Assembly: GCA_051362555.1 (NCBI GenBank)
Contig: CM120646.1
Coordinates: 23,002,001-23,066,000 of the forward strand
DNA length: 64,000 bases
Direction: 5' to 3'
Source: Lingula anatina
Lineage: Eukaryota; Animalia; Brachiopoda
Shown in pieces: positions 1 to 64,000 of this stretch. The translations under genes and the position numbers were made by a program. How positions within the stretch are numbered: the first letter of the stretch is position 1; each line of letters starts with the position of its first letter. The notes beneath the pieces were generated by a model. That model was given only the letters and a program-made list of their open reading frames with translations, was not told the DNA's origin and made no database searches.

Positions 1-134
1 AACAAAAAGGCTTAATGGCAAAAGGTGTATTATTTAGGAAAAGACCACCCCCACTCTGAAATGGCAGGCTACGGACCTGAATCATAATTTCCACAACCTC
101 TTATACAGCATTACATGACATTATGTAACATTAC

Positions 135-200
135 CTTTTGTTGCTCTGTGCTAAGGTTGGTGTTGACAGGCCTCTCGTATGCCTCCTCATTACAACTTAT
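135..200 (-). CDS. RTK-A juxtamembrane exon ([22 protein letters not shown])
   Basis: ttttgtag acceptor, gtaatg donor, phase 0-0; homolog at 17849-17914. Confidence 0.75.
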
Positions 201-3200
201 CTACAAAAGCAGGAAAACAAGCATTAATACTTTTTTAAACAGATTTATTTCTACAATAATGATATATACAAAATAAATAAATTCAGAGCAGGCGGCATGT
301 CGCCACATCATAATGTGCTAGCTGCGGTATTATAATAAATTGTAAATAAATAGATTAACTATAATTATATAAAGTAAATAATAATGCATTATTTTAAATT
401 AAAGTAAATAAATGAGTTAAATATGATAATATAGAAGTAATAATAATAATTGTGATAACACGATTAGTACGCATATAAATATTGGTGACAGCAACAAGGA
501 AGGGGGCCTAGGCACGGGGAGATGTATGCGGGAAGTGATGGACTAGCTGATCAGGAGAGGGAGACGGGTGGGTGGACTTGTCAAAGCATTTAAACATTAT
601 CAATTAAAAATGTCGAAACAATGTCAAAGACTTAATACTTCATTAATACTTCATAATTAAGGACATTGTAACCCTTTATTATCATCCAATTACCAAAAAT
701 GAGTTTTTTTCCTGCATCTAATTATTCAATAATGCAGCTATCTTTGTGCTAATTTAAACAATGAAAAAAACCCTCAAAATATAAAATATCAGCGTTTATA
801 TTTTTTTCGTTGCAATGTATAAGCACAGGCAACTCAAAACTTTAATCATTAATTTAACACCTTCCTATTTTGAGGTGAGATAGCAATTGGTATGGGGCAT
901 AACTTCATCCCTGATTTTCATTATAAACAAAGGCATTATTTTGCTTTATCAAAGATAAAATCTGAACTAAGACTTTTAAGAAAACATTATCACTGGCAGG
1001 GTTTTGGAGTACTAAATGGTGTCATTAAATTGGAGCTGAAATGGTGACCGTGGGTGCTCAGGTAAAAGAGAAATTTGAGAAACTGATTTTTCAGTTTTTT
1101 TACCCTAAAATCACAACAATGACTTCACCCATAAGATGACATATAAGTAATTGTTAAATAATCTAGTCACTGAACACTGAAGATCTATTACTCAAAAGAA
1201 TGTAAGGCAAAAATAAGAAGTTTTGGTCGAAGGGTGACAATATCCTTAACATTTCATTCTTTTAAAATTACAATCACATGACATTATATAATATTCATAC
1301 TACACTATTTCACCTGTAAATGGTTAATTTCAGTTTATTTCAAAGATAAAAGTAATAGCTGTTATCACATGCAACCCATTACAAAGGGACTGTACTATAT
1401 ACTACAGTATACTGTAATTCACAGACTTTATGACCAATCTTTAATCCAAACCCTGCATTTTTGAGTATGACATTCACCTCTCCACTCAGAAAACTCTGAA
1501 GCTCACTGTCTTCAACTTCATCCTCTGCGTTGTTTTCTTGCGACACTACAATGAAAAAACGGATGGGCTTTACACACATGCATCTTCAAATGGGGGGGAG
1601 GGGGGATCATGGAAAATTTGGGAGCAAGTTTTATGAGCAAAACATAATAGGAGGAAATGAAACAGCTTAAATGTTTAAATTACAGAAATAAATCTGAAAA
1701 GTTTGTCACTTCAAAAATTAATTAATATTTTGAAATGCATAAATCGGACATAGTCATATTGGGTGAAAAACTTTTGAAAATTATTGAGAGGTCCATTCTC
1801 AAGTTTGAGATTTTCAAAGTGAAAAAATGTACTTTTGTTTTCCAATAAAATTTTCAAAACCAACAAAATTTTCAAATTTTTACAATAACAGGGGTATATC
1901 CATTATAAAGTGTATAATGAGATTTAATTATCAGTTGATTTTAATCTAATTTATTTATCTGGATTCAAAATTACTTTAACCTTTTTCGCCAACTCTTGTT
2001 TTCTGTTTCTTCTTGACACAGTAAGTGTAGGTGACACAAGCCAAGACAATAATCACAATGGCCCCCAGGATGGCCCCTATTATCCACCCTATGGCCTCTA
2101 CAGATAGACCCTGGGCCCCCACTGTGGCCCCAGTAGCTGGCTCTGAAATGATGTCAAGAAAACCAATGGTATTCCCCATTCTCCTCATGACAGATTAATT
2201 CTGAGCATTCCTTTAAAAACAATGCAATACGAAGGTTTCCTTGGGAATACTAATGACACTCATTTATTTACAACTACATGTATCACTTATTAATAATTAT
2301 AACTTACCTAAAAGCTAAAAGCTATGAACCACATATAACTTATTGTTAAAGCAATAATAACTCTTCCTTTGAGATTCAAAATTCCGCAAGAAATGCATTC
2401 TAAACAACACAGAGAAATATATTATATTGCATTTCACCACTAAAACGGCTGTTATTATAGTAAAACTAAAAACTGTGCTTGTCAATAGGGCTTTCGGTGC
2501 CTTTCTTCTCGGTCGTCAAGGCATCCGTTGCCAAGGATGTTGGTGTATCACGCGGATTCTCGCGTGCATTCAAGACCAAAATAGCATGCGGCGGGATAAG
2601 ATATAGCAGACGTAAGTTGCGAGTTTTTATACAGTGTGTCGGATAACGAAAAGCCCAGAACTGCACACGTTGTAGAAATAATTCCATTCTGAGCAATAAG
2701 ACGATTATATCGTATGAATCTTATTTTATTGTAATAAAGTGTTGTTGTTGTCTGCTTTTCCCGCGGTTTTAAGTAGGTCATCAGAAAACCCCGCTCGTCT
2801 GAGAGAGCTCCGTCAGTTAAAATCACTTAAGAGATTTTAACAAAAAACCAAGCGTTTAGGAAAAAAACCCTGGACTAACTTTGAATGCAGAAATGGGGTC
2901 GTTGACCATTGGTAAGTACGGGGAAATTGCCGTTTACGTTAGGAAAATCCAATTTTTGGCCAAAACGAAGAGTTATTATGACTTTAATTAAGATACCACT
3001 AACCCAAGGAATTTAAATCCCAGTAACTTACATATGTATATTAGAAAAGTAAATGAAATAGTAAATCATTTAAGTACCACTTTTTTCTGATAGTGTAATT
3101 CTCAAGACCTTGCTTGGTGGATCATTTAACTGGTTCAAAATGTTACTGGCCTGACACTCATAGTATCCAGGTTTCTGAATGTGACCTAGATAAAGCACTG

Positions 3201-6200
3201 AGGGGTTATCATGGTGTCCATTTAGTACTTCTGTGGTGTTGGAAAGCTCTTCCCAATAAAACCATTTGAAGCTTGGTTGAGGGTAACCAGTGGCTGAGCA
3301 AATGAGAGTGACGACTGAACCTTTGACAAACTCCACACTGTCCATTGCTGAGTCTATGATGGAGAGAGCACCTATGGGGGTATAGGTGATCTTAGGGTAG
3401 CTGGCAGCAGCTGAAATATTGCAATTTTTAATAATAAAATTTAACTATCATGGATATTCAAAAAATGTGCCTAGCAAAGGTTTTAAGCCCATGGAGGATC
3501 AAAGTCACATGTACCTTGAAAATACCAGTATGTGAAAACTGAATATTTCACAAAAAATGTATAACTTCCAGAAAAATAAACCAGTCAGACTGGTTTTCCA
3601 ACTGATCCTGTATTTTAGTTTAAGAATAATTAGTGACATGGTTTTCCTAAAATGGTAAATATGGTGGCAGTGCCCAAAATTGTTGTTACATTTTATCTAA
3701 TACATACTTAGTGACACACTGGCTGACTTCTGTCCAATCATACATGTAAACTGTGCGCCGTCATCAGAGGCCGAGACATCTACTCTTAGCTCACTCTGTC
3801 CATTATATGTGCAACTATCACTATTCAGGACAGGGTTACTTGACTGTGCCTCTGAGGTCCTATTTTGTTGCTGACCGTTCAGAGTCTGGTACCATGTGAT
3901 CCCCTTGGCTGGATGTCCAAGCTGACCAGAGCACATAAACTTTATTGACCCCTGGTCTGTTAATTGCTGGGTGGTCAAGACAGGGACTTCACTGGGCTCC
4001 ACTGGAATATACACACATATGTATTTGCATATATTAGCTATAGCACAGTGTCATTAAATATATGAAAAAAATCTAAAACAAGAATACTGTACACAAATGA
4101 TACAGCTGAGATCTGCAAAAGCTGCATTAAAATACAATAACTGAAGTTTTAAAGAATTATTACACATTCTAGCTTTAGTATATGCATTTTTCTAAAATAA
4201 GTGCACTTTACCCTTCAAACCGTTTTTCAAATTATCTCAGAACCTTAATTATGGGTCCTTTGGATGGATACATGTAATTTGATATAGTAATTAAGTTAGG
4301 TTTCACAAAAAATTGGCATTTGCCATCAGAAGCCTCAGATTTGTGACCACCACTTTTTCTCTGAGCCCACGTCTTTACCCCTGTTTACTTCCAGCTAAAA
4401 ATGACCACTCAGCTTCAATCCTGTCTCCTCCCATACCTTTTATTCAATTCCACAGTAACTACAAGTATATATGGGCCTAATAGTCAGCCAGTTTTGGCTA
4501 TGGGTGTATCTCTGCTAGTTTTGGAGTATTCCACAGCCAATTCTCATCATCATTATTAATCAATCATAGCTAGTGTAATAAAATCTTTCTATACTTATGT
4601 AATGATAACTTTTTTTTTATAATGCACAAAATGCAATCCGCAATTCCATGGTTCATGTCAGCTTTATGTAAAGTTGCTCAAAGAAAACCCAAGGACACAT
4701 ATAATGACCAGTTTAACGGTTTACTTGATGATGCTCTCTAGCTCCATGTGATCTACAGTACATGAAGTCTCCAACTTCTGAACCATCTCGCATGTCTCGC
4801 GTAAGTCTTCCTAGCTCTCCCAAGCAGTCACCCTCAGATTTCCTCTCTCTGAACTCCCAGATATTATTTCTGAATGTATAATACAAATTTCTTATCTAAA
4901 TCCAAGAAATGGGGACATGTACAGGCCCTTGTGGTCTAGGAGAAGAAGCGGTAACTTAATTTGACTTGTTTCCAGCATCAGTCTGCAGGGCTGGGAGAGC
5001 CGTAAGATCGAGACGGGCCGGCACTATTACCATGAGTATTATATACTACTACTGTACTATATACTACAAAACATTGGCACATACTTCAATCTATGAGTCT
5101 GACAAACTGCAGGGCAATGTAACACTACATACAAGTATTCCTTCAATAAGAGATGTTGCATATGACCTACTGGCTTTTAAGAAAACATAAACTTACCACC
5201 TTCAGTTGTAATTTCCACATTAGTACTCCAAGGTCCAGCATCTACAGTGACTGCTCTCACTCTAAAACTATAAGTTGTAAAAGGCAATAAACCAGTGACT
5301 GCCACATATGTATCAGAGACATTCCCTTCCTTTGATACCAGACTTTCTTGTTGACATTTGGAAGTCACAGGACTTAGGAGATATCTGTATTCAGTAATCC
5401 TTCCATTCTTGCATTCACAACTTGGTTCACTCCAGTAAAAGGTAGCTGTATCGTTATTGAATCTCACCATGCCTGGAGGGCAGCCAGGGGCTAAAATATA
5501 GTTACACGAAAATGCCAAATTTGTCAGAAAAATTATGTACAATAATTTAATTGTGCAACAGTTCACATCCACATTACAGGAAACCTGTATCAAATACAAT
5601 ATTTTAGATAAAAGTTATCAAAACATATTGCAATCATTAAGACAACAATTAGAAAACCATTCTTAAATCCTACCTGCTTCTACAGTCTTGATCTGTAGTG
5701 AATTTGGTTCCCCCTGAACTGCTCCAGAAATTGCTTTAATAGATATATCATACTGTGAATTTGGATATAATTTGGTAAATGTGTAACGTGTTGTTATTTC
5801 ACTCAGTAAGGTAGATATCTGGAATTCTGACAATTGCCTGCATTCCCCCTGTAACCGGACTGCTGTAATATTGTACCCTGTTATGTACCCTGTTATATTA
5901 CAGCCAGTAAATCTAGGCAGATGCCAATGAACAGTGGCTGATGTAGAGGTAATGGAGCCTGCTGTCAGTGAGGTAACTTGGGCAACAACTGAAATAGAAA
6001 GAAATGGAAAATTTCTTGATTTCTCTTAATTTACTTATCATAGGACCTTACTATATCAATCTTAGAAGGATGAATTTTCACCCAAAAATGGCAATTTTCC
6101 CACACTTACAAATTGTTATTGAATCCATTCTGACATTTATATATAGTAATTAAGTCTCTTTTTTTTAAAGAGATAACAACTCTTTGTCTATATTTCACAA

Positions 6201-9200
6201 TAAATACATTGTAAACAACTCAAAGAAATATTATGTAATTTCATTTTACCACAAAAACGCAGTTATAGCAATAAATATGAAATCTGCGATTGCCATCCAA
6301 CCATGTGACCTCCACAGATGGCTATACTCTGTAATAATCTCTTAAGAGATTATTTAAAAAAACAAACTTTGTAGAAAAAACCAGGGACTATCTTTGAATG
6401 TAGAAATGGATTCATTAACCATTGGTAAGTATGGGAAAACTGCTGTTTACCCCAGAAAAAATTAATTTTTTGGCCAAAACAAACAGTGATTATCCCTTTA
6501 GGCTTGTTCTTTTTTGTAATAATCTCTTAAATGATTATTACAAAAAACTTAACAAAAAATATTACAGATGATAGTCACGTATGTGGTCTGAAGGCAAGCA
6601 GATTCCAGACTTAGTGCTATATATATATATATAATAGCTAATTTGGCAGTAAAATAAAATTTATTATAATTCTAAGAATTGCCTTCAATATATTTATTGT
6701 GAAATATGAGTCCTATATAAAAAGCTGTTATTCCTTTAGCAAAAAACATGTTTTGATTCTACATGCTAAACTACCAAATAAACATAGATGTTTTGTTAAC
6801 AAACCTGTAGAAGTTAAAGTTGTTATGGTGTTTGCCCTTGAAAAGCCAGAATTGTCATTTTTATTTACAAGCTTTATCCGGATGCTCCAGTGTGTGCAGG
6901 CAGCAGTGTCAAAATCTTTGTACCTGGCATTGGCTGCAACTGTTTGTGTTACCTCATCAGCATCAGTTCCATTCTTATACCTGATTTTAATCTCTCTTCC
7001 ATCCTGGCATTTCCAATCTTGATCAGTTATTTTCTTAAAAAGCAAATGTTAGGCTTTAATTTAGAAGGACCTTAATTATAACATAATTAATTACAACACT
7101 TCTTCAGTTTGCTACTAAGATAACTGTAACTGCTTTTTCTAAGACTTTTCTTAATTTTCATTCATGACATACTACAGCATTCTCTCAATATTAATACAGT
7201 GTGTAATATTTAAACTCACATTCCAAGTAACCCTGATAACTCTTCTATTAGAATCTAAAACCTCTTGTACATCAAACTGGCTGGAATGAAATCTACGAGG
7301 CTCTGAAAGTAATATAGAAAGGGAATGCATTAAAAAATTGTTTACAAATTCAATTTAGTAAAATCATACTTCATGTAAATATTTATTTATAATTAAATCA
7401 AATAAATATATAATTAAATTACTAAAAAACCCTCAAGCATGCTCAGGCATGTATAGAATAATAAATCAACTTACTGCCACACATTGTTTTAACTCGAGTA
7501 GTTTCATCCTCCAAAAAGGGGCCAGGCTGATTATCATCTTTTCTTATCCTCACCCTCACCAGGTACACCATATCAGGCAGCAGGTTGGAAACAGTAACTT
7601 CACACTTGATATCACAATCTTCTGCACTCCTGTCTATAGATTGCCATGTATCACCAGGTAGTTCAGCATATTCTAATACATACTGGATTCCTTGCACACC
7701 AGACCTATTACATAGTCTAGTATTCCAACTAACTGTGATACCACTGGCTGTTGATGTGGCTGAAGGTTTCTGGCCAAGTGTACCTACAGAAAAAGTCCTT
7801 GTTACAGCTTGCAAACAGCAAGAATAAATAAAAAAAATTCCTTGTTTGACACATAAATTTTGAAATTATTTTGGAGGCAAAGCATCCTCTGTTCGTATGA
7901 TCTGGTAATTTAAATTTTCTTTCTTCATTTTTCAGTGAGTAAGACGTACACTCTTTCTCTGTAATTTCTTACATCAGCTTTTTGCCAGTGGTTAAAATTT
8001 ATCTCATTTTTTATTTAATTTTGCCACACTACATTACTTAAAAAATAACTCATTTAGGTAGCAAGCCTAAGACTACAGTACTCTACCATGAGCAAAAACA
8101 AAATTACTCCAGAATAACTTCTTCTAAATCATAACAATTTCAAAATTTAAACTTTTAAATTCTAAATATGGAAGTCATTATAAATAACCTATCACACTTC
8201 TCAATGTCACTGACACTGGGACTGCAAGCTCTGTGTACTTACAGTCCTGGCAGCCTGTTCCTCCCCATCCCACAGAACATCCACTTGTACAGGCACCTGT
8301 TTCCTTATTACACACCTCATTGCTGTCTCTACATCTACAGTCCTTGTCACAGTTGTTCTGGCCTTCAAAGCGGTAATCAGGACAATCTAGATGATTGAAA
8401 AGACAAGGTCGTTTTGATTTTTAAATTATAAACCAAAGCAGTGGCATCACAGAATGGGACTGTTGCAGAAATAAACTACAAGCAAAATAGATTTACACCT
8501 GGGTTCATTTCTGCAAAATAAATTCACGATCACATCGAATACAAGTATACTTGAATGAAGACCTAAACACACATGATATAATTTAGGAATTTTTGGAATA
8601 ATCATTTATTAAATCTAACTTAAACATCATACACCTATACTCACCACATTTTCGTATATCACAGTAAATAAATCCGCCATTAGTATTACAAAAGGGTTTT
8701 GCTCCTGGATCCCTTTCTGAATTCCTGCAGTAGTTCTTTGCTAATGTTACGTTCATCTCAGGAACATCATCATTCTTTAGTTTGTACTGATTACTGGGAT
8801 CAGTCCACAAATTACATGTTGATGTGCCATCTCCTGATAACTTCCCAGCATATTTGAAGCCCCCATTCCTTGAATCATCACAGCAGTCATAATAGCAAGA
8901 TGAATCTTGAAGAAATATAATACCAGCAGACTGTTACAGATTGTAAAATTAATCCCAAAATATTTTAAGTAGATGCATTTATACAAGGCCACCACTTATA
9001 TCTATAATTTTCCAATTAGAAATTTCTTTTTTCCCATTTGTCTAAAACCAGCATTGGTGCCATTTGATTTATCATTTTAAAATCATGCATTTTATAATGA
9101 TTGATTTGGTTTAGCCCTGTTTGTGGCCTCAGAGTATGTTAGAATATACTTTACAGAGAGTATGTTATTTTCTTGACTTAAATCAAGGAGTTATAACAGA

Positions 9201-11236
9201 TAACTCCTTGCTTAAATCATATAGAAGTTCTAGGGTTATTCCAACAGTTTATCAAATCTATTGTTCACCAGACATGAGCCTAGGTTCCAAAAATAAAAAC
9301 CTTTGAACATTTATCATGCCCCCCCCCCCCCCTAGATTTTATTGCAAATCTTGATGAATCTCAGCTAGGAACCATCAGAATTGAATTAAAAAGAAATGAA
9401 TTCCAAGCATATTTCTGGTTTACCTAGCAAGCATCCAGGTCCCCAGTTGTTTCCAGCACAACCACTAGGACAGAAGCCAGTTCTTTTGTCACACACTTCT
9501 CCATCTATAGCACATTGGCACTGACACTTGCAATGCCAGCCAAAGTACCCATCATCACATTGGTAGGGGACATAAATCTCTGCTGTGAAATGGAATTTGA
9601 AACATATATGTAATCAAAATTTGTAGGGGACATAGATCTCTGCAATAAAATGGAAAATTATCAAAATGTATGAATCTGCCTATGCACCATGAAGTAAAAT
9701 ACAAATATAAAACAGCAAAATACCAATAATGGATTTTTTTAGCAAATGTAAAAATGTTTCATACAAATGCAAAAATAAAGATTTATACAATTATCATTTC
9801 ACAATGCTTGAAAATGTATATCCAAGGACGCAAAAATAAAATAATAAACATAAACAGGGCAGCAAAGACATCAAATGCACAGACAAAAAGCAGAAAATAA
9901 TGGTGCAAAAATAGGTTTTTTTGTCAGTTTTGATGAAATATAACAGCAAAATCAACACTAAATATTAATTATGCACAACAGGTAACTTGAACAACAATTA
10001 ACATATATATGTACATGTTACTAGCATATAAGGCTTTCAGACCAATGAGTATTCTAATTCACACACTGAAAATGACAGAACAATCCAATCGGGCTGGTTT
10101 TCAAATATGAGCTGTATAGAATGTATGTCAATCCTAAGAATGTCATTTGAACTAAATGAGCTTAAAGGGATAATAACTCATGATATGAGATCTATATTTC
10201 ACAATAAAAACATTGTAAACAACTCATAGAAATATAATATATTCTGTTTTACCTTAAAAACGTCAGTTATACATGTAGCTATTATTCTGATATCTGAGCT
10301 TGTCATCAGACCACGTGCCCTCCATAGATGGCTATACTCTGTAATAATCTCTAAAGAGATTTTAACATAAAACCAAACTTTTTAGAACAAAAAAAAAAAA
10401 AAAACAAAACAGGGACTAAATTTGTATGTAGAAATGGATTCATTAGCCATTGGTAAGTATGGGGAAATTGTTGTTTACTCTGGGAAAATTCATTTTTTGG
10501 CCAAAATGAACAGTTATTATCCCTTTAATCGTAAGGATACTAAAACATAGCCATATTTGCTTATGACATTCATTCCCTGCTATGCAAATCATTCATAAAG
10601 ATATTAATATTAGGATATCTACATTAATGATCTTCATTTCCTACCACACAATTTTTATTTATTTATTTTTATTTTATTTTATTTTTTTGTTTTGTTTTCT
10701 TTGAGAAAAAATATTTTCTTTTTTTTTGTCCTAATTCACCAGATTGTGGCGTTTCCTGGGATTTTGCAGAAAATCTTCTTGTTCTTATCCCATTCCTTGG
10801 TTGCAGTAATGGTGCATTTTCTTGTGTTGAAACTTCTTCAGCTGAAGATAAAAGAAAGAAAACTAGACCATCAGAGAGGTCTCCTGGTACTGTACTGGAG
10901 TAAGTGTATTCAATGATTAACAGTATATAACTACACTGTATCATACAGCTTCATACCCGTGGGAAATGCATTATTTCCAGAAAATGAATGCAATGAGGCT
11001 GGTTTTCCAACTCAGAAGCTGTCTCTCAGCTCTGTGAATCTTTATGTGAATCTGGGTATCATAAGGAACATAGGGCAATTAAGCTGGTGCTAATATTAAT
11101 TCTATAAATGTGACATCCCACAATGAGTATACAGTACATTTACTTGTAACTTACCTGCTGCCAACAGAATTACAGTGACCAATAACCATTCAAAATTGAA
11201 TTTAGAACAACTTGATGATAACCAAGAAACTGCCAT
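135..11236 (-). CDS. Receptor tyrosine kinase paralog A (partial; 15 coding exons, SP-EGF-kringle-EGF-4xFN3-2xIg-TM-juxtamembrane; kinase exons presumably left of the window)
   Basis: Phase-consistent GT-AG exons: 11236-11155, 10841-10740, 9579-9424, 8905-8645, 8386-8243, 7783-7475, 7302-7220, 7033-6805, 5988-5674, 5490-5197, 4001-3708, 3410-3078, 2142-1981, 1545-1478, 200-135. Each exon has a collinear homolog in copy B. Confidence 0.88.
233..640 (-). mobile_element. Probable 5'-truncated non-LTR retroelement 3' end, present only in copy A intron
   Basis: Absent from the paralogous intron (about 17940); flanked by direct repeat cattaatactt (222-232 and 641-651); minus-strand end aataaatctgtttaaaaaa. 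Confidence 0.45.
1478..1545 (-). CDS. RTK-A acidic juxtamembrane exon ([23 protein letters not shown])
   Basis: ttcattgtag acceptor, gtgaat donor, phase 1-0; homolog at 18931-18998. Confidence 0.75.
1981..2142 (-). CDS. RTK-A transmembrane exon
   Basis: IGWIIGAILGAIVIIVLACVTYTYCV followed by a KKKQK stop-transfer; catttcag acceptor. Confidence 0.88.
2346..2987. mobile_element. Kolobok-like MITE (long subfamily)
   Basis: TTAA flanks; imperfect TIR agcaataataactctt / aagagttattatgact; absent at the paralogous site (about 20382). Confidence 0.7.
3078..3410 (-). CDS. RTK-A Ig domain 2 exon
   Basis: [20 protein letters not shown]...[10 protein letters not shown]-set motifs; 333 nt, phase 1-1. 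Confidence 0.88.
3708..4001 (-). CDS. RTK-A Ig domain 1 exon
   Basis: [16 protein letters not shown]...DDGAQFTC (C2/CD80-like); 294 nt, phase 1-1. Confidence 0.88.
5197..5490 (-). CDS. RTK-A FN3 domain 4 exon
   Basis: WSEP..NGRITEY...[14 protein letters not shown]...GPWS; 294 nt. Confidence 0.9.
5674..5988 (-). CDS. RTK-A FN3 domain 3 exon (not in the ORF track)
   Basis: VVAQVTSLTAGSITSTSATVHWHLP...ITGYITGY...LYPNSQYDISIKA; 315 nt open, phase 1-1. Confidence 0.85.
6165..6500. mobile_element. Degenerate Kolobok-like MITE
   Basis: Similar to 10162-10528; decayed TIRs ttaaagagataacaactc / gtgattatcccttta. Confidence 0.6.
6805..7033 (-). CDS. RTK-A FN3 domain 2, second half
   Basis: KITDQDWKC...CTHWSIRIKLVNKNDNSGFS; phase 0-1. 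Confidence 0.8.
7220..7302 (-). CDS. RTK-A FN3 domain 2, first half ([28 protein letters not shown])
   Basis: actttcag acceptor, gtgagt donor, phase 1-0; homolog at 34242-34324. Confidence 0.8.
7475..7783 (-). CDS. RTK-A FN3 domain 1 exon
   Basis: ITVSWN...QYVLEY...[16 protein letters not shown]; ttttctgtag acceptor, gtaagt donor; 309 nt. Confidence 0.88.
8243..8386 (-). CDS. RTK-A EGF-like exon 2
   Basis: [48 protein letters not shown] (Tie/MEGF-type Cys spacing). Confidence 0.88.
8645..8905 (-). CDS. RTK-A kringle exon
   Basis: CYY..G.KYAGKLS...CNLW...NYCRN...PFC...YCDIRKC kringle signature; 261 nt, phase 1-1. Confidence 0.9.
9424..9579 (-). CDS. RTK-A EGF-like exon 1
   Basis: [52 protein letters not shown]. 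Confidence 0.88.
10162..10528. mobile_element. Kolobok-like MITE with TTAA target-site duplication
   Basis: TIR agggataataact / agttattatccct between two TTAA; the paralogous empty site near 62578 has a single TTAA. Confidence 0.8.
10740..10841 (-). CDS. RTK-A N-terminal exon ([33 protein letters not shown])
   Basis: atcttcag acceptor, gtgaat donor, 102 nt; homolog at 62749-62862. Confidence 0.78.
11155..11236 (-). CDS. RTK-A start / signal peptide exon ([27 protein letters not shown])
   Basis: ATG at 11236, hydrophobic core, gtaagt donor; an acceptor (ttgtag) just upstream implies a 5'UTR intron. Confidence 0.8.
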
Positions 11237-11371
11237 TTCTCTCACCTACAAATAAACAAATGAAGTTAACATTTGATCATTGTCCCAATATGTAGTGTGT
11301 CAATTAAACTACCGGTACATGTATATATGTAAATACTATAATGTTCACAAGTTCCAACATAGATCCTGTTT

Positions 11372-11652
11372 CAGTGGTGGATTTAGAGGGTGGGTCAAAG
11401 GGGTCCTTATACCCCCCCCCCCTTCAATTCTAGGTCCCTCTTGAAATTAGAATTTTGACTAGTTGAATCATAGTTCTAACCCGTACCAAATGGCACCGTT
11501 TGCCCTCTAAATTACCAAAAATTTTCTGGGCCCCTTCTTCAGGCCCTGATAACCACGCCAAGTTGGGGGGGGGGGTGGCTTCGCATCCACCAAGGTGTTA
11601 TAACTCCTTGCATCCACAGACCCCCCTTCAAATAATCCTTGATTTGTCAGTG
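11372..11652. mobile_element. Degenerate GC-rich MITE (cagtggtggattt...gatttgtcagtg)
   Basis: Insertion absent from the paralogous site (about 63422); weak terminal inverted similarity. Confidence 0.45.
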
Positions 11653-12039
11653 CTATTAGTCGTTTATATGTTGAGGGTTTAAAGGATATACACTGTGACC
11701 TGATGTCAATCAACCATTTTCAATCCATTGCCTTGAAAATATTATAGACGTATTGCATACGCATTACATATACATGTACTGTATCCGGTACACATAATTT
11801 AATTTAAATATCATGCACAGGGGCAGATCCAGAATCTTAATAAGTCTATAAACATATCTTTGTACAGTATACAATCGTGGCCGTATAATCGTTTTATTTT
11901 AATTTATTGCACTTAACGCTATTGATTTAATATTAATAATTATGTAAATGAACAAAACTAAGCGTATGATACCTTGCCTCAGTTTTGGGCCTTACATGTT
12001 CATGCACGGTACATGTTAGGCCGAAAACTGAGGCAAACT

Positions 12040-12310
12040 AAACCAGGAAGTAAGCAAGTCATATTGATAACCGATAGGCCTACGTACCATGCAGGAAGTT
12101 AAATATAACAGTTAACGTCAAATTGATAACCGATAATTGATAACCGATATACTAACGTTAGTATCTGACATTTTTGCTTAGAATATCTATTAATTTGAGA
12201 TGAACTCTCGTCTCCAGACAGTCTCTTACCTAGGAGATACTAACTTACCACACCTGATTTTTACTTTCACTTCTCATGTTTGCGAATTTTCCTTTCGCTT
12301 TCCTTGAATT
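12040..12310 (-). promoter_or_regulatory. Candidate promoter/enhancer of RTK-A with clustered ETS, GATA, RUNX, IRF and STAT-like motifs
   Basis: CAGGAAGT at 12044 and 12092; attgataaccgata at 12063, 12122 and 12136; ACCACA at 12247; AAGTGAAAGT (minus) 12263-12272; GGAAAGCGAAAGGAAA (minus) 12288-12303; TTCCTTGAA at 12300. Confidence 0.45.
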
Positions 12311-12409
12311 TATGCACAGATGGCGCCACATGTTTTGAAAGAAAAGCTGGCCCGATAATCAGCTCTATGCAGCACCATTTCTAGAAATGCCTGGAATTAT
12401 TTTGTTTTA

Positions 12410-12860
12410 GCTCAACCTTATGGTGAAATCCTTGTGTATGTTGTACAAAAAGAAAATAAAAAGGGTGAAAAACGTGCATTGCACAGAAATTTACTACTTC
12501 CAATTTCTGAGCTTTCCATTTCAAATTAATGCAAAAAGACCCGTTCCCAGAAAAAGAACTTCCAAAAGAGACACAAATAAAGTGGTAGAAGCAGACTGCA
12601 TGTTCACCAAATTCTGATACAGATGGTACAAGTGATGAAGATACAGTTTTTCCTCTCAATCAACCTTTACTCCTCAAGGAGGGAGAAGGTAATGAAGCAA
12701 ATGATGTGAGAGAAGAATCTTCAGCGAGTAGTGAAGCTAGTGATGGTCAAATGCCAGAGCTAGGATATCGTTGTTGACCGACCAACTCCTGCTCCACGGA
12801 GTAGTAGACTACTAGTAGCTTAGAAAACCACCCAGCGTGGATGAGTTCAGGTGATTTTAT
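12410..12860 (+). mobile_element. Degenerate Gypsy pol 3' (integrase C-terminal) fragment
   Basis: VYVVQKENKKGEKRALHRNLLLP and PTPAPR...PAWMSSGDF, motifs typical of Gypsy integrase tails; contains stops and frameshifts. Confidence 0.6.
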
Positions 12861-13698
12861 AAATTACACGCACAAATACTTTGAAAGGAAAACTTTTCAA
12901 ATTACTTATTACTTTCTTACTTACAAGAATGATTCTTAGGATTGACATACAGATCACATTGGAAAACCAGCTTGATTGTTTTTCTTACATTTATATGCAG
13001 TTTGTGAAATTTTAATCTTTCTTATTCTGGCATTTTCAGTGTGTGAATTCAAACTCTCATTGACCTGAAGCCATATATGGTACAAATTTTTACAGTTCAA
13101 GTTACCTGTTGTGCAAAATTAAAATTTGGTGCTGATTTTGCTGTTTGTCTAAATGTACTGTTATAATACTGTTGTACGAATATACAAGTGCTAGTTGAGA
13201 AAATAGTGTCAACAGTGATAGTGTCAACATGCTTTGTTGTGGGTCGGCATTGTGCATAAAGTGTTGATTTTGATCAAATACAACAAAATTGATGTACGTA
13301 TTATTTAAATTTAAATCATCTCCCCATGCACTGGTAATCATTTTGGATTTTGGCACCAGGTACAATATGTGGAACTATTCAAGTTGTCTTATCACCTTTG
13401 TTAATGTATTTTCCTATTTCAATGGGTAAAAATTGCTCATTTAATGATTTAACTGGCCTAGCTATTTGCATGTCAGATTTAGTTGTCAATCAACAATGTA
13501 ACAAGCCTCAAGACTGGAAATTACTTTCTATGGTTCTCACTAGTCTACAGTACATCACACAAAACAACACTGGCACAATATAGTTAATATACAATAATCT
13601 CAGTTAATAAATAAAAAGCTGCATATATATAGTCCACCTCCATACCGGGAAGATTTTCCAAAAATTAAAGAATCGAGTTCCAGTTTACACTAGACTAA

Positions 13699-13718
13699 GT
13701 GTGTGTGTGCGTGTGTGT
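13699..13718. repeat. (GT)n microsatellite
   Basis: gtgtgtgtgtgcgtgtgtgt. Confidence 0.8.
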
Positions 13719-14316
13719 CATGACATGTATACCATGATGAAAAAAACAATTTTGAATCATATATACTGTACAAGTATGTGTTCTCAATAAAAAGGGCATT
13801 CGAAGAATGTAAATAAAAGAAATATAACTATCAAAGCACAATACTTTCTTATTAAATATTATAATTTTATTTGTCAAATAGTAAAAAGTTTCAAAAATAT
13901 TAAATATTAATGAGAAGCAGGAAGAGAACTCAAGTTATGGCACGTGTGACAATACTGGTACATGCAATTCATCACTGGAACGATGGAGGCAATCTACGGA
14001 AAAAAGTCCTGTCCAGCGCACAGCTGTTAGCTGTTAAAGATATGAACAGCACAAAAATCTCATAACTTTATGCTAGAAATAATTAAGCCCCACTAAAGTA
14101 CCCCGTCTCATGAACTAAATACTGTATTTTGAGAAACCAGTACCGATTGTCAAAAACAAGGAATATGGATCTAATGTTATGTTGGCTCCTTTGCGCCACA
14201 ATCAAAACATTTTGCATCACCTTTTAGCTGCAATAAAACCTTAGATTTATAAGATTTCCAATACAAAGCTGCGTATACTGATGACCAGGTGAGACCACAT
14301 GTATTTGAAATATTCT

Positions 14317-14494
14317 TCAACATTTTTCTTCCGCATTGTACTTGTCAATGTCCTCGTACAGTTTTTCCTCAAACTTTCCCAGAGTAAGAACATTGCTGTC
14401 CGAGGCAAGGAGGATATCCAAGGAATTAACAATGTCTTTGAATGTTGAACGCGCACTCGGGACCTCTTCCCAGCAGGATGACATGATGATGTAC
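14317..14494 (-). CDS. RTK-B last kinase exon and C-tail ([18 protein letters not shown]...[14 protein letters not shown])
   Basis: Subdomain XI CW..P..R motif, then the stop codon. Confidence 0.9.
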
Positions 14495-17400
14495 CTGGAA
14501 TGAGAAGTAACACACAGGGACTATAAGTAATTGAGACATTATTGCTCATGATTCAGTAAAATTAAACTTGCCAAGCATTACAATTTTTAAATATACATAC
14601 ATATGTATATATCAAAATTAACATTGTATACTTACATGCCCAGTGAACAGTGTGGTGGTTGTGGCATCCGGTAACCCTCAGTTATAGCTTCCATCACCTG
14701 CTTGGCTGACATACCAGGGTAGGGACTGAAACCTTGATAATATAAGCAGCAGTGAGAATTAATGTCAGAAATGCAACTCCACTAAATTATCCTTTAAAAA
14801 CTTCTGATCAAAATTAAAAAAGGTACACATATTGTGTGAATGAAAATTCAGTGTCAAATATATATTATACAAATAATAATAATGATAGTAATAATAATAT
14901 TTAAACAAATAATAAATATTTGTAACAATATAAATTTATTACATATTCAGTTACTATTTGCACCACATTTTAATATGTCTGATAAAAATCCCTGTGAACA
15001 GAAGACATTTTATCAAAAAGATACCAGATATTGAATAACAAGCTGTAGTTCTCAAAATTAAAAAACTGCAGAGTCATACATATGTGTCATCATAAAATCA
15101 TGATTACCTCTTGAACAATGGGACACATGATCACAGTTTCATAATACTTGCTTGCTAAACCTTTCACTTACAACAAAAACATTCCAAGACTTTTATAAGC
15201 TTGACCATCTGGCAATCTTACCCAGTGTGACAATCTCCCACAGCAAGACTCCATACGCCCAGACATCAGACTGTGTGGTATACATGTTGTCAAACAGAGC
15301 TTCTGGGGACATCCAGCGAATTGGCAAGCAACCCTATTAAAGAGTAACAGTAACAAAACATATACATGTTTATCTGTCAAAGTGATTGTTGCAATTGTCA
15401 GCTAATAACACCCGTTTATGTAAGTTTATTTACACATCCTTACAATGCATACAAAATGTGCAGTTATACTTAATTAACTATGCTGCTTAAAATTGTACAT
15501 CCCCAGGGGCCAATTGAGGTCATCTTCTGGGTCTTCCAGAAGCATGTAAATCACTGAGCGGTAACACTTCTTGAAGTCTGCTAGTACTGATAATGGATAA
15601 AATAACTATCCAAGATTGCTAATGCTAAGTTTCAGGTCAGAATGCAAAGTAAATATTTTTTTAGTTTTATGTAGAAAGGTATTCACCAACCTGCGATTGT
15701 TTTTCATACTTGTGACTTTCAATGACATCCTTAGCAAAGCCAAAGTCTGAAATCTTGCAGGTTCTATCCTCTGCTACCAAAATGTTTCGTGCAGCAAGGT
15801 CTCGATGTAGAATCTACAATGTAAATATTGAGGTTGTTGATTTTTGGTTGTTGATTTTTTAAAAAGTTTATAAGAAAATGATCTTTACTGACCATGAGGC
15901 TAAAATTGGTGATATGGAAAATGGACAAAATAAGCAATGTATAGAATTGACTATTTTCATAAATTACCGGTAATCGTTTATCCTAGCTTACCGCCATTGA
16001 TGAAAGATATGACATTCCATTGGCCACATCTAATGCAAACTTTATCAGGTCACGTGGTGTCAAGGAGGAGCTGATTCCATGAAAATTCCGTTTAGAACGG
16101 TCATTTCGTAGGTAGTCCTGGAGATTTCCATTTGGAAGGTACTCGACAATAATTAGTGGAACAGCTAAAATAAATCACTTCAATTTATTTTAAAAGAATA
16201 TGTTAAATTACTTAATTAAGGTTGGCAGTTTACAACTTATATACAGGTGTTCTACAGGATGCTATTGAAATTGCAAAAAAAAAAAGAAAAAACTAATTAA
16301 CACACCTATATGAATTCAGTGCTTCATTTACAGTGATTTGAAAATTTACATAAATTTCAAAACTTTTATATTATATAACATGTCTACATACCATCATCTT
16401 GAGTGCAGGATCCTAAAAGCTTGACCACATTTGGGTGAGGTTGGAGTTTCAGCATCACTTTCAGTTCTTTCATCATCTCACTGTAGAGGGATGTATCACT
16501 TGAATCTGCAAATTAAAGGGATAATAACTCTTCATTTCGGCCAAAAAATGAATTTTCCTGGAGTAAACAACAATTTTCCCATATATACTTACCAATGGTT
16601 AATGAATCCATTTTTACATTCAAAGTTAGCCCTTGTTTTTTTTCTAAAAAGTTAGTTTTTTTTTGTTAAAATCTCTTAAGAGATTTTAACAGAGTATAGC
16701 CATCCATGGAGGTCACGTGGTCTAAAGACAAGCTCAGATATCAGAATAATAGCTATAACTGCCGTTTTTGTGGTAAAACAGAATATATTATATTTCTATG
16801 AGTTATTCACAATGCTTTTATTGTGAAATATAGATCTCATACGAAGAGTTATTATCCCTTTAAGTTTATCTTATTGATAGAGCGTGCTGAAATCATCTGA
16901 TTATTAATGGACTGAAGTATCACAACTATTAAAAATTGCTGAAATCAATATTTACCCTTTGCAGTTTTTACAGCAGCAATGCTCCAATTTTGTTTTCCAT
17001 CTAGATTGAAAATGCTGCCCCTAAAGACTTGGCTAAAAGCCCCGCTTCCTATCTTTTCCATCAACTTGATATTCTGTCTTCTTATCTCCACATCTCTCTC
17101 CTGAATCTCTGCATACAGAGGTTCTTCCATCGGCTTAAACTTTAAGTTTAAATTCATATAAATATCAACATCAACACGAGGCAGCAAAGCTGCCAAATGT
17201 ACAGACAAAAATTATTCAAAAAGTATAAAAAAAGTTGCACAAAATAGGTTATTTTATCAATATTGATGCAATAATACATCATGCTTGATAGCCAAGTCAA
17301 CAACAAATCTTAATTATAACTTTCAGAAAATGAATGCAATAAGGCTGGTTTTCTTACTTAAGCTGTATTTCAGTTCTATGAATCTTTTCTGTATTTTTGA

Positions 17401-20400
17401 GAATCATAAGTAATAAACGTAGTTTTCCTCTAATGGTCAATATGGTGGCAGTGCCCAAAATAGGATTTTTTACCTATATTTTAGAAACACTGATTATTCC
17501 TGTAAGTTTGAAAAGCATAGACCTATCAGTAGTCCTTCTACTGGGATATTTGCAATGCACATGGTGTAATCTATGCAGAAAAATACTTCCAGAAAAATGC
17601 TCCGGTCAAGCTGATTTTGAAACTATGAATCTATGAATATTCACCAGTTTTATAAGTTTAAAGCCTCAAGGTCAGACTGACTTCTACTTTATTTCTACTA
17701 GGAACACAAAGGCTTAATTTTATGGCAAAAGGTGTATTAATCAGGAAAAGACCACCCCCCCCACCCCCCCCACTCTGAAATACTATGGGCCTGAATCATA
17801 TGACCCACAAACTCTTACACAGCATTACATGACATTATGTAACATTACCACTTGTTGTTCTGTGCTAAGGTTGGTGTTGACTGGCCTCTCATACATCTCT
17901 TCATTACTACTTATCTACAAAAGCAGGAAAATGAGCGTTAATACTTCATTCATTAAGGACATTGTAACCCTTTATTATCATCCAGATACTGAAAATGAGT
18001 TTTTTTTTCCTGCATCTAATTCTTCAATAATGCATCTATTTTTGTGTTGATAAAAAACAATGAAAAAACCCTCAAAATATAACATATCAGTTTTTAAATT
18101 TTTCGTTGCAATGTATATAAGCACAGGCAACTCAAAGCTTTAAACGTCTATTTAACATCTTTCTATTTTGAGGTGAGATAGCAATTGGTATGGGGCATAA
18201 CTTCATCCCTAAACAAGTTTTTTTCATGAAAATTGGCAGAGTTGACCATGCAGGAGAGTATATAAGCTACAATCCTGTGCCGTCATTTTGGTTTAAATAT
18301 TTTTGTTATGAGTTACGAGCCCCTTATTACAGAATTTTGATAAACAAACGAATTATTTTGCTTTATCAATGATAAAATCTGAACTAAGACTTATCGCTGG
18401 CAGGGTTGTGGAGTATTAAATGGCGTCATTAAATAGGCGCTAAAATGGTGATCGTGGGTGCTTGGTTAAATGTACAGTAAATGAGAATAAACTATTTCAG
18501 AATTTCAGAATAAAAGAGAAATTTGAGAAACTGATTTTTCAGTTTCTATCCCAAAATCGCAATTATGACGTCACCCATAGGATGACATATAAGTAATTGT
18601 TAAATTATCTAGTTACTGAACACTGAAGATCTACTTACTACTCAAAAGAATGGAAGGCAGAAAATAAGAAGTTTTGGGCGAAGGGTGACAATACCATGCA
18701 GTATCCTTAACATATCATTCTTTTAAAATTACAATCAAATGACATTATATAATATTCATACAACAATATTTCATCTGTAAATGGTAAATTTCAGTTAATT
18801 TCAAAGATAAAAGTAATAGCTGTTATCACATGCAATCCATTACAAGGGGACTGTACTGTACTATACTGTAATTCACAGACTTTATGACCAATCTTTAATC
18901 CAAACCCTGCATTTTTGAGTATGACATCACCTCTCCACTCAGAAAACTCTGAAGCTCACTGTCTTCAACTTCATCCTCTGCATTGTTTCCTTGCAACACT
19001 ACAGTGAAAAAACGGATGGGATATAAACACATGCATCTTTAAATGAGGGTATCATGGAAAATTTGAAAGCAAGTTTTATGAGCAAAACAGAATAGGAGGA
19101 AATGAAACAGCTTAAGTGTTTAAATTACAGAAAAAATCTGAAAATTTTGTCACTTAAAAATTTAATCAATATTTCGAAATGCATAAATCAGATAAAGTCA
19201 TATTGGGAGATGAAATTATTGAGAGGTCCATACTCAAGTTTGAGATTTTCAAAGTGAAAAAACTTACTTCAGCTGAGAATTGTTTTCCAATAAAATTTTC
19301 AAGACCAACAAAATTTTCAAATTTTTACAATAATAGGGGTAAGGGTCACAGGGAAGCACATACCAGTAGGGGTTGTTTTAGCAATTACAATTTATGTGAG
19401 AAACTACCAAACCATAAATGACAACATTCCAGGCCTTGTAGTATTGTTTTCATGATTGAAATTACGCATATCCATCATAAAGTGTGTAATGAGATTAAAT
19501 TATCAGTTGATTTTAGTCTAATTTTTTTTCTGGATTCATAATTACTTTTACCTTTTTCTTCACCTCTTGTTCTGTGTTTCTTCTTGATGCAGTATGTGTA
19601 GGTGACATAAACCAAGACAAAAGTCACAATGACCCCCAGGATGGCCCATATTATCCCCCCTATTGCTTCTACAGATAGACCCCCCACTGAGGCCCCAGTA
19701 GCTGGCTCTGAAATGACATCAAGTAATTAAATGGCCGGTATTCCCCACCATAGCAGGTTTAGGCTTCTTTCACATGGAAAGTCTATTTTCTAAAAATAGA
19801 CTATTTTCTATTCACGGTATCTTATGATCCCCTGGCGTAATTACTGGCAGCGCAAGCCAGTTACTTATACAAAGCTGTAATTAATTCTCGGCTGTGCTCG
19901 CATTCTATAAAATCTCATCCTCCGTTGCCGCATCGCTTGCCATCAGATCATGACGGTTGCACTCGTATCTGTTGTGTGTATAGCTTCATCTTCTTCGTCT
20001 TGTTGTTGCACAAAATGGACTAACACATTTTTCAAAGCAACCGCGACCGCCATTAACTTTCTAACTTCCAACTGCGCATGCGTCAAGGTATCAGAATCTC
20101 TTCCGAGCACAGCCGAGAATTAATTACAGCTTTGGAAGTAACTGGCTCGCGCTGCCAGTATTTACACCGCAGGATATTCAGGGCACAGACTGTGATCACA
20201 AGATATACCCCAAATAGAAAATAGATTTTTAGAAAATAGACTTTCCATGTGAACGAAGCCTTATTCTGAGCATTGCTTAAAAACATGCAACACAAAGGTG
20301 TCCTTGGGAATGCTAATGACACTCATTTATTTACATCTACCATCACTTATTCACCACCTAATGTACATAATAACTTATTGTTTAAATACCACTATATATA

Positions 20401-21892
20401 CCCAAGTTTGTCAGAGGAAATCCCAGTTACTCACATGTACATATACATAAGAGAAGTTAACAAAGTAGTAAATCATTTAAGTACCACTTTTACCTGACAG
20501 TGTAATTCTCAAGACCTTGCTTGGTGGATCATTCAACTGGTTCAAAATGTTACTGGCCTGACACTCATAGTATCCAGGTTTCTGAATGTGATCTAGATAA
20601 AGCACTGAGGGGTTATCACGGTGACCATTTAGTACTTCTGCAATGTTGGATAGTTCTTCACGATAAAACCACTTGAAGTTGGGTTGAGGGTCACCAGTGG
20701 CTGAGCAAATGAGAGTGACGGCTGAACCTTTGACAAACTCCACACTGCCCATTGCTGAGTGTATGATGGGGAGAGCACCTGTGGAGATGTAGGTGATCTT
20801 AGGGTTGCTGGCACCAGCTGAAATATTGCAATTTTTAATAATAAAATATAACTATCATGGATATTAAAAAATATGTGACTATAGCAAAGATTTTAAGCCC
20901 ATGGAAAATCAAAGTCACACCTTGAAAATGCATGTGAAAAATAAACATTTCACAAAAAAATGTATAACTTCCAGAAAAATAAACCAGTCAGACTGGTTTT
21001 CCAACTGATCCTGTATTTTAGTCCTTTATGTTTCTTTTCTGTAAGTTTGAGAATAATTAGTGACATGGTTTTCCTAAAATGGTAAATATGGTGGCAGTGC
21101 CCAAAATTGTTGTTACATTTTATCTACATGTAATACATACTTAGGGACACACTGGCTGACTTCTGTCCAATCATACATGTAAGCTGTGCACCATCATCAG
21201 AAGTCGAGACATCTACTCTTAGCTCACTCTGTCCATTATATGTGCAACCATCACTATTCAGAACAGGGTCACTTGACTGAGCCTCTGAGGTCCTATTTTG
21301 TTGCTGACCATTCAGAGTCTGGTACCATGTGATCCCCTTGGCTGGATGTCCAAGCTGACCAGAGCACATAAACTTTGTTGATCCCTGGTCATTTAATTGC
21401 TGGGTGGTCAAGACAGGGACTTCACTGGGCTCCACTGGAATATACACACATGTATTTGCATATATTAGCTATAGCACAGTGTCATTGAATATATGAAAAA
21501 AATCTAAAACAAGAATACTGTACACAATTGATACAGCTGAGATATGCAAAAGCTGCATTAAAATACAATAACTGAAGTTTAAAAGAATTATTACACATTC
21601 TAGCTTTAGTATATGCATTTTTCTAAAATAACCCTTCAAATGGTTTTTCAAATTATCTCAGAACCTTAATTATGGGGCCTTTGGATGGATACATGTTATT
21701 TGATATAGAAATTAAGTTAGGTTTCACAGAAAATTGGCATTTGCCTCAGAAGCCTCAGATTTGTGACCACCACTTTTTCTCTGAGCCCACGTACGTCTTT
21801 ACCCCTGTTTATTTCCTGCTAAAAATGACCATGCACCTAGCTTCAATCCTGTCTCCTCCTGTACCCTCTGTTCAATTCTACAGTAACTACAA

Positions 21893-21950
<58 letters not shown>

Positions 21951-24900
21951 GCCTAATAGTCAGCCAGTTTTGGCTATGGGTGTATCTCTGCTAGTTTTGG
22001 AGTATTCCACAGCCAATTCTCATCATTATTAATCAATCATAGCTAGTGTAATAAAATCTTTCTATACTTATGTAATGATAACTTTTTATAATGCACAAAT
22101 GCAATCCGCAATTCCATGGTTCATATATCAGCTTTATGTAAAGTCGCTCAAGGAAAACCCAAGGACATTTTAATGACCAGTTAAACGGTTTGTTTGAAAA
22201 TGCTCAGTAGCTTCTTGATCTACAGAACATGAAGTCCTCCAACAGTTGAACTTCTGAACCATCTCCCAAGTCTCACGTCAGTCTTAATTCAATCCTAGCT
22301 CTCCCAATTAAGTGGTGCACCCTCAAATTTCCTCTCTCAGAACTCCCAGATATTATTTCTGAATGTATAATACAAATTTCATATCTAAATCCAAGAAATG
22401 GGGACACGTATGCACAGGCCCTTGTGGTATAGGAGCTACTAGTATAGAAGTGGTACATGTAACATTGACTTGTTTCTGGCATCAGTCTGCGGGGTTGGGA
22501 GATCAGAGCCACTAGGTCGAGACGGGCAGGCATTACTACCGTGAGCATTATATACTACTACTGTACTATATACTACAAAACATTGGCACATACTTCAAGC
22601 TATGAGTGACAAATTGCAGGGCAATGTAACACAACATATAATTAAGTTCTTCAAGAAAAGATGCTGCATACGACCCACTGGCTTTTAAGAAATACAAACT
22701 TACCACCTTCAGTTGTTATTTCCATATTAGTACTCCAAGGCCCAACATCTACTGTGACTGCTCTCACTCTAAAACTGTAAGTTGTAAAAGGCAATAAACC
22801 AGTGACTGCCACATATGTATCAGAGACATTCCCTTCCTTTGATACCAGACTTTCTTGCTGACATTTGGAAGTCACAGGACGTAAAAGATATCTGTATTCA
22901 GTAATCCTTCCATTCTTGCATTTACAACTAGGTTCACTCCAGTGAAAGGTAGCTGTATTGTTATTGAATCTCACCATGCCTGGGGGGCAGCCAGGGGCTA
23001 AAATATAATAAAATGATAAAGCCATATTTGTAAGAAAAAGTATGTACAATAATTTAATTGCGCAACAGTTCACATCCACATTACAGGAAACCAATACAAT
23101 GTCTAGATAAAAGTTATCCAAACATTGCAATCATTTCGGCAACTAAAAAACAATCTAAAATCCTACCTGCTTCTAAAGTCTTGATCTGTAGTGATTTTGG
23201 TTCCCCCTGAACTGCTCCAGAAACTGCTTTAATGGATATATTATACCATGAATTTGGGTATAATTTTGAAATTGTGTAATGTGTTGTTATCTCACTCAGT
23301 AATGGAGATGTCTGGTAATGTAACAATTGCCAGCAATCCTGTAACCTGATTGCTGTAAGAACATTGTACCCTGTTATATTACAGCCAGTAAATCTAGGAG
23401 GACGCCAATGAACAGTGGCTGACATGGAGGTAACAGAGCCTGCTGTCAGTGAGGCAACTTGTGCAACAACTGAAATGGAAAGAAAAAAATACATCTATCT
23501 ACTATGCCAATCTCAAAGGGTTACAACAGTACTGTGGCAAAGAGATTTTTTTTTTCTTATTGAAGCACTACTTTTGGTTTATACATTATTTTGAATACTT
23601 CCTTAAAGATGTAAATTCTTCAGTTGGTGAACCATGCATTGTGCCAAAGATGGTATACATTCAATTATGTAAATTATCACAAGCATAGTTAACTTAAGGA
23701 GGAAGCATCAGTTAACTCATAATATTTTGACCTGTATAAATTTTTTTCAGTGTTTTAATTTTTTTTGTTTGCTTTCTATGTGCTGTGTATTTTTTGTGAG
23801 TGCATGGAAGTTTTATCATGTTTAATTAGATAATTCATTATTTATATTTGGACGCTTAAAGCAATAATAACTCTTCCTTTGAGATTCAAAATTCCGCAAG
23901 AAATTCATTGTAAACAACGCACGGAAATATATTACAGTATATTGCATTTTACCACTAAAACAGATGTTATTGTAGTACAACTAAAATCTGTGCTTGTCAA
24001 TAGGGCTTTTGATGCCTTTCTTCCCGGTCGTCATTTCATCCGTTGCCAATTACGTTGGGGTGTCACGCAGATTCTCGCGTTCATTCGAGACAAAAAGAAC
24101 ATTTGGCGCCATGAGAAAACAGACGCACATGATGCAATCCGCAGGCGTTTTTGTACAGTGTGTCGGATAATGAACGAAAGCCCCAAAATTGCCGTTTACT
24201 CCAGGAAAATCCAATTTTTGGCCAAAAGAAGAGTTATTATGACTTTGATGTAATAGAGCTTTTATTACCTTCAAAAATTCATGTCATTAAGTCATAAATA
24301 ATTAGTGGATTTATATTACAAAATTTAGATTTATAATACAAAACATGATCTTAAGTTGTTTTGATTTTTAAAATTGTGACAAGTTTTGAGAACAAAGAAG
24401 TTTTTTGGTATAAGATGTGTCATTGTGGAGGTGATTATCCCATTGTATGTATATGACCATACTTCACTTGTATCATATAGTCTTCTGAATATTTTAATAA
24501 AATAACTAATACCAGTACTTTCTGAAGAAGAAGTGAATGGTTGTTTGTTTTCTCTCTTCTGGCATGGTCGTTCAATATCATTCTCCATGTGTTAGATATA
24601 TGAATACTTGATATTATCAAATATTAAGAAAAATATATCCTTTAAAGAGACAGGGGTACAGGCTTGATAAAACTAGAGGATCAGAGAGGCGATACCGCCT
24701 CCGAATATTGTACCACCAGGTGGAGCAAGCGATTCGTATAGACCCCCACATACACAAAATAAGGGACACAGCCACCAGTCTTGTGCTTGACAAGCTGTAA
24801 ACATGCAATCAACAAGCATTTTCAAAATATGCAAAAAATATATATAACTAAAAATGGTACAATCAAATGTAAGTTCATCGTAAGGTAGGTGAAAGGTCAT

Positions 24901-27900
24901 TTTCAAGGTCACAGTAAATTGCCAGTATATGACTTCCTATTCAAGTTAAATAGTAACTATGGACCTATTTCTGCCAGGTTTGGAGTTAAAAGAGAAAGAA
25001 ATTAGCAGAGTTCAGTTCATGATAATAAGTAGATCAAAGGTCAATTTCAAGGTCACACTTAGATTGCCATTATATGACTTCCTATTCAAGTTCAATAGTA
25101 ACTATGGACCTATCTCTGCCAGTTTTGGAGATAAAAGGGAACCAAAATTTGCAAAGTTCAATTCATGATAAAAAGTGGGTCAAAGGTCAATTTCAAGGTC
25201 ACACTTAGATTGCCAGTACATGACTTCCTATTCAAGTTCAATAGTAACTATGGACCTATCTCTGCCAGTTTTAGAGATAAAAGGGAAGCAAAATTTGCAA
25301 AGTTCAGTTCATGGTGAAAAGTAGGTCAAAGGTCAATTTCAAGGTCACAGTAAGATTGCCAGTATATGACGTCCCATTCAAGTTCAATGGAAACTATGGA
25401 CCTATCTCTGCCAGTTTTGGAGATATAAGGGACTAAATGGTATAATTTTGGTGTTACCATAATGTGCCATAAATTTCCTACAGAAAAGATTAATTTAAAT
25501 AAAGAAAACATCATTTTGGTCAAAATTCCTAAAATAGGAGGTGCTCTGAAGTTCCAGAAGTTCAAATTTGATGAAATATATCATTTTTGACCACAAGTTG
25601 TCTGCTTTGCCAAGCCTTATGTATTATTGTTCCAGAGTTCAAAATTTATTATCCATTACTGTACTGCACATTTTGCTTTCACCACCAATATGTACTTTTT
25701 GAAACAGCGTAACTTGAAAACCGTATGGAATACAAAAAAATGGAGCCCACCCTCAGTGTTGGTCTTTACATGCTCTACAAAATGCAAAAAAAAATGGGTC
25801 TCTAGCATTAACGGTTCCCGAATTAGAGACAGTTTTCAGTTTCGGTACTTTATGGCCGCTACTCCCGTGAAAATGCACCGATTGACCCCAAATTCACGGA
25901 GATGAAAGATGACCTGAAGGGTAACACTTTTCAATAATATTATTGGTTAAGTCTGTGTGGTGTCTGAATAAGAGGGAAAAAAAAATTTTCTTAAAAAATT
26001 TTATTTTTTTGAAAACTTTGGCCCGTTTGACCTTGAAGTAAAGGTCAAAGGTCAAATCCAAGGGCATATTTGAAATCTACACATATGACTTTTGGAAAGC
26101 CGTCTGTAGAAATTTTTCCCATAACTCCTTCCGTAGGGTAGATAATTAGCATTTAATTTTGCCATTTTTAGACAAGGGTGCATTGCAATGAGTGCCACAC
26201 CTAGACCCCAATACCGACAAAGCCCAAATTTTACGTGGAACGAGTTGAGATTATAGGTGACCTAAATCCTAGACGGTAAGGACCCCTGTACCCATCTCTT
26301 GGAGAAGCGGTAACGGTGACTTGGCGGCGGAGCCGCAGGAGGCGGCGGAACATACGCTGGTGGTACAATTATATAATGACTTTTTGACCTGGTTCTTAAT
26401 TTTTTTTTTTTGGTCCTTCATTATCAGTAATGTATTAATTTGTATATTCTACACTACAAATTAATAAATAAACAAAGATGTTTTGTGAACAAACCTGTAG
26501 AAGTTGTAATGGTTTTTGCCCTTGAAAAGCCAGAATTGTCCTTTTTATTTACAAGCTTTATCAAGAAGGTCCAGTGTGTGCAGGCAGCAGTGTCAAAATC
26601 TTTGTACCTTGCATTGGCTGCAACAGTTTGTGTTACCACACCAGCATCAGTTCCATTCTTATACCTGATTTCAATCTCTCTTCCACCCCGGCATTTCCAA
26701 TCTTGATCAGTTATTTTCTTAAAAAGCCAAATATTAAACATATCACATAAATTAAAATGTTAAAACAAGGCAGCAAAGCTGTCAAATGTACAGACAAAAA
26801 ACAGAAAATAATGATGCAAAATAGGTCATTTTGCCAATTTTGATGCAATAATAAATAATGCTTATAATGGCACTGTTAGTCAACACTGAATTTTAATCAT
26901 GCACAACAGGTAACATGGTCAATAACAGGAGCTGACCCAGAGATATTTTCTGACAGTATTCCAAAGTATCTTTGTTGATCCATCCTCTATTTTGATGATC
27001 TTCCAACAGAAAAAAAAATAAATATCAGTCATTATAAACTTAAAAATCCAACGTCTTCAGGAAGCTGACCCAGAAGATGGTCTCAATCCATCCCTTCAAT
27101 AAGATTACAGTATCAGGACCATGAGAGACCAAAGTCACATGATGAAAGTCTCAATATTTGAACAAGGCAGCAAAGCTGTCAAATGTACAGACAAAGAACA
27201 GAAAATAAAGATGCAAATAAGTGAAAAATTAAATTTTCACAAAAAACTGTTAAATTGCCAGAAAAATTTACCAAACAGACTTCATTGCCTATTGAAGCTG
27301 TATGTTAGACCCATGTTTCTTTCCTGTAAGTTTGAGAACAGTAAGTGACATGATTTCCCTTAAATGGTCAGCATAGGAGCAGTGCCCAAAATAGGGGTTT
27401 CTTCAAATTTTGATGCAACATTACATAATGTTTAACAGCATAATGACAATCAAATGTTATTAATAAAATATTTGTAACATGGACATTCAGAAAATGTGAC
27501 AAGCAAAAGTCTTCAAGATCATGGAACTTAAACATCACACCTTGAAAATGCCAATATGTGAAAAATCAAATTTTCACAAAAAAAAAAAAAAAAAAAAAAA
27601 AAATACCAAACAGACTGCATTGCCTACTGAAGCTGTATTTTAGTCCCATGTTTCTTTCCTGTAAGTTTGAGAACAGCAAGTGACATGATTTCTCTTCAAT
27701 GGTCATCAAAGGAGCAGTGCCCTAAATAGGGGTTTCTTCAAATTTTGATGCAATATTACATAATGTTTAACAGCATAATGACCATCAATTTTTAATTATG
27801 AAATATTTGTATCACAGATATTCAGAAAATGTGACTAGCAAAGGTCTGCAGGCCCATGAAACTTCAAAGTCACATCTTGAAAATGCCAAAATGTAAACAA

Positions 27901-30900
27901 TACAGCACTGTTCTGAAATGGGTTTATTTCCATTTTTAACACTTTTTCAACATAAAACAAAATAAACATTTTACTGCCATTTTTATCTGACCAACTAAGA
28001 AAATTGATGAGATAGAAAAAATATCAATAGAACAGTGTTAAATGTCCAATTTCCTCCATTCTGAGATTCTGAACATAGTTGATGATTGAATCTAACAAAC
28101 TGCAATATGATATGATATGAGTTTATTTCCATTTTTGACACTTTATTACACAATACAGGATATCAAGTTTACCGTCATTTTTACATAATCAACTAACAAT
28201 GTTGTAAAGATGCAGGAAATATCAAACAAACACTTTTACGTATCTTATTAGTTAAATAATGAGACTGTTAACATGCTTAAGAATTGAATCTGAGGAAATG
28301 TGAAAAAACAGCATAACTTCTAAAATAACGGCCAGATTATGCTGATTTTCCAACTCAACCTGCATTTTAGTAAGATTGACCACTCCTGTAAGTATAATGA
28401 CAATTGGCCTATCTGTTTTTATGTACAGACACAGATGTGTCTGTACATATAGCCATCATCTGCGTCTGTCGTCGTCGCCGTCGTGCACTTTTACTGATAA
28501 CACGATAAGTGGAAAACTGTTTTTCATTTCAGCTTGAAACTTACAGAATTGATGAATATTCATAATACGCAGGTCAAGTTCGAAAAAATCAGCATGATCG
28601 GGTGACTTGTAGGGAAGTTATGCTGTTTTTTCACTTTTTTCAGCATATATGCAGCACCGATAACACGATAAGTGGAAAACCATTTTACTTTTTGGGCTGA
28701 AACTTACAAAACTGATGAATATTCATAATCCGCAGGTCAAGTTCGAAAATCAGCATGATTGGGCCATTTTTAGGGGAGTTATGCTATTTTTTCACTTTTT
28801 TCAACATATATACAGCACTGATAACACAATATAAGAAAAACAGATAGGCCAATTGTCATTATACTTACAGGAGTGGTCAATCTTACTAAAACGCAGGTTG
28901 AGTTCCAAAATCAGCATAATCGGGCCAATATTTTAGAAGTTATGCTGTTTTTTCACATTTCCTCGGATTCAATTGTTAGGCATGTTAACAGTCTCATTAT
29001 TGAACTAATAAGATACGTAAAAGTGTTTGTTTGACATTTCCTGCATCTTTATGACATTGTTAGTTGATTATGTAAAAATGATGGTAAACTTGATATCGTG
29101 TATTGTGTAATAAAGTGTCAAAAATGGAAATAAATTCATATCATTGCAGTTTATCAGATTCAATCATCTACTATCTTCAGAATCTCAGAATGGAGGAAAT
29201 TGGACATTTAACACTGTTCTATTGATATTTTTCCCATCTCATCAATTTTCTTAGTTGGTCATATACAAATGGTAGTAAACTGTTTATTTTGTTTTATGTT
29301 AAAAAAGTGTTTTAAAAATGGAAGTAAACCCATTGCAGAACAGTGCTGTTATGTTTCAGCATATATGCAGCACCGATAACACGATAAGTGGAAAACCATT
29401 TTACCTTTTGCCTTGAAACTTACAGAACTGCTGAATATTCATAATACGCAGGTCAAGTTCGAAAATCAGCATGATCAGGTCATTTTTAGGGAAGTAATGC
29501 TGTTTTTCACTTTTTTCAGCATATATGCAACACTGATAACATAAGTGAAAAATCATTTTACCTTTTGGCTTGAAACTTGCAGAACTAATGAATATTCATA
29601 TTACGCAGGTCAAGTTTGAAAATCAGCATGATCGGGTCATTTTCAGGGTAGTTATGCTGTTTTTTTACTTTTTTCAGCATATATGCAGCACCGATAACAT
29701 GATAAGTGGAAAACCATTTTACCTTTTGCCTTGAAACTTACAGAACTGCTGAATATTCATAATACGCAGGTCAAGTTTGAAAATCAGCATGATCGGGTCA
29801 TTTTTAGGGAAGTAATGCTGTTTTTCACTTTTATCAGCATATATGCAACACTGATAACATGATAAGTGGAAAACCATTTTACCTTTTGGCTTGAAACTTG
29901 CAGACAAATGTATATTTATAATACGCAGGTCAAGTTTGAAAATCAGCATGATCGGGTCATTTTTAGGGAAGTAATGCTGTTTTTTCACTTTTTTCAGCAT
30001 GTATGCAACACCTATAACACATTTGTGCTATATGATGGTACTGTATGGATGGCAGTCTCTGAAATTGTCCCTTGGGTGATCACTAATTAAATTAAGGTCT
30101 ATAAAGTAACTTGCCTACTCATTAATTTTCAATTGGCCATTAAATGAGATTACATAAAACACTTGTTGAGATTTCCCTGTAAAGTCCCATAGGTTTAGCT
30201 CTCTTAACTGTGTCACAAAATTAGGATTTGGTGATAATTATGCAGATAAATGGTGTTTAACATTGCAAATAAATTTACAACAAAAAAAAAAGAAAAAAAA
30301 ATGTTTTATGCCAACATGCTATAGATGAATAACAGTGCTTAATTTTTCTCAAACTTGGTGGGGTTATTAATATCAAGTTAATACAGCTAGATTGAAAGTT
30401 TGAATAGCAGCTTTATTGGAAATTTTTACGTTTTATTTAAAATTTTTTTTTAAATTATTTTTCAAACACTAGCATCCTCAAGATGTGATTTTTAACTCCC
30501 ATCCACCAGAAGTGCTGTGCATTCTCTGTATTTTTGTATATAATTGTTATTTCTTCAGATTTAATTCTTGGGCATGTTAACAGTCTCATTATGGAACTAA
30601 TAAGATATGTAAAAGTGTTGTTTTGACATTTTCAGCTTCTTAACAATATTGTTAGTTGATTATATAAAAATGACGGTAAACCTGTTATTGTGCATTGTGT
30701 AATAAAGTATCATAAATGGAAAGGAACTCATCATTGCAGTTTGTCAGATTTAATCATTCACTATGTTCAGCATCTGCAAATGGAGCAAATTGGACATTGA
30801 AAATTGTTCTATTGATATTTTTCTTATGTCAACAATTTTCCTAGTTGAACATTTAAAAATGACAGTTTATTGATTATTTTGTTTTAAAAAAGGTGTTGAA

Positions 30901-32478
30901 AATGGAAAGAAAAGTACAGTTATCTCTTGTTTACAGTTTGGCATTTTGAAAGTGTGACTCTGAACTTCCATGGCCTTGAAGACCTTCCCAAATCACATTT
31001 TCTGAATATTCATGATATTTTTATTTTTTTTTTATAAAAAATTTGATGGTCATTATGCTGTTAAGTATTATGTTATATTGCATGAAAGTTGAAGAAAACC
31101 CTGTTTTGGACACTGCTGCCAGGATAGCGATTAAGGGAAAACCATGTTACTTATGATAATCAACCTTACTGAAAAGACTGAAGTGCAGCTTGTGTTGGAA
31201 AACCATTGTAATTGTTTTCTGTTTTGAATGCAATGCAGTAGTGTGCTATTTGGTGCAATAAATGTATATGGATAGTAGGCAGTTAATTCAGGGCTATAAA
31301 GTAATTTGCTTAATTAATTTTCAAGTTATTTCAGGGTTATAAAATAATTTGCTTAATTAATTTTCAAGTGGCCATTAAATGAGATTACATAAACACACAT
31401 TGAGATTTCATTGTAAAGTCCCATAGGTTTAGCTCTCTTAACTGTGTCACATATTTAGGAATCGATTATTATTATGCAGGTAAATGTTATTCAATATTGA
31501 AAATTAGTTTACAAAAAAAAAAAAGATTTTGTGTAACGCTTACATTAATGCTAAAGATGAATAACAGTGCCTTATTATTCTCAAACTCAATAGGGTTATT
31601 CATATCATGTTAGTAATTGTACAGCTAGATTAAAAGTTTGAATAGCAGCTTTATTGGTATTTTTTGTTATGTTTTATTTTACATTTTCTTTTAATATTTT
31701 TTTCAAACACTAGCATCTTCAAGATGACACTTTCTACTGTCATCCACCAGAAGCACTGTGTATTTTGTTTTTCCACATTAGCAGTTGTGTTGGTTTTTAT
31801 GTCTTTAAACATTGTGTAATATTATTTTATGCACTGTCATCATTTTTCACATATAGGGATTTTCATTATGTGAATTTGAACTCTCACATATGGTCCTGAA
31901 ACTGTAATCTTATTGACCATGTTATTCTGTTGTATATATTTTTGAAATTTTTATCTTTTACCTACTGGCATTTTCAGTGTGGGACTTATAACTCCCAAGG
32001 GTATGTAACAGTTCACTTTTATTGATACTACCTGTTGTGCAATATTTGCAACTTGACTTTACAGTTAAAGGGATAATAACTGTTCTTTTTTGGCAAATGA
32101 TTTTTTTTCTAAAAAGTTTTTTTTTGTTAAAATCTCTTAAGAAAGTATTACAAAGTATAGCCACCTATGGAGGTCACATGGTCTGATGCCAAGTTCAGAT
32201 ATCAGAATAATAGCTATGACTGCCCTTTTTGTGGTAAAACAAAATATATTATATTTCTGTGACTTGTTTACACTGTTTAAACTGAAGTTGGATGATTCAT
32301 ATAATGTTTATGCAGCTAGACTGAATGGCAGCTTTAGTGGAATATTTTTGTAATTTTTTCTTTAATTTTAAATTTTTCAAACTAGCATTTTCAAGAAGTG
32401 ACTTATCACTCCCATCCACCAGGAGCCCTGTACTGTAACTTTGTAACACTTTCTGTATTTTTTTAACTTACAAGTATG

Positions 32479-32553
<75 letters not shown>

Positions 32554-35500
32554 TTTTAATTGAGTTTAAGCAATGAGTTTAAGAATTTTTCACTTTATCT
32601 CATTCTGGCATTTCCAAAGTTTAACTCTTATCAGCCTCAAGCCTTAGGGACTATTTCCAGACCCTATCACGCTAACTGTGGATCGATGTATCTCCAAGGG
32701 AATTCTCGCTAAATTGCAATCAATGTAAGTGGCTTAGCTGTCTGTCACGCCTACTGAAACTGGCATGCCAGAATCCTAAGCCGCTTAAACTGAAAGCAAT
32801 TTAGTGAGAAACCCCTTGGAGTTGGATTGATCCTGTTAGATTGATCTAGGTATGGGAACTCAGTCTAATGCTTGTTACACATTTTACTTTCATCTTAATT
32901 CAATGTTATGCAGAATTAGAATTTGATGTTGGCTATGCAGTTACAGTAAGCATAATACATTAATGCAGCAAAATTGACAGTATCCTATTTTCTGCACTTT
33001 TTTTTTGTTTTTTGTCTGTACATTTGACAGCTTTGCTGCCTTGTTCTTATATAGTGTTATCAGTGTTGCATATATGTTGAAAAAAGTGAAAAAATAGCAT
33101 AACTCCCCTAAAAATGGCTTGATCATGCTGATTTTCGAACTTGATCTGCAGATTATGAATCTTCATCAGTTTTGTAAGTTTGAAGCCAAAAAGTAAAGTG
33201 GTTTTCCACTTATCGTGTTATCGGTGCTGCATATATATGCTGAAAAAAGTAAAAAAAAACAAACAGCATAACTTCCCTACAAGTCACCCGATCATGTTGA
33301 TTTTCGAACTTGACCTGCCTATTATAAATATTTATCAGTTCTATAAGTTTCAAGCCAAAAGCCAAAATGGTTTTCCAGTTATCGTGTTATCGGTGCTGTA
33401 TATATGCTGAAAAAAGAGAAAAAAATAGCCTAAATTCACTAAAAATGACCCAAACAAGCTGATTTTCGAACTTGACCTGCGTATTATGAATATTCATCAG
33501 TTCTGTAAGTTTCAAGCCAAAAAGTAAAACGGTTTTCCACTTATCGTGTTATCGGTGCTTCATTTATGCTGAAAAAAGTGAAAAACAGCATAAATTCCCT
33601 ATAAGTGACCCGATCATGCTGATTTTCGAACTTGACCTGCGTATTATAAATATTTATCAGTTCTGTAAGTTTCAAGCCAAAAGCCAAAACGGTTTTCCAG
33701 TTATCGTGTTATCGGTGTTGTATATATGCTGAAAAAAGAGAAAAAATAGCCTAAATTCACTAAAAATGTCCCAATCACGCTGATTTTCGAACTTGACCTG
33801 CGTATTATGAATATTCATCAGTTCTGTAAGTTTCAAGCCAAAAAGTAAAACGGTTTTCCACTAATCATGTTATCGGTGCTTCATTTATGCTGAAAAAAGT
33901 GAAAAAACAGCATAAATTCCCTATAAGTGACCCGATCATGCTGATTTTCGAACTTGACCTGCGTATTATGAATATTCATTAGTTCTGTAGGTTTCAAGCC
34001 AAAAAGTAAAACCGTTTTCCACTTATCGTGTTATCGGTGCTTCATTTATGCTGAAAAAAGTGAAAAACAGCATAAATTCCCTATAAGTGACCCGATCAGA
34101 CATCTGTGTCTGTACATAAAAATGTTCATTTAGAAGGACCTTACGTCATAATTCACTTCTTCAGTTTACTTTCAAGATAACTGTATAACTGCATTTTCTG
34201 AACTAGGTTTTTCTCAATTTTCATTCTTGTATAAAACTCACATTCCAAGTAACCCTGATAACTCTTCTATTAGAATCTGAAACCTCCTGTATGTGGAACT
34301 GGCTGCTATTAGGTCTAGAAGGCTCTGGAAGTTATATGGGAAGGGAAATCATTTACAAAATCTGTTTACAACTAGAGGATCAGAGAGGCGATACCGCCTC
34401 CGAATATTGTACCACCAGCTGGAGCAAGCGCATTCGTATAGACCCCCACATACACAAAAAAGGAACACAGCCACCAGTCTTGTGCTTGACAAGCTGTGAA
34501 AATGCAATCAACAAGAATTTTCAAAATATGCAAAAAATGTATATATAACTAAAAATGGTACAATCAAAGTTGAAAAGTATGGACCTATCTCTGCCAGTTT
34601 TGGAGATAAAGGGGAAGCAAAATTTGCAAAGTTCAGTTCATGGTGAAAAGTAGGTCAAAGGTCAATTTTAAGGTCACTTTTAGATTGCCAGTATATGACT
34701 TCCTATTCAACTTCAATAGAGACTATGGACCTATCTCTGCCAGTTTTGGAGATAAAAGGGAAGCAAAATTTGCAGAGTTCAGTTCATGGTGAAAAGTAGG
34801 TCAAAGGTCAATTGTAAGGTCACATTTAGATTGCCAGTATATGCCTTCCTATTCAACTTCAATAGTAACTATGGACCTATCTCTGCCAGTTTTGGAGATA
34901 TAAGGGACTAAATGGTATAATTTTGGAGTTACCATAATGTGCCATAAATTTCCTACAGAAAAAATCAATTAAAATAAAGAAAAGGTCATTTTGGTCAAAA
35001 TTCTTGAAATGGGAGGTGCTCTGAAGTTCCAGATGTTCAAATTTGATGAAATAATGTCATTTTTGACCATAAGTTGTCTGCTTTGCCAAGCCTTATGTTT
35101 TATTTTTCCGGAGTTCAAAATTTATTACCCATTACCGTACTGCACATTTTGCTTTCACCACCAATATGTACTTTTTGATACAGCGTAACTTTGGAGATAA
35201 AAGGGAATCAAAATTTGCAAAGTTCAGTTCTTGGTGAAAAGTAGGTCAAAGGTCAATTTTAAGGTCACATTTAGATTGCCAGTATATGACTTCCTATTCG
35301 ACTTCAATAGTAACTATGGACCTATCTCTGCCAGTTTTGGAGATAAAAGGGAATCAAAATTTGCAAAGTTCAGTTCATGGAGAAAAGTACGTCAAAGATC
35401 AATTTTAAGGTCACATGTAGATTGCCAGTATATGACTTCCTATTCAAGTTCAATAGTAACTATGGACCTATCTCTGCCAGTTTTGGAGATAAAAGGGAAG

Positions 35501-38500
35501 CTAAATTTGCATAGTTCAGTTCATGGTGAAAAGTAGGTCAAAGGTCAATTTTAAGGTCACATGTAGATTGCCAGTATATGACTTCCTATTCAAGTTCAAT
35601 AGTAACTATGGACCTATCTCTGCCAGTTTTGGAGATAAAAGGGAAGCTAAATTTGCATAGTTCAGTTCATGGTGAAAAGTAGGTCAAAGGTCAATTTTAA
35701 GGTCACATGTAGATTGCCAGTATATGACTTCCTATTCAAGTTCAATAGTAACTATGGACCTATCTCTGCCAGTTTTGGAGATAAAAGGGAAGCAAAATTT
35801 GCAAAGTTCAGTTCATGGTGAAAAGTAGGTCAAAGGTCAATTTTAAGGTCACATTTAGATTGCCAATATATGACTTTCTACTCAAGTTCAATAGAAACTA
35901 TGGACCTATCTCTGCCAGTTTTGGAGATAAAAGGGAAGCAAAATTTGAAAAGTTCAGTTCATGGTGAAAAGTAGGTCAAAGGTCAATTTTAAGGTCACAT
36001 TTAGATTGCCAGTATATGACTTCCTATTCAAGTTCAATAGAAACTATGGACCTATCTCTGCCAGTTTTGGAGATAAAAGGGAAGCTAAATTTGCAAAGTT
36101 CAGTTCATGGTGAAAAGTAGGTCAAAGGTCAATTTTAAGGTCACATGTAGATTGCCAGTATATGACTTCCTATTCAAGTTCAATAGTAACTATGGACCTA
36201 TCTCTGCCAGTTTTGGAGATAAAAGGGAAGCTAAATTTGCATAGTTCAATTCATGGTGAAAAGTAGGTCAAAGGTCAATTTTAAGGTCACATGTAGTTTG
36301 CCAGTATATGACTTCCTATTCAAGTTCAATAGTAACTATGGACCTATCTCTGCCAGTTTTGGAGATAAAAGGGAAGCTAATTTTGCAAAGTTCAGTTCAT
36401 GGTGAAAAGTAGGTCAAAGGTCGATTTTAAGGTCACATTTAGATTGCCAGTATATGACTTCCTATTCAACTTCAATAGTAACTATGGACCTAACTCTGCC
36501 AGTTTTGGAGATATAAGGGACTAAATGGTATAATTTTGGTGTTACCATAATGTGCCATAAATTTCCTACAGAAAAAATTAATTAAAATAAAGAAAAGGTC
36601 ATTTTGGTCAAAATTCTTGAAATGGGAGGTGCTCTGAAGCTCCAGATATTCAAATTTGATGAAATAATGTCATTTTTGACCACAAGTTGTCTGCTTTGCC
36701 AAGCCTTATGTTTTATTTTTCCGGAGTTCAAAATTTATTATCCATTACCGTACTGCACATTTTGCTTTCACCACCAATATGTACTTTTTGATAAAGCGTA
36801 ACTCGAAAACCGTATGGAATACAAAAAAACCGAGACCACCCTCAGTGTTGGGCTTTACATGCTCTACAAAATGCAAAAGAGAATGGGTCTCTAGCATTAA
36901 CGGTTCCCGAATTAGAGACAGTTTTCAGTTTTGGCATCTTATGGCCGCTACTCCCATGAAAATGCACCGATTGACCCCAAATTCATGGAGATGAAAGATG
37001 ACCTGAAGGGTAACACTTTCCAATAATATTATTGGTTAAGTCTGTGTGGTGTCTGAATAACAGGGAAAAAAAAATTTTTTTCGTAAAAAATTTTATTTTT
37101 TTGAAAATTTTGGCCTGTTTGACCTTGAAGTAAAGGTCAAAGGTCAAATCCAAGGGCATATTTGAAATCTACACATATGACTTTTGGAAAGCCGTCTGTA
37201 GAAATTTTTCCCATAACCCCTTCCGTAGGGTAGATAATTAGCATTTAATTTTGCCATTTTTGGACAAGGGTGCATTGCAATGAGTGCCACACCCAGACCC
37301 CAATACCGACAAAGCCCAAATTTTACATGGAACGAGTTGAGATTATAGGTGACCTAAATCCAAGAGATGGGTACGAGGGCCCTTACGGTCTAGGAGGAGA
37401 AGTGGTTATAACGGAGGCTCATATTGCAGTTGTATTCTTTTTATTCTTCCGTAAATACAAGTCATGATCTCCATTAGTTTAACAGTGAAAACGTTGATGT
37501 CTATACCCTTTACTGTAATCCTGTAATAATAAACAAATATAGTACTTAGACTTCGTTCGTTATTATTTTACCTTTCGTTGCGTTACAATCTAAGTATACT
37601 CATTAACTTGTTATACAGTTTTTCTAATAAGGGCTTTCGCTTACACGCTTTCGCTTACACACTTAAGTTATAAGACTTACTTCTAGGTTTGGACATTATT
37701 GTTACTTTTGAATTTTAAATTATTAGCCTTTAACTATTGTTATATAATAAAAAAGATAGAATAAATTACCTTGACTTAAGAAATATCTGTTAAATGTGAA
37801 GCGCTCTTTTGCATGAAACCACATGGTTTCGGACATCTTATAACAAGAAATAGTACCGGAAGAACAAAAATGACTGCGTTTTAACAATGTAAAAAATATG
37901 TATATATTTAACTGCAAAAATGTAAATAATGAAAACCAAAAGACAATAATAATTTAAAGAAACACAATCACAAAGTGTAAAAGATAAGTTAAGTAAGCTA
38001 TCTTCGTGCAGAACTTATTTTCCCGCGTAGTAAAATAAACGCAAACAAAAAATGCATACTTCCGTCGCAATCTTGTGAGAGCATCTATCGCAATCACTAA
38101 CTAACATTACTGGCTGCAGTTACACACCCCCCCAAAATCTATCTAAGATTTTTAACAACATTAAGAGTGCATTAAATTAAATATAATACAAAAAAAAAAA
38201 ATCATTTCCAATGTAAAACTGGATCCAAAGATCAAGGAGTAAATGATAAACACAAAATAAACACTATTTGCTATCAATACATTAACCGCTGCATGTAAAG
38301 GTTATATGTTCTACCTTAATTTCCTTTATAACTTGTTGCTTAAGGTAAATCCACATGTCACCTTAATATAGTACACTAACATACTTTCTTACACCCATAA
38401 CTCACCGTTCACGCCCTAGACCTATTGTGAAACTAGCTTTGTCTATTTTCCAAGTCACCGTGAAGACTGAGAACTAAAAATGAAATGACATTTTTTAAAG

Positions 38501-41500
38501 GATTCATGATCCAAGTTACCAACTCAAACAGTGGGAATGAATCCAAAAAATTTATATCCTACCTTAAACAATAAAACTCACAACATCAACATTCAAACTT
38601 AACTACAAGTTTTAAACGGTTAGTCATTGAGCAACTCACTCACTTACAGTCCTAATTACATTCAGAGAGTACTAACAACTTTCAATCAAAAGCACTAACT
38701 TCTGAATTGGTCTTTCTAAAATAACTGGCTTGGTTTCACGTTTTCCCAGTGAATTTAAGTCATCAGTTCCTACACAAATCTTGGCCTTGCGCACTAATTT
38801 ATCCTTGCTGGGAATACATTCAACCACTCTGCCTAGTGGCCAACTGTTTCGCGATACATTAGGTTCCACAACAAGAACGATATCTCCCACTGTGATATTT
38901 CTCTTACATCTTGTCCAGCACTGTCTCTTGTTAAGATTCTGAAGATACTCTTTCCTCCATCTGCTCCAGAACTGTTGTGTGAGAAACTGAACTCTTCTCC
39001 ATCTTTTCCTGAGATACATGTCCTGAGAAACAAAATTTCCTGGGGGTGGTAGTGGCACACTGGATTTCATTGTAAGAATGTGATTAGGTGTCAGGGGCTC
39101 TGCACACTCAGGATCATTGATATTGGCTATTGATAGAGGACGGCTGTTTACGATTGCCATTGCTTCATAAAACAGTGTGCGTAAAGATGAATCATCCAAT
39201 CTACCTGGGCAGAGATTAATCACTCCTGCTAATACATTCCTTATAGTACGAATCTGTCGCTCCCATACTCCACCAACATGACTAGAATGAGGTGCATTCA
39301 TAAGAAAATCACAATCTTGATTGGCTAGGTAACAAGCTACCTTCTGAGCATCCATTTCCTTTAATGCAGCTGTGAATTCATTCTTTGCACCTACAAAATT
39401 GCTCCCTTGATCTGATCTGATCTGGCGAACTTTTCCTCTAATAGAAATGAAACATCTAAGAGCATTTATAAACGCATCTGATGACATGTCGTCCAGCATT
39501 TCAACATGCACTGCTCTAGAACATAAACAGGTAAATAACAGACCATAGCGTTTGAACTCCTTCCTATTCTGTTTCACAATGAAAGGACCAAAGCAATCCA
39601 TGGCACTATATTCAAATGGACATGATGCTTCCACACGATCAGAAGGCAAATCTGCCATTTTCTGCTCTTCCACTGGTTTTCTCATTTTCCTGCATGTAAC
39701 ACATCTGTGAATAATTTCAGATGTCAACTTCCCTCCAGCAAGGATCCAAAATCCATTGGCTCTGACTTCATTTAGAGTCATACCACGGCCCATATGACCA
39801 ATGCGTTTATGAAAATGAGATACAATCAATTTTGAAACATAGCTATCCTTGGGTAATATTACTGGATGCTGAACAGAAAAGGCAAAACTTGATTGTCCTA
39901 GCCTTCCTCCCACACAAATTACTCCTTTATTGTCTTTAAAGGGGTTCAATGTTGAACTAGGAGGTTTTTCCTCGAACTTCTGTTCTTGAGCTAATTTTAT
40001 CAAGAATGTGGCTGTTTCTTGCCTTTCCTCTTCTGTAGTGAGACTTGCATTTTTGATACCTCTTGCTCTTCTTTTGAGCCTTGCAATTGCTCTGACTGCT
40101 CTAGACCAATCTGAAAATTTCTCGAGTCTTTCTATCATGGATTTCTTTTCTACTGTCTGTGTACTCCTTACAGAAGACATTTTGATCTCTAGGTCCATTT
40201 CTGGTAACTGTACATCATTGTGGGGCATGTCAGCCATCTCTAAATCAGGATTCCAAAGAAATCTAGGTCCTGTAAACCAGGTGGAGTCTCTCAACTTCTC
40301 CACTGACAAACCTCTTGATGCGTGATCTGCAGGGTTGTCTTCACTTCTTACATAGTGCCATTGCTGTGGGGAAGTTGCTTCTTTGATCAGCTCTACTCTG
40401 TTGGCTACATATATTTTAAATCTGCGTGTGTCATTGTTTATGTAACCTAGCACAATCCTTGAATCTGTCCAAAAATAATGACGGTACTTCTCTGTCATCT
40501 CAGATTCAAGAACTTTGCTCATTTTGAGAGAGACTACTGCAGCATTGAGCTCCAATCTTGGTAGGGTGATAACCTTCAATGGAGTTACTCTGGCCTTTGA
40601 CATGACAAGAGAACAATGTACTTCGTTTTTCTCGTTCACAAGTCGTATATAAGAACATTGTCCATATCCAGATAAACTCGCATCAGAGAAATGATGAAGT
40701 TTTCTTCGCGTTACTGTTCCAAAGTTCTTTGGTATAAAACACCGGGCCACCTTGATATTTTGAATATCCTTCAATTCTTCAGACCATTTTTCCCACTGTG
40801 GCATAAGATCATTGGAAAGCCCTTCATCCCATGCAGAATTCTCTTTACACATTTGTTGCAATATCTGCTTCCCAATAAGAATAAATGGGGATAGAAAGCC
40901 TTGAGGATCATACACGGATGCCACTGTAGATAGCACTCCCCTGCGTGTTTTTGCCTTGACTTCACTGGTAAAAGCTCTGTACTGAAAAACATCATCTTCT
41001 ACATTCCACTGTAATCCCAATGCAGTGGAAACTGGCAATCTGTCTTTATTCAAATCCACACCATTCACCTCTGTAGCACGCTCAGACTCTGGGACCGTTT
41101 CTAATACCTCCCTGCTATTGGACAAGAACTTGTGCAATCGTATGCCTCCACTGGCACACAATTTCCTTGCCTGATCGATAATCTGAATGGCGGTATCTGC
41201 GTCATCAGAGCTGGTCAAACCATCATCAACATAGAAGTTATGCTTAATAAATTCTGCTGCCAATGGGTATTCATTCTCATAACTTTTAGCAAGATATTTC
41301 AAACCAAAATTGGCACAACCAGGCGATGAAGTAGCCCCAAAAAGATGTACTTTCATCCTGAATACCGTTGGCTCCTTGGTAATGTCACCATTTGTCCACC
41401 ACAGAAATCGCAGGTAATTTCTGTCGTTATCTTGCACTAGGAATTGATGAAACATTTTTTCAATATCACATGCTACTGCCACTGGGTGTTCTCTAAATCT

Positions 41501-44500
41501 AATCAAAACTCCTAGAAGGCTACTTGTTAAGTCGGGACCACTTAGCAAATGTTGATTAAGTGAGGTTTGTTTGTAAGTTGCAGAACAATCAAATACCACA
41601 CGAAGTTTTCCTTTCTGTGGATGATAAACTCCATGATGTGGCAAGTACCATACTTCTCCTTTAATGGTATCATCTGGAGCTTCTTCAGCCTCACCTCGGT
41701 CTATAATACCTTGCACCATGTTCATGTACGATTCACGATAACTTGGATCTCGCTCAAACTTGCGTCTCAGATGATCAAGGCGTTGGAGTGCCTGGGACTT
41801 GTTATCAGGGAGAGCTGGTCGTCTTCTGAATGGCAATGGCATCTGAATGTGACCATTATCCAACTGCTGTATATTGGTTTCTTGTACTCTCAAAAACTGC
41901 AAATCTTCTTGAGACATCTCAACTTCGGTCTTGTCGTGAACAAAATCCTTTTCTAAGGCATTAATAACGTCTCTTGGCATACAAGGAAACACCTCCTTTG
42001 TCGTCACACGGTGACAAACTGAAGCTAAGTTATCTCTTGAAGAGCAGCCAACAATACTCCACCCAAGTATAGTCTGCACTGCATATGGCTCACTATTTCC
42101 ACCAACTAGGGTATCTCTGGGTAGCAGTGCTCGTGGACAATTAAAACCTATGAGTAAACCCACATCACAAGTCTGTAGGGGAGGAATCTTGTTCAAAAGA
42201 GGCTTTAGATGTTGCCAGTCTGATACAGTTTTTCTCGTAGGAATTTGTGTTCTGTCAGCTGGTATAAACTCCCTAGTGAATGCTTGATCAATCTCCAATG
42301 TCTCAGTAGACTTGAATCCTCTTACTCGCAATCTTCTGATTTTCTTGCTGTCTATGAGGGACTTTTGACTTGACATTGTTGATAAACTAAGTGTGGCATG
42401 CTCTGTTTCAGCATTTAAAGCAGCAGCCGTATCTTCTAATAAAAATGTAGTGTCACTCTGTGTATCCAAAAGTGCGTAGGTCAACACCTCATGTTCTGGA
42501 TTTTCCTGTGTAGACACCCAAACAGGCACTATCATGGTGGTGCTACTCTGACGGTGATGCTGATTGACTTTGAGAGAATTTACACTTTGAGTTTCTCTGC
42601 TGGTAGGTGGCTGCCTTTCTTCGTGCATGCAGGTTGGATGCTTGCCCTTACAGGTACCACATACATGTTTTCTTCTGCAGTCACTGTTTCTGTGTCCCTG
42701 TCCTAAACATCCAAAGCACAAATTCTTTTTCACCACAAACTCCCTTTTCTTGGATATCGTTAAAGCGCCAAAGTCATGACATCTAGAGATATAATGACCT
42801 TCTTTCTCACAATATGTGCACAATTTTTTCTCTGCTACACCAGCATTAACATTTAGAGCTCTGACCGTATCATGCACCTTGTTCACCAATGGAGAGGTAA
42901 TGGGATTGCAAGCCACTTCTGATTCTTCTGACAGGAAAGCACAAAAGTCACGAAAGGAGGGGTAGCCTTCAGTCTTCATAGACCTTGTCACTTGACGATT
43001 CCATCTGTGTGATACAAACTGTGGCAGCTTGTTAACCATTTTCCTGTTTTCACTATAATCGTTCAAAACTGTGAGTCCCTTGACGTGCGGCATGGCATCA
43101 CATACAGCATTCAGAAAGTCTGAGTAGTCTCTGAGTGCATTTCCATCTTTTTCTGGAATCTTTGGCCATTTATCTAGCTTTTCTCTGAAAGACTTCTGTA
43201 TCAGGAACTCATCTCCAAACCTTTCGTTCAGCTTTCTCCAGGCATCATCAAATGCTGCTTCATCTGTTCTTAAGAAAGCTCCCTGAATCATTTTAGCAGC
43301 AGGCCCTGCTGTATACTTCCTAAGAAAAAAGAGTTTCTCAGTAGCATTGAGGGCTTTTCTTCCAATTAAGACAGAGAAGGAGTTCTTCCATTCAGGAAAC
43401 AGCAATGGATTACCTGCAAATACCTTTGGTTCTGGAACAGGTAGGCGTCCTAAAGACAAACTCTGTTGAAGAGCTTCTGTTAAACCATCGAGGGAAACTG
43501 CTGGCGTGTGATCAGTTGTGGCCATAGGCGTAGAGACTGCATGCATGTGTGCAGTTGTAGCTATGGGCACGGAAACATCAGGTGCAGACAGGGAAACTGA
43601 GGGTACACGCACAGCTGCAGTCACAGGTAGGGAAGCAGCTGGAGTATAGACAGATGCAGTCGCAGGCACGGACATCACATGTGCATGAACAGCTGTAGTC
43701 GCTGACACGGGAACCTCTGATGTATAAACAGCTGTAGTCGCTGACAGGGGAACCTCTGGTGGTAAGACAGTTGTAGTCACAGGCACAGAAACCTCGGGTG
43801 TATAAACAGCTGTAGTCACAGGCAGGGAAACTGAGGGCAGGCGCACAGCTGCAGTCACAGGCACGGGAACCTCAGGTGTTGTGGCAGCTGCAGACACAGG
43901 CACTGAAACCTCAGGCGTGTAAACAGCTGTAGTCACAGGCAGGGAAGCAGAGGGCACGTGTACAGCTGCAGTTGCAGGCAGGGAAACATCTGTTGTGTAT
44001 GCTTCTGTGGTCACTGGCAGGGAAACTGAGGGCACGTGTATCTTGTCAAACTCATTTAAAGCATCAACTTTAGCCTGAGATACACGTAAACTAGTCTGTA
44101 TTTCTAAATCCTCCTCTTTAAATTTCAATTCTAACCTTGCTCGCTCCAATTCCTGCTTGACTTTCATGGCTGATGCACGAATGCTCAACTCGGCTTGTTT
44201 CTGTGCTTCTTCCAATTTCAGAAGACTTGACCTTGAGGAGCCACGAGAACTGGTGCTTGATCTGGTACTGACTGATTTAGAGTCTTCAGTGTGCTCAGTG
44301 ACTGATGATAATTTCTGCTCCATAATTCTCTTGAATTCCAATAATATTTTTCTGCGAGGCTCATCAATAACTGACGTGTCAGAATGGCTTTGTAATTTCA
44401 ACAAATTATCTTCAATTTCAAAATATTGGTCACAATTCTGCAACCATTCTGCATATTCTTCTCTGAGTAGTGTACTGCTACCACCTTCTTTAATTATGGC

Positions 44501-47500
44501 ATTGCACCGTTCCATAATTTTTGACAGTTCTCCAAAGAGTCGCTTACATCTTTTACCTTGTATCTCAACAGAATATTCCTTTCCCTTTTCTGTCATCGTT
44601 ACAGTTCTTTTCTTCGTTAGGGAATTGGTTGACTCGTTTTCACTATAACGGAGGCTCATATTGCAGTTGTATTCTTTTTATTCTTCCGTAAATACAAGTC
44701 ATGATCTCCATTAGTTTAACAGTGAAAACGTTGATGTCTATACCCTTTACTGTAATCCTGTAATAATAAACAAATATAGTACTTAGACTTCGTTCGTTAT
44801 TATTTTACCTTTCGTTGCGTTACAATCTAAGTATACTCATTAACTTGTTATACAGTTTTTCTAATAAGGGCTTTCGCTTACACGCTTTCGCTTACACACT
44901 TAAGTTATAAGACTTACTTCTAGGTTTGGACATTATTGTTACTTTTGAATTTTAAATTATTAGCCTTTAACTATTGTTATATAATAAAAAAGATAGAATA
45001 AATTACCTTGACTTAAGAAATATCTGTTAAATGTGAAGCGCTCTTTTGCATGAAACCACATGGTTTCGGACATCTTATAACAAGAAATAGTACCGGAAGA
45101 ACAAAAATGACTGCGTTTTAACAATGTAAAAAATATGTATATATTTAACTGCAAAAATGTAAATAATGAAAACCAAAAGACAATAATAATTTAAAGAAAC
45201 ACAATCACAAAGTGTAAAAGATAAGTTAAGTAAGCTATCTTCGTGCAGAACTTATTTTCCCGCGTAGTAAAATAAACGCAAACAAAAAATGCATACTTCC
45301 GTCGCAATCTTGTGAGAGCATCTATCGCAATCACTAACTAACATTACTGGCTGCAGTTACAGTGGTAACGGTAGCCGTCCGGCGGAGCCGGCAGAACGAT
45401 CTGGACGGGACCGAAACCATGTGTACCGCCAGCGCTAACGCTGGTGGTACAATTAAGTTTAAAGGGATAATAACTCTTGGTATGAGATCTATATTTCACA
45501 ATAAAAACATTTGTGAATGACCAATAGAAATATAATATATTCTGTTTTACCACAAAAACGGCAGTTATAGCTATTATTCTGATATCTGAGCTTGTCTTTA
45601 GACCACGTGACCTCCATTGTTGACTATACTCTGTTAAAATCTCTTAAGAGATTTTAACAAAAAAACAAACTTTTTAGAAAAAAACCGGGGACTAACTTTG
45701 AATGTAAAAATGGATTCATTAACCATTAGTAAATATGGGAAAATTGTTGTTTACTCCAGGAAAATTCATTTTTGGCCGAAACGAAGAGTTATTATCACTT
45801 TAATCATACTTGATTATATCTATCTATCTATCTATCTATCTATGTATCTAAATTTGATTTTACATATATACATATATTATATATATATATGCTGGTCCAT
45901 GATACTGGGTAACAACAATGGGCTATCATCTTTGAAAGTCTTTCAAAATATTCCTATGTGTTGGATTACAATGGGCGTGCTAGTAAGAATGGGTGTGATA
46001 GTAAGAACCAAACAAAACACTGGGAGGACATATTCGGAAAGTAAACATTCATCCTAGAGCAAGGTACAATATATACTGTCAAGGTAAAAGCTGTTCATTA
46101 AGTCAGATTATACTGCACATCAATTTACTTCCCGTCGTGTTTGGAGAGGACGGACTCCCATCTCCAAGGGTCACCTGATGAATAATTTTCATGTACGCTC
46201 CTCCTCTGTTTGCTACATGTAAGTCCCTGTGGGAGTTCACATCCCTATTGTTTGCTACCCGCACAATCTACTGTCAGCTTAATTATGCATGTTTATAAAC
46301 ACAATCTAGTACAGAAGGGCGTGAGTACAGAATAAATATGTTTATAAATTAATGAATATGTATTGTTGCACGACTTACAGGCACAACCAGTACTTACTGC
46401 CACACGTTGTTTTAACTCGAGTGGTTTCATCCTTCAAAAAGGGGCCAGGTTGATTATCATCTTTTCTTATCCTTACCCTCACCAGGTATACCATATCAGG
46501 CAGCAGGTAGGAAACAGTAACCTCACACTTGATATCACAATCTTCTCCACTCCTGTCTATATATTGCCATGTACCACCAGGTAGTTTAGTGTATTCTAAT
46601 ACATACTGGATTCCTTGCACACCAGACCTATTACACATTCTCCTATTCCAACGAACTGTGATACTAGTGACTGTTGATGTGGCTGAAGGTTTTTCACCAA
46701 GTGTACCTACAGAAAAAGTCCTTGTCACAGTTTGCAAACAGCAAGAATAAACTAGAGGATCAGAGAGGCGATACCGCCTCCGAATATTGTACCACCAGCT
46801 GGAGCAAGCGCATTTATATAGACCCCCACATATACAAAATAAGGAACACAGCCACCAGTCTTGTGCTTGACAAGCTGTAAAAAAGCAATCAACAAGAATT
46901 TTCAAAATATGCAAAAAATATATATATTACTAAAAATGGTACAATCAAAGTTAAGTTCATCGCAAGGTAGGTCAAAGGTCAAGTCCAAGGTCACAGTAAA
47001 TTGCCAGTATATGACTTCCTATTCAACTTCAATAGTAAATATGGGCCTATCTCTGCCAGGTTTGGAGTTAAAAGAGAAAGAAATTAGCAGAGTTCAGTTC
47101 ATGATAATAAGTAGGTCAAAGGTCAATTTCAAGGTCACACTTAGATTGCCAGTATATGACTTCCTATTCACGTTCAATAGTAACTATGGACCTATCTCTG
47201 CCAGTTTTGGAGATAAAGTGGAAGCAAAATATGCAAAGTTCAGTTCATGGTGAAAAGTAGGTCAAAGGTCAATTTTAAGGTCACTTTTAGATTGCCAGTA
47301 TATGACTTCCTATTCAACTTCAATAGAGACTATGGACCTATCTCTGCCAGTTTTGGAGATAAAAGGGAATCAAAATTTGCAAAGTTCAGTTCATGGTGAA
47401 AAGTAGATGGAAAAACTGAACTAATATGGTTTACATCAAGGTCTAAGCCAGACAGGGGAAATGAAATCTGATATTTGTATCGGTGGTGTCAACATCAATC

Positions 47501-50500
47501 CATCTAGCTATGTGAAAGATTTAGGTGTCACCTTTGATCAGTATGCAACTATGGATAGACGGATCTCTGAAATTTGCAAATCGGCATCATACTCACTTTG
47601 GCGAATTAGTAAGATACGTGACTTACTGGACAAAACTTCAACTGAAAAACTAGTCCATGCTTTCATTACTTCTAAGCTTGATTATTGCAACAGTCTCTTA
47701 TATGGTTTAGGCAAAAATCATCTGAACAAACTTCAATTAATTCAAAATTCTGCAGCTAGGCTGGTAACTAAAATGGGATGGAACAGCCGAGAGCATATAA
47801 CACCTGTTTTGATGGAACTTCACTGGCTTCCAGTAAGAGAGAGAATTTTATTTAAAATTTTATGTGTCATTTTTAAAGCAGTCACTGAGAATAAACCACT
47901 TTATATCTCAGAACTTATGAAGCAACATCAGCATGGAAGAGTTACCAGGTCTTCAACTTTTAGTCATTTACTTTTAGAACACAGTGTCTTAGAGAAAAAA
48001 GCTGGTAAATTTTACGGTGAAAGGGCATTTATGATATATGCACCCAAAGTTTGGAACACCTTACCCTCTGAAATACGAGCAGCAGGTGACATAGATACTT
48101 TTAAAAAGCTTTTGAAAACTCATATTTTTAGAATAGCCTATCAGTAAATATCATATAGTTCATTTTAGTTTTTAATAAGGTGTACTGTAATTTTATGATT
48201 AATTTTAAATGTTGTCACTTTAGGTTCTTATCATTTTAGAATATGAATAATTGGTTCTTTAAATTAGTTCTTAGTCCTTTAAAATTGTAATGTGTTCTTA
48301 TATTAGTATTGTGTTATTTAGCTCTTTTAAGTGAATGTTGTAAGGCGCATTGAGATTTTAAATGGAATGCGCCATAGAAAAATAAATTATTATTATTATT
48401 ATTATTATTATTAAGTTGTCTGCTTTGCCAAGCCTTATGTTTTATTTTTCCGGAGTTCAAAATTTATTATCCATTACCGTACTGCACATTTTGCTTTCAC
48501 CACCAATATGACTTTTTGATACAGCGTAACTTTGGAGATAAAAGGGAATCAAAATTTGCAAAGTTCAGTTCTTGGTGAAAAGTAGGTCAAAGGTCAATTT
48601 TAAGGTCACATTTGGATTACCAGTATATGACTTCCTATTCAAGTTCAATAGTAACTATGGACCTATCTCTGCCAGTTTTGGAGATAAAAGGGAAGTAAAA
48701 TTTGCAAAGTTCAGTTCATGGTGAAAAGTAGGTCAAAGGTCAATTTTAAGGTCACATATAGATTGCCAGTATATGACTTCCTATTCAAGTTCAATAGTAA
48801 CTATGGACCTATCTCTGCCAGTTTTGGAGATAAAAGGGAAGCAAAATTTGCAAAGTTCAGTTCATGGTGAAAAGTAGGTCAAAGGTCAATTTTAAGGTCA
48901 CATTTAGATTGCCAGTATATGACTTCCTATTCAACTTCAATAGTAACTATGGACCTATCTCTGCCAGTTTTGGAGATAAAAGGGAAGCAAAATTTGCAAA
49001 GTTCAGTTCATGGTGAAAAGTAGGTCAAAGGTCAATTTTAAGGTCACATTTAGATTGCCAGTATATGACTTCCTATTCAACTTCAATAGAAACTATGGAC
49101 CTACCTCTGCCAGTTTTGGAGATAAAAAGGAAGCAAAATTTGCAAAGTTCAGTTCATGGTGAAAAGTAGGTCAAAGGTCAATTTTAAGGTCACATTTAGA
49201 TTGCCAGTGTATGACTTCCTATTCAAGTACAATAGTAACTATGGACCTATCTCTGCCAGTTTTGGAGATATAAGGGACTAAATGGTATAATTTTGGAGTT
49301 ACCATAATGTGCCATAAATTTCCTACAGAAAAAATTAATTAAAATAAAGAAAAGGTCATTTTGGTCAAAATTCTTGAAATGGGAGGTGCTCTGAAGTTCC
49401 AGATGTTCAAATTTGATGAAATAATGTCATTTTTGACCACAAGTTGTCTGCTTTGCCAAGCCTTATGTTTTATTTTTCCGGAGTTCAAAATTTATTATCC
49501 ATTACCGTACTGCACATTTTGCTTTCACCACCAATATGTACTTTTTGATACAGCGTAACTCGAAAACCGTATGGAATACAAAAAAACCGAGACCACCTTC
49601 AGTGTTGGGCTTTACATGCTCTACAAAATGCAAAAAAGAATGGGTGTCTAGCATTAACGGTTCCCGAATTAGAGACAGTTTTCAGTTTCAATATCTTATG
49701 GCCGCTACTCCCGTGAAAATGCACCGATTGACCCTAAATTCACAGAGATGAAAGATGACCTGAAGGGTAACACTTTCCATTAATATTATTAGTTAAGTCT
49801 GTGTGGTGTCTGAATAAGACCGCAAATAATTTTTTTTTCGGCAAAAATTTTGTTTTTTTGAAAATTTTGGCCCGTTTAACCTTGAAATAAAGGTCAAAGG
49901 TCAAATCCAAGGGCATATTTGAAATCTACACATATGACTTTTGGAAAGCTGTCTGTAGAAATTTTTCCCATAATTCCTTCCGTAGGGGAGATAATTAGCA
50001 TTTAATTTTGCCATTTTTGGACAAGGGTGCATTGCAATGAGTGCCACACCTAGACCCCAATACCGACAAAGCCCAAATTTTACGTGGAACGAGTTGAGAT
50101 TAATAAAATGGGATGGAACAGCCGAGAGCATATAACACCTGTTTTGATGGAACTTCACTGGCTTCCAGTAAGAGAGAGAATTTTATTTAAAATTTTTATG
50201 TGTCATTTTTAAAGCAGTCACTGAGAATAAACCACTTTATATCTCAGAACTTATGAAGCAACATCAGCATGGAAGAGTTACCAGGTCTTCAACTTTTAGT
50301 CATTTACTTTTAGAACACAGTGTCTTAGAGAAAAAAGCTGGTAAATTTTACGGTGAAAGGGCATTTATGATATATGCACCCAAAGTTTGGAACACCTTAC
50401 CCTCTGAAATACGAGCAGCAGGTGACATAGATACTTTTAAAAAGCTTTTGAAAACTCATATTTTTAGAATAGCCTATCAGTAAATATCATATAGTTCATT

Positions 50501-53500
50501 TTAGTTTTTAATAAGGTGTACTGTAATCTGTGTGGTGTCTGAATAAGACCGCAAATAATTTTTTTTTCGGCAAAAATTTTGTTTTTTTGAAAATTTTGGC
50601 CCGTTTAACCTTGAAATAAAGGTCAAAGGTCAAATCCAAGGGCATATTTGAAATCTACACATATGACTTTTGGAAAGCTGTCTGTAGAAAATTTCCCATA
50701 ATTCCTTCCGTAGGGGAGATAATTAGCATTTAATTTTGCCATTTTTGGACAAGGGTGCATTGCAATGAGTGCCACACCTAGACCCCAATACCGACAAAGC
50801 CCAAATTTTACGTGGAACGAGTTGAGATTATAGGTGACCTAAATCCAAGATATGGGTATGGAGGCCCTTACCGTCTAGGAGGAGAAGCGGTAACGGTGAC
50901 TTGGCGGCGGAGCCGCAGGAGCCGGCGGAGCCGCAGAAGCCAGCGGAACATACGGGTCGGGACTAAAACCATGTGTACCGCCAGCGCCTACGCTGGTGGT
51001 ACAATAAAAAAATTCTCATTGTTTGGGACATACATTTTGAAATTATTTTGGAGGCAAACCATCCTTTGATCTTAATTATGATCTGGTAGATTTTCTTTCA
51101 TCATTCTTCACTGAGTAAGACACTCTTTCTTTGTAATTTCTCACATCATTTTTTTTGCCAGTGATAAAAAATAATCTCATTTTTATTTACTTGTGCCAAA
51201 CTGCATATGATTTAATTTAAAAACAACTCATATAGGTAGCAAGCCTAAGACTACTCAACCCAGAGCAAAAACAGAAATTACTCCAGAATGAGCTCTTCTA
51301 CATTATTACTATTTCAAAATGATAACTTTTAAATTCTAAATGTGAATTAAATTTAAGCTCATTATTAAGACACTTCTCAATGTCACTGACACTGGAACTG
51401 CAAGCTCTAAGTACTTACAGTCCTGGCAGAGTGTTCCTCCCCATCCCACAGAACATCTACTTGTACAGGCACCTGTTTCCTTATTACACACCTCATTGCT
51501 GTCTCTACATCTACAGTCCTTGTCACAGTTGTTCTGGCCATCAAAGCGGTAATCAGGACATTCTATATGATTGAAAAGACAAGGTCGTTTTGATTTTTAA
51601 ATTATAAACCAAAGCAGTGGCATCACAGAATGGGACTGTTGCAGAAATAAACTACGAGCAAAATAGTTTTATACTTGGGTTTATACATGTAACTGGAAAA
51701 TAAATTCATGATCACATCAAATACAAGCTTAGTATACTTGGATGAAGATAAAAAGCCCTTGCCCACAAAAGGAAAGACCATTTGGAAATTTTGGAATAAT
51801 CATGCATTTCTTAAATCTAACTTTAATGTCACACACCTGTACTCACCACATTTTCTTATATCACAGTAAATAACTCTCATGTCATTAGTAATACAAAAGG
51901 GTTTACTTATTGGAAGCCCTTTAAAATTCCTGCAGTAGTTCTTTGCTAAGTGTAAGTTCATTTCAGGAACATGATCATCCTTTATGAAAAACCCATATAT
52001 GGGATTAGTCCACAATCTACATGTTGATGTGCCATCTCCTGATACCTTCCCAGCATATTGGATGCCCCCTTTCCCTTCATTATCACAGCAGTCATAATAG
52101 CATGTTGAATCTTAAAGAAATATAATACCAGCAGACTGTTACAGATTGTAAAATTTATCCCAAAATATTTTAAATACAAGGCTACCATTTACTAGTATAT
52201 CTATAATTTTCCAATTAGAAATTTCTCTTTTCCCATTTGTCTAAAGCCAGCATTGGTGCAAATCATCATTTTGTAATCATGCATTTAATAATGATTGATT
52301 TGGCTATAGCCTTAATGTGGCCTCAAAATATTTCAATATGTTAGAATATACTTGAGCTCTTTACAGAGAGTTTGTTATTTTCTTGATGTTATTACAACAG
52401 TTTATCAACTAGAGGATCAGAGAGGCGATACCGCCTCCTGGTATTGTACCACCAGCTGGAGTATGAGCATTCATATGGGAAGGAAAAAGAAGGGGGAGGG
52501 GTTGTGTCACTAGTTGACGATCTTTCTAAACAAAAGCCATTGAATGAATATATGATTGCAACGATCCCCCACTGAGAATACGAAAATTACGTTCTTCCTT
52601 GCTTTTTGGCCAACGAAGACTCAAATATGAAAATCGCGTCCTCATCTCTTTCGCATTGGGAATGAACTTTCGCTAACAATTTGAAAGTTGTCTTTTTTGT
52701 CTGCCAGTTTTAGAGATAAAATGGAAAAAAATTTGCAAAGTTCAGTTCATGGTGAAAAGTAGGTCAAAGGTCAATTTCAAGGTCACATTTAGATGGCCAG
52801 TGTATGACTTCCTATTCAAGTTCAATAGTAACTATGGACCTATCTCTGCCAGTTTTGGAGATATAAGGGACTAAATGTTATAATTTTAGAGTTCCCATAA
52901 TGTGCCATAAATTTCCTACAGAAAAAATTAAAATAAAGAAAAGGTCATTTTGGTCAAAATTCTTGAAATGGGAGGTACTCTGAAGTTCCAAAAGTTCAAA
53001 TTTGATGAAATAATGTCAATTATGACCACAAGTTGTCTGCTTTGCCAAGCCTTATGTTTTATTTTTCCAGAGTTCAAAATTTATTATCCATTACTAGTCA
53101 GGCGGTTAAGTCCAAATTATATCCAGAAAGATGAAAAAGATGATAAAAGCATGAAACTTTCCACGATGAATATTTAAGAAAGCCGCTCATCCGAGTACTA
53201 ATGAATTTTGGAGTTGCCCCTCGATCCAAAAAAGACAAACACCCAATGGTCATTCATCGTGGAAAGTTTCATGCTTTTATCATCTATTGCACAATTTTTT
53301 GGCTTAGCCGCCTCACTATACCGTACTGCACATTTTGCTTTCACCACCAATATGTACTTTTTGATAGCGTAACTCGAAAACCATTTGGAATACAAAAAAA
53401 ACAGAGACCACCTCCAGTGTTGGGCTCTACATGCTCTACAAAATGCAAAAAAGAATGGGTCTCTAGCATTAACAGTCCCCGAATTAGAGACAGTTTTCAG

Positions 53501-56500
53501 TTTCGGCATCTTATGGCTGCTACTCCCGTGAAAATGCACCGATTGACCCCAAATTCACGGAGATGAAAGATGACCTGAAGGGTAACACTTTCCAATAATA
53601 TTATCGGTGTGAATAACAGGGCAAAAAAAATTTTTTTCTTAAAAAAATTTTTTTTTTGAAAATTTTGGCCTGTTTGACCTTGAAGTAAAGGTCAAAGGTC
53701 AAATCAAAGGGCATATTTGAAATCTACACATATGACTTTTGGAAAGCCGTCAGTAGAAATTTTTCCCATAACCCCTTCCGTTGGGTAGATAATTAGCATT
53801 TAATTTTGCCATTTTTCGACAAGGGTGCATTGCAATGAGTGCCACACCCAGACCCCAATACCGACAAAGCCCAAATTTTACGTGGAACGAGTTGAGATTA
53901 TAGGTGACCTAAATCCAAAAGATGGGTACGGGGCCCTTACCGTCTAGGAGGAGAAGCGGTAACGGTAGACGTCCGGCGGAGCTGGCGGACAATCCGGATG
54001 GGACCGAAACCATGTGTACCGCCAGCGCTAGCGCTGGTGGTACAATAAGTATTCTATTGTTTACCAGACATGAATTTAGATTTTAAAAAAATCTTGAGTA
54101 TTTATCATGGGACCCACCCCAAGATTTTATTGCAAATCTTGACGAATCTCAGGAAGCATCAGAAATGAATAAAAAAAAAATGCAGAATTCTGAGTTTCCG
54201 TGGAAAAAGCTCGTGTCTGGCTAACCTAGCAAGCATCCAGGTCCCCAGTTGTTTCCAGCACAACCACTAGGACAGAAGCCAGTTTTTTTGTCACACACTT
54301 CTCCATCTGTAGCACACTGGCACTGAAACTTGCAATGCCAGCCAAAGTAGCCATCAGCACATTGGTAGGGGACATAGATCTCTGCAATAAAATGGAAAAT
54401 AATCAAAATATGTGAATCTGACTGTGCACCATTAAGTAAAAAAATATATAAAATAGCAAAATGCCAATAATGAATTTTTAGCAAATGTAAAAATGTTTCA
54501 TACAAATGCAAAAATAAAGTTTTATACCGTTATCATTTCACGATGCTTGAAAATGTAAATATTTTATATATCCAAGGATGTAAAAATAAAAAAATACGTA
54601 AATGTAAACAGGGCAGCAAAGATTTGAAATGCACAAACAAAAAGCAGGAAATAATTGCGCAAAAATAGGTTATTTTGTCAGTTTTGATGCAATATAACAG
54701 CAAAATCAACATTATGCACAACTCATCAGGTAACTCATCAGGCTAGTAACTAGATTTAACGCCATAATGAAATCTGCAGCAGACAAATCACTATGTTGCA
54801 TTAGGCAATTGAAAAGGAAACGACCAGTAAGAAAAAAAAGTGTGGTACACAAAATCTCTGCTAGAAATGAAACAAGAACTAAAAGCTTTAGGGAAATCTA
54901 GAAGTAAATACCCAAATGACCCAGTTGTGGTGGGGACTTTTTATAAATCCCTAAATAAATACAAGGCAGCATAGCTGTCAAATGTACAGACAAAGAACAG
55001 AAAATAAAGATGCAAATAAGTGAAAAATTAAATTTTCACAAAAAACTGTTAAATTGCCAGAAAAATTTACCAAACAGACTGCGTTGCCTATTGAAGCTGT
55101 ATGTTAGACCCATGTTTCTTTCCTGTAAGTTTGAGAACAGTAAGTGACATGATTTCCCTTAAATGGTCATCATAGGAGCAGTGCCCAAAATAGGGGTTTC
55201 TTCAAATTTTGATGCAACATTACATAATGTTTAACAGCATAATGACAATCAAATGTTATTAATAAAATATTAGTAACATGGACATTCAGAAAATGTGACA
55301 AGCAAAAGAACAGACTGCATTGCCTACTGAAGCTGTATTTTAGTCCCATGTTTCTTTCCTGTAAGTTTGAGAACAGTAAGTGACATGATTTTCCTTAAAT
55401 GGTCATCATGGAAGCAGTGCCCAAAATAGGGGTTTCTTCAAATTTTGATGCAATATTACATAATGTTTAACAGCTTAATGACCATCAATTTTTAATTATA
55501 AAATATTTGTTTCACAGATATTCAGAAAATGTGACTAGCAAAGGTCTTCAGGCCCATGGAACTTCAAAGTCACGCCTTGAAAATGCCAAAATGTAAACAA
55601 GACAGCACTGTTCTGAAATGGGTTTATTTCCATTTTTAACACTTTTTTAACATAAAACAAAATAAACATTTTACTACCATTTTATATGACCAACTAAGAA
55701 AATTGATGAGATGGGAAAAGTATCAATAGAACAGTGTTAAATGTCCAATTTCCTCCATTCTGAGATTCTGAACATAGTGGATGATTGAATCTGACAAACT
55801 GCAATGATATGAGTTTATTTCCATTTTTGACACTTTATTACACAATACATGATAACAAGTTTACCATCATTTTTACATAATCAACTAACAATGTTGTAAA
55901 GATGCAGGAAATATCAAACAAACACTTTTAGGCATCTTATTAGTTAAATAATGAGACTGTTAACATGCCTAATAATTGAATCTGAGGAAATGTGAAAAAC
56001 AGTATAACTTCTAAAATAATGGCCTGATTATGCTGATTTTCGAACTCAACCTGCGTTTTAGTAAGATTGACCACTCCTGTGAGTATGATTACAATTGGCC
56101 AATCCGTTTTTCTTATATTGTGTTATCAGTGTTGTATTTATATTGAAAATAGTGAAAAAACAGCATAAATTCCCTAAAAATGGCCCAATCATGCTGATTT
56201 TCGAACTTGACCTGCGTATTATGAATATTCATCAGTTCTGTAAGTTTCAAGGCAAAAGGTAAAATGGTTTTCCACTTATCGTGTTATCGGTGCTGCATAT
56301 ATACTGAAAAAAGTGAAAAAACAGCATAAATTCCCTAAAAGTGACCCGATCATGCTGATTTTCGAACTTGACCTGCGTATTATGAATATTCATCAGTTCT
56401 GTAAGTTTCAAGGCAAAAGGTAAAATGGTTTTCCACTTATCGTGTTATCGGTGCTGCATATATGCTGAAAAAAGTGAAAAAACAGCATAAATTCCCTAAA

Positions 56501-59500
56501 AGTGACCCGATCATGCTGATTTTCGAACTTGACCTGCGTATTATGAATATTCATCAGTTCTGCAAGTTTCAAGTCAAAAGGTAAAATGGTTTTCCACTTA
56601 TCGTGTTATCGGTAAAAGTGCACGGCGACGACGGCGACGACAGACGCAGATGATGGCAATATGTACAGACACATCTGTGTCTGTACATAACAAAAGAACC
56701 TGCAAAAAAGCCTCTTATGAATATAAGGCGAGCCTCCTTGAAAAACTTCAAAATATGGAAGGGAAAGATCCAAAGGCTTTTTGGCAAACTGTACAAGATC
56801 TAAACACTAGTTAAAATAAATCAAATTCTACAGAGCATGTTGATCCCCTAACTTTTTTTGAACATTTTAAAAAACTCAGCAGCAGTGCTGATTTAGGCAA
56901 ATACGACGACAACTTTAAACAATGCTTGAGTCTCAGTTGCCAGTAAAAAGAGGCTGAAAATGCAAATTTTGACAGTTTAGATCATGAAATAACACAAGCT
57001 GAAATACTTAAGCTAATCAAGACTCTAAGGACAGGCAAATCTCCGGGTGAAGATAGACTCACCAATGAAATGCTGAAAGCTAGTACGGCAATCATAGTAC
57101 AAGTACTGCATAAACTATTCAATGCAGTATTTTTGAGTAAACAATACCCAAAAATATGGAATAAAAGTTTCATTGTTCCCCTTCATAAATCTGGTGATCC
57201 CAGTAATGTAGACAATTACTGCAGTATCTCTATATCAAGTTGTGTAGGAAAATAATATAATTCTATTCTGCTTTCAAGACTGAAAAAGATATGCTCACAA
57301 CAGAGTGTCCCTCAACCCAACCAAACTGGTTTCATGGAAGGACATAGCACCTCCAATAACTTATTTGTCCTGAAATCTATAGTCACGAAGTTAACAAGAT
57401 CTAGGAAATGTTTATATGCCTGCTTTGTAGATATGAGTAAAGCTTTTGATAGTGTATGGAGGAAAGGTCTCCTCTATAAATTACTAAAACTCAACGTAGG
57501 GGGAGCATGTGCAAAAACTTTCAATGGCTTAACTGATTGTTTTCCAACGATGAAAGGTGTCAAGCAGGAAGACACTCTCTATATTTGTGGATGATATTGT
57601 AATGCGAAGCAGCCGTCCGACTCGAGTTGGCGACGACACCCCGACGCGGTGTGGGATTGATTTTATCTGTTCCTTGGGGAAAGTCTATCCCCAACCCTCG
57701 GAAATAAAAAAAACATGTATTACATTTCCAATATGATTATTAAAACTCCAAACATTGAATACAAAAATTAATGCAATATAAACGTGACTTATGGCCACAA
57801 TAGTTCATGCACTTCCAAATATCCTTTGACGTGACTTATGGTCATCAAAGTTCATAACTTTCAAATGTTGCGCGCGATGACAGCATCTGGGTAGTAAAAC
57901 GAAGACAACGAAGACATTTCTGGTAGTGTTGTGGCTCGCGTAGTCTTCCTATGGGTAACGCAGCGGTTTCCGTAGATCGCGTATCTTCTCATATGGATTA
58001 TCGTATGTAGTCATCTTATGGCAGCGTCGTGGCTCACGTAATCTTCTTATGGGTAGCACAGCGGTTCCCGCAGATCGCGTATCTTCTCATATGGATTATC
58101 GTACGTAGTCATCTTATGGTTGCATCGTGGCTCGTGTAGTCTTCTTATAGTAGCGTCGTGGCTGCTGACGAACCCGACGGCTTATAGTGAAGTGGTCAAG
58201 AAATGATCTCAGCACTAACCGCCGACAGGCTCAAACACGTTATTTTCTTAGTTGTCCGTTCCGTTATTCTCTCTTCAAGATGTTGTCCTTATGGTAGAGA
58301 GCTCATACCGCATCGCACGGCCGCAGTCGCTAGGGGAATCCAAGTCAGCTCTCAGTGTGCACCCTCTCCCGACAGCCCGATTCCAGCTTCACCAGCTCTG
58401 ATGTGGACGCGGCGATACTCTCTACCAGAAATACGCTAGGGTGCGGATCAAGTGATACCAACTCAATACTGACAATCTTTCCGGTCACCAGTGACGAGGG
58501 CGCAGGGGATCGACGCGGCCTTCAAACCAATCAGTGGAGATCTTGGCGGCGATGAAACCCTTTGACTCGAGACCAGTGATCGTTGGCACCGAAAGAGCAA
58601 GGTTAATCTTCGCATATCACAAGCCCACATTTTCCACTCCCTGGGCACCGTCTGTTCCGTGTGAAATCTCCGAAATCGCATGGGCGGGGACGGGGGGTTC
58701 GCAGGGAAGTACCTTAAGGGATCAGCCTGCTACGGCCTTTTGTCCCATGGCAGGGGTTGGACAATCTTCACCACGTCTCCGTTTCTAAGGTCACAGTCGG
58801 CTGGCATCCACTCGACTCCTCCGGATGGACACACTGAACTAAAGAAACAAAAGCAAAATCTGCCCCTTCACACGGGGTAACTCGACTCCCTTCACACGGG
58901 AGGAACACTCTTGGGCTGGAACTCGGCATCAGACCCAAGTGGACATCCGCTCTACTATGGCGCCCCGGACCCGGCCGGCTTTTCACCCGGGGTCGTCATA
59001 CACAATAATTGCAACATCCTTGGCACAGCTCTACCAAGGGGTCCCAGACCGTTATGCTGCATAAGCCCATGGCCCGGAAGACACTGAAGAGGTTCTGCCC
59101 AGCCAACTGTTAACTCAAAGAAACTCAAATCACGTTGATTAGTAATCTTAACCGGAGAGTAACTCTCCCACTATGCACTGTGCTAAACACTGGTTATTCG
59201 ACTATTAAATTTTCTTCTTACAATGGTCTTATATCTTAGCATTGTCTACACTAGCTAGAGAAATTTAAAGAGGTCCCTAACTCCCTCTAAAAGACTCACT
59301 ATGCCAACCTTGTCTTTCCATAGCCGACATAGATTGCCAGCGTGCATACCATTATTTCCTTAAAAACCGCCCTCCCCTACAAAGTCTTATAACTTTAGAT
59401 AAATACGGTTAAATCTCTCCCCCCATATACTATCGTAACAACTTATCATGCGTACAGTAAAATCCTCCCCCCATATACTAGGGTAACACTGAACACTGAT

Positions 59501-62500
59501 TCCATTAGTAGATAACACAAAACAAGGACCTAGCGTTAAGTTACGCTATAGTTAAACTAAGCTTCATCGCAAGCGCAAAATCTGACCATACATGTACGTC
59601 GTTATATCTAAATCAAACAACATGCCTTAACTATGACTGGAATGACGTGGTCATTGGATGACAACATGGAATGACTGACGTTGTCTCTGAAGACAACATA
59701 ACGTTGTCACTAACAGACAACAGAACTTAACTATAAATGAAATAACGTGGTTAATAGATGACAACATGGAATAACTGACGTTGTCTTTGAAGACAACATG
59801 ACTTAACTATGACTTAAATGACGCAGTCATTAGGTGACAACATGGAATGACTGACGTTGTCTCAGACTACAACATGACGTTGTCTCTAAAAGACGACCTA
59901 ACTTAATTATGACTTAAATGACGCGGTCATTAAATGACAACATGGAATGACTGACAACATGACGTTGTCTCTAAAAGACAGCCTAACTTAACTATGACTG
60001 AAATGGCGTGGTCACTAGATGACAACATAGAATGAATGGCTACATTGGAATAAAGTTTCCGTAAAACTTCTACGTCAATCTACCGTTCAATCTACCAAAC
60101 ATTTTAATCTCTAAAATAAGACCCCCCTAAAAATGAGAAGAAAAATGGAGCGGGCTGTGGAATCCTGCATAAATTCCACATTGTGTAGTCATAGTTAATC
60201 AACATGTTATTATCTAATTTGCGTCTGTCCTGTATACATTTAAATATTATTTTCTGTAAAGGCCCATAGGTAGGCCTATGCTTGAGACAGATGCATATCA
60301 CCTGTTAATATTGCACAACAATTAGTATGTAAATAAGTAGCAGCCACATGTACACGTATGTAAATAAGAAGCAGCCACATGTACACATAGATTCCCTGTA
60401 GATAATCTGTATATAACTTGAAACTTGTCCATAATAAAGACACTTTTGATCTGAGACTGAAGATGTGAGGTTGTTCTGTTATGCTTCTCTGTGCACGTAA
60501 AGTGAAAGACTGAGTCGAATCTGGAGTCATGTCGGAGCCCATAGATTAGTTAATTCGTTAATGGAAATTGATACACTGGAATTCAGTACAGTTATAAATT
60601 AAAGTTAAAGTCATTTTAGACGGTTCACAACAGGGCTAGCCCCTAGGGGCTGCCCTAACGCTTACTGATAACTCTCTTCTTAGTCCGGTCTCAGTCTGTA
60701 TTCGAATCTGTAAAACGCTCGCTGTCTCGAATCTGTGAAAAACGCTCTCTTTCATACAGCGCGCCACTCTATTTATACTCTGACGTGGCGACGTCATCAG
60801 TCGCGCGAAGCGCGAGCTTCGCGTACGGCGTAGGTCAACCTGAAGTGGCATATATGGCGGCTTCCATGCATCGTCGATGCACTGTATCGGTAGTTTTGTC
60901 ATCTTTAGATTAAAGTTTCTTACAATTGACAGAAATAATTGTAGTAGGGGGGATCAAATAAAGGTGGAGGGCAGGTACATAACCGCTAACCCTTCCAAAG
61001 TGAATTTCTGAAGAGATTAGGTGAAAATGTTGTATTGGAATGCAAAACGGAGGGGGGGACGTTACAACATGTAAAAGCTCGTTGATGATGTCAAAAGTGA
61101 TTCTCCCATAATAAACAACAAACCTGTCACAGGTCTCTTCTACGCGGACAATCTTGTTCTGCTGTCAACTAGTGCCTCTGTCTTAATTGTGTAAAAGCTT
61201 ACTGTTTTACATGGAGACTCTTAATAAATCTTTCTAAAACAAAAATTATTATTTTCAATAGCAAGGGAAAGGTACTGAACAACCAGGTGCAGTGCAAAGA
61301 AAATTTTTTTCTCTATAACAGTCAGTTAACAATAGTTCCCAGTTACATGTACCTTGGTATTCTCTTTACAAGATCAGGTAATTACAGAGCTGCTTAATGG
61401 AACTTATACAAAAGGGCACAGAAAGCTCTCTTCAGTCTGAAAAGTTATATGCCACTATGTAGTAGTATATCGTCCTCACTTAAAGAAAAATTATTTGACA
61501 CTATGATCATACCAGTGGCTACATATGCTGTTGAAGTTTGGGGCTCCTCAAGAATCACCGACAAATCTCCGGTAGAAAAAATCCATTTACGCTTTTGTAA
61601 AGAACTCTTAGGTGTACATTCTTAAAGTACAAACCAAGCTGTCAGAGGAGAACTGGGTAGGCTACCAGTATCCTTCAAAATCCAAACACAACTTATAAAA
61701 TTTTGGCAAAAAATATTAAACTTGGAAGATAATAGTTTGTTGAAACAGGCCTACCTTGATGAAATAGAAAATTACAAACTTTTAAACACATCCAACCTCA
61801 CAGAGATAAAGCAGGAAAACATGTCTTGGTGCGAAGGTGTGAGACAAATACTTTTTGAGAACGGTTTTGGTGATGTGTGGCTAGATGATAAAAACTTTAT
61901 CTAGCGGTTTAGGGAAAGAATCAGGGACAGAATAACACAAGAATGGCAGAGAGATATAACCAACACCAAGTCCAAATTGCAAGTTTATTGTCAATACAAG
62001 AACAAATGTTTGAAGGAAAGATACTTAGACACAATTAAAGATAGAGATATAAATGCAGCACTTGAACCAGATTCCTCATAAGTGCACACAACCTACATAG
62101 GTATTGAAACAGGTAGACATGAAAAAATTCCCCAAGCAGACAGAATTTGCAAAAAGTGCCATTCTGGCGAAATAGAAGATGAAATCCATTTCCTAGTGTC
62201 ATGCCCCCTTTATAGACCTCCGATATGATCTTTATTCAGTATACAAAAAACAACATAGTAACTTTGAGCATCTTATCAGAATGGATAAATTTAAAACACT
62301 TATGACTGGTAAGGAGAATGAACATATTATTGCTCTTGCCAAATATTTATGGTTAGCCTTCCAAAAAAGGGACTGTGCTGCACCCATTACCAGTTGAGTA
62401 GGTAGAGCCATTTGGGCTCTGCCAAATATGTTTTGTATTTTTTATACAAGGAGTCGTACAATATCACTATTTAACTTAATTCATATTTATTTATATTTGC

Positions 62501-63286
62501 ATTCCTTTTGTACATTTTCATCTATCCATGTAGATGCATACGTTACAATGAATTTAAGGTATTTAAACTAAATGAACTTAATCTTAAGGATGCTAAAACA
62601 CCACCATATTTGCTTAATACATTCAGCTGCCATTCATAAAGATAATTTATTAAAATATTAGGATATCTAGATTAATGATCTTCATTTCTACCACACAATT
62701 TTAAAAAAAATTTTGAGAATAAATATTTTCTTTTTTGTCCTAACTTACCAGATTTTGGTGTTTCCTGGGGTTTTACAGGACATCTTCTAATTGTCATTGT
62801 CCCTGGTGGGCCAATCCCTGGTGGCGGAAACAGTGGATTTTCTTGTGTTGAAACTTCTTCAGCTGAAGATAAAAGAAAGAAAAGAGAGCATCAGAGAGGC
62901 CTCCTGGCACTGTACTGGAGTAAGTGTATTCAATGATCAACAGGATACAAGTAACTATCATACATCTTCATACGGACCCATGGGAGATCAAAGCCCACAC
63001 TTGAAAAAAAAGAAGAAACTGCATTACTTCCAGAAAAAGAATGCAATAAGGCTGGTTTTCCAACTCAGAGCTGTCTATCAGCTCTGTGAAACTTTATGTG
63101 AATCTTGTTATCATAAGTAACATGGCAAGCTGATGCTAATATTAATTCTATAAATGTGACTTCCCACACTGAGAATACAGGTAGTACATTTAAATGTAAC
63201 TTACCTGCTGCCAGCAGAATTACAGTGACCAATAACCGTTCAAAATTGAATTCAGATCCACTTGATGATAACCAATAAACTGCCAT
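14317..63286 (-). CDS. Receptor tyrosine kinase paralog B, complete, 22 coding exons, about 1287 aa (SP-EGF-kringle-EGF-4xFN3-2xIg-TM-Tyr kinase)
   Basis: Exons 63286-63205, 62862-62749, 54381-54226, 52110-51847, 51562-51419, 46706-46398, 34324-34242, 26717-26495, 23469-23167, 22997-22704, 21434-21141, 20817-20485, 19707-19552, 18998-18931, 17914-17849, 17133-16956, 16505-16392, 16164-15992, 15813-15691, 15333-15222, 14732-14636, 14494-14317. Total 3864 nt, phases consistent, TGA at 14317-14319. Confidence 0.88.
14636..14732 (-). CDS. RTK-B kinase exon ([29 protein letters not shown])
   Basis: PYPG and GYRM..P..C motifs. Confidence 0.9.
15222..15333 (-). CDS. RTK-B kinase exon ([37 protein letters not shown])
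   Basis: LPIRWM.PE and SDVW.YG..LWE tyrosine kinase motifs. Confidence 0.93.
15691..15813 (-). CDS. RTK-B catalytic-loop exon ([13 protein letters not shown]...[10 protein letters not shown])
   Basis: HRDLAARN and DFG intact. Confidence 0.95.
15992..16164 (-). CDS. RTK-B kinase exon ([19 protein letters not shown]...[14 protein letters not shown])
   Basis: Subdomains V-VIa; phase 1-0. Confidence 0.92.
16392..16505 (-). CDS. RTK-B kinase exon ([26 protein letters not shown])
   Basis: alphaC Glu and HPNVV.LLG motif. Confidence 0.92.
16513..16863. mobile_element. Kolobok-like MITE
   Basis: ttaa-agggataataactctt ... aagagttattatccct-ttaa. Confidence 0.8.
16956..17133 (-). CDS. RTK-B first kinase exon ([10 protein letters not shown]...IGSGAFSQV...AAVKTAK)
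   Basis: Gly loop and VAIK-lysine equivalent. Confidence 0.9.
17849..17914 (-). CDS. RTK-B juxtamembrane exon ([22 protein letters not shown])
   Basis: Phase 0-0; homolog of 135-200. Confidence 0.75.
18931..18998 (-). CDS. RTK-B acidic juxtamembrane exon
   Basis: [23 protein letters not shown]; homolog of 1478-1545. Confidence 0.75.
19552..19707 (-). CDS. RTK-B transmembrane exon
   Basis: [26 protein letters not shown] followed by KKKHR. Confidence 0.88.
19762..20260. mobile_element. PIF/Harbinger-like (Tourist-type) MITE
   Basis: TTA duplicated at 19759-61 and 20261-63; TIR ggcttc.ttcacatggaaagtctattttctaaaaat plus subterminal inverted blocks; absent in copy A (about 2195). Confidence 0.8.
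20485..20817 (-). CDS. RTK-B Ig domain 2 exon
   Basis: [17 protein letters not shown]...GYYECQASN. Confidence 0.88.
21141..21434 (-). CDS. RTK-B Ig domain 1 exon
   Basis: [16 protein letters not shown]...DDGAQLTC. Confidence 0.88.
21894..21948. repeat. (TA)n microsatellite expanded in copy B
   Basis: Long TA run; the paralogous site near 4466 has only a few TA units. Confidence 0.9.
22704..22997 (-). CDS. RTK-B FN3 domain 4 exon
   Basis: WSEP..NGRITEY...[14 protein letters not shown]. Confidence 0.9.
23167..23469 (-). CDS. RTK-B FN3 domain 3 exon
   Basis: SATVHWRPP...ITGY...[13 protein letters not shown]; 303 nt. Confidence 0.88.
23856..24247. mobile_element. Internally deleted Kolobok-like MITE (same subfamily as 2346-2987)
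   Basis: Shares both ends with 2346-2987. Confidence 0.7.
24671..26368 (-). mobile_element. Helentron-type non-autonomous element (HINE/DINE-1 architecture), family A, copy 1
   Basis: Subterminal IR ttgtaccaccag / ctggtggtacaa; hairpin gaggcg-atac-cgcctc; GGCGGAGCC microsatellite; about 3 units of the 146-bp repeat; A/T-run insertion without TSD. Confidence 0.75.
26495..26717 (-). CDS. RTK-B FN3 domain 2, second half
   Basis: KITDQDWKC...[20 protein letters not shown]. Confidence 0.8.
32481..32545. repeat. (TA)n microsatellite
   Basis: Long perfect TA run. Confidence 0.9.
32645..32867. mobile_element. Degenerate MITE with long imperfect inverted arms
   Basis: ctccaaggggaattctcgctaaattgc versus gcaatttagtgagaaaccccttggag. 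Confidence 0.45.
34242..34324 (-). CDS. RTK-B FN3 domain 2, first half ([28 protein letters not shown])
   Basis: cttccag acceptor, gtgagt donor. Confidence 0.8.
35190..36510. repeat. Tandem array of a 146-bp monomer (about 9 copies) inside HINE-A
   Basis: gtaggtcaaaggtca (or a close variant) recurs at 35241, 35387, 35533, 35679, 35825, 35971, 36117, 36263, 36409. Confidence 0.95.
37407..38124 (-). repeat. BEL 3' LTR
   Basis: Direct repeat of 44644-45361; sense TGTAAC...GTTATA; AATAAA about 35 nt from its 3' end. Confidence 0.93.
38672..44659 (-). CDS. BEL/Pao Gag-Pol polyprotein (1995 aa)
   Basis: Three Cys/His knuckles (CTYC..GH...C, CFGC...GH...C, CGTC...H...H); protease LLDTQS; RT YVDD; RNase H HFSDAS, PRLEL, WTDS, NPAD; integrase HHCC and D-D-E (MDCFGP, SDQGSNF, GGVWER); PR-RT-RH-IN order. 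Confidence 0.96.
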   Translation of the reverse strand: MSLRYSENESTNSLTKKRTVTMTEKGKEYSVEIQGKRCKRLFGELSKIMERCNAIIKEGGSSTLLREEYAEWLQNCDQYFEIEDNLLKLQSHSDTSVIDEPRRKILLEFKRIMEQKLSSVTEHTEDSKSVSTRSSTSSRGSSRSSLLKLEEAQKQAELSIRASAMKVKQELERARLELKFKEEDLEIQTSLRVSQAKVDALNEFDKIHVPSVSLPVTTEAYTTDVSLPATAAVHVPSASLPVTTAVYTPEVSVPVSAAATTPEVPVPVTAAVRLPSVSLPVTTAVYTPEVSVPVTTTVLPPEVPLSATTAVYTSEVPVSATTAVHAHVMSVPATASVYTPAASLPVTAAVRVPSVSLSAPDVSVPIATTAHMHAVSTPMATTDHTPAVSLDGLTEALQQSLSLGRLPVPEPKVFAGNPLLFPEWKNSFSVLIGRKALNATEKLFFLRKYTAGPAAKMIQGAFLRTDEAAFDDAWRKLNERFGDEFLIQKSFREKLDKWPKIPEKDGNALRDYSDFLNAVCDAMPHVKGLTVLNDYSENRKMVNKLPQFVSHRWNRQVTRSMKTEGYPSFRDFCAFLSEESEVACNPITSPLVNKVHDTVRALNVNAGVAEKKLCTYCEKEGHYISRCHDFGALTISKKREFVVKKNLCFGCLGQGHRNSDCRRKHVCGTCKGKHPTCMHEERQPPTSRETQSVNSLKVNQHHRQSSTTMIVPVWVSTQENPEHEVLTYALLDTQSDTTFLLEDTAAALNAETEHATLSLSTMSSQKSLIDSKKIRRLRVRGFKSTETLEIDQAFTREFIPADRTQIPTRKTVSDWQHLKPLLNKIPPLQTCDVGLLIGFNCPRALLPRDTLVGGNSEPYAVQTILGWSIVGCSSRDNLASVCHRVTTKEVFPCMPRDVINALEKDFVHDKTEVEMSQEDLQFLRVQETNIQQLDNGHIQMPLPFRRRPALPDNKSQALQRLDHLRRKFERDPSYRESYMNMVQGIIDRGEAEEAPDDTIKGEVWYLPHHGVYHPQKGKLRVVFDCSATYKQTSLNQHLLSGPDLTSSLLGVLIRFREHPVAVACDIEKMFHQFLVQDNDRNYLRFLWWTNGDITKEPTVFRMKVHLFGATSSPGCANFGLKYLAKSYENEYPLAAEFIKHNFYVDDGLTSSDDADTAIQIIDQARKLCASGGIRLHKFLSNSREVLETVPESERATEVNGVDLNKDRLPVSTALGLQWNVEDDVFQYRAFTSEVKAKTRRGVLSTVASVYDPQGFLSPFILIGKQILQQMCKENSAWDEGLSNDLMPQWEKWSEELKDIQNIKVARCFIPKNFGTVTRRKLHHFSDASLSGYGQCSYIRLVNEKNEVHCSLVMSKARVTPLKVITLPRLELNAAVVSLKMSKVLESEMTEKYRHYFWTDSRIVLGYINNDTRRFKIYVANRVELIKEATSPQQWHYVRSEDNPADHASRGLSVEKLRDSTWFTGPRFLWNPDLEMADMPHNDVQLPEMDLEIKMSSVRSTQTVEKKSMIERLEKFSDWSRAVRAIARLKRRARGIKNASLTTEEERQETATFLIKLAQEQKFEEKPPSSTLNPFKDNKGVICVGGRLGQSSFAFSVQHPVILPKDSYVSKLIVSHFHKRIGHMGRGMTLNEVRANGFWILAGGKLTSEIIHRCVTCRKMRKPVEEQKMADLPSDRVEASCPFEYSAMDCFGPFIVKQNRKEFKRYGLLFTCLCSRAVHVEMLDDMSSDAFINALRCFISIRGKVRQIRSDQGSNFVGAKNEFTAALKEMDAQKVACYLANQDCDFLMNAPHSSHVGGVWERQIRTIRNVLAGVINLCPGRLDDSSLRTLFYEAMAIVNSRPLSIANINDPECAEPLTPNHILTMKSSVPLPPPGNFVSQDMYLRKRWRRVQFLTQQFWSRWRKEYLQNLNKRQCWTRCKRNITVGDIVLVVEPNVSRNSWPLGRVVECIPSKDKLVRKAKICVGTDDLNSLGKRETKPVILERPIQKLVLLIESC
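44644..45361 (-). repeat. BEL 5' LTR
   Basis: Direct repeat of 37407-38124 (offset 7237). Confidence 0.93.
45459..45803. mobile_element. Kolobok-like MITE
   Basis: TTAA-flanked; agggataataactctt / aagagttattatcact. Confidence 0.8.
46398..46706 (-). CDS. RTK-B FN3 domain 1 exon
   Basis: ITVRWN...[16 protein letters not shown]; 309 nt. Confidence 0.88.
47407..48413 (+). mobile_element. L2-clade LINE 3' fragment with (ATT)n tail (ORF 47461-48147)
   Basis: [58 protein letters not shown] motifs; aataaa followed by (tta)n. Confidence 0.88.
50104..50527 (+). mobile_element. Duplicated internal piece of the same L2 (copy of about 47769-48191)
   Basis: Near-identical, with one extra T near 50195 and no tail. 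Confidence 0.85.
51419..51562 (-). CDS. RTK-B EGF-like exon 2
   Basis: [48 protein letters not shown]. Confidence 0.88.
51847..52110 (-). CDS. RTK-B kringle exon
   Basis: CYY...QYAGKVS...CRLW...NYCRN...PFC...YCDIRKC; 264 nt. Confidence 0.9.
52407..54045 (-). mobile_element. HINE family A copy 4
   Basis: Same termini; about 1 repeat unit; unrelated filler at about 52475-52700; absent in copy A (about 9254). Confidence 0.75.
53095..53318. mobile_element. 224-bp MITE, Academ-like (TAG-starting TIR, 3-bp TSD)
   Basis: tagtcaggcggttaag / cttagccgcctcacta; TAC duplicated; other HINE copies show the empty site ccattaccgtac. Confidence 0.72.
54226..54381 (-). CDS. RTK-B EGF-like exon 1
   Basis: [52 protein letters not shown]. 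Confidence 0.88.
   Translation of the reverse strand, partial: RSMSPTNVLMATLAGIASFSASVLQMEKCVTKKLASVLVVVLETTGDLDAC
54961..56690 (-). mobile_element. Complete HINE family B copy inserted in the LINE
   Basis: acaaggcagcatagctgtcaaatgtacagaca ... GAC/GGC microsatellite, atgtacagacacatctgtgtctgtacat; 161-bp units at 56188, 56349, 56510. Confidence 0.78.
57598..61066 (-). mobile_element. 3469-bp non-coding TG..CA insertion (probable very long solo LTR)
   Basis: Splits the LINE RT between IFVDD and FYADN; ends tgtaa / ttaca; flanks atat / acat (imperfect 4-bp TSD); internal tandem repeats at about 57930-58165 and 59625-60035. Confidence 0.6.
62749..62862 (-). CDS. RTK-B N-terminal exon ([37 protein letters not shown])
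   Basis: atcttcag acceptor, gtaagt donor, 114 nt. Confidence 0.78.
63205..63286 (-). CDS. RTK-B start / signal peptide exon ([27 protein letters not shown])
   Basis: ATG at 63286, gtaagt donor; homolog of 11155-11236. Confidence 0.8.
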
Positions 63287-63739
63287 TTCTCAAATGGAGT
63301 ATCGTCTACAAATAAACAAATGATTCACGTTAACATTTGATCATTGTCCTAATATAGTGTTTCAAACTACATATATGTAAATCCTATAATGTTCACTAGT
63401 TCTAACATATATAGATATCCTGTTAGTCATTTACATGTTACATCGAAATACGTACACAGTGACCTGATGTCGATCAACCATTTTCAATCCATTGCCTTGA
63501 AAAAATAAGATGTATCGCATACTCATTACATACACATTATTTCATTTACCTATTATGCATACTTAAAAACATATATATATAATTGTTACATTCAATGTAA
63601 TGGATAGTTCAAAGTGAAAGTAAGTGAAGAAGAATAAAAACACTTGTCCTTTAATTGGTTTCTGGATTTAACAGAACTTTTCCTGACATATACAAAGGTA
63701 CAATTGATGAAAGAATACAAGTGAACACATTCAATTAAA

Positions 63740-63995
63740 TTAAAGGGATAATAACTCTTCGTCTTGTCCAGAAAATGAATTTTACTGGAGTAAACAATTT
63801 TCTCATACTAACCAATGGTAAATGAACTGATTTTTACATTCAAAGTTAGTCCCTGTTTTTTAACCTCATAAGAGATTATAACAAAAAAAAAACACGTTTT
63901 AAAAGAAAAAAAAAAAACAACGACTAACTTTCAATGTAAAAATAATGTAATTGTGAAATATATATAGATCTCATACGAAGAGTTATTATCCCTTT
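63740..63995. mobile_element. Internally deleted Kolobok-like MITE
   Basis: ttaaagggataataactcttcgt ... acgaagagttattatccct. Confidence 0.72.
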
Positions 63996-64000
63996 TATGT

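Follow-up and report, generated by a model that had tools for sequence, protein, structure and literature searches.

The locus described here raises the question of whether one domain of a duplicated receptor has been diversified by selection and, if so, what that domain may recognize. The window, a stretch of 64,000 nucleotides from the brachiopod Lingula anatina, contains two collinear gene copies, as revealed by its comparison with itself. These copies, A and B, are tandem receptor tyrosine kinase (RTK) genes on the minus strand, and the first-pass annotation, which had read them as tandem RTK paralogs, was correct in this respect. Both encode a signal peptide, an EGF-like module, a kringle, a second EGF-like module, four FN3 domains, two Ig domains and a transmembrane (TM) segment, followed by a tyrosine kinase that is seen in B. 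A single frame of gene B joins the signal peptide, one TM helix and a kinase with its catalytic motifs. Gene A comprises the signal, N-linker, EGF-like, kringle, EGF-like, four FN3, C2-set Ig, I-set Ig, TM and two juxtamembrane exons, and its kinase exons lie outside the window, past the left end.

135..11236, minus strand: gene A, 963 codons without a stop in the 15 exons that lie within the window
14317..63286, minus strand: gene B, an open frame of 1284 aa in 22 exons, every modelled intron bounded by GT-AG
A 11155..11236 and B 63205-63286, minus strand: signal-peptide exon, a putative role assigned from a hydrophobic stretch
A 10740..10841 and B 62749-62862, minus strand: N-terminal linker exon, directly after the signal peptide
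A 9424..9579 and B 54226-54381, minus strand: first EGF-like exon (8-Cys), labelled from its Cys pattern only
8645..8905, minus strand: gene A kringle exon, 86 whole codons, Pfam PF00051, kringle fold, junctions seen in RNA of relatives
51847..52110, minus strand: gene B kringle exon, 87 whole codons, Pfam PF00051
A 8243..8386 and B 51419-51562, minus strand: second EGF-like exon, beside the kringle intron
5197..7783, minus strand: four FN3 domains of gene A, five exons
46398-46706, 34242-34324, 26495-26717, 23167-23469 and 22704-22997, minus strand: four FN3 domains of gene B, five exons
A 3087..4001 and B 21141-21434, 20494-20817, minus strand: two Ig exons, a stalk common to the V-set-headed siblings described below
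A 1981..2142 and B 19552-19707, minus strand: transmembrane exon, a hydrophobic stretch followed by basic residues
14317..17133, minus strand: seven-exon tyrosine kinase of gene B with its catalytic motifs ([21 protein letters not shown])

The gene B kinase matches Pfam PF07714. Pfam fn3 was matched in three of the four FN3 exons scanned, and the second FN3 domain was assigned by pattern. Neither Pfam nor PDB searches returned a match for the exons flanking the kringle, so the label EGF is purely a cysteine-pattern label. The signal-peptide exons of A and B resemble the N-termini of the V-set-headed siblings. In RNA, continuity of the gene model was seen from the first EGF-like exon to the first FN3 exon only.

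Several features of the two copies were observed incidentally. The second Ig exon of gene A has lost its GT donor (3075-3087), and the RefSeq protein XP_013389003 (P0151) has three extra residues at this point, which fits a shifted GT donor a few bases downstream. The kinase insert of gene B (15992-16164) is without five residues, one of them a tyrosine that all seven relatives compared possess, and a docking site may have been lost. The linker exon differs between A and B at 15 of 33 residues with 4 gaps, a divergence that matches that of the kringle, and it holds an RxxR motif, the furin-type consensus, in A that is absent in B. Gene B reaches about 49 kb because its introns are filled with repeat arrays. 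These tandem arrays, of about 146-base and 160-base units, sit inside larger dispersed repeats.

24864-25438, 34574-36526, 46946-47406, 48531-49283; 28296-30020, 33041-34098, 55988-56613: tandem arrays in gene B introns

Additionally, a Bel/Pao LTR retrotransposon lies in a gene B intron at 37407-45361, with one open frame of 2001 codons on the minus strand (38675-44677). The two 718-base LTRs are identical and the target duplication measures 5 bases, so that the insertion is judged very recent.

Both kringle exons are single, open, minus-strand exons of phase 1-1, bounded by AG/GT. The Pfam Kringle profile is matched at 32.0 bits by A (E 1.6e-7) and at 35.2 bits by B (E 1.6e-8), against a cut-off of 34.3. 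The predicted model of the gene A kringle, with a pLDDT of 69.6, was similar to angiostatin in a structure comparison (Z 8.9, rmsd 2.1, 74 aligned), and all of the top 20 structural matches were kringle-containing entries.

Between A and B, 30 of the 86 aligned kringle codons carry a changed residue and there is one one-codon gap, which agrees with the approximately 30 substitutions and 1-codon indel claimed at first sight. All cysteines and the core motifs that had been described as fixed are identical in the two copies. The differences bunch (p=0.004), forming 16 adjacent pairs where 10.1 would be expected, and the earlier impression of clustering in loops was thereby confirmed. By codon position they number 24, 13 and 10, the third position being the least changed, and none of the 19 fourfold sites differs. 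Two codons differ only by a silent change (GAG/GAA, CGA/AGA). This count had been given correctly; as a gauge of synonymous divergence it failed, since 12 of the 32 differing codons carry two or three changes, and the silent steps inside these multi-hit codons raise dS to 0.139, the level of the other exons. Thus, the kringle signal consists of a high dN and not of a low dS.

The first EGF-like exon differs at 4 of 51 whole codons (omega 0.28) and the second at 3 of 47 (4/48 with the split codon; dS 0), so that the low divergence reported for these exons holds, with counts close to the 4/52 and 4/48 given. In the introns flanking the kringle, 97 of 905 aligned columns differ, consistent with the close alignment described earlier. 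Between A and B, the second EGF-like exon and the adjoining intron sequence show only 7 differences in 240 bases (approximately A 8250-8489 and B 51426-51665), an unusual likeness that inflates the contrast with the kringle and probably reflects a recent gene-conversion tract.

For the kringle exon, dN was 0.227 and dS 0.139, whereas the 12 other exons pooled gave a dN of 0.078 and a dS of 0.142. Intron divergence was 0.086, with differences in 206 of 2531 columns of six introns. All selection statistics rest on one pair of full kringle DNA sequences, and the kringle exon was chosen post hoc from 15 exons. Kringle pN exceeded the divergence of the introns (p=5e-7), that of the flanking introns (p=7e-4) and the pooled pS (p=0.022), while the comparison of the exon's own pN with its own pS was not significant by Fisher test (p=0.23). 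A codon model with shared divergence across 943 codons gave the kringle an omega of 2.03 (p=0.001), and p was 0.04 when the kringle was allowed its own divergence. When doublet mutations were included, the model fit much better and omega was 1.68; the whole-exon p of 0.03 would not survive multiple-exon correction. Outside the kringle, overall omega was relaxed, 0.55-0.64. The kringle is not the sole fast exon, because the linker exon, with an omega of about 3 on an uncertain alignment, and the third FN3 (24 of 100 residues different, omega 1.1) are likewise divergent.

The excess of replacements is found in the loops. Core and loop positions were separated by conservation in 22 other kringles, a division that is slightly circular since those kringles came from a profile of A and B themselves. 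Within the core, 5 of 36 positions differ (omega 0.55-0.67). In the loops, 25 of 50 differ, and omega is 2.7-3.2 (p=1.5e-4 to 1e-6), or 2.7 (p=1.5e-4) with doublets. This excess over both synonymous and intronic divergence bears the signature of diversifying selection that had been proposed, and positive selection has probably acted on the kringle loops. A pairwise M1a/M2a comparison was set aside; despite a p of 1e-9 (9e-5 with doublets), its omega of 76-77 on 3-4% of sites is a saturation artefact. Two further candidates were also rejected. With 14% silent divergence against a heterozygosity of 1.6%, as given in the available part of PMC4595640, A and B are not haplotype duplicates of the assembly. 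High dS in an older tract that escaped conversion had been named at the outset as the finding that would speak against selection; kringle dS equals that of the other exons (0.139 against 0.142), so the kringle exon is not an older tract.

The position of the variable residues was mapped by sequence alignment to plasminogen kringle 1, and the variable segments align with those that bear its ligand site. The available part of a docking preprint (bioRxiv 10.1101/2022.10.13.512028) places Arg35, Asp55, Asp57, Trp62, Tyr64, Arg71 and Tyr72 in this site, and the accessible text of PMC8618066 has a similar list. Taking the site from these partial sources, A and B differ at 5 of its 7 aligned positions and at 25 of 79 positions elsewhere (p=0.047); compared with other loop positions, those of the site were not significantly more variable (4/5 vs 21/45). 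The canonical lysine-binding residues Asp55, Asp57, Trp62, Arg71 and Tyr72 are not kept, being E/K, D/L, F/F, G/R and F/V in A/B. Lysine binding is therefore not expected, and the ligand would be something else. From the alignment, we infer that the variable loops form the binding face.

Sequencing reads indicate that the two genes belong to a larger set. RNA reads crossed the joint of the kringle with the second EGF-like exon (18 in X11 and 4 in X14, also seen in X12 and X17) and with the first (9 in X11 and 3 in X14), and loose read ends in X12, X15 and X17, compared by eye, run into the first FN3 exon. Expression was low yet present in all five RNA runs. Only 1 of 286 aligned RNA reads was at least 99% alike to A or B, so that A and B themselves are not clearly expressed and the transcripts stem from other paralogs or alleles. 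Hand translation gave other loop forms at the position of SERDPGAK in A (SARLRETK in X11 and EILPGKT in X12, from loose ends) and of NQYKLK ([15 protein letters not shown] in X17 and NNRLK in an X8 contig). In X12, RNA reads admitted at 80% likeness to B cover the EGF-like exon to a depth of about 40 but the kringle loops to a depth of 2-5, which indicates that the divergence is family-wide. The single animal of sample X1 holds about four kringle versions, three at a depth of 68-79 and one at 35, when contig pieces are paired by depth and overlap, and this number points to at least four loci. Overall, these observations support the existence of more copies with other loop sequences. For the gene A kringle region, 0-2 base differences were counted in X1 and 3 among 564 bases in X2, samples of the same study of which X1 is possibly related to the source of the window; variation is thus seen mainly between paralogs. 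The N/S ratio of read-alignment differences did not distinguish kringle from EGF-like exons (14/7 vs 8/6, p=0.72; 22/5 vs 4/4, p=0.16; 35 exonic rows each, among the best 40 of 225 and 40 of 148).

Relatives of these genes exist among the L. anatina RefSeq models. One kinase exon of gene B is 82-89% identical to five of them and 70-71% identical to two more. XP_013389003, XP_013389016, XP_013389146/153 and XP_013420054 share the C2-Ig, I-set Ig, TM and kinase of A and B, their kinase being 85-93% identical to that of B. They were automatically named FGFR1/3-like, with fragments named Cad96Ca-like, and several share one scaffold of 593,503 bases. In contrast to A and B, none of the seven relatives has a kringle. 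With 97.7% identity over 396 aa, XP_013389003 is, on sequence grounds, gene A or its allele. This model begins within the last FN3 and thereby omits the EGF-kringle-EGF-FN3 half; the annotation is corrected accordingly, the public 'FGFR1-like' model of gene A being without the first 560 or so residues. In the kinase of P0151, the catalytic loop and APE-like motif (HRDLATRN, RWMSSE) are unusual compared with its siblings, and its activity may be altered.

The siblings P0153, P0154 and P0155 have a similar signal peptide and the same Ig stalk, TM and kinase as A and B, while one V-set Ig replaces the EGF-kringle-EGF-FN3x4 portion. P0153 and P0155 are 76% identical in the V-set, 89% in the C2-Ig, 79% in the I-set Ig and 92% in the kinase segment, and their V-set differences are bunched in two or three segments. 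In protein trees, six family kinases form one clade (100/100) relative to P0156 and P0157, with kringle- and V-set-headed members together and without a resolved inner order, so that these trees do not demonstrate head swapping by recombination. Word-based protein searches with the kringle, which yielded five candidates and one candidate, found no relative. Of 151 hits from a HMMER kringle search, with a best local identity to B of about 31-41%, BLAST linked none of the 150 listed to the kinase, and none of the 15 longer hits scanned contained a kinase domain. Atlas searches returned generic kringle and kinase clusters only. Among these searches there was no protein record carrying this kringle, which is a weak negative.

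ROR1/ROR2 and Drosophila Nrk are likewise single-pass tyrosine kinases with a kringle in their ectodomain, and MuSK is another kringle-bearing RTK. The kringle model resembles the ROR/Nrk kringles (Z 7.9-8.0, rmsd 2.5-2.7, 78-80 aligned). ROR, however, carries an Ig, a Frizzled-type CRD and, packed against the CRD, a membrane-proximal kringle, according to the accessible portion of PMC11219042. A and B are without a CRD, and their kringle is membrane-distal, between EGF-like exons above four FN3 and two Ig domains; moreover, they are multi-copy genes with an FGFR/RET-like kinase. No Fz domain was matched in the 10 ectodomain exons scanned, nor would one fit into the gene model. Compared by sequence with what that part of the ROR literature describes, the kringle receptors A and B are not ROR. 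Of the 60 best matches of P0151 listed among solved structures, 59 were FGFR1-3 or RET (E about 1e-76 to 1e-72) and the remaining one was an EGFR entry. While FGFR and RET have the nearest kinases by structure match, their ectodomain differs from the kringle form. The three Ig domains of the FGFR ectodomain are absent there, whereas the V-set siblings do have three. Nor is the Tie order, Ig-Ig-EGF x3-Ig-FN3 x3, matched by the EGF-like, kringle, EGF-like, FN3 x4, Ig x2 order of A and B.

The snail Biomphalaria offers a different parallel. Its resistance locus SudRes1 comprises paralogous MEGF receptor phosphatases, as described in the available text of PMC12297450, and SudRes1 and PTC2, in the parts of these reports that were accessible, resemble A and B in being lophotrochozoan gene clusters whose paralogous single-pass receptors vary in their outer domains. 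As far as the same text goes, SudRes1 also shares EGF repeats outside and a phosphotyrosine enzyme inside, and is unlike A and B in having phosphatases and a galactose-binding domain. At PTC2, synonymous divergence exceeds nonsynonymous divergence in the available part of PMC7494358. These partial sources tie the Biomphalaria loci genetically to parasite resistance, while the Lingula locus is known from its sequence. The combination that marks diversified receptor families, a multi-copy cluster with selection on the binding domain, was found here at moderate strength and from one sequence pair. By analogy, the A/B family would work like the lineage-specific diversified receptors of other lophotrochozoans.

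Several explanations of the divergent kringle have to be weighed against one another. That tolerant loops simply drifted, through clustered multi-base mutations or short conversion tracts derived from other paralogs and beside a neighbouring exon homogenised by conversion, is improbable. At the synonymous level of the exons (0.129), at least 30 residue changes arose in 6.3% of 3000 neutral simulation runs, a borderline result (p=0.063) that favours drift, as do the many codons with two or three changes, the better fit of the doublet model, the variation of the same loops across all kringles, the relaxed omega elsewhere, the absence of exact A and B transcripts from RNA and the repeat-swollen introns of B. 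At the flanking-intron level, however, 30 or more changes occurred in 0.4% of runs. Furthermore, loop omega stays at 2.7 with doublets, both frames are intact, the divergence time of the kringle does not differ from that of the rest (p=0.54 and 0.24), and the sparing of third positions and fourfold sites is the opposite of an imported older tract. A neutral mutation hot spot also fits poorly, since no more than two silent-only codons were obtained in 0.7-3% of the 3000 runs that simulated such an exon.

If selection on the loops is real, the receptor may still be no sensor, and the copies may have diverged toward different endogenous ligands or in escape from pathogen entry. This alternative is possible though rather unlikely. 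All selection statistics fit it equally, the nearest kinases belong to the developmental receptors FGFR and RET, expression reached every RNA run, and the KREMEN1 ectodomain, including its kringle, is a virus receptor according to a PDB title. Against it stand the large number of recent copies, the two kinds of head found on a common stalk and the mosaic relationships of the paralogs. Such patterns look like birth-and-death recognition families rather than dosage-sensitive developmental receptors. It is less probable again, and decidedly so, that the kringle varies among alleles as a determinant of allorecognition or gamete recognition. The dominant kringle loops do differ between RNA samples, and X8 contigs are without B's letter at several kringle positions. 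Missing letters can nevertheless be filter holes, as in X1 at 8376, and the presence of four versions in a single animal speaks for paralogs; with 0-3 base differences in the gene A kringle region of two samples, allorecognition is somewhat disfavoured.

The preferred reading, held tentatively and a little short of an even prospect, is a tandem RTK family whose kringle loops are positively selected and whose copies bind different partners, most likely foreign ones of microbial or parasite origin. In this mechanism, the outermost kringle would keep its fold while positive selection diversifies its loops, and the FN3/Ig stalk would hold the kringle head away from the membrane. Each copy's kringle would bind a different partner, by analogy most likely non-self. 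Ligand-driven dimerisation and activation is the textbook RTK mechanism, and binding would here pair two receptors and activate the conserved, nearly identical FGFR/RET-like kinase. Duplication, conversion and selection together could give every copy its own binding face. A non-self ligand is favoured by the copy number, the alternative heads, the analogy to the snail resistance clusters and the microbial use of kringles, for which PDB titles provide a kringle with a streptococcal peptide (2doh) and coxsackievirus on KREMEN1 (9vfr). A more far-reaching version, in which a recombining RTK cluster with interchangeable kringle and V-set heads and an antibody-like hypervariable kringle face constitutes a Lingula variable-receptor system for non-self sensing, is unlikely.

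The family had been claimed as undescribed, and the literature searched, which excluded most subscription papers, indeed contained no description of a kringle-headed Lingula RTK family. No paper in that literature joined 'Lingula anatina', 'kringle' and 'tyrosine kinase', and the kringle is absent from the text and supplement of the Lingula genome paper and from PMC8662651 and PMC4967905. Neither the lineage-specific expansion of receptor kinases nor selection on binding loops is new in kind; a kringle as the diversifying head of a multi-copy RTK, with V-set siblings on the same stalk, was not found described. If non-self sensing is true, brachiopods would gain a testable candidate recognition family, and the kringle scaffold would serve a variable repertoire in nature.
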